DNA of 64,000 bases from Alphaproteobacteria bacterium (GTDB taxonomy: Bacteria; Pseudomonadota; Alphaproteobacteria; Micavibrionales; Micavibrionaceae): NCBI GenBank assembly GCA_033851915.1, contig JAWSVM010000002.1:3742-67741 (forward strand), in the 5' to 3' direction. The notes beneath the pieces were generated by a model, which made no database searches, was not told the DNA's origin, and saw only the letters and a list, made by a program, of their open reading frames with translations. This document shows, in pieces, positions 1 through 64,000 of the stretch; position 1 is the stretch's first letter, and each line of letters opens with the position of its first letter. Both the position numbers and the translations under genes were made by a program.

Positions 1-9
1 ATCGCCCTC

Positions 10-543
10 ATGGAGAAAACCACTTTAAGGTCAACAAAAACGCTACATGGTTATGCTCCGGAATTTCTTAAATCACAGGGGCATAACGGCAACATATCCG
101 ATGATTTATACGCCGCCAGCATTACCTCTCCGATTTTAAATAATGAAATATCCGGTGATAAATATATCGGCCTTGTTGGCTCAGAAGCCTTTAAATTTGC
201 CAACCAAAGTAATAAAATTTCAAAAAAAGTGTCCCTCTTTCACAAAGAAGCCATTCCAATAGAAGCCAAAGTCCTTCACCTCACCCATATTGTTAGAAGA
301 ATGAATTCCGCAATCAGGGTAATAGACGATAAAGTAGAAAAAATACATTCCATTCCCCCTAAAGTACATCAAGCAACCCTTGATATATTGGAGCATACGG
401 AAGATTTATGCCTAAGGTCAGAGAGATCACCGCTAGAAGATATGATCCAGAGGAAATATAATATCTTACAGGAAACACTGGAGAACACCCCAATCAATGA
501 CAGGGATAATGTCTTCCAAATATCAAGCGCCCCATCACACTAA
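10..543 (+). CDS. hypothetical protein; reading frame is open back to base 1, so it may be 5'-truncated by the window edge
   Basis: 177-aa ORF with no recognisable motif. Its 3' end overlaps the convergent neighbour by 9 bp. Confidence 0.35.
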   Translation: MEKTTLRSTKTLHGYAPEFLKSQGHNGNISDDLYAASITSPILNNEISGDKYIGLVGSEAFKFANQSNKISKKVSLFHKEAIPIEAKVLHLTHIVRRMNSAIRVIDDKVEKIHSIPPKVHQATLDILEHTEDLCLRSERSPLEDMIQRKYNILQETLENTPINDRDNVFQISSAPSH

Positions 544-1713
544 AGCAAGGTTAATCTGTTCTTTCATGTTTTTGGCCGCAACAGTGTACCCCCCAGCCAT
601 CCCGTCAACAAAATGCAGATGATTTTCCGCGCGTTCAAAAACCAGGCACGTCATCATGACCGAACTTGAAATGCTCACCCCGTAAAACAAATCACCATCG
701 TCATGCCTTTGCGAAAGATAGGATAATAATGCCTCTGCCTGCGCATGGCTACTATCCAGAATAACCCGCAAAGTATCATCGAATTTCTGAAAATCTGTAT
801 TTTCAGCAGCATCCGAGACATACTTCTCCCCCTCAAAGTCAGAAACCGTCACATCAAACTTTATCAAAAGCATTGCCAGCATATTCTCAATCTTCATCTT
901 CATCAGATAGCCAATGCGCTGAAAAACGTTACCGCCACGCGTTTTAACGCCCAACTCCTGCTCCAGACTTTTAGAATTAAGAGATAATTTCATATTATTT
1001 ACTTTAACAGGGCTATATTCCTCTGCACTGCCAAATATATGGTCAATTTCTGCCATAATCTCGTTATAAACGGCATAACCGTGACGTGATTCAACCATTA
1101 AGGTCACTATTTGGTCTTTTTTTGCCATAACCGGATCCCATCGGCACTCAAGCCCATCAAAGTTAGCTTTCTTTGGAGGTTTCCCATGCGTGTATTTCTC
1201 TACCCCATAAGCATCACCACTCTGGCCGCCCTTCACCAAGCCTTCCGCATAAGCCATACCGCCACCATGGAACATCGCAATATGTATCATGTCGGAGACT
1301 TTATATTTTGAAACCTGTAATGATTTACCAGCCTTCAAAAGCTCAAGCATAGATACCGCGCCAACACGAAGATCCAAACCAAACACATCCACAGCCATAG
1401 ACTTCGTATCCATCAAAGCCAGCGATACCGCCTCCATTAAATGATCAGGGATAAGAAAGCTCGCCCCATCACCGCCAAAAACATAGGGAATGTCGATATC
1501 CCCAACTTCATTCAACACCGCAATAATGCACGATGCCCCAACCATATTAACGGATTTATACTGCCCCTTCGAAACCGCCTCGGTTGAGCCTTTAACATCA
1601 GCGATAACAACGTGCCAATCCTCAGGCACACAGACATGATGCCGAGTATCAAATACATTCGAAAACCCCGCAACGGCCTCCATATCATTAAAAAAATTCT
1701 GTGTTGTACGCAT
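535..1713 (-). CDS. DUF3095-like protein with a nucleotidyl-cyclase-like N-terminal core
   Basis: 392-aa [16 protein letters not shown] ... [12 protein letters not shown] resembles the metal-binding strands of class III cyclase folds. The family assignment is from memory. Confidence 0.55.
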
Positions 1714-1851
1714 TTAATTAAGCAACCTTTAGAAATGAATAAATCAACGTGCATGCTATCATATTGCATAATGTTCGTCTCTAGATTGATATTTAAACAG
1801 ATAGCCGAGTTTCTCCTTGGCTTTATCGATTATTCGCGTTACACATTTCTC

Positions 1852-2529
1852 ATGACTGATAAACAAAAATTGATTTTAGCAGTGCCAAAAGGCCGTATTT
1901 TAGAAGAGCTAATGCCGCTTTTAAGTGCGTGCAACATCACCCCAGAAGATGATTTCACCAACGACAAAAGCCGGAAATTGCAATTCACCACCAATCATGA
2001 TGGGTTGGATATTATCCGTGTGCGTGCCTTTGATGTCGCAACCTTTGTTGCCTATGGCGGGGCACATTTGGGCGTTGTCGGCAGTGATGCAATTGAAGAA
2101 TTTAACTACTCCGAGATTTATGCCCCCCTTGATTTGGGCATTGGCGCATGCCGCCTATCCGTTGCGATGCCCACCGAAGACGCCGCAACAGACGACCCGA
2201 CAAAATGGAGCCACATTCGCGTTGCCACAAAATACCCCTCTTTAACGGCGCGCCACTTCGCAAAGCGCGGTGTTCAAACTGAATGTATCAAGCTGAACGG
2301 TGCAATGGAAATTGCCCCTGCCCTCGGTTTAGCCAAGCGTATTGTCGATCTGGTTTCAACGGGAAACACCCTTAAGGCCAACAATATGGTTGAGATAGAA
2401 AAGATACTAGACGTATCGTCTCGCCTCATAGTCAACCGTAGCATTCAAAAAACCCGTGTTAAAGAAATCACAGCATGGATTGATGCCTTCAGAGACGCTG
2501 TCAAAAACAGGCCACCTTCCAATGGATAA
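1852..2529 (+). CDS. hisG: ATP phosphoribosyltransferase, short form
   Basis: An in-frame ATG at 1852 gives [19 protein letters not shown]..., about 225 aa. [13 protein letters not shown] is the typical HisG motif. The upstream part of the 1612 ORF looks non-coding. Confidence 0.9.
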
Positions 2530-3019
2530 CAACAACAACAAAAGCCGAATACACTCCATCCGCCTGACCAAAAAAGATGCCCCCACCGTTGCCCACCTAA
2601 TTCAAAGAGATTGCGACATTGCCCTCAGGGATTTAAAACAAGACAGCTATTTCCAACCAGCAGATGATGATAATGGCCCCTATGCGTTGGAACTCTATAT
2701 CGAAGAAAACAGGCTTATCTTCCATACCCAGAATAACGAACAAAAAGACCTACCCTATTTGGTGTTATCGCTAACCCCTTACCGCCGTTTGATAAAAGAT
2801 TACTTCATGATTGTCAGCAGTTACGACGACGCCCTAAGAGACGGCAAACCCTCGCGCATAGAAGCCATCGATATGGGGCGGCGCGGCTTGCACAATGAAG
2901 GGGCGGAACTATTGCAGGAACGCCTATCCGGAAAAATAGAGCTTAATTTCGACACCGCCCGCCGATTATTCACCCTGATTTGCATCCTCCACACCGGAAA
3001 AGCCCATATATTGCGGTGA
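2522..3019 (+). CDS. UPF0262 family protein
   Basis: [39 protein letters not shown] and [14 protein letters not shown] match the conserved alphaproteobacterial UPF0262 signature. The ATG at 2522 overlaps the hisG stop. Confidence 0.85.
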
Positions 3020-3101
3020 TACAGGCAAGAATTGACGCCACGCAATAAACAGTATAGAACCACCGTAGTTTACTTACTCATTAGAAAAGATTTAAAAGCC
3101 C

Positions 3102-3320
3102 ATGGCAAAAGAAGAATTACTAGAATTTAAAGGCGTTGTAACCGAAGTCCTACCAAACGCGATGTTCCGTGTTACATTGGAAAACGAGCATATTATTCTG
3201 GCGCATACCGCCGGAAAAATGCGTAAAAACCGTATCCGCGTCCTTCAAGGTGATTCAGTCGTTGTTGAAATGACGCCTTACGATTTATCAAAAGGCCGCA
3301 TTATTTTCCGCGAGAAATAA
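3102..3320 (+). CDS. infA: translation initiation factor IF-1
   Basis: 72 aa with near-canonical IF-1 sequence (MAKEE...[16 protein letters not shown]...[11 protein letters not shown]). Confidence 0.97.
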
Positions 3321-3357
3321 CCAATACGCGCCGACAAACCGAAGAAGGCCATTCACC

Positions 3358-3960
3358 ATGACGGCCAAAAATTCAGCACAAGCAAAAGACCTCATCCTCG
3401 CCTCTGCGTCACCGCGACGCGTGGACTTGCTGCAACAAATCGGCATCGTCCCTGCTAAAATTATCCCTGCTGACATTGATGAAACACCATTAAAAAGTGA
3501 ACATCCCCGCGACTTAGCCCAACGCCTTGCCCTTGAAAAAGCAAAAGCCATCGCCAAAGATAACCCAAACACATTCATCATGGCCGCCGATACGGTTGTT
3601 GCCTGCGGACGGCGTATACTTCCCAAAGCCGAAACCGAAGACCAAGCACGTAATTGCCTAAACCTTCTATCAGGGCGCAGACACCATGTTTACGGCGGCA
3701 TTTGCATTATCACTGATAACGGAAAAGAAATAACCAGACTCTGCGACACCATCGTCAAATTCAAACCCCTGACAGATCACGACATAAGCACCTATATCGA
3801 CACAGGTGAATGGGATGGCAAAGCCGGAGGCTACGCAATACAAGGGTTTGCCGCATCATACATTTCATTCATGCAAGGATCATATTCTAACGTGGTCGGG
3901 CTATCACTTTATGATATAATGCAAATTCTGCGCGGAAATGACTTTTTCTGCAAAAAGTAA
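3358..3960 (+). CDS. maf: Maf-like nucleoside triphosphate pyrophosphatase
   Basis: LILASASPRR..LL, AADTVV and GKAGGYAIQG motifs. Confidence 0.9.
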   Translation: MTAKNSAQAKDLILASASPRRVDLLQQIGIVPAKIIPADIDETPLKSEHPRDLAQRLALEKAKAIAKDNPNTFIMAADTVVACGRRILPKAETEDQARNCLNLLSGRRHHVYGGICIITDNGKEITRLCDTIVKFKPLTDHDISTYIDTGEWDGKAGGYAIQGFAASYISFMQGSYSNVVGLSLYDIMQILRGNDFFCKK

Positions 3961-4004
3961 CAATTGAACACCTAAATCTAGTCATTCATATCTTTATACG
4001 GGCA

Positions 4005-4057
4005 AGGAACGAGTGACACTGCGTATATTAAATACGCTAGGAACCGAGTGACGCTGC
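4005..4057 (+). promoter_or_regulatory. structured leader element upstream of the RNase E/G gene: two direct repeats AGGAAC(C)GAGTGAC(A/G)CTGC flanking a GCGTAT-ATTAA-ATACGC hairpin
   Basis: Read directly. Repeat copies lie at 4005-4022 and 4039-4057, and the hairpin at 4021-4037. Confidence 0.5.
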
Positions 4058-4080
4058 CCCGAATAAATAGATGGATGACT

Positions 4081-5307
4081 ATGGATATACTGATTGAAGA
4101 ACTGGAAAACAGCATTTGGACAATCGCCCTTGATAACGGTCGTCTTGAAGGGATTGAAATTGATTCTCCACTTGAAGCCGTGCGATGGGGTTCTATTTAC
4201 TGGGCGAAAATCACACGCATAGATGCCAGCCTCGACGCCGCTTTCCTTGACCTGGATGGTGATAATTCAGGCATATTATACAATCGCGATATCCGTTACA
4301 AAGATAAGGATGACAAAATTTGTAAAGGCGGTGACAAAGCCATCGGGAAAATTTTGAAATCAGGGGATATGATCGCCGTTCAAGCGAAAAGCGCTTACAC
4401 CCCAGCCGCCGACGGCGATGCATGGCTGGGCAGCGAAGATAAAACAACCCAAATGAGCATGGACATCACCCTCCCCGGTCGTTATCTGATTTATTGTGCC
4501 TTTGGCAAGAAGAACAGAATTTCCAGCCGTATCCGCGACAAAGACTTACGCAAGCAACTCGAAACCATGGTGAATACGCTTGAAGACATGAACGGCTTCA
4601 TATTGCGCAATGCCGCCGCAGATTTACAAACCGAAATCATAGAACGCGAAGCCCATGTCCTTAAAGAAATATGGTTACAAATCAGCACCTACTTAGAAGG
4701 TAAAAAACCAACCCTCATCGCCCTTGGCCCTGATGCGATACAACGCACCCTCAGCGACCAAGCCATTAACCCGATTGAACGCATAGAAGTGGTCACAATG
4801 GAACACTTCACACAAGCAGAGGAATGGTGCTCCATCTTCGCACCGGATCTTATGATGAAGATAACCCCCATTGAGCTGGATGATGCCACGCAAGATCTGG
4901 CCTTGCTGGAATATCGTGATGTTTTAGGGCAAATTGAATCCTTGCTCCATGATTATACGTTTTTGCAAAAAGGCGGTAATATCATTATTCAAGAAACCGC
5001 CGCGCTGACCGCCATAGACGTAAACAAAGGCAGTGAAACACGATCTCACCTTGCATTAAACATCGATGCTGCCCGCGAAATCGGCAGACAAATACGCCTA
5101 CGCAATGTAGGGGGGATAATCGTTGTCGACTTTCTAAAAATGAATAAAACCGATGAGAAAAAACTCCTCAAAGAACTGGATAATGTGATTAACCTAGATC
5201 CCTGCACTGTCCAGATACATGGATTCACAAAACTAGGCCTTATGGAACTCACCCGAAAACGCCGCACACCGTCCCTTCACGACCGTTTTGACGGGCTAAC
5301 ATTCTAA
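4081..5307 (+). CDS. rng: ribonuclease E/G family protein (RNase G-like)
   Basis: S1-like N-terminus (IYWAKITRIDASLDAAFLDLDG) and catalytic-domain motifs (TAIDVNKG, GGIIVVDFLKM). The start is chosen at ATG 4081; GTG 4048 and ATG 4075 are also possible. Confidence 0.85.
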   Translation: MDILIEELENSIWTIALDNGRLEGIEIDSPLEAVRWGSIYWAKITRIDASLDAAFLDLDGDNSGILYNRDIRYKDKDDKICKGGDKAIGKILKSGDMIAVQAKSAYTPAADGDAWLGSEDKTTQMSMDITLPGRYLIYCAFGKKNRISSRIRDKDLRKQLETMVNTLEDMNGFILRNAAADLQTEIIEREAHVLKEIWLQISTYLEGKKPTLIALGPDAIQRTLSDQAINPIERIEVVTMEHFTQAEEWCSIFAPDLMMKITPIELDDATQDLALLEYRDVLGQIESLLHDYTFLQKGGNIIIQETAALTAIDVNKGSETRSHLALNIDAAREIGRQIRLRNVGGIIVVDFLKMNKTDEKKLLKELDNVINLDPCTVQIHGFTKLGLMELTRKRRTPSLHDRFDGLTF

Positions 5308-5385
5308 TGCAATAAATTTGCATCATCCAAACGCAATATGCTACAATACCGCATAATAAAAATATAATTAGATGGGTGCAGTAGG

Positions 5386-5646
5386 ATGAAAAATCCAAAA
5401 CAAAAATTATTAAGTGGAGTCGCAAGCACGGCCCTTATATTCATGAGTGCATGCACCACTCTTCCGGAACCTGAGAACGTTGAAACGCCAGAGCCAACAG
5501 CTGAAACATGCCAACAAGAAACCAACGAAGAATGCCCGGCGACAAGCCGTATGAGAAGTTTACGAGACGGTATTCTAAAAGGGGAAAAAATAAAACATTC
5601 TGAAGGGGCAAACACGAACACCGCCCCAATCATAGAGCCTGAGTAG
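5386..5646 (+). CDS. small putative lipoprotein
   Basis: The signal sequence ends in the lipobox-like FMSAC. It sits 8 bp upstream of the next ORF. Confidence 0.45.
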   Translation: MKNPKQKLLSGVASTALIFMSACTTLPEPENVETPEPTAETCQQETNEECPATSRMRSLRDGILKGEKIKHSEGANTNTAPIIEPE

Positions 5647-5653
5647 ATAAGAT

Positions 5654-7525
5654 ATGCCACCTAGCCAACATATGCGAAAAGTACGGGAAAGAGTTCTGGA
5701 AAATGTCAGAGAGCATGCCCGTGAACGCGCCTATACTGATGGCATAGAAGAAGTAAGTGATAGAGAAGACATCTTCTTTGTTGACCCTGATAAATTAACA
5801 TCCAGTGATCCTGAACAATTATTGAAACAGCTTCTCAAACAGGTGGAAGGCCAACTCCCGGGAGAGTTCGCCGACAACGAAGTTGACATCAAAAACATTA
5901 TGACAGACGGAGAGGCAGCCGAAGCATTTATACTTTTCGCTAATAAGATGAAAGATTCCGGCCCTGCCGCTGTAACAGGCGTTGGAATCGTAATAATGCC
6001 TTCTTCTGATTACGAGACAAAAGAAGCCTTCCTACGCTCCACACTCGAAGATATCTATGATGAAGACATAGTAAAGAACATCATAGACAACATGCCCGGT
6101 AACGATAAAGACTGGAACCGTCTCATTGGAAATCACGAAGGCACACATATTGCGGAAGACAATGATTACGACAGCCCTTTGGAAAGATTAACCGAAGAAA
6201 CACGCGCTGACGTCGGTGCAGAAGCTGCCGCACATAATCGTGGGGATGGTGATATTGCATTCGCATTCAGAGATTTAAGACATTTAAGAGCTGATATGGA
6301 TATAAGCCATGCAACAGGCGTCTCCCTAACATCAGGTGATCCTATATCTCAACTTCATGTAGATGTCGCAGAAACATTCAAAGATACGATGAGTGATCTC
6401 GTTGATACATTTTTCGATTGGGAAGAATATGAAGGCAAAGCAACAACGCCGGAAGCACTCTTAGAAGAAAATCCGGAAGCTTATTTTAATGCTATTGATA
6501 AAGGGATCGACGAAGTAACTTCGCAGCTAGAAAATGCTCTCGCAACATACGATAAACCGCTCACTTTTGATGAAACAACAGACATTGTCAGAGCTCAAAT
6601 TGAAGTTGATTACATCAAAAACTATGAAGGTGCTTACCGCCGCCGCGTGATGGATCAAGACATACCGGAACATAAGCCAACGCAATTTATTTCCCAAGAA
6701 GCAGAAAATGCATTCTACGTCGAGTTTGCCGAGAAAAATAAAGAACCTGATCCAACACCTGCCGAGCTGGAACAAGAGAAACATGAAGAGGTACTTGGCG
6801 AAAATAATAACATCCCGAAACAAGCTTTCGAAAATTTTGACTGGGAAGCCTATGAAGGTAAAGCAACAACAACGGGAGAGCTCTTATTTGAAGATTCTGG
6901 TTTGTACTATCAGGTTCAAATCGAATACATGAAAGAGATGCAAGACAAGGCGCAAGCTCAATATGACACAGACCCATCCTATGAAAACACCCAAAAACTG
7001 ATAGAGGCAGAAACCCTTATCAATAACCGTTACGAAAGCATGGATAGATATCGCTCAGAGATTCTTGGGGAAAACGTAATACTGCGCGAAGCTCTAGAGC
7101 TTATCCCTGAAGACAAGAAAGATGCCTATTATGAAGAACGGGCAAATCGTAATAACCACGCCACGCCCGAAGCACAGCCGGAAATCACAGAGCCAACAAC
7201 AAAGGTTCCCGAAGCAGAAACAAAAGGCATCACAGAGAGCAGTGCCACCAACACCATAGAGCCAGAAAAAGCATATGAAGTAGGTGTCAACGACTCCGTC
7301 TATACAACAGAAGTCTCAGGCGTGACATCAGGCGCACCCTCTGTTGATTTTGAGGAAGGTGTTACCGTTAACGGCGCGCCAATAACCAATGTCTTTGCAG
7401 AGATGGCTAACCCTGATCCAAACGACATAAAACTTGTTGATGCACGCACGACAACACCCGAAGAGCAATTCACATTTCCAATTCAGGATGCCCAAAATAA
7501 CGCCAATATCTCGATGACAGCATAA
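5654..7525 (+). CDS. acidic hypothetical protein with an HExxH motif and an internal domain duplication
   Basis: 623 aa with no signal peptide. HEGTH is encoded at 6134-6148. The motif DWE(E/A)YEGKATT occurs twice (6416-6448 and 6839-6871). Confidence 0.6.
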   Translation: MPPSQHMRKVRERVLENVREHARERAYTDGIEEVSDREDIFFVDPDKLTSSDPEQLLKQLLKQVEGQLPGEFADNEVDIKNIMTDGEAAEAFILFANKMKDSGPAAVTGVGIVIMPSSDYETKEAFLRSTLEDIYDEDIVKNIIDNMPGNDKDWNRLIGNHEGTHIAEDNDYDSPLERLTEETRADVGAEAAAHNRGDGDIAFAFRDLRHLRADMDISHATGVSLTSGDPISQLHVDVAETFKDTMSDLVDTFFDWEEYEGKATTPEALLEENPEAYFNAIDKGIDEVTSQLENALATYDKPLTFDETTDIVRAQIEVDYIKNYEGAYRRRVMDQDIPEHKPTQFISQEAENAFYVEFAEKNKEPDPTPAELEQEKHEEVLGENNNIPKQAFENFDWEAYEGKATTTGELLFEDSGLYYQVQIEYMKEMQDKAQAQYDTDPSYENTQKLIEAETLINNRYESMDRYRSEILGENVILREALELIPEDKKDAYYEERANRNNHATPEAQPEITEPTTKVPEAETKGITESSATNTIEPEKAYEVGVNDSVYTTEVSGVTSGAPSVDFEEGVTVNGAPITNVFAEMANPDPNDIKLVDARTTTPEEQFTFPIQDAQNNANISMTA

Positions 7526-7619
7526 ATCCAGAGAAATATTTCCAACAACATAAACTAAGTCTGGACATCCCCACTCAATTATCTTATAAGCCGTATACCT
7601 CGTGATTAAATTCACCCGT

Positions 7620-7694
7620 GCCCGGGTAGCTCAGGGGTAGAGCAAGGGATTGAAAATCCCTGTGTCGGTGGTTCGATTCTGCCCCCGGGCACCA
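7620..7694 (+). tRNA. tRNA-Phe (GAA)
   Basis: 75-nt cloverleaf: acceptor GCCCGGG/CCCGGGC, anticodon stem AGGGA/TCCCT, loop TTGAAAA, T-loop TTCGATT, encoded CCA. Confidence 0.93.
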
Positions 7695-7733
7695 TTTTTT
7701 CTTTAAAAATGGATATCCTCTTATCAAAAATAG

Positions 7734-7754
7734 AGTTCGAATAAAATTCGAACT
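7734..7754. terminator. perfect 9-bp hairpin AGTTCGAAT-AAA-ATTCGAACT, probably a bidirectional terminator
   Basis: T-rich sequence follows on both strands (GGCACCATTTTTTCT on plus, CTATTTTTG on minus). It lies between tRNA-Phe and the convergent 474-aa gene. Confidence 0.6.
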
Positions 7755-7769
7755 GGCACCATTTTTTCT
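7755..7769 (+). repeat. 15-bp direct copy of the tRNA-Phe 3' end plus trailer (GGCACCATTTTTTCT; first copy 7688-7702)
   Basis: Exact match read in the sequence. Confidence 0.8.
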
Positions 7770-7823
7770 CAATATAAAGATATTTGAAAATAGTTAGGAA
7801 TTCTCTATAGAATCCAAAACTGT

Positions 7824-9248
7824 TTATATTTTAAAAGGAACTGAAGTCTCTGTAGGAAGAACGGCTTGCTCAATCACTGTATCCGAAGCATTTTCAAGAT
7901 TCTGCCCTACAGCTTGATTGCTTCTCTCTTCCGGATTTTCTAAAGCATCAACGACCTGAGAAGCAACATCCGCAGCAATTATCTTTGCCGTCTTTTCTAC
8001 ATATTGCGTGCTATACGCTTTGTAACCATCATCATCCGAATAAGTAACACGATTTAGCGCCGACATTGTTGCGTGGTGCTCTAATGGCACGCCCTCCGGC
8101 AGCGTCCCCAAAACCAACCTATCTGTCTGTATATGGTCTATACCATGTTGAATTTCTTCTAAGACCGACTCTAAAAAGAACCCAACCTCTTCACTGTCCG
8201 TCTGTGTAAATTGTGGCGGCCTTTCCATTAGAAAATAAGCAGGATTATAACGCAAAATAATTGTTTCATCATTTAGAATCCCGGGAACTCCAGACGAACT
8301 CATATAACCTAACTCACGCCCCGCTTCTATATCCGCTCTGGACTTATGGACAACAGTCACATCATCACCGGTCAATATATCCGACATTCCATAGCTTTTC
8401 GCCGCCACCACAGTGATCGCATCCGCAATACGCTCTCTCACTCTAAACTGCGCCTGAAGGTCACTCGCCGTTTCAATATTCCCCGGCGCCCTAATAAGAG
8501 CCATATCCGCCATAATTTCAGGGTTACTCGTAATCGCGTTTATTATTTCCGTTCTGCGCGCCATTTCCCACGCATCATAGGCATCACCCTCATCATGCGC
8601 GTAATGCATGTAACCTCTGGCCGTTTCATCAAAGTCCTGCCCTTGCAAATCTTCATCATCAACCGCATTTACATGTAAAATAGAATACGCAACCGCTCTT
8701 AATGTATTAGGGTCAGCATCCGGAAATTTCGTCAAAATATCCGCGCCGTTATCAACACCCGATAAATCTGCACGGGCAATTCCCTTCGCATCATCTAAAG
8801 AGAACCCCGCCAAAGACGGTATATGCGCAATTATATTTTCTACAGCTGAACGAGCATTCGCATCCTTATCCTCATTCAAATACGCAATGGCATTCTGATC
8901 GGAAAGCAACTGTTCAGGCGTTTTCTGTTCTTCACCAAAAATTAAAGCACTTACACTTTTCACCGTGTCAGAGACTAACCCTTCGCTATAATCAGGCTGC
9001 CAGTTTTTATCATTCGCCGCGATAATTATCGCTTCAATATCTGTTATCTCCGTTTTTCTGAGATCCATACGATCCATCGGGATACCAGCTTCTTCATTGA
9101 AATTCTTTTGTAAATACTGTGTCAGAATTTTATCGGATAATATGCGCTGGCTCTCTGTAGCACGAAAGCCATCAGGCAAAACACCATCTTTAAAACGGTT
9201 ATAATGCTCATCAAAACTATCTTTGTTATTCTGGGAATCTTCGCCCAT
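7824..9248 (-). CDS. acidic hypothetical protein
   Basis: 474-aa ORF with no signal peptide, no TM segment and no recognisable motif. Confidence 0.55.
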   Translation of the reverse strand: MGEDSQNNKDSFDEHYNRFKDGVLPDGFRATESQRILSDKILTQYLQKNFNEEAGIPMDRMDLRKTEITDIEAIIIAANDKNWQPDYSEGLVSDTVKSVSALIFGEEQKTPEQLLSDQNAIAYLNEDKDANARSAVENIIAHIPSLAGFSLDDAKGIARADLSGVDNGADILTKFPDADPNTLRAVAYSILHVNAVDDEDLQGQDFDETARGYMHYAHDEGDAYDAWEMARRTEIINAITSNPEIMADMALIRAPGNIETASDLQAQFRVRERIADAITVVAAKSYGMSDILTGDDVTVVHKSRADIEAGRELGYMSSSGVPGILNDETIILRYNPAYFLMERPPQFTQTDSEEVGFFLESVLEEIQHGIDHIQTDRLVLGTLPEGVPLEHHATMSALNRVTYSDDDGYKAYSTQYVEKTAKIIAADVASQVVDALENPEERSNQAVGQNLENASDTVIEQAVLPTETSVPFKI

Positions 9249-9397
9249 TCACCATCACCCTTTATGCCCGACTTCGCCCGACATTTTATTATTTTCTATA
9301 TAATAGCAATAAAGGCCGAAAAACACAAAAATTATAATCGAATCTCTCTTAAAAATCGTTAATCCCCTTTCATCTCCCGCTATATCATATTATAAAG

Positions 9398-10333
9398 ATG
9401 CCCATGGCTTCGGGATCTAAAAAAGTTATTATCGCTGCGCTGATCGGAAACGCTCTTATTTCCATCACAAAGTTCTTCGCTGCCTCTGTAACAGGCAGTG
9501 CCGCTATGCTGTCAGAAGGCATACATTCTCTAGTCGATACGGGAAATCAAATCCTTCTGCTCTATGGCTTAAAACGCGCGGCAAAGCCTGCAGACGCCGA
9601 ATTCCCCTTTGGACACGGCAAGGAAATCTATTTCTGGAGCTTTGTTGTCGCCATTCTGATTTTCTCTGTCGGCGCGGGTATATCCATTTTTGAAGGTATA
9701 AGCCATATTTACAACCCCTCAGAACTTCACGACCCGACAATCAACTATATAGTGCTTGGAATGGCCATCCTCTTCGAAGGGGCAGCCTTTCTCTTCGCCC
9801 TCAGGGAATTTAACAAAGTCCGCGGAAATCTAGGCTATGTCGAAGCCGTTCACAGCGGAAAAGACCCATCCCTATTCGTCGTTCTATTCGAAGACTTCGC
9901 CGCCTTACTTGGCCTGTTTGTTGCCTTAATCGGCATTACCCTCGCCCATATAACCCATAACCCACTATGGGATGGGATGGCATCCGTTGTTATTGGTGTT
10001 ATTCTTGGTTTAACCGCAATGTGGCTGGCCTATGAAACAAAAAGCCTGCTGATCGGTGAAGGCGCTAACCCTAAAATTGTTGAAGATATAAAGAATATCG
10101 CTGCAAGGTATGATGGCATAGAACAAATAAACGAAGTCCTCACCCTGCATATGGGGCCGGAATTTCTTCTGGTTAACATCAGCATTGATTTTGAAAACAA
10201 CCTGCCCGCAGGCAAGGTCGAACAGACCATTGCCGCGATTAGTGCCGACATAAAAGCCGCCCACCCCTTCGCGAAAAAAATATTTATCGAGGCCGAAGCC
10301 GCAAAATCATCCATTGAGACAACGCAAGCCTAA
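9398..10333 (+). CDS. cation diffusion facilitator family transporter
   Basis: The N-terminal TM region carries SAAMLSEGIHSLVDTGNQ, and FPFGHGKE follows. A C-terminal cytoplasmic domain is present. Confidence 0.9.
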   Translation: MPMASGSKKVIIAALIGNALISITKFFAASVTGSAAMLSEGIHSLVDTGNQILLLYGLKRAAKPADAEFPFGHGKEIYFWSFVVAILIFSVGAGISIFEGISHIYNPSELHDPTINYIVLGMAILFEGAAFLFALREFNKVRGNLGYVEAVHSGKDPSLFVVLFEDFAALLGLFVALIGITLAHITHNPLWDGMASVVIGVILGLTAMWLAYETKSLLIGEGANPKIVEDIKNIAARYDGIEQINEVLTLHMGPEFLLVNISIDFENNLPAGKVEQTIAAISADIKAAHPFAKKIFIEAEAAKSSIETTQA

Positions 10334-10614
10334 CCCTCTGGAAAACACGTTCCCCCTGTGATATCAGAGCGCCTACGGTATAAAGAATGCAAGACCTCCC
10401 TGCATCACAAGATAAAATTTAACCCATTTATGGTCATTATATCTCTTATATATTAGGACAACATCATATAATTAGATCAAATTTTATCTAAAGATTACGA
10501 CTTCTTAACTATTTCCATATTAATATACATGACTTCTTAAATAAACGAGAAGCATTCTCCGCACCATAAACGCAGAGAATATAAAGATATAATATTTAGG
10601 TCGGGAAACGTAAA

Positions 10615-12903
10615 ATGGCACACACAATTTTGAATAATTTTCTAACAGATTCAGGAACGCAGGAAAGCGCACCTGACAACACACAGAGAATAACATTACA
10701 AAATGACGGACAATCCGTTGACCTGCCCGATGCTTCCTATGTAAGAGATGCCAACATTACACGTGATGGCGTTGACCTTGTTTTAGAAACAGCCGACGGC
10801 ACAGTCGTTATCGAAGGATATTACGCCGCTGAACCAACACCAAATTTAGTAGCCCCTGACGGTCTGACACTAACCCCTGATCTTGTGAACTCATTTACAC
10901 ATGGCGGCAATCAGTATGCCGATGCCGGTATGGGGATGAACGATGTCTCCCCCGTTGGTGCAGTACAGGAAATCAGCGGTGAAGCAACAGTGACACGCCT
11001 AAACGGCAGTGTAGAAGTTATTGGTATCGGAACACCTATCTATCAAGGCGATGTTATTGATACAGATGAAGATGGCGCGGTTAACATCATCTTTGTTGAT
11101 GATACAACATTTGCAGTATCCGAAGATGCGCGCCTTTCTATTGATGAATATGTCTTTGATGCCGCCACACAATCAGGTGTATCCAATTTCTCCGTACTAA
11201 AAGGTGTCTTTGTGTTCACTTCCGGTTTAATCGGGCGTGATGATCCGGACGATGTGATGATCGATACACCATCAGGCTCTATCGGTATTCGCGGAACCAT
11301 TATCGCAGGAGATGTCAACACGGGTGAAATCACAGTTATTGAGGGCGCGATTGTTCTTCACGACTTCTCAGGCAACACAGTAACACTTTCAAATCAATAC
11401 GAAACAGCGCGATTTAATGCATTGGAAGGCCAAATCGAACATGTAGGTGAACTAAGTGCAAACGATGTGATCACAAAATTCATGAGCGTTTCAACAGTTG
11501 CCGCCGATCTATTCTCCTCCATTCAGGATTCTGCCACGGAGACAGGGCAAGATAATAATGACAGCTCTACGCAAAACACAGCTCAAGACGCTGAAGCTGA
11601 AAGCTCTGATACACAAGAAACAGAAGGCCAGCAGGAACAAGAAGCTGCACCGGAAACATCCCCTGAAGCCGCACTGGAAGGCGCGCAGGAAGAAGTATCT
11701 TTGGAAGAAGTCATCACCAGCGAAGATATCACGCAATCAGGTGAAAGTGATACAACCGAAACACAATCAGACACAACGCAATCTTCCGAACAGGATACTA
11801 GCGCCCCCCAAACAACGGGATCAGGCGCAGGCAGTAACACCGGAACACAAGACACACAAACATTTACGCCACCGCCAGCGCCGGTCGAGCTTGCAGCGCC
11901 AACATTTGCGGGGCTTGCACCAAATATTTCCGGCCTCGATAACTTCTTCAGCGGATCACAGGATAGTAATTTCTCTTACAATTTCTCTCATGAATTCAGC
12001 GATCCAGATAGCGCAATAACAGGCTACAACCTTGTTACTGCCCCTGTTAACGGCGATATTGCAAGCTACAACCTAAACACAAGCACAGGGTTTATGTCGA
12101 TTGATCTCGACGGCCTCGTCACAGGAAGCTCCACATTCTCCTTTACTGTCGAAGCCTTAAGCAACTCAGGTAATGTAAGCCACACATATGTATTTGATAT
12201 ATACGGATCAACAACAACGACTACGCCAATTTTCACAACAAACGATGTTTATAGCGGTACAGACGCAAGCATTAACGTTGTTGCAGATAACGTTTCAATA
12301 TTCGCAGATGGCGACAGCACAAACAACACCATCGATATCAATGCAAATGGAAGCTATGTAAAAGCAGGTGACGGCGCGGACACAATTAACATCGGCGCAG
12401 GACAAACAGGATATCATCTTTATGGTGATGCCGGAAACGACACATTCAACATCGCTCAGGCACAAGGTAAGTCCTACGGTGGTGGCGGTGATGATGAATT
12501 TATCCTGCTGGATGGAAGCGTAGTCAGTGATTTTGAAACATTAAGCACCGGCCTAAAAATTGATGGTGGCGCGGGAGACGATCTCGTCCAACTTGCAGCA
12601 ATAGGAAACATCGATTTCAGCAATATAAATGCAGGGCTTATCAATAACATTGAAAAAATCGCCTTTATCAACGGCCAAGCCAACGTCATTAGCCTGGATT
12701 ATGACAGCGTAATTTCAATGACCGATGCTGATAACAGACTAGTCATCGATATGGATAGTGCTGACACATTAAACTTCACGAACTCAGGCCATACATTCAC
12801 GAACACAGGCTTAGACGTAACAAGCAATTACGATGTTTATACGGACGGCACAGTCACCATCTTGGTTGATTTAGACCACAGCGCGGTGAGCGGTATTATA
12901 TAA
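10615..12903 (+). CDS. large secreted protein with a FecR-like domain, an acidic Ser/Thr/Gln/Glu-rich linker and C-terminal RTX-type calcium-binding repeats
   Basis: The N-terminal DGVDLVLETADGTVVIEGYY resembles a BapA-prefix-like module. The FecR-like segment is IYQGDVIDTDEDGAVNIIF...IGIRGT. GDGADTIN, GDAGNDTFN, GGGGDDEF and GGAGDDLV repeats lie near the C-terminus. Confidence 0.8.
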   Translation: MAHTILNNFLTDSGTQESAPDNTQRITLQNDGQSVDLPDASYVRDANITRDGVDLVLETADGTVVIEGYYAAEPTPNLVAPDGLTLTPDLVNSFTHGGNQYADAGMGMNDVSPVGAVQEISGEATVTRLNGSVEVIGIGTPIYQGDVIDTDEDGAVNIIFVDDTTFAVSEDARLSIDEYVFDAATQSGVSNFSVLKGVFVFTSGLIGRDDPDDVMIDTPSGSIGIRGTIIAGDVNTGEITVIEGAIVLHDFSGNTVTLSNQYETARFNALEGQIEHVGELSANDVITKFMSVSTVAADLFSSIQDSATETGQDNNDSSTQNTAQDAEAESSDTQETEGQQEQEAAPETSPEAALEGAQEEVSLEEVITSEDITQSGESDTTETQSDTTQSSEQDTSAPQTTGSGAGSNTGTQDTQTFTPPPAPVELAAPTFAGLAPNISGLDNFFSGSQDSNFSYNFSHEFSDPDSAITGYNLVTAPVNGDIASYNLNTSTGFMSIDLDGLVTGSSTFSFTVEALSNSGNVSHTYVFDIYGSTTTTTPIFTTNDVYSGTDASINVVADNVSIFADGDSTNNTIDINANGSYVKAGDGADTINIGAGQTGYHLYGDAGNDTFNIAQAQGKSYGGGGDDEFILLDGSVVSDFETLSTGLKIDGGAGDDLVQLAAIGNIDFSNINAGLINNIEKIAFINGQANVISLDYDSVISMTDADNRLVIDMDSADTLNFTNSGHTFTNTGLDVTSNYDVYTDGTVTILVDLDHSAVSGII

Positions 12904-12957
12904 AATAAGAAAAGACGTACAGGAACAGAACGTGTGGGTAAAGCTGTGGAATAAAAT

Positions 12958-14436
12958 CTAATACGATTTTTCCACGGCTCTTTGCCATTTAGAATACAAA
13001 ACATCCATATCCTGTTTTCTCTCTCTTGGCTTATAATGACGATCCACTTTCCAGCGCGCCGACACATCATCTATTGAGGCAAACACATTGGCCTGCACCC
13101 CTGCCAAACACGCTGCCCCCCACGCCGTACACTCCGCCACCTTTGGGATTTCAATGTTAACACCAAGAGTGTCTGCCAAGAACTGACACATAAACCCATT
13201 GGCCACCAACCCGCCATCAGCGCGTAACACATCAATTTTCTGTCCGCTATCCTTCTGCATAACATCTATTAGGTCACGTGTTTGATACGCTTGTGCCTCT
13301 AACGCTGCGCGAACGATATGTGCCTTTTGTGTATCACGAGACAAGCCGCAAATAATCCCGCGTGCCGCAGGATTCCAGTACGGCGCGCCAAGCCCGGTAA
13401 AAGCAGGAACAAAATAAACGCCGCCATTATCGGGCACCGATTGCGCCATATTTTCACTCTCTTTGGCATCACCAATGAAGCTTAAATTATCTCGCAAAAA
13501 CTGAATCGCCGTTCCCGCGTTAAAAATTGACCCTTCCAGCGCATATGAAATCTTACTATTAACACTTAAACCTATAGTTGTTATCAATTTGTGTTTTGAT
13601 AGCATCGGCGTATCACCAATATTCATCAGAGCGAAGCATCCCGTTCCATAGGTTGACTTCACCATACCGGAATGGACACAACCCTGCCCGATTAGTGCAG
13701 ATTGCTGATCTCCCACCATACCACCCACAGCCAAATTACAGCCAAATAAACCCAAATCTAATTGGCCAAATTCAGATATATTATCCAATACTTTTGGAAG
13801 CATCTCTTTGGGAATATTAAACAATTCAAGCAAATCGTCATCCCACTGATGACCAATTATATTATAAAGCATTGTCCGTGAAGCATTGGTTGCATCGGTT
13901 GCATGCACACGACCACCTGTTAAGTGCCATAACAGATAACAATCGACCGTTCCGAACAATAACTCACCATTCTCCGCACGCTCGCGCACGCCATCAACGC
14001 TTTCCAGAATCCATCTCAATTTGGTTGCGGAAAAATATGGATCGAGAAGCAATCCGGTCTTCTCTCGAACCATTTTTTCATCCCCATTTCCTTTTAAGGT
14101 TGTGCAAAATTCTGCCGTTCGACGATCTTGCCAGACAATTGCGTTATAAACAGGCTCCCCCGTCTTCCGATCCCAAACAATTGTCGTTTCCCTTTGGTTT
14201 GTAATACCTACACCTGCAATAGAAGCCGTCACATCTGCATCTTGCGACAAAACATCCCTAATAACGGAAAATGTCTGCTCCACGAGTGCTTTTGGATCTT
14301 GCTCCACCCAACCATCCTGTGGATAAATTAAATCCACAGGCTGTTGATAAATAAATCGGATTTCACCATGCTCATCAAAAATAATCGCACGCGAACTACT
14401 CGTCCCTTGATCGATCGCCAAAAGATGCGTTGCCAT
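12958..14436 (-). CDS. glpK: glycerol kinase
   Basis: Canonical GlpK sequence throughout (AIDQGTSSSRAIIFD, GITNQRETT, YFVPAFTGLGAPYW). Confidence 0.97.
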   Translation of the reverse strand: MATHLLAIDQGTSSSRAIIFDEHGEIRFIYQQPVDLIYPQDGWVEQDPKALVEQTFSVIRDVLSQDADVTASIAGVGITNQRETTIVWDRKTGEPVYNAIVWQDRRTAEFCTTLKGNGDEKMVREKTGLLLDPYFSATKLRWILESVDGVRERAENGELLFGTVDCYLLWHLTGGRVHATDATNASRTMLYNIIGHQWDDDLLELFNIPKEMLPKVLDNISEFGQLDLGLFGCNLAVGGMVGDQQSALIGQGCVHSGMVKSTYGTGCFALMNIGDTPMLSKHKLITTIGLSVNSKISYALEGSIFNAGTAIQFLRDNLSFIGDAKESENMAQSVPDNGGVYFVPAFTGLGAPYWNPAARGIICGLSRDTQKAHIVRAALEAQAYQTRDLIDVMQKDSGQKIDVLRADGGLVANGFMCQFLADTLGVNIEIPKVAECTAWGAACLAGVQANVFASIDDVSARWKVDRHYKPRERKQDMDVLYSKWQRAVEKSY

Positions 14437-14458
14437 AGCCTAAAATTCCTTCAAAAAA

Positions 14459-15979
14459 TCAAGACGCCAGAGCGGCCTCTATATTACGAACAGTGTCATC
14501 AGATATATGCAGGCCAAGCTTGGAACGCCGCCACACGACATCCTCCGCCGTTGCTGCCCACTCATAATTCACAAGATAATCAATTTCTGCCTTAAAGACC
14601 TGATCGCCATAATGCGCTCCCAGATCAGCCAGTGACTCCGCGCCATGCAGAAAATAATCCATCCGCGCCCCGTAAGAGCGAATATAACGTTGCAACAATT
14701 CCATAGGCAACCACGGATATTGCTGTCTTTGTAAATGCGTATAAGCCTCAAGACTATGCCCGCCAAAATCACCACCGGTTAGAGGCTCTCCCGCACTCCA
14801 GCCTTCAACAACACGCCCTGACAGGCGCATCAACTGATTAACAACCGCCTCACTCAAAGCACGATAGGTGGTTAACTTCCCGCCAAACACAGATAAAAAC
14901 GGTGGATCATAGCGGCTATGATGGTAAATACGATAACCACGCGATATCTCACTGGAGTTTTCCTCACCATCATCCAGCAATGGCCGCACGCCGCTGAACG
15001 TGAAAATAACATCAGAGGGCAACACAGTCTTTGAAAACGCACAATTCACCGCTTCGCACAAATAAGCCATCTCCGCATCGGAAATTCTGGCATCACGTGG
15101 GTTACCCTCAAATTCCTCTTCCGTCGTCCCCACCAGTGTATATTCTCCCTGATATGGCGCAACAAACACAATGCGCTTATCCGGTTGCTGCAGCACATAG
15201 GCGTGATCGCCCTCATATTGACGCGGCAAAATAATATGGCTGCCCTTTACAAGGCGCACCATCGGCAAATCGGGATCATGATTACCAATCCCGACATTCT
15301 CCAGAAACTTACCAACCCACGGCCCCGTCGCATTCACGACCATAGAGGCACTAACATCCAACGTCTCATCAGACATCGTATCGCGCAACGTAACGCGCCA
15401 ACGCCCGTCACAAACCTTCAAACCTTCACACCGCGTATGGGTTAACACCTTCGCATTACGCGCCGCGGCATCCACCGCATTTAAAACCACCAAACGCGTA
15501 TCATCAACATAGCAATCCGAATACACAACACCATTCAGCATATCATCCAGCAGAGGCTTGCCGAACACATCATCCCCAAACTGAACAACACGCGAATTAG
15601 GAAGGGATTTTTTACCGCCCAGATGGTCGTAAAGCCACAACCCCAATCGTATAAGCCATTGCGGGCGTTGCTCATCATCTTGCAAAAACACACACTCAAG
15701 CGGAGAGATAAGATGCGGCGCGTTTCGCAACAGCACCTCGCGCTCTTTCAACGCCTCGCGCACCATACCAAACTCACAATGCTCCAAATAACGTAAACCG
15801 CCATGGATCAACTTTGAGCTGGCCGAAGATGTTGCTCCGCCCAGATCATCTGCCTCAACCAAAAGCACAGATAAACCGCGGCCAGCAGCATCTCGCGCAA
15901 TGCCTGCACCGTTAATTCCACCACCAATTACACATAAGTCATAATGAAGATCATCCATATCCAAATCAGGATACAGCAA
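14459..15979 (-). CDS. glpD: glycerol-3-phosphate dehydrogenase (FAD)
   Basis: N-terminal DLCVIGGGINGAGIARDAAGRGL and KLIHGGLRYLE. It is adjacent to glpK. Confidence 0.95.
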   Translation of the reverse strand: MLYPDLDMDDLHYDLCVIGGGINGAGIARDAAGRGLSVLLVEADDLGGATSSASSKLIHGGLRYLEHCEFGMVREALKEREVLLRNAPHLISPLECVFLQDDEQRPQWLIRLGLWLYDHLGGKKSLPNSRVVQFGDDVFGKPLLDDMLNGVVYSDCYVDDTRLVVLNAVDAAARNAKVLTHTRCEGLKVCDGRWRVTLRDTMSDETLDVSASMVVNATGPWVGKFLENVGIGNHDPDLPMVRLVKGSHIILPRQYEGDHAYVLQQPDKRIVFVAPYQGEYTLVGTTEEEFEGNPRDARISDAEMAYLCEAVNCAFSKTVLPSDVIFTFSGVRPLLDDGEENSSEISRGYRIYHHSRYDPPFLSVFGGKLTTYRALSEAVVNQLMRLSGRVVEGWSAGEPLTGGDFGGHSLEAYTHLQRQQYPWLPMELLQRYIRSYGARMDYFLHGAESLADLGAHYGDQVFKAEIDYLVNYEWAATAEDVVWRRSKLGLHISDDTVRNIEAALAS

Positions 15980-16112
15980 GAGCCATCATATGGAAAGGTT
16001 GAGTTTTCAACATCATGTAAATAATTCTATCAACAGAATAAGCCTTTGACACACAATGGTATTTAGATAATAATCCACAGAGTAATACACATGTATTCCT
16101 TCAGGTTCTCTG

Positions 16113-18224
16113 ATGCATATACTAAATTGGATATACAAACCTTCCCTCCTCGCAGCCACATTGCTTTGCGCGGCTTTTTGCGCTGCCGGAACAACACGCG
16201 CCGCACCTTCGCAAAAACACAGCCCCGCCATCACTGGATTTTTGGGGTTAAACACAATCCCCAGTGCCCGCATGGATGACGTTGGCACCGTGCGCATGGG
16301 CGTATCAACCCTCGATCCCTACCTGCACGGCTATATCGGCATACAAATTGCCGACCCTCTCCACATCAACATCAGGCAAACGGCCGAGGTTTCAAACCTC
16401 ACAGAAAACCCGAAGAGCCTATATCCCGGCGTTGATTTGAAATTACGCCTCATAAAGGAAAATGCCTATCGCCCTGAAATATCGCTCGGCCTGCAATCCG
16501 CCTTCGGACACAAAAGAATGGCAGGCGAATATATTGCGCTGTCCAAACGTTACAACAACTTTGACTTCACCGCAGGGCTTGGCTGGGGACGGTTTGGCAG
16601 CGCAGGGCATTTCAACAACCCTTTCAAAGTTCTCGGCAACCATTTCGAACATGACAGAAACCCAGACAGCAACACCCCAAACACACCAAGCGACTGGTTT
16701 ACCGGCGATAAAATCGGCCTATTTGCGGGCGTAGAGTACTTTCTGCCCTATGACGGCCTCTCTTTAAAACTCGATTACGGCGCGGATCGCTACACAGCAG
16801 AGAAAAACAGTTTCGACTATGAAGCCCCGGCCCCTTGGGGCATTGGGCTGGCCTACACGCCCAATAATTGGGTCAGCGCAAGCATCGGCATGCAAGGCAC
16901 AGATAAGGTGATGGGGCGCATTTCTCTGCAATCAATCCCGTCCAAATGGCCCTTCACACACAAAGCATACTCCAAACCAAAACCTTTCTACAAAAAACGC
17001 AATGCACACTTGAATATCGCCGACATGAAAAATGCAGCTGCGAACGATGACATCATCCTCACCGACATCACAAGCAAAGGGCAAAGTATTTTCGCCACAC
17101 TCGACATATCTACCCACGCGCCTGCGCCGCAACAGATCGGGCGCGCCGTACGTCACATCGCCGAATATAGCGGGCAAGATATAGAGGCCACAACCATCAC
17201 CCCACGACACGTACACCTCATGGGAACCCCGATTAAAATCATGAGATCCGATGTAGAAAACTATCTGGACAACAATTTATCCAGCCCACAAGAAATTTGG
17301 AAGAACGCCGAGTTTGTAGTTAGTACAGAGGATAATAAAAGGCCTAACCCCTTCTTATCCACACGTGGAACAAACAACAAAACAACATTTACGCTTGAGC
17401 TGGAAAATCAAATCAGCCTCTCGGAAGAAGAAAGCGGAATCCTCTATCGCAGCTCGGCATTTATCAATGCACAATCATCCCCATTTTTAGGATTCCTGAC
17501 AGGTACAGCCCTTCGCATTAATCTGGGCAACAACCTAAATGACCGCACCTACATCAACAAAACCCAACCAACCGAGCTTACAAAAGCCTATGCACAAGAA
17601 CGCATCAGCCTTGAAAACGCTTATGTTGGATACGCCCACAGCTTCACCCCCGCCTTACACGTCATGGCAAGCGCAGGTTATCTGGAGGAAGGATATGCCG
17701 GATTAGGCGGTGAAATTCTATATCGTCCACTTTCCTCACGCTTTGCATTAGGTGCTGAAATCTGGAATGTCACCCCGCGCCAAGCAGATACACTTCTCAA
17801 CATGGGGCTCTACGCAGGACAAAACAGCATCACCGGACACCTCAACGGATGGTACGATTTACCGCATCATGACATGACCATTCACGCACGCGCAGGGCGT
17901 TTTATCGCAGGCGATGTCGGTGGATCATTGGGGCTGGAGAAAACATTCAAAAACGGCGCAAAACTAACTGGCCTAGTATCAATAAGTAACTACAGTGACA
18001 CCGATATTTATGGCGGAACCACCCACGCTTACCACAGCTTAAAGCTAAGCCTTCCTTTGGGCAGTATTCCATATATCCCCACGGGCAGCGAGCTGCGCAC
18101 AGAGATAGCACCCTTCGATCGCGTCACCGCACAAAGCATAACCCCACCGCGCCGCCTTTTTGAGATGACCGAGAACTTCACACTCGATCATATGGCAAAA
18201 CACTGGACGAATATTTTGGATTAA
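16113..18224 (+). CDS. yjbH: YjbH-domain outer membrane protein
   Basis: Collinear with remembered E. coli YjbH blocks: PSARM, DLKLRL, FDFTAGLGWGRFGS, EILYRPL and GRFIAGDVGG. Confidence 0.8.
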   Translation: MHILNWIYKPSLLAATLLCAAFCAAGTTRAAPSQKHSPAITGFLGLNTIPSARMDDVGTVRMGVSTLDPYLHGYIGIQIADPLHINIRQTAEVSNLTENPKSLYPGVDLKLRLIKENAYRPEISLGLQSAFGHKRMAGEYIALSKRYNNFDFTAGLGWGRFGSAGHFNNPFKVLGNHFEHDRNPDSNTPNTPSDWFTGDKIGLFAGVEYFLPYDGLSLKLDYGADRYTAEKNSFDYEAPAPWGIGLAYTPNNWVSASIGMQGTDKVMGRISLQSIPSKWPFTHKAYSKPKPFYKKRNAHLNIADMKNAAANDDIILTDITSKGQSIFATLDISTHAPAPQQIGRAVRHIAEYSGQDIEATTITPRHVHLMGTPIKIMRSDVENYLDNNLSSPQEIWKNAEFVVSTEDNKRPNPFLSTRGTNNKTTFTLELENQISLSEEESGILYRSSAFINAQSSPFLGFLTGTALRINLGNNLNDRTYINKTQPTELTKAYAQERISLENAYVGYAHSFTPALHVMASAGYLEEGYAGLGGEILYRPLSSRFALGAEIWNVTPRQADTLLNMGLYAGQNSITGHLNGWYDLPHHDMTIHARAGRFIAGDVGGSLGLEKTFKNGAKLTGLVSISNYSDTDIYGGTTHAYHSLKLSLPLGSIPYIPTGSELRTEIAPFDRVTAQSITPPRRLFEMTENFTLDHMAKHWTNILD

Positions 18225-18268
18225 AGAGTGCCCGCACATTGTCCCAAACCTTACCACTCAAAAAAACA

Positions 18269-18282
18269 CCGCCCGAAGGCGG
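18269..18282 (-). terminator. GC hairpin CCGCC-CGAA-GGCGG followed on the minus strand by a T7 run
   Basis: The minus-strand reading is CCGCCTTCGGGCGGTGTTTTTTT. It lies about 250 nt downstream of rluD and directly after yjbH. Confidence 0.55.
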
Positions 18283-18531
18283 CTATATAGTTTTATGAAT
18301 TTTATACTCTAAAGTTACACAAGGATTTTGGGATTGATGTGCAACCCATTAATAACGATCTTTATTCTTTTTATATTATTCAATGCGTATCGTTATTTTT
18401 ATTTAAAAACTACATTTTACAAATCATTCTTACCAAAAAAGGATATAAAACAGTTGTTTTGCTTACTTGTTTTATTCACACACCTTACATCATTTACAAT
18501 ACATACATTTTTATGTAAATACAAGTAAAGT

Positions 18532-19512
18532 TTATTTTCTTAATATTTTCAAAACCTTACCCATAATCTCTGGAGTATCACATTCAAAGCTCATTTGCTT
18601 TTCTGATGTTGGATGAATGAAAGATATCTGCTTTGCAAACAACATTTGGTATGGGAGTTCAACCATTTCTTTAATGAATTCATTATCATATCCGGCTTTT
18701 TTAAGTTTTGCTATTAAGCCTGTTTGCTGAGGACCGTAAAGATGGTCTCCAATCAGCGGATAACCAAGAGTCTCCATATGCACGCGGATCTGATGGGTGC
18801 GGCCTGTCTCTAGCTTGCATTCAACCAACGAACAAGCCTCCCCATAGCTCTCAACCACTTTATAATGCGTACGGGCATCACGCGGCGAATTACTCATCAC
18901 ACTCATCTTTAAACGGTTGTGACGATGACGACCTATCTCTCTGCTAACAATTCCCTTTATCGGCATAGGAACCCCAAGCACAAGCGCATAATAAACACGA
19001 CTTAAAGTGCGATCTGCGAATTGCGCAGATAAATACTTATGTGCATGGTCATTCTTAGCAACCATTATTAAGCCACTGGTATCTTTATCTAAACGATGAA
19101 CAATACCCGGTCGAATAACACCACCTATCCCCGACAGGCTATCACCACAATGATGCAACAGCGCATTCACTAAAGTCCCGCTCCAATTCCCCGCTCCGGG
19201 GTGAACGACCATTCCTGCGGCCTTATCAATCACCAATAGGTCATCATCTTCATAAACTACATTAAGTGGAATATCTTCCGCTTCCGGCACGCCACTTTCC
19301 GCTTCCGGCACGCATACAGTAAAGGTATCACCCTCCCCAACCCGTGTTGATGCAGATTTAAGCACCACATCATTCAAGGTAACATGCCCGTCCGCAATCA
19401 GCTTTTGCAACCGAGAACGAGACAATTCGTCATAAACCGAACTCAAAAACTTATCTGCACGCAAACTGATGTGTTGCTCTTCTGCAACAAAAGTTAATCT
19501 ATTTTCTTCCAT
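18532..19512 (-). CDS. rluD: RluA/RluD-family 23S rRNA pseudouridine synthase
   Basis: N-terminal S4 domain, then the HRLDKDTSGL catalytic motif and GRTHQIRVH. Confidence 0.92.
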   Translation of the reverse strand: MEENRLTFVAEEQHISLRADKFLSSVYDELSRSRLQKLIADGHVTLNDVVLKSASTRVGEGDTFTVCVPEAESGVPEAEDIPLNVVYEDDDLLVIDKAAGMVVHPGAGNWSGTLVNALLHHCGDSLSGIGGVIRPGIVHRLDKDTSGLIMVAKNDHAHKYLSAQFADRTLSRVYYALVLGVPMPIKGIVSREIGRHRHNRLKMSVMSNSPRDARTHYKVVESYGEACSLVECKLETGRTHQIRVHMETLGYPLIGDHLYGPQQTGLIAKLKKAGYDNEFIKEMVELPYQMLFAKQISFIHPTSEKQMSFECDTPEIMGKVLKILRK

Positions 19513-19544
19513 TACTCTAATAACCTATTGTTTTAAATTTAAAC

Positions 19545-21149
19545 TTACCTACCACAAGGGTCAGTGTACGCGTCTGGCATATCGCCAATTAGCATCCACC
19601 CGTCCCGTGTTACCTTATTATGTCCAATTTCCAGCATAGCCGATTCTTTTCCTTCTTCAACCCTATTATGGCCTGAATTATTGGCTGAATGCGCTTCTTG
19701 CCCCTTTAATTTATTTTTCAACATCGCCAGACCCTCTTTGGCCTTCTCCGATAGGTCTACATCAGGAAGATTAATATAGCCTTTCTCTTTCAAAGGAGGA
19801 TTAATATCAAGCACCTTCACAACCTCCTCTATCTTATCTTTCACACGCACATGCGTATACCCCGCCATAACACGGGCACCGTTATGCCCCTCTATCATCT
19901 GGGATATTGACACACCGCGCCCATAATAATATGAGTCACCAGACAGCGTAACACCGCGTGGAGACAAAGTTAGCAAATGCGCATAATCCATATTTTCCGG
20001 AATTATCTTATCATCAAACGGCAAAGCCCCTTCATCTTCCATCTCCACCACATCGATAACAGATATCTTTGAGCGCGCCATCATCATTAAAGTAATCAAC
20101 CCGTCTTCGTTCACATACATCCCGTGTGCAGAGTAATCATGATGCCCTGTCTCTCCGTGGTAATATCGCTGCCACATCGTTTTCCCATTATTACCATCCA
20201 ACAACATAAGCCAGCTTCCCACAGGATTAGAATCGGCTGGAAGCACCTCTCCAAACACAAGAATGTAGCGATCACGGTAACTGGCAGAAACATTAAGCTT
20301 AGCCGATAAGCCTCTGCCATACTCTCTTTGCCATGCCAATGATAGATCTGCATTCAGGCGCAATGCCCATGCAATTTGCTTTCCGATATTATTTTCGAAA
20401 TAGCCAGTAGCGATATAACCGGTTGTTTTGTCCTCAAATTTCGATACGGACAGACTTAATATTTCACTATCCTTCCCCATAATATATCCGCGACTGGCCT
20501 TATCGTTTCCACTTTTATCCAACAAGTACACAAAGGCACTTTTGCGTAATGTTTTATTTTTACCTTCACCAATTGTGGACTCGGCCGTCACAGAAACAGT
20601 CCAACCTTGTCCATCCGCAGACTCAACAATATCCGTTGCAGACAAATCGAAGCTCTTATCTTGAATTGTCTTCTGCGCGGTCAATGCAAGATCCTTATCA
20701 AAGAAACCTAACCAGACCGTCGTATGTGCCTGTGATTTTCGCCTATGCGCCATAACCAGATAACCATCACCATGGCGCAGCATTTTCACAACACCGTGCA
20801 GGCCGCTAATCTTATGGTATTTCTCGCGAATTTTTCGGCCTCGATGGTCAAAGTGAACAAACATCAAAGAAGGCGCAGCCCCAACTGCAGCGCGCGTTTC
20901 TCCAACAGCCAGTACATTATTTTCCAAATTAACCACAGACACAAATGCCTCATCACGCTGGTCTTTACCATAGGCACTATCCCAAACCGTATAAGACCCT
21001 GGATCAGGATGATGCAGTTTGGTTACCATCTCATAATGCGTTTCGCATTGCTGTGCCTTACTTGTCTGCGGCATTACAATTGCTATACTCACAAATAAAA
21101 GCGCATAAAAGGGGTTTGAAATAAAAAAATTATTGAGCATCGACTTCAT
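19545..21149 (-). CDS. secreted hypothetical protein
   Basis: Start trimmed to ATG 21149 (MKSMLNNFF...VMPQTSKAQQ signal peptide). This removes the overlap with the divergent glycosyltransferase gene. No known motif is recognised. Confidence 0.6.
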   Translation of the reverse strand: MKSMLNNFFISNPFYALLFVSIAIVMPQTSKAQQCETHYEMVTKLHHPDPGSYTVWDSAYGKDQRDEAFVSVVNLENNVLAVGETRAAVGAAPSLMFVHFDHRGRKIREKYHKISGLHGVVKMLRHGDGYLVMAHRRKSQAHTTVWLGFFDKDLALTAQKTIQDKSFDLSATDIVESADGQGWTVSVTAESTIGEGKNKTLRKSAFVYLLDKSGNDKASRGYIMGKDSEILSLSVSKFEDKTTGYIATGYFENNIGKQIAWALRLNADLSLAWQREYGRGLSAKLNVSASYRDRYILVFGEVLPADSNPVGSWLMLLDGNNGKTMWQRYYHGETGHHDYSAHGMYVNEDGLITLMMMARSKISVIDVVEMEDEGALPFDDKIIPENMDYAHLLTLSPRGVTLSGDSYYYGRGVSISQMIEGHNGARVMAGYTHVRVKDKIEEVVKVLDINPPLKEKGYINLPDVDLSEKAKEGLAMLKNKLKGQEAHSANNSGHNRVEEGKESAMLEIGHNKVTRDGWMLIGDMPDAYTDPCGR

Positions 21150-21224
21150 CACGTTTAGGGTAAAGTATGGTATCAGGAGAGATACCCCCCAACTTATCCA
21201 CAAGTGTAGAGCCGAATAAGTAAA

Positions 21225-22271
21225 ATGTCTATGAGAGTTCTTATTATCAGTGATGCATGGCATCCGCAAATTAACGGCGTCGTGCGCACATATGAACACC
21301 TTAGCCGTGAATTGATGGCCGCGGGGCATCACGTTGAGGTCATTGGCCCTGCTGACTTTGCGGCCAGTGTGCCTATGCCCTTTTATCCGGAAATAAAGTT
21401 GGTGATCCGCCCATTCAGACGGTTAAGACGATTGATAAAAGACTTCAAACCCGACAAAGTTCACATCGCAACCGAAGGGCCATTAGGCTGGGCGGCGCGT
21501 AAATACTGCATAAAAAACGGTATCAAGTTTACCAGCTGCTATCACACGCAATTCCCTGATTATGTTGCCAAGCGTTTTGCGTGGCTTATCCCACCACTTT
21601 ATAATGTCGTGCACAGGATCGGCATTCGCATTGTGCGCCATTTTCACGCCCCCTCAAACACCTTGATGGTTGCCACAAAAAGCCTGGAAACGCAGTTGCT
21701 GGAGTGGGATTTCAAGACGATTATAAAACCTCTGTCACGCGGCGTAGAAACCTCTATTTTCCATCCGGAGAAAAGTGAAAATGAAAAAAACATGCTAAGC
21801 GACTTAAAATCACCTATTGCTCTTTATGTCGGGCGGATCGCGATTGAAAAAAATCTTGAAGATTTTATGGATATGGAATGGAGCGGCAGCAAAATTATGG
21901 TTGGCGACGGCCCAACGCGCAGTTCATTGGAAAAAAAATATCCAGACACCATCTTTGTCGGCAAGAAAACCCGTGAAGAGCTTGCAAGTTATTATCGTGC
22001 CTCCGATGTTTTTGTCTTCCCCTCAAGAACAGATACTTTCGGCATCGTACTGATTGAAGCTTTAGCTTGTGGCCTCCCCGTTGCAGCCTACGATGTTATC
22101 GGTCCCAAAGACATTATAATCCACGATTACCTCGGCGCACTAAGTGATACAGACCTTGCCGAAGCAACAAAACGCGCCTTAATACAAGTTGATAAGCGCA
22201 AATGCGCACAACATATAAAAGATAATTACAGCTGGAAAGCCGCAGGAAAGCAGTTCATTGAAGCTTTGTGA
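21225..22271 (+). CDS. family 1 (GT4-type) glycosyltransferase
   Basis: RVLIISDAWHPQINGVVRT at the N-terminus and the C-terminal donor-binding motif FVFPSRTDTFGIVLIEALACGLPV. Confidence 0.85.
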   Translation: MSMRVLIISDAWHPQINGVVRTYEHLSRELMAAGHHVEVIGPADFAASVPMPFYPEIKLVIRPFRRLRRLIKDFKPDKVHIATEGPLGWAARKYCIKNGIKFTSCYHTQFPDYVAKRFAWLIPPLYNVVHRIGIRIVRHFHAPSNTLMVATKSLETQLLEWDFKTIIKPLSRGVETSIFHPEKSENEKNMLSDLKSPIALYVGRIAIEKNLEDFMDMEWSGSKIMVGDGPTRSSLEKKYPDTIFVGKKTREELASYYRASDVFVFPSRTDTFGIVLIEALACGLPVAAYDVIGPKDIIIHDYLGALSDTDLAEATKRALIQVDKRKCAQHIKDNYSWKAAGKQFIEAL

Positions 22272-22279
22272 TACACAAA

Positions 22280-22303
22280 AAAAGCAATAACCATTTGCTT
22301 TTC
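22280..22303 (+). terminator. weak AT-rich hairpin AAAGCAA-N7-TTGCTTT after the glycosyltransferase gene
   Basis: Read directly. Only two GC pairs, so it is weak. Confidence 0.3.
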
Positions 22304-22353
22304 AACCCCTATTTTTTCTACACTAATACAAATTACAGGCTAACGGAGATTAT

Positions 22354-22719
22354 ATGGCCAATATATTACTGGCAGAAGACGATAAATCCATGCTGAACTT
22401 CTTAGTTCTGGCCTTGGAACGTGCCGACCATAAAGTCACCGCAAAGCAAAGCGGCATTGATGCCTTAAACGCCTTAAAAGAAGGCACTGGTTTTGACCTT
22501 CTCCTAACCGATATTGTCATGCCCGGCTTGGACGGAATAGAGCTTGCACAAAAAGCAACCGAAGCCCATCCCGATATAAAAATCATGTTCATCACCGGCT
22601 TTGCCGCCATGGCCATGCGCAGCGATAGCGACGAAACACCGAAAAATTCCAAAACAATGTCAAAGCCATTCCATCTTAATGATTTGGTCGAACAAGTTGA
22701 TAAAATTTTGGCTGATTAG
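22354..22719 (+). CDS. cpdR: single-domain response regulator, CpdR-like
   Basis: 121-aa receiver. ILLAEDD, LLLTDIVMPGLDGIELA and IMFITGFAAMA closely mirror remembered Caulobacter CpdR. Confidence 0.8.
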   Translation: MANILLAEDDKSMLNFLVLALERADHKVTAKQSGIDALNALKEGTGFDLLLTDIVMPGLDGIELAQKATEAHPDIKIMFITGFAAMAMRSDSDETPKNSKTMSKPFHLNDLVEQVDKILAD

Positions 22720-22721
22720 CT

Positions 22722-22832
22722 ATGATATTTATCAAACAAATTTACACTACAATCACCTCTATTATAGCATTCATCATAGTAATACCAATCCTGATAGTTA
22801 AGCTGCTCTGGAATACTTTCGTAATAATATAA
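22722..22832 (+). CDS. possible 36-aa hydrophobic peptide; the frame continues through a TAA into a second hydrophobic segment ending at 22973
   Basis: My own translation gives MIFIKQIYTTITSIIAFIIVIPILIVKLLWNTFVII*, then AVLLTIAWISFAFGSVIGVILLLIFLGFEGFFFPMALIMFCIPITE*. Confidence 0.25.
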   Translation: MIFIKQIYTTITSIIAFIIVIPILIVKLLWNTFVII

Positions 22833-23065
22833 GCTGTATTATTAACTATTGCATGGATTAGTTTTGCCTTCGGTTCTGTTATAGGCGTGATCTTATTGTT
22901 AATTTTCTTAGGATTTGAAGGGTTTTTCTTTCCGATGGCATTAATTATGTTTTGCATTCCAATAACAGAATAAAAATAGCTTAAAGGAAAAAACATGATT
23001 TCCGTTTCACTTAATCATGCATAAGATTTTTTATAGTGCGCTTTGCTTACTGATAAAATCTAAAA

Positions 23066-23140
23066 TGGTGGGCGGTACAAGGATTGAACTTGTGACCCCT
23101 TGCGTGTCGAGCAAGTGCTCTACCGCTGAGCTAACCGCCC
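23066..23140 (-). tRNA. tRNA-Val (GAC)
   Basis: 75-nt cloverleaf on the minus strand: acceptor GGGCGGT/ACCGCCC, discriminator A, anticodon stem CTTGC/GCAAG, loop TCGACAC, T-loop TTCAATC, encoded CCA. Confidence 0.88.
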
Positions 23141-23221
23141 ACTCTAAGCGATAGGAGGATAGTGATACGTGCAAAAGGCAAACTATTCAAGTCCCAATTT
23201 CCAAATATTTCACCACAGATA

Positions 23222-24571
23222 TTAAGGATGATCGGAAACGCCTTCACTCTCTTCCGGATAATCTACATCTGTGACATGCTCTTTCTCGGTATTCGAGAGT
23301 TTAGACACCACATAAAACAGAACGGTAAACCCAATCACAGCTGCATTCAGGTCATAAAACAACGTCACCAGCATCGTTCCACCAATAAACATAATCTCCG
23401 GATGAGACACAAACCCCGGCGCAGATTTATCCTTTGGCGCTTTCCCCATCATTTGCGCCACATAAAGCTTCAAAGGTTGCCAATCAAACACGTCATAACC
23501 AACCTTGAACAAGATCCCGCAGAACACAGCAGATGGAATAAGGGAAAAGAAATCTTTAAACAAGAAAATCTCCACAAACACAAACAGGCCAACGCATACA
23601 CCAGCGAGGCGCATCGTTGCGTTTTCTTTTAACATCAAGACAGAGCGAATAGTGGCCTGCGCACCGGGAATACCGCCAACCATAGCCGCCAAGCCATTTG
23701 CTGCCCCCTGCGCCATCAATTCTTTATTCTGGCGCGTACGCTCCCCGCTCATATTATCCACCACAAGAGAAGTAAGCAGCGTATCGAGATAACAAAGCAA
23801 TGTCAGCTGCAAAGCAAAAGGCAAGGCAATCATCAAATCGCTCATCTGCACATTATGCGGCACTTGCGCGGCAATAACATTACCAAGATCGCTCAACGTA
23901 TTCACATTGCTCTCCAGAGAGGTAAATTGCACAGGCAAATGCACTATATACGCAAAAGCGGAGCTGATAATGATTGCGAGCAACGTTCCAGGCAGATATA
24001 TCGCCAATCTAGGTGATATTTTCTTTAAAACCATCGGGCACACAAAAATCAGAATAATCGTCATCACCGCAATAACAGCATTCCACAGCATAACACCCGA
24101 TAACGCCGCCGTGCCTCCAAGGCCAAACAGCACTTTCATTTGGCTGTTCCAGATCAGCAAAGCAATACCACTCATAAACCCTGAAACAACAACATTGGGT
24201 ATCAAATTAATAAACCGTCCAAGGCGCAATAATCCCGTAAGGATAAGTAAGCCCGACATTAAGAGGAACACCAAGGTTATAAATTGATCACTGGAAAGCT
24301 GCGCTTCATATTCACTCACCGCAAAGGCAATCACCACAGCTGTGATTGTGCTCATCGGCGCCGTTGGGCCGGAGCATTGCACCCTCGTCCCGCCAAACAT
24401 CGCCGTCACAAAAGCAATAACACCCGCGGAAATCATACCCGCAAACGCCCCGCGCCCCGACAAGATCCCCAATGATGCGCCAAGGCTGATCGCAACGAAG
24501 CTGACCGCCAGACCAATGGTTATATTCTTAAATAAGTCTTCTAAAGAAGTTTTTTTGGGGGATGTATCCAT
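23222..24571 (-). CDS. SulP-family anion transporter without an obvious STAS domain
   Basis: FGGTRVQCSGPTAPMS and multiple TM segments. The start is set at ATG 24571 (MDTSPKK). Confidence 0.85.
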   Translation of the reverse strand: MDTSPKKTSLEDLFKNITIGLAVSFVAISLGASLGILSGRGAFAGMISAGVIAFVTAMFGGTRVQCSGPTAPMSTITAVVIAFAVSEYEAQLSSDQFITLVFLLMSGLLILTGLLRLGRFINLIPNVVVSGFMSGIALLIWNSQMKVLFGLGGTAALSGVMLWNAVIAVMTIILIFVCPMVLKKISPRLAIYLPGTLLAIIISSAFAYIVHLPVQFTSLESNVNTLSDLGNVIAAQVPHNVQMSDLMIALPFALQLTLLCYLDTLLTSLVVDNMSGERTRQNKELMAQGAANGLAAMVGGIPGAQATIRSVLMLKENATMRLAGVCVGLFVFVEIFLFKDFFSLIPSAVFCGILFKVGYDVFDWQPLKLYVAQMMGKAPKDKSAPGFVSHPEIMFIGGTMLVTLFYDLNAAVIGFTVLFYVVSKLSNTEKEHVTDVDYPEESEGVSDHP

Positions 24572-24754
24572 GTTGCTACCAATCAAAACGCGCAATAAAA
24601 TTTCAACGCATAAGAACCATGTTTTACAACCTAAGTCAAAAAGTCTTTTCTTAGCGAATATTAAGACAAACACCTTATAAACATGTTATATTTTATTGAC
24701 ATAAAGACATGGCGCTGTTACACCCACGTCAAATATAAAAAACAGGTGATAAAA

Positions 24755-25261
24755 ATGAGCATCAAACCAGAAGATCTAAAGCTAGAAGACGTCCACAATA
24801 CCATCGCCTCACTTAAAGATTGGGCCGTCGGGCTTACTGATGTAAATGTCACCCCTGAAAGCGTCGCTGCTATTTATAATGAAGAATATGCCGAGCTGAA
24901 AGGCACACTCGCCACTGAATCTGTTTTTACAAAGGCCGGCATCAAAGATTATTTTGAGCATCTCCTCGATAAAACATATAATGGACAGGTTGGGGTTACC
25001 TTTAATTCCATTGCGCCTAACACCGATCATGACGGATGTGTCGGCCATTACACATTTAGTTTTCTAAACAAAGACCAAGAAAAAACAGACTTACACGCCA
25101 CATTTGAATTCAAAGCCGGCAAAGATGGTGGTGGCATTTCTTATCACCACTCCTACAAGGAAGAAGAAACACCTGAAGAACTGGCAGACCAACTTCCCGA
25201 CGATTATCAAGACTTTGAAGACGACGAGCCTGACGCTCTGGCCTCTATAGATTTAGGGTAA
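24755..25261 (+). CDS. hypothetical protein with an acidic C-terminal tail (possible NTF2/SnoaL-like fold)
   Basis: 168-aa ORF from ATG 24755. The fold guess is weak. Confidence 0.45.
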   Translation: MSIKPEDLKLEDVHNTIASLKDWAVGLTDVNVTPESVAAIYNEEYAELKGTLATESVFTKAGIKDYFEHLLDKTYNGQVGVTFNSIAPNTDHDGCVGHYTFSFLNKDQEKTDLHATFEFKAGKDGGGISYHHSYKEEETPEELADQLPDDYQDFEDDEPDALASIDLG

Positions 25262-25410
25262 AGCAACCGCTTTATAGCCTTCCCCCCTTCCACTATAAAA
25301 AAATAGTGATCTTTTAACTATTTCACGTTATACTTATGAGATAGCTATCTTGCTATTTCCTTTTTCCCGATTACTGGGTGTTTCAAATGATACAGATACA
25401 AAAAATAAAT

Positions 25411-25968
25411 ATGACATTACGTGCAACCCTTGCCATTGCATTACTGGCAATATCCGCGCCATCTTATGCAGATGAAAAGGTCGTTGATATACTGCCGCCA
25501 ATCACACATGCAAATACAATGGAAGTGGAAGATATCGGTGAGGCAACCCACCCTATCATTCGTCTGACACCTGATAAGTCAGAGCTAATTCATCTTGATG
25601 ACAGTGCGACAAGCATCATTATCGGCAACCCTGCACACATTAATGTGATTGCAGATTCAGCCAAACTCCTTGTGATTATACCAAAAGCCCCTGGGGCAAC
25701 ACATTTCACAATTCTAGGTAAAAACGGGCAAATCATCATGCAAAGACATGTCATTGTTGCCAGCCCGAAAAAAGATTATCTACGCATTAAACGCACCTGC
25801 TCCGATAGTGATGACAACTGTCAAGCCACCAGTGTTTTCTATTGCCCTGACATGTGTCATGAAATAAGATCAATGGAAGATTCTGAATCATCTATGGAAG
25901 CGGATGGCAGCAAAAATTCTGCGTCAAACAGTAATACGGCCTCTGCGCCGAATAATGAAACCGAATAA
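25411..25968 (+). CDS. pilus formation protein, N-terminal (CpaC-N-like) domain protein
   Basis: A signal peptide is followed by IRLTPDKSELIHLDDSATSIIIGNPAHINVIADSAKLLVIIPKAPGATHFTILG, typical of the secretin N-terminal-like domain. Confidence 0.7.
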   Translation: MTLRATLAIALLAISAPSYADEKVVDILPPITHANTMEVEDIGEATHPIIRLTPDKSELIHLDDSATSIIIGNPAHINVIADSAKLLVIIPKAPGATHFTILGKNGQIIMQRHVIVASPKKDYLRIKRTCSDSDDNCQATSVFYCPDMCHEIRSMEDSESSMEADGSKNSASNSNTASAPNNETE

Positions 25969-25997
25969 AAAAGCAAGAATACAAAGGGCTACAGAGC

Positions 25998-26675
25998 ATG
26001 AAAAAAATTACGCGTTATATGGTTCTCGCCATTGCGATCGCACAACTTACAGCCTGTCAGACAACTGGCAGTGATCCTGTCGAAACAACAAAAACGCCCG
26101 ACAACGTTTCAGAACGTATAGAAGCAGCCCTTGAAAAAGTCGCATTATCCAATGGCTCTAAAACCGCTGGCCTTATCTCTCTTGAAAAGAAATACAAGCG
26201 CAACAGCGAAGACCCGATGAAAGCTCTGGCCTACGCCAAAGGATTACGTCAGGCAAATTACCTTAATCGCGCCTCTCTTATCCTCACCCCTTTCACAAAA
26301 GCGGGTGATGCGTATCCGGGTATAAACACAGAAATGTCAATGATTGCACTTGGCCTTGGTAACTACGATTCTGCGGAACTTTACGCACAGCACGCTATTT
26401 TGCAAAATCCGGAAGATCACAATGCCTATCAAAACCTTGGTATTGCTTTAGATGCAAAAGAAATGCACCCCGAAGCAGAACGCGCTTTCCGTAAGGGACT
26501 AGAGCATTGGAAAGGCAATCCAACGACAATAATGAACAACCTCGCTCTTAATCTCGCCACACAAGGCTTCATCGATGAAGCTGTAGAAGTGCTGGAACGT
26601 GCACAAGCCCTCTCTCCTGACAGAATTGAGATTGAACGCAACTTGCGTATTATCCGCACATTGAACGAGAGATGA
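25998..26675 (+). CDS. tadD: TPR-repeat lipoprotein, TadD-like
   Basis: Lipobox LTAC, TPR-like repeats, and location in the Tad locus. Confidence 0.7.
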   Translation: MKKITRYMVLAIAIAQLTACQTTGSDPVETTKTPDNVSERIEAALEKVALSNGSKTAGLISLEKKYKRNSEDPMKALAYAKGLRQANYLNRASLILTPFTKAGDAYPGINTEMSMIALGLGNYDSAELYAQHAILQNPEDHNAYQNLGIALDAKEMHPEAERAFRKGLEHWKGNPTTIMNNLALNLATQGFIDEAVEVLERAQALSPDRIEIERNLRIIRTLNER

Positions 26676-27046
26676 CCCCTATTCCACGACAGGGTTTTCC
26701 CATAAATAATAATTCACTGATTATTGCATGTGGCTGGCTGCTCATTGCATGTGGCATGGCATTAACCATGTTTATCGCCTACACGGCTTATCAAATCTTA
26801 GCCCATCCACAAGATGTGGCTCTCGTTCAATATGTAATTTCACAGATACCTGCTGACCCATCATTCTTCGTTGTCACGATGACAGAAAACCACGAGGCAA
26901 GCACAATTGCCATACCGCAATCTTTTGCTCTTATCATCTATCTATTATTTACCCTACTCGCCTTTCGGATAGTGTCATCATGCTCTGTTGAAATAATCCG
27001 CGCCGGTGTGCAGATTCTTACACAGGTAAAAAATAGAGAAAAATAG
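26672..27046 (+). CDS. small membrane protein, apparently translationally coupled to tadD (ATGA overlap)
   Basis: 124 aa with at least two hydrophobic helices. Confidence 0.5.
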   Translation: MTPIPRQGFPINNNSLIIACGWLLIACGMALTMFIAYTAYQILAHPQDVALVQYVISQIPADPSFFVVTMTENHEASTIAIPQSFALIIYLLFTLLAFRIVSSCSVEIIRAGVQILTQVKNREK

Positions 27047-27060
27047 TAAAGGCCTAGCCA

Positions 27061-27075
27061 AAGGGATTTTCCCTT
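27061..27075. terminator. short hairpin AAGGG-ATTTT-CCCTT between convergent genes
   Basis: Read directly. Weak. Confidence 0.3.
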
Positions 27076-27121
27076 CTGCAACGATACGTATTCTTATACA
27101 CTAGAAATGCCGTAACACAGG

Positions 27122-28075
27122 CTATCCGCCGCGCATTGCGGAGACTTGCATACTCGCCGGCCCAAGGATAATAACAAACAGAACGGGCAAGAAAAACACA
27201 ATCATCGGCACAGTCAATTTAGGTGGTAGAGAAGCCGCCTTTTGTTCCGCCGCCGCCATACGCATATCCCGCAATTCATCAGACATAACGCGCATCGCTT
27301 GAGAAACCGATGTACCATACTGCTCAGCCTGTATCAGTGAAGTGGCAAAACTCTTGCCTGCTCCACTACCAACGCGGCGCGCAAAATCTTGTAAAGCTTT
27401 CCTGCGATCATTCAACATCGCCATCTCCGCACAAAGAATACCCAGCTCCTCTGATAAAATTTCAGATTGATCTGCAACTTCTTCTGCCACGCGCTGTACA
27501 GTTTGTTCCAAGCCAATACCACCCTGCACACAAATCAGCATCATATCCAATGCATCAGGAAAGCTTATATTAATTTCTTCCTGACGCTTAATAATAATGT
27601 TTTTAATCAGAATGTCAGGCATTTTGAAACCAAACAGCGCACTACCAAACAACATAGACATTTGTATCAGATTGCTGAATTGCTTATCCTCCGGTACGAC
27701 AGAAAGATAGAATGCGCAAATACCAAGGAACACAAATGGCAGAACAGCCCGTGAAATCAAAAATCTCATATGTGCTTTCGGATTACGTATCCCCGCCTGC
27801 AACATTTTATCACGCGCCTTCTCACCCATAGAACCCGCAAGACGTTGAAACCTATAGAACATCGCCATGTTATCACGCGCAGAGACACTGTCATCTTTGA
27901 TAATTCTATTGCCGCCTTCACGTGACAATTGATAAAGATCCTGACGGCGTTTCTCAATAATCGATCTGGTTTTTTCTTTCTTATCCGACCTCTGCAGAAA
28001 CGGAAACGCAAACGCCGCGAAGGAAATTCCCGCCGCAATCGCTGCAACCATCGTAATAAACATCTCATCATTCAT
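27122..28075 (-). CDS. tadC: type II secretion system F-family protein TadC
   Basis: GspF-like domain (FPDALDMMLICVQGGIGLEQ) with a C-terminal TM pair. Confidence 0.9.
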   Translation of the reverse strand: MNDEMFITMVAAIAAGISFAAFAFPFLQRSDKKEKTRSIIEKRRQDLYQLSREGGNRIIKDDSVSARDNMAMFYRFQRLAGSMGEKARDKMLQAGIRNPKAHMRFLISRAVLPFVFLGICAFYLSVVPEDKQFSNLIQMSMLFGSALFGFKMPDILIKNIIIKRQEEINISFPDALDMMLICVQGGIGLEQTVQRVAEEVADQSEILSEELGILCAEMAMLNDRRKALQDFARRVGSGAGKSFATSLIQAEQYGTSVSQAMRVMSDELRDMRMAAAEQKAASLPPKLTVPMIVFFLPVLFVIILGPASMQVSAMRGG

Positions 28076-28092
28076 AAGAGCACCATTCCCTT

Positions 28093-29070
28093 TTAAATCT
28101 TAAAGTTAATCATTTTTTTCATAACCAATATGCCGCACGTCATCCACATCGCCGAATTCATCAGCATGCCACGCCCTTCCTCAGTCGTGAACATCGGCTC
28201 CAGATAATCCGGATTAACCGCATATAAACCCGCTCCAACCAAAGGCGGCAACGCGCCAATAATCGATGCCGAAGCAACCGCCTCCGAAGACAGCGCCATA
28301 ACTTTACGCTTAAGACGAAAACGTGCACGAATAACACGTGATAAATTCGTCAGAACCTCAGACAGGCTAGATCCCGTTTGTGCTTGAATAGATAGGCCTG
28401 CCGCAAACATTTTCATTTCCGGTAACGGCATGCGTTTTGTGCCCTCAGCAGCAGCCTCATGCAATGGAATCCCAATCTTCTGCTTATCATAAATAATCGA
28501 CATTTCCTCACCCACCGGGCCATCGAATTCACGGCTAATCATCAACACCGCCTCAGCCACCGGCATACCGGCTTGCAACAACCGCACAACCGCATCCAAC
28601 GCATCGGAAAATTCCTCAAGAAATGCTTTTTGACGTTTCAATACCATCTTGCGTAAAATAAATCGTGGAAACCCCATAAACCCGACAATCCCCAGCATAA
28701 CCAATATATGTAGCTCAACTTGAAAATATTTCCCCAACCCTAAAAATGCAAAGCAAGACACAACAGATAAAACCCAAAACTTAGTGGTCTTACCTGACAA
28801 GCCTGCCTGCTGTAATTTCAAAGAGATGGATGTTTTATCCTTACCATCCTCGCCTTCATCCTTGCTGGATTTCAGTTTTCTGGCAATTTCCGCTCGACGC
28901 TTATTCTGCAAATCTTTTTCATCAACGCGCGCTTCCCCCGTTTTTCTTCCACGGATCATCTCAATATTCTTCTTTGATTGCTTAGAGCTTGCGTTCATCG
29001 CAATAAACATCACAACCCCGACAATCAGGAATACAATCGCAGCAATAAGAATAATTTGAATTGTTGTCAT
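28093..29070 (-). CDS. tadB: type II secretion system F-family protein TadB
   Basis: GspF-like domain (FSDALDAVVRLLQAGMPVAEA). Confidence 0.9.
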   Translation of the reverse strand: MTTIQIILIAAIVFLIVGVVMFIAMNASSKQSKKNIEMIRGRKTGEARVDEKDLQNKRRAEIARKLKSSKDEGEDGKDKTSISLKLQQAGLSGKTTKFWVLSVVSCFAFLGLGKYFQVELHILVMLGIVGFMGFPRFILRKMVLKRQKAFLEEFSDALDAVVRLLQAGMPVAEAVLMISREFDGPVGEEMSIIYDKQKIGIPLHEAAAEGTKRMPLPEMKMFAAGLSIQAQTGSSLSEVLTNLSRVIRARFRLKRKVMALSSEAVASASIIGALPPLVGAGLYAVNPDYLEPMFTTEEGRGMLMNSAMWMTCGILVMKKMINFKI

Positions 29071-29154
29071 CGCGCTATACCGCCCTTTTCGTAAAGATGG
29101 TTTTACAGGCAGAGAAATGAGATGAAGATAGCAGGTTTCGAGAACCGGAGCACA

Positions 29155-29171
29155 GCGTATTCATTATACGC
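29155..29171. repeat. GCGTAT-TCATT-ATACGC hairpin in the tadB-cpaF spacer
   Basis: Read directly. It is a member of the small hairpin family (see findings). Confidence 0.7.
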
Positions 29172-29233
29172 AAGCACCAGAAGCGCAGAAAACTGTTATT
29201 TGTAGGCCATTTATCAAACTGTAACATCATTTT

Positions 29234-30871
29234 TTACCCGTAGGCCTCTTCCATGGCGTCCATAACCATATCCGCAACGCCGTATTGACGAGCGTTATCA
29301 AAGAATTTTGGACGTAAGCCGGATGATTTTTGTTTGGTAACCAATTTACCATTTTCATCTTCACCCAAAATATCAAGCGTAAAGAGATCTTGCATTGTCA
29401 CAACCTCACCCTCCATACCTGTAATTTCTGTTACATGCGTTGTCTTACGCGAACCATCGCGCAAACGCTGCACCTGAATAATAACCTGCACCGCGCCTGC
29501 AATCTGTTCGCGCACCGCAATCGTTGGAAGGTTCAAGCCCCCCATCGCAATCATATTTTCCATACGTGAAATCGCCTCACGCGGATTATTCGCATGGACT
29601 GTTCCCATAGAGCCATCATGGCCGGTATTCATTGCTTGCAGCAAATCGAACGCTTCGGGTCCACGCACCTCACCAACAATGATACGTTCAGGGCGCATAC
29701 GCAGACAGTTTTTAACCAAATCCCGCATGGTGATTTCACCAACCCCTTCCAAATTAGGGGGACGCGTTTCAAGACGCACCACGTGCGGTTGTTGTAATTG
29801 TAATTCACACGCATCTTCACAGGTTACAACGCGCTCACCGGGTTCAATGTAACGGGTTAGACAATTCAACATCGTGGTTTTACCAGACCCCGTACCACCG
29901 GAAACCAGCACATTCACACGACAACGCCCAATCGCCATAATCAACTTCGCACAACTCGGCGACATTGATCCCCACTCCATCAGCGTTTCAAGCGTTAGAC
30001 TATCCTTCTTAAATTTACGAATAGTCATACATGCACCATCCACAGCCAAGGGCGGAATGATAACATTCACACGCGAACCATCGGCAAGACGCGCATCACA
30101 AATCGGGGAGGCTTCATCAACGCGGCGACCAATCGCACCCACAATACGTTGACAAATTGTTGTTAAATGCTGGTTATCACGGAAATGAACATGCGTACGC
30201 TCAATCTTCCCATTAACCTCGATATAGGTAACATCAGGGCCGTTAATCATAATATCGGAAATATCATCGCGCTCTAACAACTCTTCCAACGGGCCGAAGC
30301 CAAGCATATCATTCGCACACTCTTTACCGATATTCTCTAATTCAACAGGTGTTAAATCCAGATTACGGAAACGTGATATCTCTTCCACAGCCGAGAAAAT
30401 TTCTTCACGCGCCGCTGCGCCGTCCATACGTGCAAGAGCTTTCAAATCAATACCATCACGTAAATCCAGCCAAATACGTTTTTGACATCTCTGCAATCTA
30501 AGATCAGAAACCGTATCACCCGCAGTCTGAATAACCTCGTCTTCGCCATCAGGATCATCAAACAACATATCTTCATCCATGTTCTTCAGCGGCTTTTTAT
30601 CATCATCGTCCCCACTCTTTTTGGACGGCGCAGATACAGGCGCGGGGGCAGGGTCAGGTGAAGATGCCAACGCATCATCCAAACCGTCCAACATACCTGC
30701 CATATCGTCTTGAGATTTTTTATCAACAGCCTTTGTATCCGTTGAAACTGAGTTAGGTTTAACAGCTTCATCCACAGACTTATCCGCACTCTTTTCTTTT
30801 GAAGGAGCGGGTGCCGACGACACCTTCGGTGGTGTCTTTGGTGTTGTACCTGAGTGTTTTTTACCAAACAT
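29234..30871 (-). CDS. cpaF: CpaF/TadA secretion ATPase with a roughly 110-aa low-complexity N-terminal extension
   Basis: Walker A VSGGTGSGKTT, the Asp box, Walker B and His box (GHDGSMGTVHAN). Confidence 0.95.
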   Translation of the reverse strand: MFGKKHSGTTPKTPPKVSSAPAPSKEKSADKSVDEAVKPNSVSTDTKAVDKKSQDDMAGMLDGLDDALASSPDPAPAPVSAPSKKSGDDDDKKPLKNMDEDMLFDDPDGEDEVIQTAGDTVSDLRLQRCQKRIWLDLRDGIDLKALARMDGAAAREEIFSAVEEISRFRNLDLTPVELENIGKECANDMLGFGPLEELLERDDISDIMINGPDVTYIEVNGKIERTHVHFRDNQHLTTICQRIVGAIGRRVDEASPICDARLADGSRVNVIIPPLAVDGACMTIRKFKKDSLTLETLMEWGSMSPSCAKLIMAIGRCRVNVLVSGGTGSGKTTMLNCLTRYIEPGERVVTCEDACELQLQQPHVVRLETRPPNLEGVGEITMRDLVKNCLRMRPERIIVGEVRGPEAFDLLQAMNTGHDGSMGTVHANNPREAISRMENMIAMGGLNLPTIAVREQIAGAVQVIIQVQRLRDGSRKTTHVTEITGMEGEVVTMQDLFTLDILGEDENGKLVTKQKSSGLRPKFFDNARQYGVADMVMDAMEEAYG

Positions 30872-30918
30872 AATATAACCTTGTTAAAACCCTGTGCGCG
30901 GAAACGCACAAGTTCCCT

Positions 30919-32160
30919 TTACTTTGACTTTTTCCTGTTGAATAAACCATCAAGGAAGCTGGAAGACTCCTCAGGCTGATCTTTTGTGACATTATTAGAG
31001 ACAGATTTTTGCAACATAGCTTCCAAACTCTCAATAAACGTCACACTCTCTTTATCCGCAATCATCCCCTTTATATCGCTCTCATAGTTAAGAAATACAG
31101 CAGGCAAATACGGTATTGATACAGACGGTGCAAATTCTAAGGCTTCACCTATGTCCGAGGACGAAACTTCATGTGATTTGGCCAATCCTACCTGATTAAC
31201 AACCAAAGAAATGCCTCCAGATTCGCCGCCGCGAATATCAGATATTTCTTTCAATAAACTTCGACAAAACCGCAGAGATGTAACTGTTGGCGTGGCAACC
31301 ATCACAATCTCGTGCGCCCGCGATAACACCGCTTTTTTGACAGTAGAGTCAGCGCCCGACAAATCAACGAGCACTACAGGTGATTTTACCATCAAATTGT
31401 CTAAAATAGCCTCATATTGAGCCGCAGAAACGGACGGATCAAGCATCGCATCCGAACCACTAGCCAGAATTGTCAGCTTATCACTCGCCTCAAAAAACAT
31501 ACGCTCTAAGGCATCTTCATTTTGCGCTTCAACCGCGCGTGCAATTTCAGAAAGATTGGCAGATGGATCAAACCCCATACCAACACTTAAAGGCGACCAG
31601 CCCCCTGCCGCATCAATCAATAACGTTTTATTCTCCATATTACCCGAGGCCAGCCACGCGCAAATTTGCGCAATACTGGATACACCCACACCGCCCTTTG
31701 ATCCAACAAAAGCAATCAGGCGGCTGTCAGATACACCAAGGCGTTGAATAAGAGCTTTCGCAATAACGTCTTTTAAAATTTCAGGCTTAAGCGGGCGAAC
31801 CAGATAATCACTCACCCCCATCTCGATAAGTTGGCGATATAAGTAAACATCATTCACGGGGCCAATAACAATGGCAGCCGTTCCCTCATCACAATAATTT
31901 GAAAGCTCACCCAAACGTTCTGTAAAGCTGTCATCAATTTCATCTGTTTGAATAATTATAATTTCAGTCGCACCCTCGGACTCAAATGTGGCGATCGCGT
32001 CTTCAACATCACCTTCTACCGCGTTAACATTCACACGCGCGAAACGCCAGTCATCCAACAACGCCTTAGCGGAGTCTAATGTATCAGAATCTTTTGAAAA
32101 CACTGAGATACTGGCACTAGGCAGTAACGTGTCCGTTGCTTGATTCTCTATCTCGCTCAT
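30919..32160 (-). CDS. cpaE: CpaE/TadZ: receiver-like N-domain plus MinD/ParA-type ATPase
   Basis: Deviant Walker A region GSKGGVGVSS, and position between cpaD and cpaF. Confidence 0.85.
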   Translation of the reverse strand: MSEIENQATDTLLPSASISVFSKDSDTLDSAKALLDDWRFARVNVNAVEGDVEDAIATFESEGATEIIIIQTDEIDDSFTERLGELSNYCDEGTAAIVIGPVNDVYLYRQLIEMGVSDYLVRPLKPEILKDVIAKALIQRLGVSDSRLIAFVGSKGGVGVSSIAQICAWLASGNMENKTLLIDAAGGWSPLSVGMGFDPSANLSEIARAVEAQNEDALERMFFEASDKLTILASGSDAMLDPSVSAAQYEAILDNLMVKSPVVLVDLSGADSTVKKAVLSRAHEIVMVATPTVTSLRFCRSLLKEISDIRGGESGGISLVVNQVGLAKSHEVSSSDIGEALEFAPSVSIPYLPAVFLNYESDIKGMIADKESVTFIESLEAMLQKSVSNNVTKDQPEESSSFLDGLFNRKKSK

Positions 32161-32289
32161 ATGTTTTTACCTGTACTCTGCCTGGTCTAGGCATAGAATT
32201 GCTCTTATTATAAAATACTAATGTTCACACTAGCATCCAGCTCTTAACATTCTCCTAATTTTGCGCCGCAATTTATATTAATTCAGCCC

Positions 32290-32940
32290 CTATTCGTCCG
32301 TAACACTTTCGCCGCCAAGTTCCTTATTTTCTGCGCCTGTGCGGTAAAGTTCAACAATATTTGATGCGCTACGTCCATCCGTAGGTTCACCCGTGGCGCC
32401 ACGTCCTAGCAGATGCTGTGGCTTTGCAATTTGACGCGCGATCAACGTGTCAATCGAACACCCTAATTTATACTCTGCGCCCTTGCCCACAGGTCGTCCA
32501 TTCATCCCCGGCATCATCTCGTCACACCCTTCAGGCGCGTGCGCCGTAAACGCATTATAAGTAATCAATAAACGCGCATCATCGCCTTGCGCCTTAATCG
32601 GCATAATACCGGCATTCACATTCACAACGCCAAGATCACGCAATGAAGATACAATATCTGAAATTCTGTTTGTCGCGACCATGGCCGTATTACGATAAGA
32701 TTTCGGATCATACGTCACAATCAAATCCATCGCACCACCGCCATGCTTTGTGTAATGGCGTGCAAGGCCACCAACAAAGGCATCATCCACATCAGAAAGC
32801 TCAACATCGTGAGTAAGCATTTCCTCTTGAACCTGTATTTGCGTGTCATGCAACGCTGTCGGCTCATACAATTCACGATCACCACAGCCAACCAAGGACA
32901 TAGAAAGGAAAGCCACAGTGGCATTTAAAATAAATTTCAT
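32290..32940 (-). CDS. cpaD: CpaD-family pilus assembly lipoprotein
   Basis: Start at ATG 32940 (MKFILNATVAFLSMSLVGC lipobox). The C-terminal GCS...LIARQIAKPQHLLGRG...YRTG resembles the CpaD family. Confidence 0.78.
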   Translation of the reverse strand: MKFILNATVAFLSMSLVGCGDRELYEPTALHDTQIQVQEEMLTHDVELSDVDDAFVGGLARHYTKHGGGAMDLIVTYDPKSYRNTAMVATNRISDIVSSLRDLGVVNVNAGIMPIKAQGDDARLLITYNAFTAHAPEGCDEMMPGMNGRPVGKGAEYKLGCSIDTLIARQIAKPQHLLGRGATGEPTDGRSASNIVELYRTGAENKELGGESVTDE

Positions 32941-33017
32941 CAGATTATCGCCTTTTGTCTTATTACAAGCAGGTTTTATATTTTTAAGTTTCATGTCGTC
33001 TTCGTCCTATTATGCTT

Positions 33018-34511
33018 TTAGTCAATGATGTAACCGTAATATCCGGCATTCGCGAATACGTCATCATCACCCAGATCAAACATACGTCTGATATTAGCTT
33101 TAAAGATTTTTGATAATTGTGTTTGGTTTTCTTTCGGCACACGCTTCGAATTTTTCTTATCAGCAAACGGCTCAACCAAAGTCGCTGTCACAATAATCAC
33201 CAACTCCGTTTCATTACGCTGGAAACTTTCAGAAGAAATCAATTTACCCAAAATCGGTGTATTTTTAATCCCCGGCAAACCTTTAAACCCTTCAGCTGTC
33301 TGAGATTGCAACAATCCTGCGATCATCAAACTACCGCCACTTGGCATTTCTATCGTCGTATTCGTGCGGCGTATATCAAGCCCCGGAATAGTCAGCCCCG
33401 CCAAAACAACGGCATTACTACTGTCCAGCGATGATACTTCTGTATCAAGTTGTAAATTAATACGGTTACCCGATAGAACAATCGGCTTAAAGTTCAAAGA
33501 AACCCCGAACTCACGAAATTGAACAGTGATGTTACCAAATTGATCACGCCCCGTTGGCACAGGGAATTCCCCGCCTGCAAGGAAACCAGCCTTTTGCCCT
33601 GATACAGCCGTTAAAGTCGGCTCTGCCAAAACACTCAAAAGATTTTGCTCTTCCAACGCTGACAAGAATACCCCGATTTTACCAATACCGTTCAAACCTG
33701 AATCCAGCACAAGTCCCGCCGCACCAATAGCATCTTGTGATAAAGCAAGCCCCGCCGCACCACCAAAATACCCCGCATTTCCATGGTTGGTCAGCGAACT
33801 AACCGGTGTCCGACCAAAAATTGTCGTCACAGACAACTCATTAGGATCATTGGCCACAGTATCAATACCCAACTCTTTCAAGATATTACGTTCAGCTTCA
33901 ATAATTTTCACCTGCAGCATAACCTGCTGTTCACCTTGAACCTCAAGTAAATTCGCAATCAACTCATCCACAGGTGCACCACCACCAAGGTCCTGCAAAT
34001 CACCAACATAGTGACCAACAAGGTTACTGATCTTTGATGCAACATCAGGATTAGAAACACGCCCCGTCAACAAAACCTGATCATGGATAGCACCAACTTT
34101 CACGCTTTCCTCCGGAAACAGGCTGTCCACCAAGCTTTGAATGGCTTGTAAATCATACGATACATGGATATCCAAACGTTTAACCACATTACCGGATGCA
34201 TCCAAAACGATGATATTCGTATCACCAATATTCAGACCCACAATATATAACTTATCGGATTGAACCGCTTGCACATCAACAATGCTCGGATTCGCAACCA
34301 AAACATCGGACACACCAACAGGAAGCGAGACAATATCCGCTTTCCCCAATGTTATAACCAATGGCGGAGCGACCTTCTTGGCTTCCTTAATGGAAATCAA
34401 ATCACCCTTTGACGCATTTGCTTGCTGCACAATGCCGCCAAATGCAACACCGACGGTAACAACAGACGCCAATACCAACGTTCTCGATAGTTTTTTATAT
34501 AAACCTGTCAT
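33018..34511 (-). CDS. cpaC: Tad secretin CpaC/RcpA
   Basis: N-terminal pilus-N domain (LVANPSIVDVQAV...LYIVGLNIGDTNIIV) and C-terminal secretin domain (GGSLMIAGLL...PGIKNTPILGKLISS). Confidence 0.93.
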   Translation of the reverse strand: MTGLYKKLSRTLVLASVVTVGVAFGGIVQQANASKGDLISIKEAKKVAPPLVITLGKADIVSLPVGVSDVLVANPSIVDVQAVQSDKLYIVGLNIGDTNIIVLDASGNVVKRLDIHVSYDLQAIQSLVDSLFPEESVKVGAIHDQVLLTGRVSNPDVASKISNLVGHYVGDLQDLGGGAPVDELIANLLEVQGEQQVMLQVKIIEAERNILKELGIDTVANDPNELSVTTIFGRTPVSSLTNHGNAGYFGGAAGLALSQDAIGAAGLVLDSGLNGIGKIGVFLSALEEQNLLSVLAEPTLTAVSGQKAGFLAGGEFPVPTGRDQFGNITVQFREFGVSLNFKPIVLSGNRINLQLDTEVSSLDSSNAVVLAGLTIPGLDIRRTNTTIEMPSGGSLMIAGLLQSQTAEGFKGLPGIKNTPILGKLISSESFQRNETELVIIVTATLVEPFADKKNSKRVPKENQTQLSKIFKANIRRMFDLGDDDVFANAGYYGYIID

Positions 34512-34585
34512 GGTTCTTTCTTTCACTTTATTTTTAACTACACATAAATTTAATACACAGAGTATGAAGGGGTCGCGCAATATGA

Positions 34586-35470
34586 TTAATGCACGGGGAA
34601 TGTTTGCACTTGCGCGCCGTTATACACCTTCACAGTATTCAGATTAACGCCCGTTTCTTCCTTAAGACGCATAAATTCAGCATGAATTTCATCATCAATT
34701 GTCGTCAGACGCGCATCGGTTAATGTTGGCTCATCTTCATTGACGGCATCATCACCAACACCGCGCATCGCCAGCGTCAACGTCCCCATTTCTGAGGCCA
34801 GAGCCAATGTCTCCGCCGCGCGAATAGGAACTGCAAGTGTCACAGTCTTACCAATTTTTATTTTATCATCCTTCTTTTTCTCTGCCTTTTGGTCAATCGC
34901 CAAGACACGAACATTTTGAAGGATAGTCTCCACCGCCAATTTATCGAGATTCATTTTAACCATATCGCGGATTTGCGGCATTTCATCCTTGCTCACATTC
35001 ACTCTGTGCTTATACGTCAAAATAACATCAACAAAACTGCCCGGTGCAATAAAGCCCGCAACCATATCCTCGGCCGAAACCTTAATTGAAATCGCACGTT
35101 CGCCCTCTTTCAATCTGGCAACAACATAATTCCCTTTAGAGTCTTTCAAGATAGCACGCTTCACAAGTGCCTCTCCTGATCCAAAACTTCTATCCAGACG
35201 ACCTGACAAGGAATCATCAGCATCCTGATCTTCTTCACGAATAATAGCCCCGTTAAACAAGGCTTCTTCATCCCAAGATTTCCAGCGCATATCACCTTCT
35301 TCCAGCTCATGCCCTTTGCGTAAATCCTTCGCCGCGACCAAAATCTCGACTGAATTTGCAGCGACCACTTCCGGCCCCTTTTTTCCACCCAACGTGACCT
35401 GCACAAGAACAGCAACAAGAACTGCTGCTAAAATCGCGCCACCAAGTACAATTAGAATATTCTTATTCAT
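34586..35470 (-). CDS. cpaB: Flp pilus assembly protein CpaB/RcpC
   Basis: N-terminal TM anchor, a SAF-like segment (VLVAAKDLRKGHEL) and an RcpC C-domain. An alternative start lies at 35518. Confidence 0.88.
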   Translation of the reverse strand: MNKNILIVLGGAILAAVLVAVLVQVTLGGKKGPEVVAANSVEILVAAKDLRKGHELEEGDMRWKSWDEEALFNGAIIREEDQDADDSLSGRLDRSFGSGEALVKRAILKDSKGNYVVARLKEGERAISIKVSAEDMVAGFIAPGSFVDVILTYKHRVNVSKDEMPQIRDMVKMNLDKLAVETILQNVRVLAIDQKAEKKKDDKIKIGKTVTLAVPIRAAETLALASEMGTLTLAMRGVGDDAVNEDEPTLTDARLTTIDDEIHAEFMRLKEETGVNLNTVKVYNGAQVQTFPVH

Positions 35471-35624
35471 TTTTTTAAACCCCGTTTCAGGACCTGTAAT
35501 ATTTTGCATGATTAACACTCAGAAGTTAGACTGGCCGAAGCCAAGGAAATAAATAATTGAAACCAAAAGAACCTACAATTAAAGAACTTATATCCTTTAA
35601 TAATATCGGTTGTTTGTTAACAAT

Positions 35625-36194
35625 TCATGAACCTCCCTCAACCACATGTGATGCGACAAATGATCCCAACACATCAGAAGAAAAATAGCCTGCCTGCATA
35701 AAAGCAACAAACATGCCAAAACTAATTGCAACGCCATAAGGCACTTTATCCGCCCCGCCCTGCACCTGCGCAACCCAGCTTCCCTCAACAGGGCTTTCAA
35801 AGGGCTTTTTGCGCTTTATATATAATGCGACAACACCCAAGACACCGCCAAATAACGTCATAAAAAATAAAAAGGTCAGCAATAACTTAACGCTGAACCA
35901 CAGAGCACAAGCCGTCGCAAACTTTGAATCCCCTGCCCCGATCACTCGCATCGCAAATAATCCCAGCGTAACAACAAAGGCCAAAACTGCCGAAATAATA
36001 TGCGACAAGAACGACCCGAACACATCGCTGTGCCCACCAAGATACAACGCACCATACGCAACAAAAAAAGCCGCCATCACATAAAGGCTATAGCTATTCG
36101 GTATGGTCATAGACCGAATATCGGACAGGCCAGCCAGCCCTCCGATCACCAATGTTATGAATACGCATATCAGAAAAATTATAAGTAAGATCAT
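35625..36194 (-). CDS. cpaA: A24-family prepilin peptidase CpaA/TadV
   Basis: Polytopic membrane protein with a GAGDSKF motif, immediately downstream of flp1. Confidence 0.88.
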   Translation of the reverse strand: MILLIIFLICVFITLVIGGLAGLSDIRSMTIPNSYSLYVMAAFFVAYGALYLGGHSDVFGSFLSHIISAVLAFVVTLGLFAMRVIGAGDSKFATACALWFSVKLLLTFLFFMTLFGGVLGVVALYIKRKKPFESPVEGSWVAQVQGGADKVPYGVAISFGMFVAFMQAGYFSSDVLGSFVASHVVEGGS

Positions 36195-36303
36195 GTTAAA
36201 CCCAGAATACAGGAAAACTGTGGAAAAATCGATAGGAAAACTTGACTTAGTTGAACACCGCGATTCGGCAATTATTTCCTACCATACAAAAGGCATAAAG
36301 AAA

Positions 36304-36327
36304 GCCCGCCAGAAATATCGGACGGGC
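36304..36327 (-). terminator. hairpin GCCCGTCC-N9-GGCGGGC followed by a T-rich run, between flp1 and cpaA
   Basis: The minus-strand reading is GCCCGTCCGATATTTCTGGCGGGCTTTCTTTATGCCTTTTG. Confidence 0.6.
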
Positions 36328-36353
36328 ACTCTTTATCTTTAGATCTCTTAATA

Positions 36354-36527
36354 TTAAAGAGCAGCTGAAACTTCACCAAATAGTGTATTCAGATCTGTAC
36401 CAACAGTAGCAACAGCCACCGCGATAGCAACAGCGATACCCGCTGCGATCAATCCATACTCAATAGCTGTCGCGCCATCTTCGTTGTTTACATATGCTGC
36501 TTTCAATGCGATCAATTTAATTAACAT
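36354..36527 (-). CDS. flp: Flp-family type IVb prepilin (57 aa; below the ORF-track cutoff)
   Basis: My own translation is MLIKLIALKAAYVNNEDGATAIEYGLIAAGIAVAIAVAVATVGTDLNTLFGEVSAAL. It has the G/ATAIEYGL processing motif and an AAGGAGA RBS upstream. Confidence 0.9.
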   Translation of the reverse strand: MLIKLIALKAAYVNNEDGATAIEYGLIAAGIAVAIAVAVATVGTDLNTLFGEVSAAL

Positions 36528-36633
36528 GTTTTATCTCCTTCAAAGATTTGTTTTAATGTTGTTCCGGTAAACCCATACTTCAAAATTGCTCCCGAAGTTC
36601 CTTAACCGTTCATCTATAATAACCCTGATTTAC

Positions 36634-36649
36634 TTAAAGAAAACTTAAC
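36634..36649. promoter_or_regulatory. candidate CtrA box TTAA-AGAAAAC-TTAAC, 107-122 nt upstream of the flp1 ATG
   Basis: Exact match to TTAA-N7-TTAAC. The surrounding AT-rich sequence raises the odds of a chance match. Confidence 0.35.
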
Positions 36650-36880
36650 AAAAACAAGTAAATACAGGTTTTTAGGGAAAAGTATTTGACTATTATTTGT
36701 ATAAAATTTTATATAAATATTCTATACATGATAAAGCCAAGTAATAGCAGTGTTTTAGCAAATCAATACTTGAACTCACTCAACAGAAACATCACAATTA
36801 TAACAATGAAATAAAAGCAAAGACCTTAGGCAACACAAGGGAAAGAGCCGATAAACAGGCTTAATACCGTAAAAAACAGG

Positions 36881-37843
36881 TCATTCTGGCTCAATAGCCC
36901 TAAATACAACCCCGCCAGTCTCCCCATCCTTAATTAAAAGAACGATTTTACCGACAAGGTATTTGTCTTGTATATAACCAACCATCGGCATAACACGACT
37001 ATCCAGAGATCTATCCCGATTATCCCCCATAATAAAGTAATGCCCCTGCGGAACCTCAAACAAAACAGTATTATCCAACGGCTCTTCATCAGATTTTTCA
37101 TAGATGCCATGCCTCTTACCCTCGGGCAATGTCTCTATATATTCTTTCACAGTATAAAGCTCACCCTTAGGATCAGGAACCTCAACCTCTCGCACAAATT
37201 CTCTTTCAAGCATTGCCCCATTAATAAACAATCGCCCATTAGTCATCTGGATACGATCCCCCGGCAAACCCACAACCCTCTTTAGATAATCAACACTCGT
37301 ATCCTGCGGTAAAGCAAAGACAATCAAATCACCGCGCTCCGGATCTTTATGAAACCATCTGCTTTTCCATGGACTTATATAAAAAGGGAAAGAATATTGG
37401 CCATAACCATAGGCATACTTACTAGCCAACACAGTATCACCGACATGAATCGTGGGACGCATACTGCCCGCAGGCATGTGCCATGGCTCATACAAAAACG
37501 GCTTAAGCAGAAGTGCCAAAAATAGAAGGACAACAAGACAAGTCATCAATACCGCCACTAACTTGGCATACCAACTTAACGCGTCTTGCTTTAATGTTCT
37601 GGAAAAATACACCGCCTGCAGGGATATCATAAGGGCAACGACAATATCAAAAGCAACAGTCTCCCCTATATACTCAAAATAAAGGAGAGCCATTTGGGCA
37701 CTAAAAAGCACTAAATAAAGTAACGCCCATTTCCAACGGTTCACATACAGCATGCCCAATACAGATCCTGCAAAAAGAGCAACAGGGAAAACAACCCACG
37801 GGGAACGATTTTTAATTAAATTATACAGCCTCATAATAAGCAA
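36881..37843 (-). CDS. lepB: signal peptidase I (S26) with an extended multi-TM N-terminus
   Basis: Catalytic boxes PAGSMRPTI, YLKRVVGLPGD and GDNRDRSLDSR. About 115 hydrophobic residues precede the catalytic Ser. Confidence 0.88.
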   Translation of the reverse strand: MLIMRLYNLIKNRSPWVVFPVALFAGSVLGMLYVNRWKWALLYLVLFSAQMALLYFEYIGETVAFDIVVALMISLQAVYFSRTLKQDALSWYAKLVAVLMTCLVVLLFLALLLKPFLYEPWHMPAGSMRPTIHVGDTVLASKYAYGYGQYSFPFYISPWKSRWFHKDPERGDLIVFALPQDTSVDYLKRVVGLPGDRIQMTNGRLFINGAMLEREFVREVEVPDPKGELYTVKEYIETLPEGKRHGIYEKSDEEPLDNTVLFEVPQGHYFIMGDNRDRSLDSRVMPMVGYIQDKYLVGKIVLLIKDGETGGVVFRAIEPE

Positions 37844-37971
37844 CCTACTCCACCCGCCATAGAAAGGTAAGAAAAAAACCTGCTGACCTCCCCATCACCA
37901 CAAAAAATAAGCGCCCATCTTTTCAGACAGACGCTTACCATTTAGAAGATAAACCCTATTATCCTTTAATC

Positions 37972-38012
37972 TGCAGATTACTCAATTCATAATATGCAGA
38001 TTACTCAATTCA
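37972..38012. repeat. tandem duplication, 23-bp period: TGCAGATTACTCAATTCA at 37972-37989 and again at 37995-38012
   Basis: The 18-bp cores are exact matches. The duplication spans the tadG stop codon (37982-37984). Confidence 0.9.
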
Positions 38013-39415
38013 CGACTAATCGTTTCAAACACATCAATCAAGTCCGACTGGTTTGGTGCATCATGATAGTAATCTTCCGATGTTGCGCATTCGCGGTAAA
38101 AATCTTTGGTGTTTTCATCCACGCCAGAATAGAATGTCACCGTATAAACAATGACCCCATCATTTTTCAGGTTGTCACACACATCCGCAAAACGATCATT
38201 CAAATCACTCGGCGTGATATTATGGTCTTGCGTTGGCCCATACGTCGAATAACGATAATGCATGGTGTTCACACCATCAGTCATCATCACAACGGCTTTA
38301 CGCCAATATTGGTTCGACCATTCAACACCTTCTTCAAATGGTGCTTCAGGTGAAATCACGCGATATCCCCAAACCATACCGTAATTACCATACGTATAAC
38401 CATTCGCCGTCATCGTATCGATAGCATCTTTCAACTCCGTCGGGCTTGTAACAAGCGGGGTTAATGGTGTTCTAGGGCAATAATAGTTAGGCTTGTGGTT
38501 AACATAGAAATGTTCTACCCCACCGGACCAATACGATTCCAAATCACAATACGGCGCATCACTAGAATCCCGACAATAGCGATACATATCCCACGGACCT
38601 GTATGGTCTGTCGTATCATCCGGATCATCATGCGCCAGCACACACCCCATCCAATTGTTATTATTATTAGCTGTCGTATAAGACAACCCATGTGGATTAT
38701 TAACAAACGCGGTGCCATAACTATCACCCGCCTTATCAACCCCCAGCCCATATGGCCCGACATTAACGGAAGAACTATAAGGCACGAGCCCGATTTTAAT
38801 ATAATCCGTATCCCGTGTTGCCATTCCATCCAAAGCAGATGGATCTGCAGCAGCACCGTCTTCAGGATCAATGCCATACATAATATAAACAAAGTTTGAC
38901 GCCGCATCGCGCAAAGCACCAATATTATTATTCGTACTCATAGAACCGGTATTATCCATAACCAGAACAACTTCAATCCCTTGAACTTCACGAATAACCG
39001 TTGTTGCCGCTTCAATATCAATCACAGTAATGCCCAACACGCCCAAGAACAAAGTGTCATACTGCGCCGTTCCCGTCACACGAACCTCATCCCCGACAAT
39101 CACAACACTAGGTGTAAATGTAATGCCCAGCTCTCCCGGTGGATAATTAGCATCAAAAAAATCAAGCACCTTCTGCTCAATAACCGCAGAATCTGTGGAA
39201 GATGCCGCCGCCGCCAGAGCCGCAGCGTCCAAAGCCTGTGCCAAACGTTGCTTCACAAGATAAGCCCGCGAGTAATCCAAAGACACCCCGGCAACCCCAA
39301 CCAGAATAGGTAACATCATCCCAAACATCAGCGCGATAGCACCGGATTTGTTTGACCAATATTTATGAATATTTCCCCACATATTACCCACCTGTTTCAT
39401 AACGTTTCCTTCCAT
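37982..39415 (-). CDS. tadG: TadG-like pseudopilin/pilus-associated protein with a vWA domain
   Basis: TadE/G-like N-terminal helix (GAIALMFGMMLPILVGVAGVSLDYS) and a vWA MIDAS-like VLVMDNTGSMS. Confidence 0.8.
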   Translation of the reverse strand: MEGNVMKQVGNMWGNIHKYWSNKSGAIALMFGMMLPILVGVAGVSLDYSRAYLVKQRLAQALDAAALAAAASSTDSAVIEQKVLDFFDANYPPGELGITFTPSVVIVGDEVRVTGTAQYDTLFLGVLGITVIDIEAATTVIREVQGIEVVLVMDNTGSMSTNNNIGALRDAASNFVYIMYGIDPEDGAAADPSALDGMATRDTDYIKIGLVPYSSSVNVGPYGLGVDKAGDSYGTAFVNNPHGLSYTTANNNNNWMGCVLAHDDPDDTTDHTGPWDMYRYCRDSSDAPYCDLESYWSGGVEHFYVNHKPNYYCPRTPLTPLVTSPTELKDAIDTMTANGYTYGNYGMVWGYRVISPEAPFEEGVEWSNQYWRKAVVMMTDGVNTMHYRYSTYGPTQDHNITPSDLNDRFADVCDNLKNDGVIVYTVTFYSGVDENTKDFYRECATSEDYYHDAPNQSDLIDVFETISRELSNLHIMN

Positions 39416-39448
39416 TTTTTTAATACCCAGTCCTCTGAAAAAACCTTT

Positions 39449-39979
39449 TTACTCATGCGTGATAACAGGCGTTCTCCGCCCGCGGCTAAACGCCACTTCA
39501 TTCATCGTAAAAGGCCCAGAAATAAAACTTGAAAATAATGGCGTATATACATATTTAACAGACACCATCACAACACCCTCATCCTCATCCTCTAATGCCT
39601 CTACCGCAGTAAGAGCATCAGGAAGAGAACTCATATTCACCGTCTCGCGCCATTCAATCGAACTATTTGCATCCTCATCAAAACGAATGCTAACAATATC
39701 TATACCGAAACTACTGCTATCCAACGGCTCAAATGCCAACCGTCCGGCATCTATTGCCGCTGTAACATCAGCGTTAGAAACAACACTGCTTCGTGTGATA
39801 AGGTCGGCAACGACTTGCGACGCACGCACCGTTTTCTGATTTGCCAAAATCGCATTTCCCGCATCAAATACGCCAAGAAAAAGCGTCAGCATAATCGGAA
39901 AAATCATCGCTGCTTCGACGGCCGCAACCCCTTCTTTTCCTTTAACCCATCGGGAGAATATCTTTTTCATTTGAAACAT
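39449..39979 (-). CDS. TadE/TadF-like pseudopilin
   Basis: N-terminal EGVAAVEAAMIFPIMLTLFLGVFD. Confidence 0.8.
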   Translation of the reverse strand: MFQMKKIFSRWVKGKEGVAAVEAAMIFPIMLTLFLGVFDAGNAILANQKTVRASQVVADLITRSSVVSNADVTAAIDAGRLAFEPLDSSSFGIDIVSIRFDEDANSSIEWRETVNMSSLPDALTAVEALEDEDEGVVMVSVKYVYTPLFSSFISGPFTMNEVAFSRGRRTPVITHE

Positions 39980-39981
39980 TA

Positions 39982-40503
39982 TTATGACCCCTGAAATTCA
40001 TATGGTTCTGTTTGAAGAACAATTGTGGACATAAACACCGTTGCCCCGTCCGCACCATTTAAGATTGGACCGACCAGTGGCGTTATCATTGAATATCGAT
40101 ACGATACGCGTATTAACACTTTAGAATTTGACCCACCTGCGTCGAACCCCGATGACACCATCTGGCCACCTGCATCATAAACAGGCGGCGTAAAATCACC
40201 ATATTCATCCAATGTTGTAACCTCGATCACCACGTCGTTGCAATTAATCAACACCACAGCAAATTCACAAAAAGCATCCCGAAACACCGTTTCTGGATCT
40301 TGACCGGATTGTTGAAGTTGCCCTGTTCTGATCAAGCGCGCCGCACTACCGGTTGCACCCTCCAAAAGACTGGCAGAGGTAAACATCAAGGAGAGTTCTA
40401 TAATACCAAGACACAACATAAGGTAAGGCATCAGCAACATACTAAATTCAATTGCCGTCACACCTTCTTCTTTTTTCTTCCACTTATTTAAAAAACGTCT
40501 CAT
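39982..40503 (-). CDS. TadE/TadF-like pseudopilin
   Basis: N-terminal EGVTAIEFSMLLMPYLMLCLGIIELS. ATG 40503 is preceded by an AGGTGGG RBS. Confidence 0.8.
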   Translation of the reverse strand: MRRFLNKWKKKEEGVTAIEFSMLLMPYLMLCLGIIELSLMFTSASLLEGATGSAARLIRTGQLQQSGQDPETVFRDAFCEFAVVLINCNDVVIEVTTLDEYGDFTPPVYDAGGQMVSSGFDAGGSNSKVLIRVSYRYSMITPLVGPILNGADGATVFMSTIVLQTEPYEFQGS

Positions 40504-40568
40504 GTTTAAGGTACCCACCTTTAATTCGAATTTATTTCAAATTTGTTCTTGTTTTAGCGCACAAAAAA

Positions 40569-40583
40569 AGCGGTTAACCCGCT
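40569..40583 (-). terminator. hairpin AGCGG-TTAAC-CCGCT followed on the minus strand by a T7 run
   Basis: The minus-strand reading is AGCGGGTTAACCGCTTTTTTTGTG. It lies downstream of the 4-TM gene and upstream of the tadF-like gene. Confidence 0.55.
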
Positions 40584-40716
40584 ATGTGCCGACATCGGAA
40601 ATACATTTTGCCTAAAAAAATATGCACTCGTCCATTGGATTATTGTAATACGTAAAATATAAAGAATACGTTAATAAATAAGAAAAAAAGCCCAAAACAC
40701 AGACATGCCATCACGG

Positions 40717-41226
40717 TCACTCATCATCTACACCCTCAGGATTTCCAACTTTTCCTGCGATTCCATCCCCCCAATGAGAGATTAAAAACTCCTGTTTTTT
40801 CTTAATCGCATTCATACGCGCCATCCCCTTTTGATACAAATATGAGGAAACAAGCCCCGTCACAACCCAATCAATCATATACCCAAATGCCGCAGCAACA
40901 TAGATAACCATCATAGACTGCGTATCCGTCACAATTGCCATGCTTGCATCAAAAGTGTTTTCCACCGCCCATAACTTCAAGATAAACGGAATACACCCCG
41001 CCGCATTCATCGCAACGATAGTTGATGCACGCGCACCATTGCCACGTTTTCCCATAACAAGAGCAACAATGCTGGGCAGCATTCCAACCCCCAACAGCAT
41101 AGCCGTAGGCAAAAACGCCAGCCCCAATAAAACAAACCCGATCATGAAGAGACGCCCCTTCATACTCATCTTGCCGCCGGAAGCCTTTGATTTCTTTTTC
41201 TTCTCTTTACTCTTCTTTTTCGCCAT
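40717..41226 (-). CDS. Lys-rich N-terminus, 4-TM membrane protein of unknown function
   Basis: MAKKKSKEKKKKSKASGGK is followed by four hydrophobic helices. It sits 18 nt downstream of the pseudokinase gene. Confidence 0.55.
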   Translation of the reverse strand: MAKKKSKEKKKKSKASGGKMSMKGRLFMIGFVLLGLAFLPTAMLLGVGMLPSIVALVMGKRGNGARASTIVAMNAAGCIPFILKLWAVENTFDASMAIVTDTQSMMVIYVAAAFGYMIDWVVTGLVSSYLYQKGMARMNAIKKKQEFLISHWGDGIAGKVGNPEGVDDE

Positions 41227-41244
41227 TAATGATTACACCACATT

Positions 41245-43284
41245 TTAAAAAATCCGATTACCCGAAATAAACGCCAACACAACAATGACCGTAATAACAG
41301 TAGACACCAGCCACGAAACCATCGCCGCCGCATCATGACCGTTCGTCAGCCCATATGTTTTCTTACTGGCAAGTTTCTTGTTGTATTGATTATATTCACG
41401 TTGCAATAATTTATATTCATTCATCGCAATATTAAACCCGTTCTCATCCTTCAATAACGCGTCTTCATCCTCAATTAAAGCAGACATAGAGATAAGGTCA
41501 CCCGCCTTCGCGGCAGCCCTTACATTTTCCTCAATACGTTTTCGCATAACTGTATTTTTATATATTTTATAAACCCCCGACAAAGACTCAACAAAAACAC
41601 CAGCAACAGCAGGAAGAGCTTCAACCTTAGCCCGTCGTTGTAAGGCGGCCATAAAATGTAAATTACCTGATATTTGGCGATCTTTTTCCGTACTATTAAA
41701 GTCCGGCAGAAATGTACTCATCAAACTAGAATCACGCGCCGCGAAAAAAGCCAACAGATGCTTATCCATCATCAAAGAAATCTGCCCGCCCTTCTTACAT
41801 AAAGCCTCAAACGTCAATACTGTAGATTCCGGATTATATACAAAATACCCGCGCAATTTTGGGCTAAAACAAGGTGCATCCGGACATAATGTGTAAATAC
41901 ACCGCTCTATCCCCTGCTCCAATTTTTTCCCAATCAATGCTGAACGACACGCATCATATTGCTTTAATATAGTTAACATCATTGCTTCACTCATTCCCTC
42001 CGCAACCAAAGCATAATCCAGTATATTTAAATTCAAAATCTCTTTAAAAACAGCCATGTCTTTATTTTCATGCGCCGTCTTTGCCAATATTGCGCCCATC
42101 CCGTCATAGGTGAAACACATTCCCTTATAACGTGCAGGCAACACAGGATTCAGTGCAATACCCAGATGGAAAACAAAATAATCATTATTACTTGACGCGT
42201 CATCAAAACTCGAGGCATGCTCTAACGCTTTTTCATATCGCTCAACCATTGCACTATCATCAAGAGCTTTTCTAACCCACCTATCCAAATTGCCATTTTC
42301 TATCAAAACAGAAAGCTCACCCGGGTTATGATGCAGATCAACGGCCAACAGTTCTGCAAAGAAATATTTTTTCCCATTAAGAACCAATGGCCGATTTGCC
42401 TTTTTCTTTTTCATCGAAGTTAATGGCGTTAAACGCACACCATCAAGCCATGACAAAATATCATCAACGTTCCATCTTTGTGTTTCATCATCATACAAAA
42501 CCCCCCTGAGAAGTTCCAGAAAAGAGGCCTGAAGCCGTTCTTTACCAATCAGCGTTGAATAACTCCCGAACTCGACTTTTCTACGCAGTACTTCTTCATC
42601 ACCAAGGGCAGAAAACTCATCATGCTTTCGTAAGAATAAAAATAAACTCACACCAAAAGCATAAATATCATCTTCTATCGTCCCAAAACCACGCCCCATC
42701 GGGTCTGCTAAGGCTTTATTAACAGGTAAAAACAATGGTGATTGCGAACTATGCGCCTGAACAGATAAACCGTCCCCCAACACAATCGTGTTACTGCCCG
42801 CGCCGGGAGGGCAGTATATATTAGATGGTCGAATAGAACCGTGGGAGAATCCCTTATCCCTCATATCCTTCAACATAACCACCATAGGCTCTATAAACAG
42901 CGAAACAATTTCAGGATGCCTCCAGCTAGTGCTGCCAAAGCCCCCCTCTTCAACCAAAGGCGCGCCAACCCCTCCGGTATAAATCACAACAAATTTTTCC
43001 GTATTATCCAGCGGCCAAAACACAGAGCCCGAATCAACCAGATGCATAAAAGACGCATCGTTCAAATTTTTATAAGCTGCCACAGCCGTCCATCGAGGTA
43101 AATTTTCAATGCCTGAAACAATCGCAATAAGTTTCTTCCGCTTATTAACAATACTATGTGCCTCATAAGCCAAAGCCGCCCCGTTATCAAACAGAGGCAA
43201 TCTTTTGTTTGTACTTATAACCAGCTTATTGCCAAAACTAATTTGATTTTGAGAGAGGTTGTCTGATGCACCTGATTTTGCCAT
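41245..43284 (-). CDS. tail-anchored protein with an N-terminal protein-kinase-like (apparently catalytically dead) domain
   Basis: The catalytic-loop-like GFSHGSIRPSNIY (42820-42843 encodes HGSIRPSN) replaces HRDxKxxN. LGDGLS stands in place of DFG. Subdomain IX-like DDIYAFGVSLFLFL is present. No Gly-rich loop is recognisable. A single TM lies at the extreme C-terminus. ATG 43284 has a GGGGGG RBS. Confidence 0.7.
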   Translation of the reverse strand: MAKSGASDNLSQNQISFGNKLVISTNKRLPLFDNGAALAYEAHSIVNKRKKLIAIVSGIENLPRWTAVAAYKNLNDASFMHLVDSGSVFWPLDNTEKFVVIYTGGVGAPLVEEGGFGSTSWRHPEIVSLFIEPMVVMLKDMRDKGFSHGSIRPSNIYCPPGAGSNTIVLGDGLSVQAHSSQSPLFLPVNKALADPMGRGFGTIEDDIYAFGVSLFLFLRKHDEFSALGDEEVLRRKVEFGSYSTLIGKERLQASFLELLRGVLYDDETQRWNVDDILSWLDGVRLTPLTSMKKKKANRPLVLNGKKYFFAELLAVDLHHNPGELSVLIENGNLDRWVRKALDDSAMVERYEKALEHASSFDDASSNNDYFVFHLGIALNPVLPARYKGMCFTYDGMGAILAKTAHENKDMAVFKEILNLNILDYALVAEGMSEAMMLTILKQYDACRSALIGKKLEQGIERCIYTLCPDAPCFSPKLRGYFVYNPESTVLTFEALCKKGGQISLMMDKHLLAFFAARDSSLMSTFLPDFNSTEKDRQISGNLHFMAALQRRAKVEALPAVAGVFVESLSGVYKIYKNTVMRKRIEENVRAAAKAGDLISMSALIEDEDALLKDENGFNIAMNEYKLLQREYNQYNKKLASKKTYGLTNGHDAAAMVSWLVSTVITVIVVLAFISGNRIF

Positions 43285-43516
43285 ATGCCTACCCCCCTTT
43301 TCTACAAGAAAAAGAGCCGACAAAACACGTGTAAGGTAAATGACTGACAGCAAAAATCATAAAGCAACATCCTGTTACATAATATATAATTTTAAAACGA
43401 ATTATCAAAGAAGTATAGGGCTGTGCCCGATTAATCCCGAAGTAATCATAAGCTTATCTCTTTAACGTCTGTATATCCGCTATTATCACGAGAAACAAAT
43501 CAGCAGCGCTAAGCCC

Positions 43517-45043
43517 CTACAACGCTTTCAAATCAACAACAATACGGTGGGAAGATGATATATTCGGGCGTAAAACCATTGTCCCTACGATTCTGGCTTT
43601 ATCCTTCAAACGCACTTCCAACAAGACACTCCCATCCTTTTGCTTACGCGCAATATATGTCCCAAGTAACGTGCTTCCCTTTAACTTATCCTGCGGAGAG
43701 ATATTCCAGCGTGTATTCATAAGCTTCACGCGCAAGACATTACGCAAATCATCCACAGTTACCTTATATTCCGTAACATCGCTGATCTCGATCACAACGC
43801 GGGTTTTATCAGGGTGCATCCCGCTGCGCAAATTCTTCACAAACACAACACGCTTGGAAGCACTTCCATTTTCCAAGACCTTGCGCGGCACCTTTGGCTT
43901 TATGCTTGGCACCGGAACATCAGATACAGATGGCTCATCCACATCAACGTTGGATATTCCGACCATGTCTGTCAAAGCCAGCTTAAATTCAGGTTTCTTA
44001 CTTGGCGGGCGGGCCTTAATTGGCTTCCTCTTGGGAATAACAACACCGTCAATCAATCCATCCGTGGAAGTCTTTATCGAAAGATCAGCATCCGACAATG
44101 CCATCGTGTCATAAGACGAGACAAAAGGCACAGAGGAAACAGACGGCACATATGCATCTCCAACATACGCTTGCACCACCCTTTTACGGGCAGGCATCAC
44201 AGGCGGAATAGCCACACCATCAATCATCCGCACCTTAGAGTCAGAGCGCACAAGCATTACCCCTGCTGTCTTGACCTGCTGCCCCACAGAGGCAGGCGCA
44301 GTATTTCTCCACCTGTTAGGCTTAACCTTAGGCACAATAATGCCACTATCCTCGGACACATCAACATCAAGGACATCAACCTCAAACGCCACAACAGGCG
44401 CAGGATTAAAAGCAGTAGACACAGGTGCAGGTGAAACAGGCTCAGAGGGCACCGTTTCAGGGGATGCAGACTTAAACGTCGGAAACACTTTTTGAAATAA
44501 AGACACATCGCGATTGTCTTCATCATTCTCTACAATATCGTAATCAATGCCATCATCCGGTTTTATTTGTAAAACTCGCAGTTTTCCATCCTGACCACTT
44601 TTCGCATCCGGTTTAAAATGCGGAGACAGGGACTTCATTTTCTTACGCCGCGCCGTATTCACTTTTTTCCGCGCATTCAGATGCGCTTGCGCAGGATCAT
44701 ATTCACGTCCTTTTTCAACAACATTCCAATGCCCATCCGCATCCAACAGCTCTTCACTGCTTACCTGCGCTCTTTTAGTAATCCATGCTGGCTTTCGTTC
44801 AGGCATTGGCGGCTTTTCAGCATTTCGATGTAAAACAGACTCTTCATCATTCCCCTTCCATGACGACGCCGTTGAAGGTGTTAAGGAAGATAACATATCG
44901 GAAAAAGATGATGCATAAACATAAGACGGCAAAACCAGCGTTGATAAAATACACAAACCCAAGAGCAACACCCTGACAGTATTTCTCCCGAACACCATAG
45001 AGCGCCGAGATATGGGCTGCTGAAATGTGTTATGCAATATCAT
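43517..45043 (-). CDS. secreted Pro/Lys-motif protein with a C-terminal AMIN domain
   Basis: Signal peptide (LLLGLCILSTLVLPSYVYA). Repeated P-x-(R/K)-K-P motifs. The C-terminal ~110 aa (HPDKTRVVIEISD...LEVRLKD...HRIVVDL) read like an AMIN domain. An alternative start lies at 44998. Confidence 0.68.
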   Translation of the reverse strand: MILHNTFQQPISRRSMVFGRNTVRVLLLGLCILSTLVLPSYVYASSFSDMLSSLTPSTASSWKGNDEESVLHRNAEKPPMPERKPAWITKRAQVSSEELLDADGHWNVVEKGREYDPAQAHLNARKKVNTARRKKMKSLSPHFKPDAKSGQDGKLRVLQIKPDDGIDYDIVENDEDNRDVSLFQKVFPTFKSASPETVPSEPVSPAPVSTAFNPAPVVAFEVDVLDVDVSEDSGIIVPKVKPNRWRNTAPASVGQQVKTAGVMLVRSDSKVRMIDGVAIPPVMPARKRVVQAYVGDAYVPSVSSVPFVSSYDTMALSDADLSIKTSTDGLIDGVVIPKRKPIKARPPSKKPEFKLALTDMVGISNVDVDEPSVSDVPVPSIKPKVPRKVLENGSASKRVVFVKNLRSGMHPDKTRVVIEISDVTEYKVTVDDLRNVLRVKLMNTRWNISPQDKLKGSTLLGTYIARKQKDGSVLLEVRLKDKARIVGTMVLRPNISSSHRIVVDLKAL

Positions 45044-45120
45044 ACGATAAAAACCTTACTTACTCTATTTAGTCGCGCATCAGTAATATAAATGTCAGGG
45101 CAATTACAAACGCGCCCCCA

Positions 45121-46212
45121 TTAATTACTCTTCTCTGTGCAAACCATCAAGTTTTTTATCAAACGCACATAACGTTCAGGCTTTCTGGAAACAGCCATAT
45201 GCGTCAATAACAAGGCACACCACAAAACCGTCAGCACAACAGGCGGCACGCCCATCGCGATGCCACCATAGCCAATCCCCCCCATCACAGCGACAATCAA
45301 AATAATCGCAACACAGGCACGATGCACTGAAACCCCTGCATCTATAAAATGGTGATGAAAATGCCCGCGATCAGGTGCAAATGGATCTTGCCCCGCACAA
45401 ACACGGCGATAAAACTGCGCACATGTATCAAAAATAGGAAAACCAACAATCCACGCAACAGCGATCGGTTCAATCGGCGTTGCGGGGCCACGCGCCAAAA
45501 GCACGGCAAACCACGCCAGCACAAGCCCCAAAGACATACTGCCCGCATCCCCTAGAAAAAGACTGGCTTTCCTGCGCCAAGGATTGCGTATATTAAAAAT
45601 TAAAAATCCAGCAATGCAGGCAAGCAGCACTCCCAAGACATGCGCAATCTCGAACCACCCCGACACAATACAGGCCACCATAAACCACAAAAACATCACC
45701 GCAGTGACACCGCCGGCCAACCCATCCATACCATCCATTAAATTCACAGAATTAATCAACAAGACAACTGCCACAACCGTAAGCGGATAAGACATCATCC
45801 CCGTCCAAACAACACCAAAGCCAAATAAATCACCAAGATAGGCCGCCTGAACATTGCCCATAAAGGCAATCAATACGGCAGCAAAAATGTGAATAGGAAA
45901 CTTTATTCTTGCATGTAACGAAAACTGATCATCCATAGCGCCCGAAACCAGCAAAACAACCAAAGACACATAAAGCGGCCAATAGACTTGCAAACTAACA
46001 ACACCCGACAAAACGCCAAAAATCATAAATACGGTAAAAATAATCAAACCACCAATCGGTGGAACAGCAAAATCATGATGTTTTCTGCCACCGGGTGCAT
46101 CAACAATGCCAAGCTTACAAGCCAATTTCCTAAACGGCATAACCAACACAACAACCAGCACAAACGCGATCACCGGCATAAAAAGAACTGACAAATTAAA
46201 ATGTTCAAACAT
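45121..46212 (-). CDS. glycosyltransferase family 4 (MraY/WecA-type polyprenyl-phosphate sugar-1-phosphate transferase)
   Basis: Polytopic membrane protein with GAMDDQF, NLMDGMDGLAGG and LGDAGSMSLG motifs. Confidence 0.88.
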   Translation of the reverse strand: MFEHFNLSVLFMPVIAFVLVVVLVMPFRKLACKLGIVDAPGGRKHHDFAVPPIGGLIIFTVFMIFGVLSGVVSLQVYWPLYVSLVVLLVSGAMDDQFSLHARIKFPIHIFAAVLIAFMGNVQAAYLGDLFGFGVVWTGMMSYPLTVVAVVLLINSVNLMDGMDGLAGGVTAVMFLWFMVACIVSGWFEIAHVLGVLLACIAGFLIFNIRNPWRRKASLFLGDAGSMSLGLVLAWFAVLLARGPATPIEPIAVAWIVGFPIFDTCAQFYRRVCAGQDPFAPDRGHFHHHFIDAGVSVHRACVAIILIVAVMGGIGYGGIAMGVPPVVLTVLWCALLLTHMAVSRKPERYVRLIKNLMVCTEKSN

Positions 46213-46347
46213 TATCTATCGTGGCTTCTAATCGTTTAAGAATAGCCAAGATTAACATATGGCAAATGGAACACCAGAAGCTTTTGCCTCTTATGCTATT
46301 CCATCCAGAAAATAAATTTAGGTATTTAAGTAATGATTATACTGAAC

Positions 46348-46509
46348 TTAGAGATGCGATGATATGTTCGTGAAAGTCGCGGTAATATCAACGCCAAGGG
46401 TCGCAACAACCGCACTAATGGCAAGACCGATACCCGCCGCAATCAAACCATATTCAATCGCCGTTGCACCATCATCATCAGAAAAATATTTTTTGAAAAA
46501 TTTATCCAT
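46348..46509 (-). CDS. flp: second Flp-family prepilin
   Basis: MDKFFKKYFSDDDGATAIEYGLIAAGIGLAISAVVATLGVDITATFTNISSHL. ATG 46509 has an AGGA RBS, and the ORF-track start at 46533 is less likely. Confidence 0.85.
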   Translation of the reverse strand: MDKFFKKYFSDDDGATAIEYGLIAAGIGLAISAVVATLGVDITATFTNISSHL

Positions 46510-46583
46510 AACCCCATCCTTTTCTCTATACATCTATTTATACGCCAAAAACTATAATTTTTTGTAAAGATGGAGAGCGCGAA

Positions 46584-47615
46584 TTACTCTTTGAAACGCG
46601 CAAACGATAAGGCAGACAGCATCTCCGGTAATACGCAGTAGCCGCCCCCGACAATCAAATTGGATAATATTTTAGCCGATACAAGACTGCTCAGTATCCC
46701 ATATGACCCGTGCCCTGTGGATATATAGACATCATCAGATAATTGGCCAATCACCGGAAAATGGTCTCGCGATGTTGTACGCATAGAAGCTCGATGATCC
46801 CTTATATTGTAGTTGCCCTCAAGATGAGGGAATACAGAAAACAGCTTCTCCAAATTGGCCGAATCGTCTTCATCACGCAAATCACTATGCTCTGCCCATG
46901 GCTGAAACGTCGAACCAAGGCAATGCACACCATCACGCGCAGGCGCAAAATGCCCGCCATAGCTTAAAGCGACTTTCAAACCTCTTGTGGCCTCGGTTTG
47001 CGCAACATAACTCACCTGCCCCCGCACCGTCTTCAAAGGGATACGTGCAGCCTCCTCAAAGCCCAGACATGCTACACCGCATGCAAGGACACTCACATCA
47101 CCCTCAAGCGCATCAAGATCATCCACAGCGTGATTTAAATGCACTTCAACACCGCGCGCATATTCATGGCAGATCTTCTTCGGCGAGATATTCCCTGATC
47201 GCGGCAAATATAAGCATTCATTAGGAACATCCACCCCCGCGATCTCCGTTGCCTCCTGCGCACTAACAAGGCGCATATCATCCTCAGACCAATCCCAACT
47301 GGCCATGGTTTTACGAAAACGCTTAATCCTGCGCTCATTGGTCATCAGGGTTAACGCGCCGCACGGATTCCAATCAATAGCATCACCAAAATGCTCAAAA
47401 ACCTCCAACGCCTGAAAAAACCCATCCGAGTAAAACCGCGCCATACCATCAAATTGCGCCGAGAGCCGTGGGTTATAAAGCCCGACATCATTCCCCGATG
47501 CCCCCGCTGCAAGGCACGATGATGCCTCGTATATAACAGGCTCCGCCCCATTATTCTTCAACACATAGGCCAGCGCACACCCAGCCAACCCGCCGCCGAT
47601 TATATTTACGCGCAT
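46584..47615 (-). CDS. mnmC: FAD-dependent oxidoreductase equivalent to the MnmC C-terminal domain
   Basis: MRVNIIGGGLAGCALAY dinucleotide-binding motif. It directly follows the MnmC methyltransferase-domain ORF with a 10-nt overlap. Confidence 0.78.
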   Translation of the reverse strand: MRVNIIGGGLAGCALAYVLKNNGAEPVIYEASSCLAAGASGNDVGLYNPRLSAQFDGMARFYSDGFFQALEVFEHFGDAIDWNPCGALTLMTNERRIKRFRKTMASWDWSEDDMRLVSAQEATEIAGVDVPNECLYLPRSGNISPKKICHEYARGVEVHLNHAVDDLDALEGDVSVLACGVACLGFEEAARIPLKTVRGQVSYVAQTEATRGLKVALSYGGHFAPARDGVHCLGSTFQPWAEHSDLRDEDDSANLEKLFSVFPHLEGNYNIRDHRASMRTTSRDHFPVIGQLSDDVYISTGHGSYGILSSLVSAKILSNLIVGGGYCVLPEMLSALSFARFKE

Positions 47616-48292
47616 TGCTTTCCTCCATCATACGTTCCGACCAACATATGCCATTTATACCCAAAGCCGGATATTTTCTGCACATCAAACCCCACAGATT
47701 CCAGCCCACGCCGAACATACCCAACAGCCGTAAACGTTGAAAATGTAGTTGCTACAGCACTTAAACGTGCCATATTCTTAAACACAATTTCACTCCACAT
47801 ATCGGGGTTGCTGCGCGGTTTAAATCCATCCAAAAACCAACAATCAACCGCCGCATTCAATTTCGGCAGCGCATCATTCACATCTCCAATGATAAGTGTC
47901 AATGTAACACCCTCCATAATCGGCAAATCATAAACACCCTCTTCCGAATCATCAGGGTATTTGGATAATAATGCGTCCAATACCGAATCAAGTGCCCCCC
48001 AATGCGAGAGTGCAGCCCTGATAACATCCTTCGTAAGCGGATATTTCTCGAAAGATATGTAATGCAGCGCCTTCGGACGCTCCCCAACAGGACTCATCGC
48101 CAGTAACTGTAAAACAGCCAGAAAATTCAATCCTGTGCCAAAGCCTAGCTCGCAAATAGTGAAGCAAGCCCTGCCTTTCCACGAATCGGGCAACTTATTG
48201 CCCTCTAAATAAACATAGCGCGACTCAGCCAATCCATCGACTGGGGAGAAATATACATCATCAAATATTTCAGACCTTGGCACGTGGTTCAT
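47606..48292 (-). CDS. mnmD: tRNA (mnm5s2U34) methyltransferase domain protein (MnmC N-terminal/MnmD-like)
   Basis: FDDVYFSPVDGLAESRYVYLEGN and ELGFGTGLNFL motifs. Confidence 0.8.
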   Translation of the reverse strand: MNHVPRSEIFDDVYFSPVDGLAESRYVYLEGNKLPDSWKGRACFTICELGFGTGLNFLAVLQLLAMSPVGERPKALHYISFEKYPLTKDVIRAALSHWGALDSVLDALLSKYPDDSEEGVYDLPIMEGVTLTLIIGDVNDALPKLNAAVDCWFLDGFKPRSNPDMWSEIVFKNMARLSAVATTFSTFTAVGYVRRGLESVGFDVQKISGFGYKWHMLVGTYDGGKQCA

Positions 48293-48358
48293 TTTGTTCC
48301 ATAATTTGTTCTGTAATCTAATTATCAGTAAATCTATGACCGACAGGAAAATTCTTAC

Positions 48359-50398
48359 ATGTCTGACAATCCACTTCTACAAAAATCCACCCTCCCTAAT
48401 CAAGCCCCTCATTTTGATTTGGTGAAAACAGAACATTACTTGCCAGCCATAGAAGAAGGCATCGAACAAGCCCGCGCCAATATTGACGCCATCAAAAATA
48501 ATGATGATGCCCCGACATTTGAAAATACATTAGTCGCGCTGGAAAGCGCCTCCGAGAATTTAGGACAAGCCGCCGGCGTGTTCTACAATATGCTGTCCTC
48601 TATGGGCGGCGATGATTTGCACGAGCTTGCCACACAGATAGGCCCCATCAACGCAAAATTCTCCAGCGATGTTTCTCTGGATGAACAACTCTTCGCCCGT
48701 ATCAAGGAGATTTATGAGCAACGTGACGACCTCGACCTAACAGCAGAACAGTATACTTTGCTGGATGATAGTTATCGTGGTTTTGTACGCTCCGGGGCGC
48801 TTTTGGATGATAAAAAGAAAGAACGTCTGCGCGAGATCAGCCAAGAGCTGTCTACCCTGACCCCTGCTTTCATGCAAAACACAGTAAAATCCGCCGAAGC
48901 GTTTGAGCTGATTATCGAAGATAAAGCCGACCTTGCAGGCCTACCCGACAGCGCTATAGACGCCGCCGCCCACGCCGCCAAAGAAAAGAGCTACGATGGT
49001 AAATGGCTGGTCACGCTGGATTACCCAAGTTTCGGCCCTTTCATGCAATATGCCGATAACCGCGAATTACGTGAAAAAATATGGCGCGCTTTTACCTCCC
49101 GCGCATGGAATGATGAATTTGATAACTCCGATAACGTAAAATCAATCGTCTCCCTACGCAAAGAACGCGCGAACCTTCTGGGCTATAACACGCATGCACA
49201 TTATGTTCTGGAAGAACGTATGGCAAAATCCCCTGCCACAGTGATGGACTTCCTTAATAGGCTTAAAGCCGTCTATAAACCCGCAGCGGAAAAAGACTTG
49301 GAACAACTAACGACCTTCTCTAAAGAAGAACACGGCGTGGATGATCTACAGCCGTGGGATGTTGGCTATTACTCTGAAAAACTAAAACAAAAGCTGTTTG
49401 AATTTACTTCCGAGGATTTCCGCCCCTACTATCAGCTCGATAAAGTCTTGGGCGGCTGCTTCAACCATTTCACAAAGCTTTTCGGCATTAAATTCGTGGA
49501 AAGCGATAAATACCCGACATGGCACGAAGATGTAAAAACCTTCGACGTTTTCAACGAAAGCGATAACAGCTTCGTCGGCACGCTCTACGGTGATTTTCAC
49601 CCGCGCACAGGTAAAAACCAAGGCGCATGGATGACCAGCTTTCGCGATCAAGGGTTCTTCCGTGGCCAAATAGAGCGCCCCGTGATTGCCATCGTCTGTA
49701 ACTTCACCAAGCCTACAGAAGACCGCCCGTCCCTGCTCACCCATGGCGAGGTTACAACCCTGTTCCATGAAATGGGACACGCGGTGCATGGCCTGTTATC
49801 CGATGTGACATACCGATCCCTTTCAGGCACGTCCGTGCTGTGGGATTTTGTAGAGCTACCTTCGCAGCTACAAGAAAACTGGTGTTACGAGAAAAAAACG
49901 CTCGACAGTTTTGCCACGCATTATGAAACCGGTGAGAAGATCCCCGCGGAGCTGGTTGATAAACTCCGCAGTTCCATGCATTTCATGGTTGGCTGGGCGG
50001 GTTTACGTCAAATGGGGCTGGCAACACTGGACATGACATGGCACACCGCTGACCCTAGCACTATTGATGATGTCGCTACCTTCGAAGATGATGCACTGAA
50101 AGACACGGCACTCTTCCCGCGTTTATCGGGGCCGACCTCCACTTCCTTCGGGCATATATTTGCAGGCGGCTACAGCGCAGGCTATTATAGTTACAAATGG
50201 GCAGAGGTTCTGGACGCCGATACGTTTGAGCTGTTCCTTGAGAAAGGCCTGTATGATCAAGCCACCGCGCAAAGCTATAAGGATAATATCCTCACCCGCG
50301 GCGGCAGTGAAAGACCTGACTTGCTCTATAAACGTTTTCGCGGTCGCGACGCCGATCCTGATGCTCTATTGCGCCGTGAAGGATTATTAAAGAAATAA
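48359..50398 (+). CDS. dcp: M3-family metallopeptidase (peptidyl-dipeptidase Dcp/oligopeptidase A type)
   Basis: TLFHEMGHAVHGL zinc motif, with size and overall pattern typical of M3A. Confidence 0.9.
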   Translation: MSDNPLLQKSTLPNQAPHFDLVKTEHYLPAIEEGIEQARANIDAIKNNDDAPTFENTLVALESASENLGQAAGVFYNMLSSMGGDDLHELATQIGPINAKFSSDVSLDEQLFARIKEIYEQRDDLDLTAEQYTLLDDSYRGFVRSGALLDDKKKERLREISQELSTLTPAFMQNTVKSAEAFELIIEDKADLAGLPDSAIDAAAHAAKEKSYDGKWLVTLDYPSFGPFMQYADNRELREKIWRAFTSRAWNDEFDNSDNVKSIVSLRKERANLLGYNTHAHYVLEERMAKSPATVMDFLNRLKAVYKPAAEKDLEQLTTFSKEEHGVDDLQPWDVGYYSEKLKQKLFEFTSEDFRPYYQLDKVLGGCFNHFTKLFGIKFVESDKYPTWHEDVKTFDVFNESDNSFVGTLYGDFHPRTGKNQGAWMTSFRDQGFFRGQIERPVIAIVCNFTKPTEDRPSLLTHGEVTTLFHEMGHAVHGLLSDVTYRSLSGTSVLWDFVELPSQLQENWCYEKKTLDSFATHYETGEKIPAELVDKLRSSMHFMVGWAGLRQMGLATLDMTWHTADPSTIDDVATFEDDALKDTALFPRLSGPTSTSFGHIFAGGYSAGYYSYKWAEVLDADTFELFLEKGLYDQATAQSYKDNILTRGGSERPDLLYKRFRGRDADPDALLRREGLLKK

Positions 50399-50403
50399 AA
50401 GAG

Positions 50404-51000
50404 ATGACTGAGAAGCAACATATAATACCGCTGAAAGATATAGAGACTCCTCCACCTGCGGGGAGGAGGAAGCTGAATGATTTAACCCTCTTTATCCTGA
50501 TCCTTCTTGGTTTAGGGGCTTTCTTTATGAGTCCTATCCCCTCTTATTTTAGGTCACTTATTCCGGAAAGCTTTATGAAATCAGTGTTTTTCGACGCCTA
50601 CCAGAGTGTCATACTAGATGAAAACCCGAAGCAGCTGAAAGCACCAAAAAAATACGTCCAAACCGCGCCTCTCCCCGTTCTGGGGCATGGAACAGGTATT
50701 TGCTTTTCATTTACATCAACAATTGCCGAAGAGAATAAAAATATCATTGATAAAAAACGCCTTGAAGGTGCAAAACACGGCGAAATCATCGCAGAGATCA
50801 TTGCTATATCAGCGGATAAAACAGAATATGTTTTGAATAATGTTACCTTGAACGAGACAAAGGGTAAATCCGTCATTTGCCAGAAATTCAGCGTCCGCAG
50901 CAGCCTCTTCCCTGATGGCATCAAGGCTGTTTATATCCGGCCTCTTCGCCCCTTTACGCCCTCCACTATCATCTGGGCAACGGCAAAAGACATCTATTAG
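50404..51000 (+). CDS. membrane-anchored hypothetical protein
   Basis: 198-aa ORF with one N-terminal TM, 5 nt after dcp. Confidence 0.45.
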   Translation: MTEKQHIIPLKDIETPPPAGRRKLNDLTLFILILLGLGAFFMSPIPSYFRSLIPESFMKSVFFDAYQSVILDENPKQLKAPKKYVQTAPLPVLGHGTGICFSFTSTIAEENKNIIDKKRLEGAKHGEIIAEIIAISADKTEYVLNNVTLNETKGKSVICQKFSVRSSLFPDGIKAVYIRPLRPFTPSTIIWATAKDIY

Positions 51001-51044
51001 AGCGCTACATTTTAGGACGTTAATAACATCGATACAGCCTGAAA

Positions 51045-52928
51045 TTAATCCGGTTTATCCTCGCCACCACCACTTGGTACAGAGGAACGCGGTGTGCTCG
51101 TTGACGCATCGTCAACGTCTTCATGGCGGATAATAGACTCTCCACGTAACAGCCCCTTAATCTCGTCACCCGATAGTAACTCATACTCTAACAAAGCCTT
51201 AGCCAATGTTTCAAAATCATCTTCATTATCCGTCAAACATTTCATGGCACGCTTATACGCATCATCAATAAGTTTTTTAACTTCCTTATCAATTTCTGCT
51301 TCTTTTTCAGAGGAAATACGACGCTGCTGAAAACTATTCACATCATCACTATAATCCACCATTCCAATCTTATCACTCAACCCCCATTGCATAACCATTG
51401 CACGCGCCATGGAGCTTGCATATTGAATATCACTGGATGCACCACTGGTAACCTGATCTTTACCAAACTTAATTTCTTCGGCTGCGCGTCCGCCCATAGT
51501 CATCGCCAATACGGCCTTCATTTTTGCAATAGACTGGCTATAGCGATCCCCTTCAGGCAAGCTCATAACCATACCAAGCGCACGTCCGCGCGGCACAATT
51601 GTGGCCTTATGAATTGGATCACATTCAGGCTCGTTCAAAGATACAAGCGCATGGCCTGCCTCATGATAGGCTGTGAGTTTTTTCTCGTCATCACTCATCG
51701 CCATAGAGCGACGCTCCGCCCCCATCATGACTTTATCTTTGGCATCTTCAAAGTCATCCATACCAACCACGCGTTTATTCCGACGCGCCGCCAACAAGGC
51801 CGCTTCATTTATTAAGTTAGCCAATTCAGCACCGGAAAACCCAGGTGTTCCGCGCGCAAGAATAGACGGATCAACATTATTGGCCAAAGGCACATTTTTC
51901 ATATGAACCAACAATATTTTTTCACGCCCAATCACATCAGGCAAAGGCACGGTAATTTGACGGTCAAAACGCCCGGGGCGCAACAACGCAGGATCAAGAA
52001 CATCAGGGCGATTTGTCGCCGCCAAAATGATAACACCCTGATTTTCATCAAAGCCATCCATTTCGACCAACATCTGATTCAGCGTTTGCTCACGCTCATC
52101 ATTACCACCGCCATGACCCGCGCCACGATGGCGACCAACAGCGTCAATTTCGTCAATAAAGATGATACAAGGGGCATTTTTCTTGCCCTGTTCAAACATA
52201 TCACGCACACGGCTGGCACCAACACCAACAAACATTTCAACAAAATCCGACCCTGAAATCGTAAAGAACGGCACTTCTGCCTCCCCAGCAACGGCGCGGG
52301 CAATCAGTGTTTTACCTGTACCGGGTGCACCAACCAGCAACGCCCCGCGTGGGATTTTACCACCCAAGCGTTGGAATTTTTGTGGGTCTTTAAGGAAATC
52401 AACAATCTCTTCCAACTCTTGCTTGGCTTCATCAATACCAGCAACATCGTCAAATGTAATTTTGCCCTTCCCCTCTGTCATCAACTTTGCACGTGAACGG
52501 CCAAAGCCCATCGCACCGCCACCACCTTTACCGCCCATTTGACGCATAATAAAGAACCAGAATCCGATCAAGATCAGGATCGGCGCAAAATTCATCAGGA
52601 CATATCCCAAACTAATTTTTGGTGGATCAGGCTCAGCGGCCTTAATTTTCACTTGCGTCCCCGCAAGGCGATCAACAATATTCTCCTCCGGCGGCACTTT
52701 GGATATAAAGAATCCTTCATCACCGGTATATTTCCCCTCAAGATTATCGCCTTTGATAACAATTTCCACGATGCCGCCCGCTTGCGCACGCTCCATAAAT
52801 TCGCTGTAACTAATTTCCGCGTCATCCTTCAACGCTTGTTGCTGTTTATCATTGGCAACACTCAACAACACCAAAATGACAAGGCCTATGCCCAACCAAA
52901 ACACCAAATTACGATTAATATTATTCAC
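51045..52928 (-). CDS. ftsH: ATP-dependent zinc metalloprotease FtsH
   Basis: Walker A GAPGTGKT, the SRH region and the HEAGHA zinc site. Confidence 0.97.
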
Positions 52929-52996
52929 GTTTTTCTGCCTTACAAAATTATGGTGTTGCCATCACCGACAACACAAAGGAAATACTTTATACAGCG

Positions 52997-53014
52997 AGGT
53001 ATTTAACAATACCT
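52997..53014. repeat. hairpin AGGTATT-TAAC-AATACCT in the tilS-ftsH spacer, flanked by CAGCG...CGCTG
   Basis: Read directly. It may be related to the GCGTAT hairpin family. Confidence 0.5.
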
Positions 53015-53083
53015 TACCACGCTGAAAATTTAGCCTATTTATACTGAGAAACAAAGCTATTTGATGAAAATTAAGCTGTAAAT

Positions 53084-54127
53084 TCAGGGGAGATTTTCCA
53101 AAGATAAAATCAACTGATCATCTTTGTTTCTACATTCAAAAATGATGCCCCCTAACGTTCGTTTTCGAAAGCTATCCGGTTTCATCAAATCAGCACATAA
53201 ATTCTCCACGCGTTCCAATCGTGTACCGTATCCGGTGTCATTTTGCAGGTTCGACATCGCCTTTAATATGACCCGTAAAACAATCTCTTCGGGATAGGAA
53301 ACTAAGCCTGATAATTTAAATACGACTCGACCTGATTTGTTTTCTAAAAGACATCCCTCAAAAGAATTATTTGCCATCAAATCCAATGCCTTACGGGCAC
53401 GTGAAAAACGCTTTGCCGCCACCGATAAACGCTTGGAGGTCAGCCCCTCTTCTGCAAGGATATCACGTGATTTTCGCAGACGTACGCGTGCATAATCTTC
53501 ACAATCATTGGATGGATCATTGATAAAACCAATCCCGCGCCCTTCACAAAACAAAATTATATCCACCTTATTCAACCCCAACAGAGGACGACATAAAATA
53601 AAGTCATTTTCCATCCTTTGAACAACAGACATGCACGATAAACCATCAAGCCCACTGCCCTTCGCTAACCTGAATAGAAGGGTTTCAGCCTGATCATCCA
53701 TGTGATGGCCTAAGAATAACATCGTAATATTGTGCGCCCGCATATAATTTTTCATCAAATCATAACGCGCAACGCGTGCTTTCTCCTGAATACGGGCGTC
53801 AGGCTTGGTTTCATGCGCCCATGTGAGAATTTGATGCTCTACATTAGACAAAGGCTTCAGCATCTCCGCCACGTGCTGCGCCTCGCCTAAACTCTCCGTG
53901 CGCAGGGCATGATCCACGCTTAACGCATGTATTGTAACTGCTGCGCTATCTTTAAAATATTCAGACAGAGCAAAACACAAAGCCATACTATCCGCCCCAC
54001 CGGATACACCAACAGCAATATCACCCTCCCCCATGTCGGAAAAATGCATCGCCATAGCATCAGAAACCCCATCCATAAATGAAGGCTGCTTTTTAGTATT
54101 ATGCTGATTGCTTTTTTTATCTGTCAT
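53084..54127 (-). CDS. tilS: tRNA(Ile)-lysidine synthetase
   Basis: PP-loop VSGGADSMAL, and conserved position upstream of ftsH. Confidence 0.9.
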   Translation of the reverse strand: MTDKKSNQHNTKKQPSFMDGVSDAMAMHFSDMGEGDIAVGVSGGADSMALCFALSEYFKDSAAVTIHALSVDHALRTESLGEAQHVAEMLKPLSNVEHQILTWAHETKPDARIQEKARVARYDLMKNYMRAHNITMLFLGHHMDDQAETLLFRLAKGSGLDGLSCMSVVQRMENDFILCRPLLGLNKVDIILFCEGRGIGFINDPSNDCEDYARVRLRKSRDILAEEGLTSKRLSVAAKRFSRARKALDLMANNSFEGCLLENKSGRVVFKLSGLVSYPEEIVLRVILKAMSNLQNDTGYGTRLERVENLCADLMKPDSFRKRTLGGIIFECRNKDDQLILSLENLP

Positions 54128-54267
54128 AATTGTAAATACCACTATCACCTAAGTATGTAATATGCAAACTACACTGAGGCTAATACGGCGAGGAAAATAA
54201 GGCCTTATACATGGCTCACCTACAGTAATTATATTATAGGGTAATGTGACAAGGCAAATAAGGCGCA

Positions 54268-54284
54268 GCGTATTTTCAATACGT
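54268..54284. repeat. GCGTAT-TTTCA-ATACGT hairpin in the ybgF-tilS spacer
   Basis: Read directly. Confidence 0.65.
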
Positions 54285-54326
54285 AAGCCGCAATTTAACG
54301 CAGCTCACAGCGCCATATAATATAAT

Positions 54327-55196
54327 TTAGCGGCAGTTAATGCGTTTCATCTCGGTACTCGCGCGTTTCAACACAGACACGGACGATTGTGCATAATCCT
54401 TCTTCAACTGCTTATAGGCGATACACGCATCAGCGGTTTTACCCATCCCTGTTAACGCCATCCCAAGTTTCAGCAAGTTACTGGCGGCTTTCGGGCCTTT
54501 TGGAAATTGCTGATACCCTTCGGCAAATATCCGTGCGGATTTTTCATACCCACCACGCACATAAAAAGTCTCGCCATACCAATATTTAGCATTAGAAACC
54601 AAAGGGTGATTTGGATGGTCGGTCATAAACTTTGCAAACTCCATCTCGGCGCGATCAAAGTTCCGTGCCTTTATGAATGAATAAGCATAGTCATAAGCAC
54701 CCGGCGCAGAATCAGACGATGCAGAGACCGCCCCTGTGCTTTGTGACTTATTAATCGTTCCCAAAGCCTGCGGTGCACCACCGGGAGGCTGATATTGAAA
54801 CGATGAATTTGGTTTTTTAGTCGCTTGCGGCGTTGCCTGCGGTTTAGAATATGTGCTGGCAGAAGATTGCGCCATATAAGGCGTGCCTGAAGAAGATACG
54901 GAGATGTTCCCGCCGCCACTTTGCCCTGCATCTCTTAAACGCATTTCAAGATCACCAACTCTTTTGGCCAGATCTTCGCGCAAACGGCGAATTTCATAGT
55001 TTTGCTCTTCAACTTGCCCTGTCAAACGGCGGATTTCCTTTTCCATTTGTTGGAAACGAATCTCAGCCGCAGCAGCAGCAGGCGAATCATATGACTGAGC
55101 CTGCAAAGATGCAGGCCCCGCCACAACACTCATAACCGCGATAAGTCCAAAAGCAGAAGCAGCGCGCAGTGTGTGTTTGAAAGTATAGACAGTCAT
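54327..55196 (-). CDS. ybgF: Tol-Pal system protein YbgF/CpoB
   Basis: Signal peptide, coiled-coil region, low-complexity linker and C-terminal TPR (NAKYWYGETFYVRG). Confidence 0.85.
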   Translation of the reverse strand: MTVYTFKHTLRAASAFGLIAVMSVVAGPASLQAQSYDSPAAAAAEIRFQQMEKEIRRLTGQVEEQNYEIRRLREDLAKRVGDLEMRLRDAGQSGGGNISVSSSGTPYMAQSSASTYSKPQATPQATKKPNSSFQYQPPGGAPQALGTINKSQSTGAVSASSDSAPGAYDYAYSFIKARNFDRAEMEFAKFMTDHPNHPLVSNAKYWYGETFYVRGGYEKSARIFAEGYQQFPKGPKAASNLLKLGMALTGMGKTADACIAYKQLKKDYAQSSVSVLKRASTEMKRINCR

Positions 55197-55199
55197 ATT

Positions 55200-55703
55200 C
55201 TATTGAACCTTTGTTACGCCTCGACGGTTTTGTGACCAAGCCATATCATTTGCACCCGGTACAGCCGGACGTTCTTTACCGTAACTGATTGTCGCAACAC
55301 GTGAAGGACTAACCCCAAGTGCAACAAGATAGTTTTTCACAGAATTCGCACGACGCTCACCCAATGCAAGGTTATATTCGCGTGTTCCGCGCTCATCCGC
55401 GTGGCCTTCAATGCTGACGATCAAACTGGAATACTGACCAAGCCAAACAGCTTGATTTTCCAATGTTGTACGCGCCGCAGCCGTTAAGTCAGAGCTGCCT
55501 GTTTCAAAAAAGATACGATCACCAACGTTAACAACTAAGTCCGCTTGTGTTCCCGGTGCAGGGCCGGAATCAGCATATATATCGCTTTCATCAACGATAA
55601 TACCATCATTCATACCGGTTTCAATACCGCCTTTATCTGCGTTGCCTGTACACGCACTAACCATCAACAGGGCTGAAAAAATCATAAAATACCGAGCGAA
55701 CAT
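55200..55703 (-). CDS. pal: peptidoglycan-associated lipoprotein
   Basis: Lipobox MVSAC and an OmpA-like domain (GHADERGTREYNLALGERRA). ATG 55703 has an AAGGAGA RBS. Confidence 0.93.
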   Translation of the reverse strand: MFARYFMIFSALLMVSACTGNADKGGIETGMNDGIIVDESDIYADSGPAPGTQADLVVNVGDRIFFETGSSDLTAAARTTLENQAVWLGQYSSLIVSIEGHADERGTREYNLALGERRANSVKNYLVALGVSPSRVATISYGKERPAVPGANDMAWSQNRRGVTKVQ

Positions 55704-55850
55704 AAACGTCTCTCCTTCGTAAAACTCAAAAACAAAATACAAATCCGCCTAAGGATTCGTAAAACAATATCTAACACTCTTAAGCTCTTATTGTCATGCT
55801 TGCAAGGGATTCGATATAAGAGTGCGGAAATTCCCGTGAAGAAAAGCATT

Positions 55851-56699
55851 TTACAAATCACTTAACAATTCGTCCAACAACAGCCTTGCCTCTTGGCGGT
55901 CATAATGATTGGGCGCGCGCTCAATATATTCGTTTAAACATTCAATAGCCTCAGATGTGTTCCCCAAACGCGCATAAAGCACACCGGCATCCAGCAACAA
56001 CCGATATTCATCAGGTGAAATCATCCGCATTCGTAAAATCATCTCCAATGCGCTGGCATAGTCGCCCATCGCAATGCGGCGATGCTTTAAGTGATTACAA
56101 AGATAAATAACGCTTTCCCGCGCACCCAGCCCGTCAAAATAATCTGTGGACAGTTCCGCACCATCCCCCAGCGCATCTTTTACAATGCCCCTTAAATCAT
56201 GCGCTTCCAGTATTTTGCATTGCTGCGAGGGATCGAAAATAATCCGCACGCCTTCATGCTCCAAGCGACACAAAAACAAATTCGGGAAGTTCACACCTTC
56301 AACCAACCACCCTGCTTTACGCGCCGCGTCCATATATAAGAGGCACAAAGCATTCGGACAGCCCCTTGCGCGATCAACAACCCGCATCATATCCGCACTT
56401 TCCAGCATTTCGTAATGCGTATCATCAACGCGATAATCATAAATATCGGATAACGCATATTTAAGCGCAGCCAAGCGCACCCCCGCGTCATCCTCTGCGC
56501 CATCGGATATCAGGGCATCATAACGCCCCGAAACTTCATCACTGATTTTCTGAAAATGCCGGATATAGCGATCGACAGGTATCCCTTCATGATCCGGCGC
56601 AACCATCGCCAAAGCCAAAGCCCCCAGATCAATATCCTTATCCGGCTGGCTGGCATATTGCTTTAAAGCATCTATAGTCGGGGCATCTGTGTTCATCAT
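55851..56699 (-). CDS. SirB1-like transglutaminase-fold plus TPR protein
   Basis: GCPNALCLLYMDAARKAGW, and a C-terminal TPR-like tail. Confidence 0.55.
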   Translation of the reverse strand: MMNTDAPTIDALKQYASQPDKDIDLGALALAMVAPDHEGIPVDRYIRHFQKISDEVSGRYDALISDGAEDDAGVRLAALKYALSDIYDYRVDDTHYEMLESADMMRVVDRARGCPNALCLLYMDAARKAGWLVEGVNFPNLFLCRLEHEGVRIIFDPSQQCKILEAHDLRGIVKDALGDGAELSTDYFDGLGARESVIYLCNHLKHRRIAMGDYASALEMILRMRMISPDEYRLLLDAGVLYARLGNTSEAIECLNEYIERAPNHYDRQEARLLLDELLSDL

Positions 56700-56738
56700 G
56701 TCCTTATATATATGTCAGAATGTCAGATGATAGAAATA

Positions 56739-57440
56739 TCAATCATACACACTGTTTTGATTCCATTGTATCGGCTCACCCGTTGCAGCGGCGTTCGGTG
56801 CGGCAGGCGCCATTTGTGTTGAGGCATCCATTTGGCCATTGGACACAGGCGCAAGCTCCGGCGTACCAACCAGCTTCACATAGCTGACAACTTGCTTCAC
56901 ATTTTCAATGGTGCGCGCCGTTTCAATCACTTGATTAAGCTCCGCTTGATTTTGCGCAAAGCCCATCAGATACACACTGCCCTGCACGGTATCGATAGAA
57001 TAATTAATCGACTCAACTTCACTCGCCATAATCAGAGCAGCACGCAAACGCGTAGAAATCCATGTATCCTTCGCATAACCGACAATTCCTGTGCTTTGAG
57101 CAACTTTAACTTCATTAATCACATGAACAACGCCTCTTGGCTGCCATGCCATACGCACAGCCTCAACACGGTGTGCGGGGTCTTGTACGACACCCGTTAT
57201 CAAAACACGCCCTTGATTAATCGTCAGATCCAATTTTGTAAACATACTTATATTATAGCGGAACCACAGATCATTAATTTCTGTTTGAATGCGCAAATCA
57301 GTGGCTGCGCGTGAAATGCCGCCTTCCTGAACAACGGCTGTCCCGACGCCAACGCCAACACCGGCAGCAATCCCAACAGCAGTACAAGAAGAAAGAAGAA
57401 GGCCGGATGCGGCAAGAGAAAGTATAACATAGTGTTTCAT
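56739..57440 (-). CDS. BON-domain lipoprotein (DolP/YraP/OsmY-like)
   Basis: Lipobox LLSSC and two BON-like segments. It belongs to the conserved lpoA-rsmI-yraN-yraP neighbourhood. Confidence 0.78.
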   Translation of the reverse strand: MKHYVILSLAASGLLLSSCTAVGIAAGVGVGVGTAVVQEGGISRAATDLRIQTEINDLWFRYNISMFTKLDLTINQGRVLITGVVQDPAHRVEAVRMAWQPRGVVHVINEVKVAQSTGIVGYAKDTWISTRLRAALIMASEVESINYSIDTVQGSVYLMGFAQNQAELNQVIETARTIENVKQVVSYVKLVGTPELAPVSNGQMDASTQMAPAAPNAAATGEPIQWNQNSVYD

Positions 57441-57497
57441 AACAAAATCCCGAACTTTGAATATCAATATTCGAATCACCTGAGTCGAATACCTACA

Positions 57498-57887
57498 TTA
57501 TGAACGTGCTTCCCATGCATTGTCCAGATGCGTAATGTCCAATGTGCCATCCGGCGCATAACACATGGCAATCACATCAAAACGCATATCGCAATTCATA
57601 TAATCAGGATGTTCGGATAAAAAGAACAGCGCCGAATTCTCTATTCGTTTCTTCGCGCGGGGGGTTATAGACTCCAAGGCTTCTGCGATATTACGGCGCA
57701 TTTTCACCTCAACAAAGCACAACAAATTATCTTTTTGCACAATCAGATCAATTTCACCGAATTTTGTCTTATAACGCTGGCGCAATATTGCATAGCCCAA
57801 CGCCTCCAAATACCGCGTCGCCTCTTCCTCTGCGCGAACGCCGCGGGCATAATTCGTCTCGTCATTATTTTGGGCTGCACCCATCAC
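57498..57887 (-). CDS. yraN: YraN-family (UPF0102) endonuclease-like protein
   Basis: GEIDLIV...FVEVK...DVI pattern, about 129 aa. Confidence 0.85.
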   Translation of the reverse strand: MMGAAQNNDETNYARGVRAEEEATRYLEALGYAILRQRYKTKFGEIDLIVQKDNLLCFVEVKMRRNIAEALESITPRAKKRIENSALFFLSEHPDYMNCDMRFDVIAMCYAPDGTLDITHLDNAWEARS

Positions 57888-58780
57888 GTTTCTTTGCTGA
57901 TTTTGAGGGCTATATTATATAAGTCGTTCTTTTTTCTGCCCGTCTTTTCGGCGACAACCGCCGCAGCCTCTTTCGTACGCATTGTTTGCAGCGCGATGCG
58001 TATCATATCGTGAACAGCCTCATCACTGATTTCCACCTCTTCAGGCGGCGCAATAACCAGCACAATTTCACCACGCGGCAAGCCCTCTTCTTCATAATGC
58101 GCCCGTAAAACAGCAGGCATATCTTTACGCACTTCCTCATACATCTTGGTAATCTCGCGCACAACCGCAACCTCACGCGCCCCAAACACGGTTTCTATAT
58201 CCTGCAAAGCCCCCAATAAACGCGGCGCGGTTTCAAAGGCAATCAACGTCCCCGGCACATCGCGCCATTGCGTCAATAATTTCTGACGCGCATTGGTTTT
58301 GTTAGGCAAAAACCCGATAAAGCAAAACCTGTCACTCGGTAATCCCGATATTTGAAGGGCCGCCAACGGCGCACTCGCCCCCGGAATTGTGGTGATGTAA
58401 ACGCCCTCAGCTTCACAATCACGCACCAACTTATACCCAGGATCAGAAATTAACGGCATCCCCGCATCACTGACCAAAGCCACAACCTGCCCCGCACTCA
58501 CCTGCTCAACAATAGATTGACGGCGGGTCTCGTCACTATGGTCATTATAAGAATATAGCTTTCCCTTAATTTGATAAGCATGCAGCAACTTTCGCGTCAC
58601 CCGCGTATCCTCACACATAATAACGTCGGCATTGCGCAAAACCTCCAAAGCCCTCAAGGAAATATCGCGCAGATTTCCAATCGGCGTGGCGACAATATAC
58701 AAGCCGCTCTTTAAATGCACACTTGCCTCTGGATTTTCAGTTGCTTTTTCTATATCGTCCATACTCATAATCGACATCAT
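57884..58780 (-). CDS. rsmI: 16S rRNA (cytidine1402-2'-O)-methyltransferase
   Basis: LYIVATPIGNLRDISLRALEVL and CEDTRVTRKLL. The start is uncertain (ATGs at 58762-58780); the 58828 start would overlap the divergent lpoA gene. Confidence 0.9.
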   Translation of the reverse strand: MMSIMSMDDIEKATENPEASVHLKSGLYIVATPIGNLRDISLRALEVLRNADVIMCEDTRVTRKLLHAYQIKGKLYSYNDHSDETRRQSIVEQVSAGQVVALVSDAGMPLISDPGYKLVRDCEAEGVYITTIPGASAPLAALQISGLPSDRFCFIGFLPNKTNARQKLLTQWRDVPGTLIAFETAPRLLGALQDIETVFGAREVAVVREITKMYEEVRKDMPAVLRAHYEEEGLPRGEIVLVIAPPEEVEISDEAVHDMIRIALQTMRTKEAAAVVAEKTGRKKNDLYNIALKISKET

Positions 58781-58811
58781 TACCTTAATTTTTGAAGAGA
58801 GTAGCAGACTC

Positions 58812-60119
58812 ATGCGCGAATTACACACCGGATTACGTTTTTATTCCATATTGCCACTATTTTGCGTTTTACTAACCTCTTTGGTCTTAGGCAGCTGTGT
58901 TTCCTCCGGCGGATATAACACCCAACCATGGAAATCATCCAACCAATCAGGCAGACAAAACGCCGCGCAAACACCAAACGATTTATCCGTTGCGGCCGTA
59001 GAGCAACAAGCCCTCGGCGCACCGAATCAGGCACAAGGCAATGGCCTCCCCCCTGTTAAAGTCGCTATTTTATTACCACTCAGCGGGCAGCATTCCAAAC
59101 TGGGGCAAGCCATGTTAAACGCCGCGCAAATCGCATTATTCGATGTTGGCTACGATAATTTCGAACTTCTCCCCAAAGATACCAAAGGCACGGCGGAAGG
59201 CGCACGCAATGCCGCGCGTTCTGCTCTGCAAGATGGTGCAAAGCTTGTTCTTGGCCCTGTGTTTTCCACCTCTGTAAAAGCCGCACGCCAAGTGACACAA
59301 AGCGCAAACGTCAATATGATCGCCTTCTCAACGGACTGGACATTGGCAAACAGCCACACATTTCTGATTGGCTTCTTGCCCTTTGACCAAGTGGAGCGCG
59401 TTATACGCTATGCCAGCAACGCCGGATATAACAACATCGGCGTTCTCAGCCCACGCGACAGTTACGGCAATGGCGTGGTTTCTGCCTATCAATCAATTGC
59501 CCGCCGCGCAGGCATTGAAACATCCCGCATTGAACGCTTTTCACCGCAAGGACATGATTTAGGGAAAGTCATCAAATCTTTCTCTGATTATGAAGCTCGC
59601 CGCGCCAGTAAAAACGCCCACGGCGCGCCGTTTAATGCCATTTTAATGCCTGTAGGCAGCACCATCGCGCGCCAAGTCGGCAGCTTCCTCAATCACTATG
59701 ATTTACCGGCGTCTCAAGTCAAACGTCTGGGAACAGGCTTGATGGACGACCCCGCACTTGCACGTGATAAATCGATGGATGGCGCATGGTTCGCCGCCCC
59801 CGCGCCCGCCGCACGCATAAAGTTCGAGCGTCGCTATCACAGCATCTATTATTCCAAGCCCCCGCGCATCGCATCATTGGCCTATGACGCCACAGCCCTT
59901 GCCGCCAGCTTAGCACGCAGCGGCCTGCAATATGATAACCGCCCTGCCTATAATCGCCGCGCCATCACCAATCCAAACGGTTTTGCAGGTGTAGACGGCA
60001 TTTTCCGCTTCCGCTCTGACGGTATCGTGGAACGCGGTCTGGCTATCCTTGAATACAGAAAAGGCTCAATTGTTGTAATTGACCAAGCCCCGAAAACATT
60101 CCAAAGACAAGCTTATTAA
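58812..60119 (+). CDS. penicillin-binding protein activator LpoA-like lipoprotein (type 1 periplasmic binding fold)
   Basis: ATG 58812 gives a lipobox LVLGSC. VKVAILLPLSGQHSKLGQAM is present. The gene is divergent from rsmI, as in the conserved cluster. Confidence 0.72.
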   Translation: MRELHTGLRFYSILPLFCVLLTSLVLGSCVSSGGYNTQPWKSSNQSGRQNAAQTPNDLSVAAVEQQALGAPNQAQGNGLPPVKVAILLPLSGQHSKLGQAMLNAAQIALFDVGYDNFELLPKDTKGTAEGARNAARSALQDGAKLVLGPVFSTSVKAARQVTQSANVNMIAFSTDWTLANSHTFLIGFLPFDQVERVIRYASNAGYNNIGVLSPRDSYGNGVVSAYQSIARRAGIETSRIERFSPQGHDLGKVIKSFSDYEARRASKNAHGAPFNAILMPVGSTIARQVGSFLNHYDLPASQVKRLGTGLMDDPALARDKSMDGAWFAAPAPAARIKFERRYHSIYYSKPPRIASLAYDATALAASLARSGLQYDNRPAYNRRAITNPNGFAGVDGIFRFRSDGIVERGLAILEYRKGSIVVIDQAPKTFQRQAY

Positions 60120-60135
60120 AAGCATTTAGTACATC

Positions 60136-60525
60136 ATGACCCTAACCGCCAAACACTATAGAAAAGTCGTAACCTCCCTTGCTCTTTTTGCAATGGGGCT
60201 GGCTTTTCTGGCGCAGATAACACCGCTTTGGGTCAAAAAAATTGATGGCCAGCCTATTGTCATTTGTAGTGCCTTTGGCGAAAGAACCATCTTCCTTGAT
60301 GAAAACGGGCAAAAGATCCCCGCGCCCGTAACAATCCAAAATCATTGTGTCATGTGTTTAACCGCCGCCGCGGATTACACCACACCAACCACAATACATA
60401 TCCTCGGCAAACATGATGCCACCGCGTTTAGGCTGCACATTCCCGCAGACCAACAAACCCTACGCACCCGCACCGTCATCACGGCGCATGCCCCACGCGC
60501 ACCGCCAAGCGCGCACAGCGCTTAA
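60136..60525 (+). CDS. DUF2946-like small membrane-anchored protein with an HCxxC motif
   Basis: N-terminal TM, ICSAFG and NHCVMC. The family assignment is from memory. Confidence 0.45.
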   Translation: MTLTAKHYRKVVTSLALFAMGLAFLAQITPLWVKKIDGQPIVICSAFGERTIFLDENGQKIPAPVTIQNHCVMCLTAAADYTTPTTIHILGKHDATAFRLHIPADQQTLRTRTVITAHAPRAPPSAHSA

Positions 60526-60623
60526 ATAAATATTTCATAAAATCAAATGCCATACCGCCTGAACAATCACGCTTATAAGAAGCGGATAACAGGTTAGCCT
60601 ATGGCACATATTCAAGGAGTTCA

Positions 60624-61733
60624 ATGATGAACACTCTCTATAAAGTCGGCCTGATGGCCGCAACAATCCTATCTGTCTGCCCTCTAAATGCCTCTGCACA
60701 GGACATGCACTTGCATCACGGCAATCATGAAACCCACAACGGCCACCGACACAACGTCCCCGCCGCACCATTAAGCATTATGGGCGACCACACCCATAAG
60801 AAAGGCGAATGGATGGTCTCTTACCGCTTTAAGCACATGGCAATGGAAGGCAACCGCAAAGGAACGAGTTCCATCTCCCCTGAAGAGATTGTGAACACCA
60901 TCGTAAACCCAAACGCACCACCTGCAACATTGCGCGTTGTTCCGACTAAAATGGATATGGACATGCATATGTTCGGGGCAATGTACGGGGTCACTGATAA
61001 ACTGACTTTAATGGCAATGGCCATGTATATGAAAAAGGACATGACCCACATCACTTTTGCAGGCATGGCTGGCGCAACCGAGTTGGGGCGTTTCACAACA
61101 AGGTCCAGCGGTTGGGGAGACACCTCTCTAACAGGCATCTACAACCTTTACGAAACGGCCAACCATAACGTTAATATCAGCCTTGGCATCTCCGCGCCAA
61201 CTGGTTCTATCAAGGAAGAAGATGATATCCTCTCTCCCGCCAATACAACGCCAACATTGCGCCTACCTTACGCGATGCAGCTTGGTTCTGGTACATGGGA
61301 TGCGCTTACGGGTGTAACGTACTCAGGACACAGTGATAAATGGTCATGGGGGGCGCAGTATAATGGTGTGATTCGGCTGGAAAACGAGAACGCACAGGGC
61401 TACAGACGGGGCAATAAGCATACCCTTACGGGCTGGGGCGGATATAAAGTCTCAAACCAGATTACGGTAAATGCACTGGTCAGCGGCGAGACAATTGGCA
61501 AGATTAAAGGCGCGGATTCAAACATCACCGCCCCCGTACAAACCGCCAATCCCGACAATTACGGCGGCAAGACGATAGAACTTGGCGCGGGCTTCATTTA
61601 TGCCTTTGATACCCCGTCTCTAAAAGGGCTGGAATTCGGCGTAGAAGCACGCTTACCCGTATATCAGAACTTAAATGGTGTGCAGATGGAGCGTGACTGG
61701 AACATCACCACGGGGCTAACCTATCGTTTCTAA
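60624..61733 (+). CDS. outer-membrane beta-barrel 'transporter'-type protein with a His-rich N-terminus
   Basis: Signal peptide, then HLHHGNHETHNGHRH and MGDHTH. Alternating beta-strand pattern ends in a C-terminal aromatic residue (TYRF). Confidence 0.55.
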   Translation: MMNTLYKVGLMAATILSVCPLNASAQDMHLHHGNHETHNGHRHNVPAAPLSIMGDHTHKKGEWMVSYRFKHMAMEGNRKGTSSISPEEIVNTIVNPNAPPATLRVVPTKMDMDMHMFGAMYGVTDKLTLMAMAMYMKKDMTHITFAGMAGATELGRFTTRSSGWGDTSLTGIYNLYETANHNVNISLGISAPTGSIKEEDDILSPANTTPTLRLPYAMQLGSGTWDALTGVTYSGHSDKWSWGAQYNGVIRLENENAQGYRRGNKHTLTGWGGYKVSNQITVNALVSGETIGKIKGADSNITAPVQTANPDNYGGKTIELGAGFIYAFDTPSLKGLEFGVEARLPVYQNLNGVQMERDWNITTGLTYRF

Positions 61734-61755
61734 AACAGTATAAAAACACCACAGA

Positions 61756-61783
61756 CCGATTCGCTGTTGCGATAGCGAATCGG
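61756..61783. terminator. perfect 10-bp hairpin CCGATTCGCT-N8-AGCGAATCGG after the OMP gene
   Basis: Read directly. There is no clean T-run on the plus strand. Confidence 0.45.
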
Positions 61784-62038
61784 TTAAAAAAACGCAAAGC
61801 TGCCTAAACGAGGTGGTTCGGTTCCATGAATAATAGATAATAATAAGAACCAATTTAATGTCACAACATACTAAAAATAAACAGTTTTACAAATATGATA
61901 CGCAATATACAAAAAAACACTTCTTCTCTCTTGCCAAAGTGAAAAAAATAAGGCATATCTGTCTTATCTAAATACGACACGATAAGTTTTCATATTGTTC
62001 TTGAACCGCAGCACGTGCGGACATAAAAGGAGAAAGTC

Positions 62039-62635
62039 ATGCAAAGTACAGCCGTCAAAAAAGGCCGTCCCCGCAGTGAAAAATCGCGCAAAGCGATCCT
62101 AAACGCAACAAACAAGCTATTGCTTCAGACATCTGTGCAAGAGCTAAGCATTGAATCAATCGCAAAAAAGGCAAAAGTCGGTAAAACAACGATCTATCGC
62201 TGGTGGCCGAATAAAACCGCCGTTGTCATGGATGCACTGGCCAGCCAACCAGGTATGCAAACCCCTCTGCCAACAGCCAGCAGCCATAAAGAAGCCATAA
62301 CAATGCAACTGGATAAGCTGATCCGCTTAGTTGACAGTAATAACGGTCAAACCATTGCTCAACTGTTCAGTGAAGCGCAAGCCAGCGAAATTTCTTTGGC
62401 TATTTTCAAAGATAATTTATTAGAACCTCTTATGGATGCCATCCGTTACAGCATCGAAGAAGGCCAGAAAAACGGTGAATTCCGTGCTGATATAGACATC
62501 TCCCTTTCGGCAGATATCCTCTGTGGCCCGATTTTCTTCCGCCTCATGGCGCACCCGAAAGATCTGGACGAATCCTTCCGCAAAGAATACCCGGATGAGG
62601 CCATAAAAATCCTCGCACCATCAAATGCGAATTAA
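62039..62635 (+). CDS. TetR/AcrR-family transcriptional regulator
   Basis: N-terminal HTH (SIESIAKKAKVGKTTIYRWWPNK). Confidence 0.9.
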   Translation: MQSTAVKKGRPRSEKSRKAILNATNKLLLQTSVQELSIESIAKKAKVGKTTIYRWWPNKTAVVMDALASQPGMQTPLPTASSHKEAITMQLDKLIRLVDSNNGQTIAQLFSEAQASEISLAIFKDNLLEPLMDAIRYSIEEGQKNGEFRADIDISLSADILCGPIFFRLMAHPKDLDESFRKEYPDEAIKILAPSNAN

Positions 62636-62665
62636 AGTTTAAAGCGTATAAAAAGTAGAGCGAAG

Positions 62666-62697
62666 AGAGTGCGGACATGTTCCGTGCTCTTTTTTTA
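62666..62697 (+). terminator. intrinsic terminator: AGAGTGCGGA-CATG-TTCCGTGCTCT followed by a T7 run
   Basis: Read directly, downstream of the TetR gene. Confidence 0.7.
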
Positions 62698-62726
62698 TGT
62701 TCACTCTTTTTTATGCCCACTCTTTC

Positions 62727-63815
62727 TTATGAAGGAAGCACATTAATATCAGTCTGCGCCCATAAAGATTGGCACAGATCATTCTTGCTGTTCTTCGAAT
62801 AATTCCCGTTCATAATCCAATCCGCAAGCGAACGCGCCACATCAGGATAACGAATTTGAGTGACCTGATCATCTCTCAAAAACTGTGTTAACACCGAACG
62901 ATCCAACCCTTCCATAACATGTGCGGCGCCAAGCTCTTGCAGAGCCATCACATTTGAGCGCTGCTCCGGATGCCCTTCCAACGGGCTCAACAACAACTTT
63001 TTCCCCATATGAAGCGCCTCCGCAGGGGTCATAAAACCACCGCCGGTAATCACGCCCTCACAATCGGCAAAATCACGCCTAAAATCATCCCTATTAAACG
63101 GGTTAAGGGTGATATGCTCCATAACCGCTTTTTCCTTTACCTGCTTGGAATACACATGAAAGCTATACCCACCATGAGGTTGCAAAAAATTCTGAATATC
63201 ATCAAGTTCATCGAACCCGAGATACACCAGTATTTTTCCCTTCACAGGCGCGGCTTCAGCCAAATCCCCGATAAAAGGCGGTAAAATACTATCTTGCCCG
63301 AAATGATGGAAATGCATACCCAGACGGGTTTTCGCACGCGCCAAGCTCTGCGCATTATTCATCAGAAAACTCGAAACCTTCGGAACGTCTTGCTCAAAGG
63401 AATATTGGTGCGCAATACCAATAGATGGTTTATGTGATCCGGACAGCAAATTTTGGAAACGCGTGCTCCACGCTGAAATAGGTTCAAAATCAGAAATAAC
63501 AACATCATAGGGGCGCAAATCCATTGTCATGACATCCTTGGCAAGGCGCGGTAAAATCATAACATTCTGCGCCACAGTTTTAAACATATCCAACTGCCCC
63601 CCATCAACCGCGCGCGCATACCCCTTGCGGTGTAAAACATCGGAAAATATCGATTCATCAACACTACTCAACGCTGTCGAGCCGGAAAACAGCGTGGTAA
63701 TGTGCGCCCCTCTCTTCTCCAACTCGGGAATCAATGCACTGGCACGCGCAATATGCCCCTGCCCATCCGAGGCAACGCCATATAAAATCCGCAATGAATG
63801 GTTATTACCAGACAT
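62727..63815 (-). CDS. MJ1255/VC2487-type (GT-B, MGT-like) glycosyltransferase
   Basis: The N-terminal ILYGVASDGQGHIARASAL resembles the family's G-x-G-H motif. GGFMTPAEALHMGKKLL lies at the C-terminus. Confidence 0.75.
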   Translation of the reverse strand: MSGNNHSLRILYGVASDGQGHIARASALIPELEKRGAHITTLFSGSTALSSVDESIFSDVLHRKGYARAVDGGQLDMFKTVAQNVMILPRLAKDVMTMDLRPYDVVISDFEPISAWSTRFQNLLSGSHKPSIGIAHQYSFEQDVPKVSSFLMNNAQSLARAKTRLGMHFHHFGQDSILPPFIGDLAEAAPVKGKILVYLGFDELDDIQNFLQPHGGYSFHVYSKQVKEKAVMEHITLNPFNRDDFRRDFADCEGVITGGGFMTPAEALHMGKKLLLSPLEGHPEQRSNVMALQELGAAHVMEGLDRSVLTQFLRDDQVTQIRYPDVARSLADWIMNGNYSKNSKNDLCQSLWAQTDINVLPS

Positions 63816-64000
63816 ATATTACTTCCTATTCTCCATACAGCGCACACATTATATCAAAAAAGTAATTTACACAAAAATGCTAACCACACTTTCCGCGAAA
63901 AGAAAACCCTGTGCAGCCGAAACAGCGTTTGGCACATCAACCAAAATCGCGTAATATCACCCCCATGATTGAAGAGCTTGAAAAAATTGACCCTATCGCG

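What the first reader, a model, noticed from the sequence alone, without database searches (positions are those of the whole stretch)
40717..43284. Tail-anchored pseudokinase plus Lys-rich 4-TM protein: an uncharacterised bicistron inside the Tad pilus locus
A 679-aa protein has an N-terminal domain that reads like a Hanks-type kinase. It carries a catalytic-loop-like GFSHGSIRPSNIY, an LGDGLS where DFG would sit, and a subdomain IX-like DDIYAFGVSLFLFL. The catalytic Asp of HRD is replaced (HGS), and I cannot see a Gly-rich loop or a VAIK Lys. This predicts a pseudokinase scaffold rather than an enzyme. The only hydrophobic segment is at the extreme C-terminus, so the roughly 330-aa central region of unknown fold would face the cytoplasm. 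Eighteen nt downstream is a 169-aa protein with a poly-Lys N-terminus and four TM helices. The pair is bracketed by a 232-nt upstream spacer and an intrinsic terminator (40569-40583), so it looks like a self-contained module. It sits between the pseudopilin genes and the AMIN/WecA/flp2 genes. I know of no canonical Tad component with this architecture. A plausible role is cytoplasmic regulation or positioning of the Tad platform. This is the best candidate in the window for an undescribed accessory system.
Basis: partly seen in the sequence, partly recalled or inferred. Interest (0 to 1): 0.75.

Follow-up and report, generated by a model that had tools for sequence, protein, structure and literature searches.

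The report
Membrane-anchored pseudokinase pair beside Tad genes
Two tightly coupled genes at the head of a Tad pilus cluster in a Micavibrio-like predatory bacterium encode a catalytically dead, tail-anchored protein-kinase look-alike with a large helical domain of no known fold, plus a small membrane partner; the family is large and uncharacterised, and its link to the pilus is plausible but unproven.

Summary
The 679-aa protein (41245-43284, minus strand) has a complete bilobal protein-kinase fold. This rests on an AF2 model (pLDDT 89), 1770 PDB kinase matches, and a family profile that hits titin kinase at E 4.6e-8. None of 70 homologues carries the beta3 Lys or the HRD Asp, and none has a Gly-rich loop, so it is a family-wide pseudokinase. 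Residues ~298-640 form a confidently modelled helical domain with no match in PDB or BFVD. A single C-terminal TM helix anchors the protein.

The 169-aa Lys-rich polytopic membrane protein follows directly in 76 of 77 related loci, with a median gap of 10.5 nt. The pair occurs only in Micavibrio-like MAGs. It precedes tadE-tadF-tadG-flp-cpaA..F in 63 of 70 loci.

The Tad link is weaker than it looks. purA lies upstream in 64 of 80 loci and glmM in 57 of 80, so the whole region is a conserved backbone. When synteny breaks, the pair sometimes stays with purA rather than with Tad. In M. aeruginosavorus ARL-13 the positional orthologues (GMV_525/526) are annotated hypothetical and are transcribed about 100-fold less than the adjacent tadE operon.

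Verdict: this is a real, new variant of a bacterial membrane pseudokinase scaffold. A Tad accessory role is likely (~0.5) but not shown.

The parts
41245..43284 (-). ORF-A: 679-aa tail-anchored pseudokinase (whole gene including stop)
   Evidence: ORF call and translation. 70 full-length homologues. AF2 model with pLDDT 89.2 and pTM 0.84.
42415..43257 (-). ORF-A residues ~10-290: bilobal Hanks-type kinase fold lacking catalytic residues (pseudokinase domain)
   Evidence: Foldseek against PDB gave 1770 hits at E<=1e-3. All 50 listed are protein kinases, including WNK3, CAMK1D, PknA/PknB and ULK1 (TMt 0.6-0.73). The family profile hits titin kinase at E 4.6e-8. 20 of 27 homologues hit Pfam Pkinase. 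Column counts: H148 and G149 in 70/70, no Asp at position 150, V/I/L/M at the beta3 Lys position, N155 in 70/70, D/E171 in 70/70.
41365..42393 (-). ORF-A residues ~298-640: all-alpha cytoplasmic domain (about 17 helices and two small beta-hairpins, ending in a long helix 607-639) with no detectable structural or sequence relative outside the family
   Evidence: AF2 block pLDDT is mostly 84-96. Foldseek found 0 hits at E<=1e-3 in PDB (best E 1.3, TM<=0.24) and 0 hits in BFVD. The profile search against PDB sequences found nothing significant. There are no Pfam or NCBIfam hits. The domain is always found in this same architecture among the top 150 representative clusters.
41266..41343 (-). ORF-A residues 648-673: single C-terminal transmembrane helix (tail anchor). 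It is preceded by a conserved KKTYG..NG.D juxtamembrane motif, and only 6 residues follow it.
   Evidence: DSSP helix 648-673. It is the only Kyte-Doolittle peak (655-673, score 2.57). G645 and G649 are conserved.
40717..41226 (-). ORF-B: 169-aa small polytopic inner-membrane protein with a Lys-rich N-terminal tail, 3-4 TM segments and a basic amphipathic C-terminal tail. It is the obligate partner gene of ORF-A.
   Evidence: ORF call. 74 homologues with no Pfam family. Invariant F38-P40-T41, N74, G77-C78, P80, W86, Y109, G115, G124, R137, W152-G153. It lies directly downstream of ORF-A in 76 of 77 loci. The median gap is 10.5 nt, and 62 of 70 gaps are <=20 nt.
43381..43408 (-). Promoter-like site TTGATA-16-TATATT in the 232-nt spacer upstream of ORF-A
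   Evidence: Consensus scan gave 10 of 12 matches. This is a pattern match only, because the number of such sites in the region does not exceed the shuffle expectation.
40569..40583 (-). Weak intrinsic-terminator-like hairpin (AGCGG-loop-CCGCT followed by T7) in the 198-nt spacer between ORF-B and tadE
   Evidence: Scan and sequence. A spacer of about 200 nt between ORF-B and the first Tad gene is conserved across loci (median 209 nt by tblastn ends). An expression discontinuity is seen at the same position in M. aeruginosavorus ARL-13.
37982..40518 (-). Downstream neighbours tadE (39982-40518), tadF-like (39449-39979) and tadG/VWA (37982-39415): pseudopilin genes that follow the pair in most relatives
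   Evidence: Pfam TadE and Tad hits. Co-linear in 63 of 70 loci.

Best explanation
ORF-A and ORF-B encode a two-protein inner-membrane complex specific to Micavibrio-like predatory bacteria.

ORF-A is a catalytically dead Hanks-type kinase domain fused to a roughly 340-residue helical domain of new fold. A long helix and a C-terminal TM anchor hold both domains on the cytoplasmic face of the inner membrane. ORF-B is a small 3-4-TM protein made from the same, translationally coupled message. It most likely pairs with the ORF-A anchor in the membrane.

The complex most likely acts as a non-enzymatic scaffold or switch that docks, positions or gates the cytoplasmic side of the adjacent Tad (Flp) pilus machine (CpaE/TadZ, CpaF, TadB/C or the TadE/F/G priming complex). 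This would resemble the way the pseudokinase EssB/YukC scaffolds the type VIIb secretion ATPase.

What is shown:
- the kinase fold
- loss of the catalytic residues across the family
- the tail anchor
- the absence of any known fold match for the central domain
- obligate A-B gene coupling
- co-linearity with Tad genes
- a transcription unit separate from tadE

What is inferred:
- A-B physical interaction
- any contact with Tad proteins
- the scaffold or regulatory role
For: - Kinase fold: AF2 pLDDT 89.2, 1770 PDB kinase matches, profile E 4.6e-8 to titin kinase, and Pfam Pkinase hits in 20 of 27 homologues.
- Dead active site in 70 of 70 sequences.
- Central domain has no PDB or BFVD match but is strongly conserved and always in the same architecture.
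- Single C-terminal TM.
- ORF-B follows in 76 of 77 loci with a median gap of 10.5 nt.
- The order pair-tadE-tadF-tadG-flp-cpaA-cpaB-cpaC-cpaD-cpaE-cpaF, on the same strand, is kept in 63 of 70 loci down to 32% identity.
- The pair stays next to flp-cpa even where tadEFG are missing (L043, L045, L065).
- In the window's lineage a second flp gene lies upstream, so Tad-type genes flank the pair on both sides.
- In M. aeruginosavorus ARL-13 the positional orthologues GMV_525/526 are expressed at GEI 0.3-2. This is the same order as the core machine genes (1-10) and unlike the pilin and pseudopilin genes (50-705).
- Precedent for a membrane pseudokinase scaffolding a secretion ATPase: EssB/YukC (PMC11217815).
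Against: - Synteny is not specific to Tad. purA lies immediately upstream in 64 of 80 loci and glmM in 57 of 80, so the whole segment is a conserved backbone in this order.
- When synteny breaks, the pair stays with purA and without Tad genes in L031, L032, L050 and L068, and stands alone in L074.
- Expression of the ARL-13 positional orthologues is not co-regulated with the attack-phase tadE/flp genes.
- There is no homology to any known Tad, T4P or T2SS component.
- No FHA or other phospho-binding partner was detected in the locus.
- No interaction or localisation data exist. Co-folding could not be run.
Confidence: 0.5

Rival explanations
1. The pair is a Micavibrionales-specific membrane pseudokinase module with a role unrelated to Tad pili, for example in envelope, polarity or cell-cycle functions. 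Its position next to tadE would then be only inherited gene order.
For: - glmM-purA-pair-Tad is a conserved backbone: purA upstream in 64 of 80 loci, glmM in 57 of 80. Housekeeping genes are therefore as faithfully linked to the pair as Tad genes are.
- Pair-plus-purA without Tad occurs in L031, L032, L050 and L068.
- The pair is a separate transcription unit, and ARL-13 expression is uncoupled from tadE/flp.
- It has no similarity to Tad components.
Against: - The pair is kept with Tad and without purA in the window, L001-3, L007, L025, L047 and L048.
- It remains adjacent to flp-cpa when tadEFG are absent.
- In the window's lineage additional Tad-type genes (flp2) were inserted on its other side.
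- No alternative conserved neighbourhood appears in the loci where Tad is absent.
Confidence: 0.3
2. ORF-A is an atypical but active kinase or nucleotide-transferase that uses relocated catalytic residues. WNK kinases, for example, place the Lys in beta2. In this reading it phosphorylates Tad or other substrates.
For: - N155 (the catalytic-loop Asn) and an acidic residue at 171 are invariant, and H148 is invariant.
- Position 38 in beta2 is Lys in 32 of 70 members.
- The best Foldseek hit is WNK3.
Against: - No Asp at the HRD position in any of 70 sequences (S/N/A/C/G/Q).
- No beta3 Lys in any sequence.
- Only one Gly in the Gly-loop region.
- Position 38 is Leu in the window protein and in 26 of 70 members.
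- No conserved alphaC Glu.
- The DFG-Asp position is hydrophobic in both available alignments.
Confidence: 0.07
3. The pair is part of an anti-phage defence or mobile element, that is, a kinase-like defence protein.
For: A weak PADLOC hit of ORF-A to MkoA (E 1e-6), restricted to residues 125-341, i.e. mostly the kinase C-lobe.
Against: - The hit covers only the generic kinase C-lobe.
- There are no helicase or nuclease partner genes. ORF-B and the neighbours give no PADLOC hits.
- The chromosomal position next to purA and Tad is stable across an entire order. This is unlike defence islands.
Confidence: 0.02

Closest known systems
EssB/YukC, the membrane pseudokinase of the type VIIb secretion system (Bacillota)
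   Same: It has a cytoplasmic Hanks-type pseudokinase domain tethered to the membrane by a single TM helix. It is encoded with a secretion machine and acts as a non-catalytic scaffold that contacts the machine's ATPase (as summarised in PMC11217815).
   Different: There is no sequence relationship: the Pfam search of the window protein at E<=1 returned nothing, and 27 homologues hit only the two protein-kinase families at E<=0.01. EssB has a sizeable extracellular C-terminal domain, whereas ORF-A has only 6 residues beyond the TM. ORF-A instead carries a ~340-aa cytoplasmic helical domain between the pseudokinase and the anchor. It lies next to Tad genes in a Gram-negative organism and has a dedicated 3-4-TM partner gene.
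Active Hanks-type Ser/Thr kinases (bacterial PknA/PknB/StkP; eukaryotic CAMK, titin and WNK families)
   Same: It has the same bilobal fold (Foldseek TMt 0.6-0.73 over ~280-300 columns) and detectable profile homology (E 4.6e-8). It conserves the structural C-lobe motifs: H-G..N in the catalytic loop, D206-x-Y-x-x-G211 of subdomain IX, and R270 of subdomain XI.
   Different: The beta3 Lys, HRD Asp, Gly-rich loop and in-register DFG Asp are all missing family-wide. The window protein itself falls below Pfam detection.
Pseudokinase domain of mycobacterial MviN/MurJ and similar bacterial pseudokinase scaffolds (from my own knowledge, not tested here)
   Same: A degenerate kinase domain attached to a membrane protein is used as a docking platform rather than as an enzyme.
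   Different: There the domain is fused to a polytopic flippase and is regulated through phosphorylation by PknB and binding of an FHA protein. No kinase, phosphatase or FHA partner was found near ORF-A.
Accessory positioning or regulatory factors of Tad and T4P machines: TadZ/CpaE, PodJ and ZitP-CpaM in Caulobacter (from my own knowledge); FHA-rich Kil system of Myxococcus (PMC8460266)
   Same: These are lineage-specific, non-core cytoplasmic or bitopic proteins encoded with or acting on Tad-like machines, including predatory ones. That is the role proposed here.
   Different: None of them is kinase-like. There is no sequence or fold similarity, and the role of ORF-A/B is inferred only from gene context.

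Membership tests
Protein kinase-like superfamily (Hanks-type fold) | Bilobal kinase fold: five-stranded N-lobe with alphaC, and a helical C-lobe | tested here: met
   In the AF2 model, strands at 14-57 and 82-103, helix 65-72 and the C-lobe helices have pLDDT mostly above 90. Foldseek gave 1770 PDB matches at E<=1e-3, and all 50 listed are protein kinases.
Protein kinase-like superfamily (Hanks-type fold) | Significant sequence-profile match to Pkinase (PF00069) | tested here: inconclusive
   The window protein has no Pfam hit at E<=1. 20 of 27 homologues hit PF00069 (best E 5.8e-9), and the family profile hits titin kinase and CDPK at E 5e-8 to 1e-5.
Catalytically active Ser/Thr/Tyr protein kinase | Beta3 (VAIK) lysine | tested here: not met
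   Position 56 is V44/I24/L1/M1 in 70 sequences.
Catalytically active Ser/Thr/Tyr protein kinase | Catalytic Asp of the HRD motif | tested here: not met
   H148 and G149 are invariant. Position 150 is S43/N10/A9/C3/G2/Q2 and never Asp.
Catalytically active Ser/Thr/Tyr protein kinase | Gly-rich (GxGxxG) loop | tested here: not met
   Only G35 is conserved in the beta1-beta2 turn, within FDNG.
Catalytically active Ser/Thr/Tyr protein kinase | DFG aspartate | tested here: inconclusive
   The motif is V/I-L-G-D/E. In the titin alignment D171 is at DFG+1, and in the StkP alignment it falls on the DFG Gly. The DFG-Asp column is a gap in one alignment and L169 in the other. An invariant acidic residue is nearby (D53/E17).
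Catalytically active Ser/Thr/Tyr protein kinase | Catalytic-loop Asn (metal ligand) | tested here: met
   N155 is present in 70 of 70 sequences. This is compatible with residual nucleotide or metal binding, as in many pseudokinases.
Canonical Tad/Flp pilus components (Flp, TadV/CpaA, RcpC/CpaB, RcpA/CpaC, CpaD, TadZ/CpaE, TadA/CpaF, TadB, TadC, TadD, TadE, TadF, TadG) | Sequence homology to one of the component families | tested here: not met
   Pfam and NCBIfam give no Tad, T2SS or T4P family for ORF-A or ORF-B. All the canonical components are identified separately elsewhere in the locus.
Canonical Tad/Flp pilus components | Conserved co-linearity with the Tad gene cluster | tested here: met
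   63 of 70 evaluable loci are co-linear. The caveat is that purA and glmM are equally syntenic.
EssB/YukC T7SSb pseudokinase | N-terminal cytoplasmic pseudokinase plus a single TM | tested here: met
EssB/YukC T7SSb pseudokinase | Extracellular C-terminal domain. Also sequence membership of the YukC family, and a T7SS (EssC/WXG100) gene context. | tested here: not met
   Only 6 residues follow the TM. The Pfam search of the window protein at E<=1 returned nothing, so no YukC family match. The neighbours are Tad genes, not T7SS genes.
Anti-phage defence kinases (Mokosh MkoA-like) | Full-length match to the defence protein and presence of its partner genes | tested here: not met
   The PADLOC MkoA hit (E 1e-6) covers only residues 125-341 of the query and positions 123-330 of a 1112-position profile. 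There are no partner hits.

The most novel reading that the evidence does not exclude
The pair is a previously unrecognised, order-specific control module of a predatory Tad machine. In this reading a tail-anchored pseudokinase with a new helical fold, held in the membrane with a 4-TM partner, recruits or gates the CpaE/CpaF/TadBC platform at the prey-contact pole of epibiotic Micavibrio-like predators. It would be the alphaproteobacterial counterpart of the FHA-based control layer of the deltaproteobacterial Kil system, and a Gram-negative analogue of EssB in T7SSb.
Probability: 0.3. Interest if true: 0.72.

Novelty: new variant of a known kind. Interest (0 to 1): 0.55.

Why it matters
Tad pili are implicated in contact-dependent predation (Kil system, PMC8460266; BALO Tad pilins, PMC5430801). 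In Micavibrio the flp pilin is among the most highly transcribed attack-phase genes (PMC3189940). How such machines are positioned and triggered is unknown, and nothing is known for the alphaproteobacterial predators.

This work defines a large family: more than 1200 50%-identity clusters, all named 'hypothetical' wherever a source gives a name. Its members are membrane-anchored pseudokinases with a confidently predicted domain that has no relative in PDB, plus an obligate small membrane partner, sitting at the head of the Tad cluster.

If the Tad link holds, the family offers a concrete handle (two genes, a predicted scaffold) for studying pilus control in predation. It would also be a second independent example, after EssB, of a dead kinase recruited as a structural part of a trans-envelope machine. 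If the link does not hold, it is still a new bacterial pseudokinase architecture and a candidate new fold worth defining as a protein family.

Tried and rejected
1. Single-sequence searches of ORF-A against Pfam, NCBIfam and PDB gave nothing significant: no Pfam hit, LanL at E 0.056, StkP at E 0.3. Only the family profile and the predicted structure revealed the kinase fold.
2. The C-terminal region (res 288-679) matched nothing. The profile search against PDB sequences gave a best E of 0.077 to an MCP fragment. Foldseek against PDB and BFVD gave 0 hits at E<=1e-3. No AlphaFold-DB library was available.
3. ORF-B matched nothing either. The profile search against PDB gave 0 hits. Pfam scans of 26 homologues gave only scattered, inconsistent weak hits. 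NCBIfam gave only a noise hit to an ATP synthase a-subunit at E 0.019.
4. I considered a defence-system reading because of a PADLOC MkoA hit, and rejected it because the hit covers only the generic kinase C-lobe and the gene context is core-genome.
5. I considered a WNK-like relocated lysine, because the top Foldseek hit is WNK3 and K38 is present in 32 of 70 members. I rejected this for the window protein, which has L38, and in any case the catalytic Asp is absent throughout.
6. I looked for FHA, PP2C or active-kinase partners among the locus proteins and found none by Pfam.
7. Literature searches for Micavibrio plus pseudokinase (0 papers) and for pseudokinase plus Tad pilus or type IV pili found no description of this family.
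8. I tried to confirm the ARL-13 orthologues by cluster names, but no names were on record. Orthology of GMV_525/526 therefore rests on size and on the purA-x-x-tadE position only.
The DFG register and surface conservation could therefore not be examined, and co-folding of A with B or with Tad proteins could not be run.
Full report
**1. What is in the sequence**

Both genes lie on the minus strand. ORF-A runs from ATG 43284 to stop 41245 (679 aa). ORF-B runs 41226-40717 (169 aa) and starts 18 nt after the ORF-A stop.

The ATG of ORF-A has a GGGGGG Shine-Dalgarno about 8 nt upstream. Homologues begin at the equivalent Met, so the 679-aa reading is preferred over the 702-aa TTG extension.

The 232-nt spacer upstream holds a promoter-like TTGATA-16-TATATT at 43408-43381. 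The 198-nt spacer downstream holds a weak hairpin (5-bp stem plus T7) at 40583-40569.

The only hydrophobic segment of ORF-A is 655-673, six residues from the end.

ORF-B begins MAKKKSKEKKKKSK. It has hydrophobic peaks at 26-44, 70-88 and 105-125, plus a likely fourth at 45-66.

**2. Locus map**

The surrounding locus, all on the minus strand, reads in the direction of transcription:
- flp2, 46348-46533
- a GT4 (MraY/WecA-family) transferase, 45121-46212
- a 508-aa secreted Pro/Lys-rich protein whose AMIN match is below threshold (E 0.068), 43517-45043
- ORF-A, then ORF-B
- tadE, a tadF-like gene and tadG/VWA, 37982-40518
- a signal peptidase I gene, 36881-37843
- flp1, 36354-36527
- cpaA, cpaB, cpaC, cpaD, a cpaE-like ParA/MinD gene, cpaF, tadB and tadC, 27122-36194

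**3. ORF-A is a kinase-fold protein**

The single sequence is undetectable: no Pfam hit, and the PDB best hit is StkP at E 0.3. However, it has 70 full-length homologues at 31-82% identity.
- A 27-sequence profile hits titin kinase at E 4.6e-8, followed by twitchin and CDPKs.
- 20 of the 27 homologues individually hit Pfam Pkinase, best E 5.8e-9.
- An AF2 model built on the 70-sequence alignment has mean pLDDT 89.2 and pTM 0.84.
- Foldseek against PDB returns 1770 matches at E<=1e-3. All 50 listed are protein kinases (WNK3, CAMK1D, PknA/PknB, ULK1), with target-normalised TM 0.6-0.73 over about 280-300 columns.

The N-terminal ~290 residues are therefore a complete bilobal kinase fold.

**4. 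It is a pseudokinase across the whole family**

Column counts over the 70 sequences show the following:
- The beta3 'VAIK' Lys position is V/I/L/M in all 70.
- The HRD triplet is H(70)-G(70)-[S/N/A/C/G/Q] and never Asp.
- The Gly-loop region keeps a single Gly (FDNG).
- There is no conserved alphaC Glu.
- The DFG-equivalent reads V/I-L-G-D/E. Two independent alignments place the invariant acidic residue one or two positions beyond the DFG-Asp position, and the DFG-Asp column is a gap in one and L169 in the other.
- Retained residues are H148, N155, the subdomain IX D206-x-Y208-x-x-G211 and R270-W271. These form the structural skeleton of the C-lobe plus one potential metal ligand.
- Lys at position 38 in beta2 (a WNK-like position) occurs in only 32 of 70 members and is Leu in the window protein.

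Canonical phosphotransfer is therefore very unlikely. Residual nucleotide binding cannot be excluded.

**5. The rest of ORF-A**

Residues ~298-640 are modelled confidently (block pLDDT mostly 84-96) as about 17 helices and two small beta-hairpins. They end in a long helix (607-639), a short low-confidence linker, and the TM helix 648-673.

A separate model of residues 288-679 (pLDDT 87) found nothing in PDB: 0 hits at E<=1e-3, best E 1.3, TM<=0.24. It found nothing in BFVD either. The sequence profile has no significant PDB match, and there is no Pfam or NCBIfam family.

An exhaustive HMM search of 1.84 billion representatives with this region found 1472 clusters at E<=1e-3 and 1238 at E<=1e-10. 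Among the best 150, all full-length proteins are 660-740 aa with the domain starting near residue 290, so the architecture is fixed.

With no N-terminal signal, a basic juxtamembrane stretch (KKLASKKTYG) and six residues beyond the TM, the protein is tail-anchored with everything in the cytoplasm. The orientation is inferred from the positive-inside rule.

**6. ORF-B**

It has 74 homologues, no consistent Pfam family and no PDB relative. Conserved features include an F-L-P-T turn between the first two hydrophobic stretches, N74/G77-C78/P80 in the third, A-A-F-G-Y-M-I-D-W in the last, and a basic amphipathic C-terminal tail ending in W-G.

The charge distribution fits an N-in, C-in topology with four TM segments. 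No topology predictor was available to confirm this.

**7. Distribution and gene context**

A scan of one genome per GTDB species found 158 loci encoding a relative. The best 80 are all MAGs labelled Micavibrio, Alphaproteobacteria or Rhodospirillales, or Bdellovibrionales/Pseudobdellovibrionaceae. The last two labels are where NCBI taxonomy places Micavibrio.

tblastn of the window's proteins against these 80 loci shows:
- ORF-B lies directly after ORF-A in 76 of 77 evaluable loci. The only exception is L026.
- The gap between the ORF-A stop and the ORF-B ATG has a median of 10.5 nt, and 62 of 70 gaps are <=20 nt, some overlapping. The two are an obligate, probably translationally coupled, pair.
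- Tad genes follow on the same strand within 5 kb in 63 of 70 loci. The usual order is tadE-tadF-tadG-flp-cpaA-cpaB-cpaC-cpaD-cpaE-cpaF, conserved down to 32% ORF-A identity.
- In L043, L045 and L065 tadEFG are missing and the pair abuts flp-cpaA directly.

**8. Why the synteny is weaker evidence than it looks**

The genes upstream of the pair in the window (508-aa protein, GT4, flp2) are shared only with the closest relatives (L001-3, L007, and partly L025). In 64 of 80 loci the gene immediately upstream is purA, and glmM lies further upstream in 57 of 80.

So glmM-purA-pair-Tad is a generally conserved backbone in this order, and a housekeeping gene is as faithfully linked to the pair as Tad is.

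Where the order breaks, both outcomes occur:
- purA-pair without Tad genes: L031, L032, L050, L068.
- Pair-Tad without purA: the window, L001-3, L007, L025, L047, L048.
- L074 has neither. L058 keeps only a TadG-like gene after the pair.

No alternative conserved neighbourhood appears. I therefore treat the Tad association as suggestive, not demonstrated.

**9. Independent expression data**

The supplement of the M. aeruginosavorus ARL-13 genome paper (PMC3189940) lists the following genes in order, with gene expression index in the attack phase and in the attachment phase:

| Gene | Annotation | Size | GEI attack / attachment |
|---|---|---|---|
| GMV_524 | adenylosuccinate synthetase | | |
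| GMV_525 | hypothetical | 2148 bp | 0.8 / 1.6 |
| GMV_526 | hypothetical | 522 bp | 0.3 / 2.0 |
| GMV_527 | tadE-like | | 86.9 / 9.8 |
| GMV_528 | | | 50.1 / 4.7 |
| GMV_529 | | | 77 / 9.5 |
| GMV_530 | flp | | 705 / 385 |
| cpaA to tadC | | | about 1-20 |

By size and position (purA-x-x-tadE, the arrangement of 64 loci here), GMV_525/526 are the orthologues. I could not verify this by sequence.

Three conclusions follow:
- The family has been annotated only as hypothetical.
- The pair is not co-transcribed with tadE.
- The pair is expressed at a low level. That level is closer to the machine's core genes than to the strongly attack-induced pilin and pseudopilin genes.

**10. Most likely mechanism**

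Shown: a dead kinase fold and a new helical domain held at the cytoplasmic face of the inner membrane by a tail anchor, always co-encoded with a small polytopic membrane protein.

Inferred:
- ORF-B partners the anchor in the membrane.
- The cytoplasmic domains serve as a docking or switch platform.
- The client is the adjacent Tad machine, namely the CpaE/TadZ-CpaF-TadB/C platform or the TadE/F/G priming complex.

The closest functional precedent is EssB/YukC. It is a membrane-tethered pseudokinase that scaffolds the T7SSb ATPase through a phosphorylation-independent contact (PMC11217815). Tad-like machines used in predation are known to carry lineage-specific control layers, such as the FHA proteins in the Myxococcus Kil system (PMC8460266). 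I put 0.5 on this reading.

Rivals and their confidence:
- Same module, but with a function unrelated to Tad and passive synteny: 0.3.
- An atypical active enzyme: 0.07.
- A defence system: 0.02.

**11. Comparison with known families and novelty**

ORF-A belongs to the protein-kinase-like fold superfamily. It fails the tests for an active kinase. It is not a member of any canonical Tad family, nor of the EssB/YukC family: there is no sequence match, no extracellular domain and a different machine.

No paper in the searchable library describes a Hanks-type pseudokinase linked to Tad or type IV pili, or this Micavibrio family.

I rate it a new variant of a known kind. The known kind is a bacterial membrane pseudokinase scaffold. 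The new features are a central domain without a known fold match, a dedicated partner protein, and restriction to a predatory order.

Interest is moderate to high (0.55). The objects are real, widespread in metagenomes and structurally new, and they offer a testable entry point into control of a probable predation pilus. However, the functional link is not established, and a degenerate kinase used as a scaffold is not in itself surprising.

Noticed in passing
window 36881-37843 (-): A signal peptidase I (Peptidase_S26, E 2e-43) gene lies between tadG and flp1 inside the Tad cluster. It has a roughly 100-aa hydrophobic N-terminal extension. Among the 80 related loci only L001 shows a partial match there, so it looks like a recent insertion in this lineage.
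   Followed up: partly
window 43517-46533 (-): A second flp pilin gene (46348-46533), a GT4 MraY/WecA-family transferase (45121-46212) and a 508-aa secreted Pro/Lys-rich protein with a sub-threshold AMIN-like C-terminus (E 0.068) form a block. It is shared only with L001-3, L007 and partly L025. It replaces purA as the upstream neighbour of the pseudokinase pair. It could be a pilin-glycosylation or accessory cassette.
   Followed up: partly
L004-L080 (e.g. L031 8436-9728; L032 7136-9821): glmM and purA lie just upstream of the pseudokinase pair in most Micavibrio-like genomes (purA in 64 of 80, glmM in 57 of 80). This shows unusually stable local gene order across an order whose ORF-A proteins have diverged to ~32% identity.
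   Followed up: yes
window 25378-26675 (+): Downstream of tadC and on the opposite strand lie a 196-aa protein with a secretin-type T2SS-T3SS_pil_N domain (E 5e-13) and a 225-aa TPR protein (TadD-like). These are probably further Tad accessory genes.
   Followed up: no
window 29234-30871 (-): The CpaF/TadA ATPase is 545 aa, and its T2SSE domain starts only at residue 191. The ~190-aa N-terminal extension has no Pfam match (no FHA). It would be a candidate contact site for an accessory scaffold.
   Followed up: no
window 40519-40716 and PMC3189940 supplement 4 (intergenic89, upstream of GMV_527): The ~200-nt spacer between ORF-B and tadE is conserved in length across loci. In M. aeruginosavorus ARL-13 a short intergenic segment flanking GMV_527 (tadE-like) is listed among separately quantified expressed intergenic regions. 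This hints at a 5' leader or small RNA at the tadE promoter.
   Followed up: no
window 5654-7525 (+), 7824-9248 (-), 19545-21332 (-), 24683-25261 (+): Four sizeable ORFs (623, 474, 595 and 192 aa) have no Pfam family (searched at E<=1e-5 for the first two and E<=0.01 for the last two). The window also holds a DUF3095 protein (535-1713), a FecR-domain 762-aa protein (10615-12903) and a YjbH-family protein (16113-18224).
   Followed up: no
whole window: GC skew is negative in every 2-kb bin (-0.02 to -0.29) and the cumulative skew falls monotonically. The window therefore contains no replication origin or terminus. G+C is about 45%.
   Followed up: no
L026 9941-12546: This is the only evaluable locus in which the pseudokinase gene is not followed by the small membrane-protein gene. 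A reverse-strand deaminase-like ORF follows instead, and no Tad genes are nearby.
   Followed up: partly
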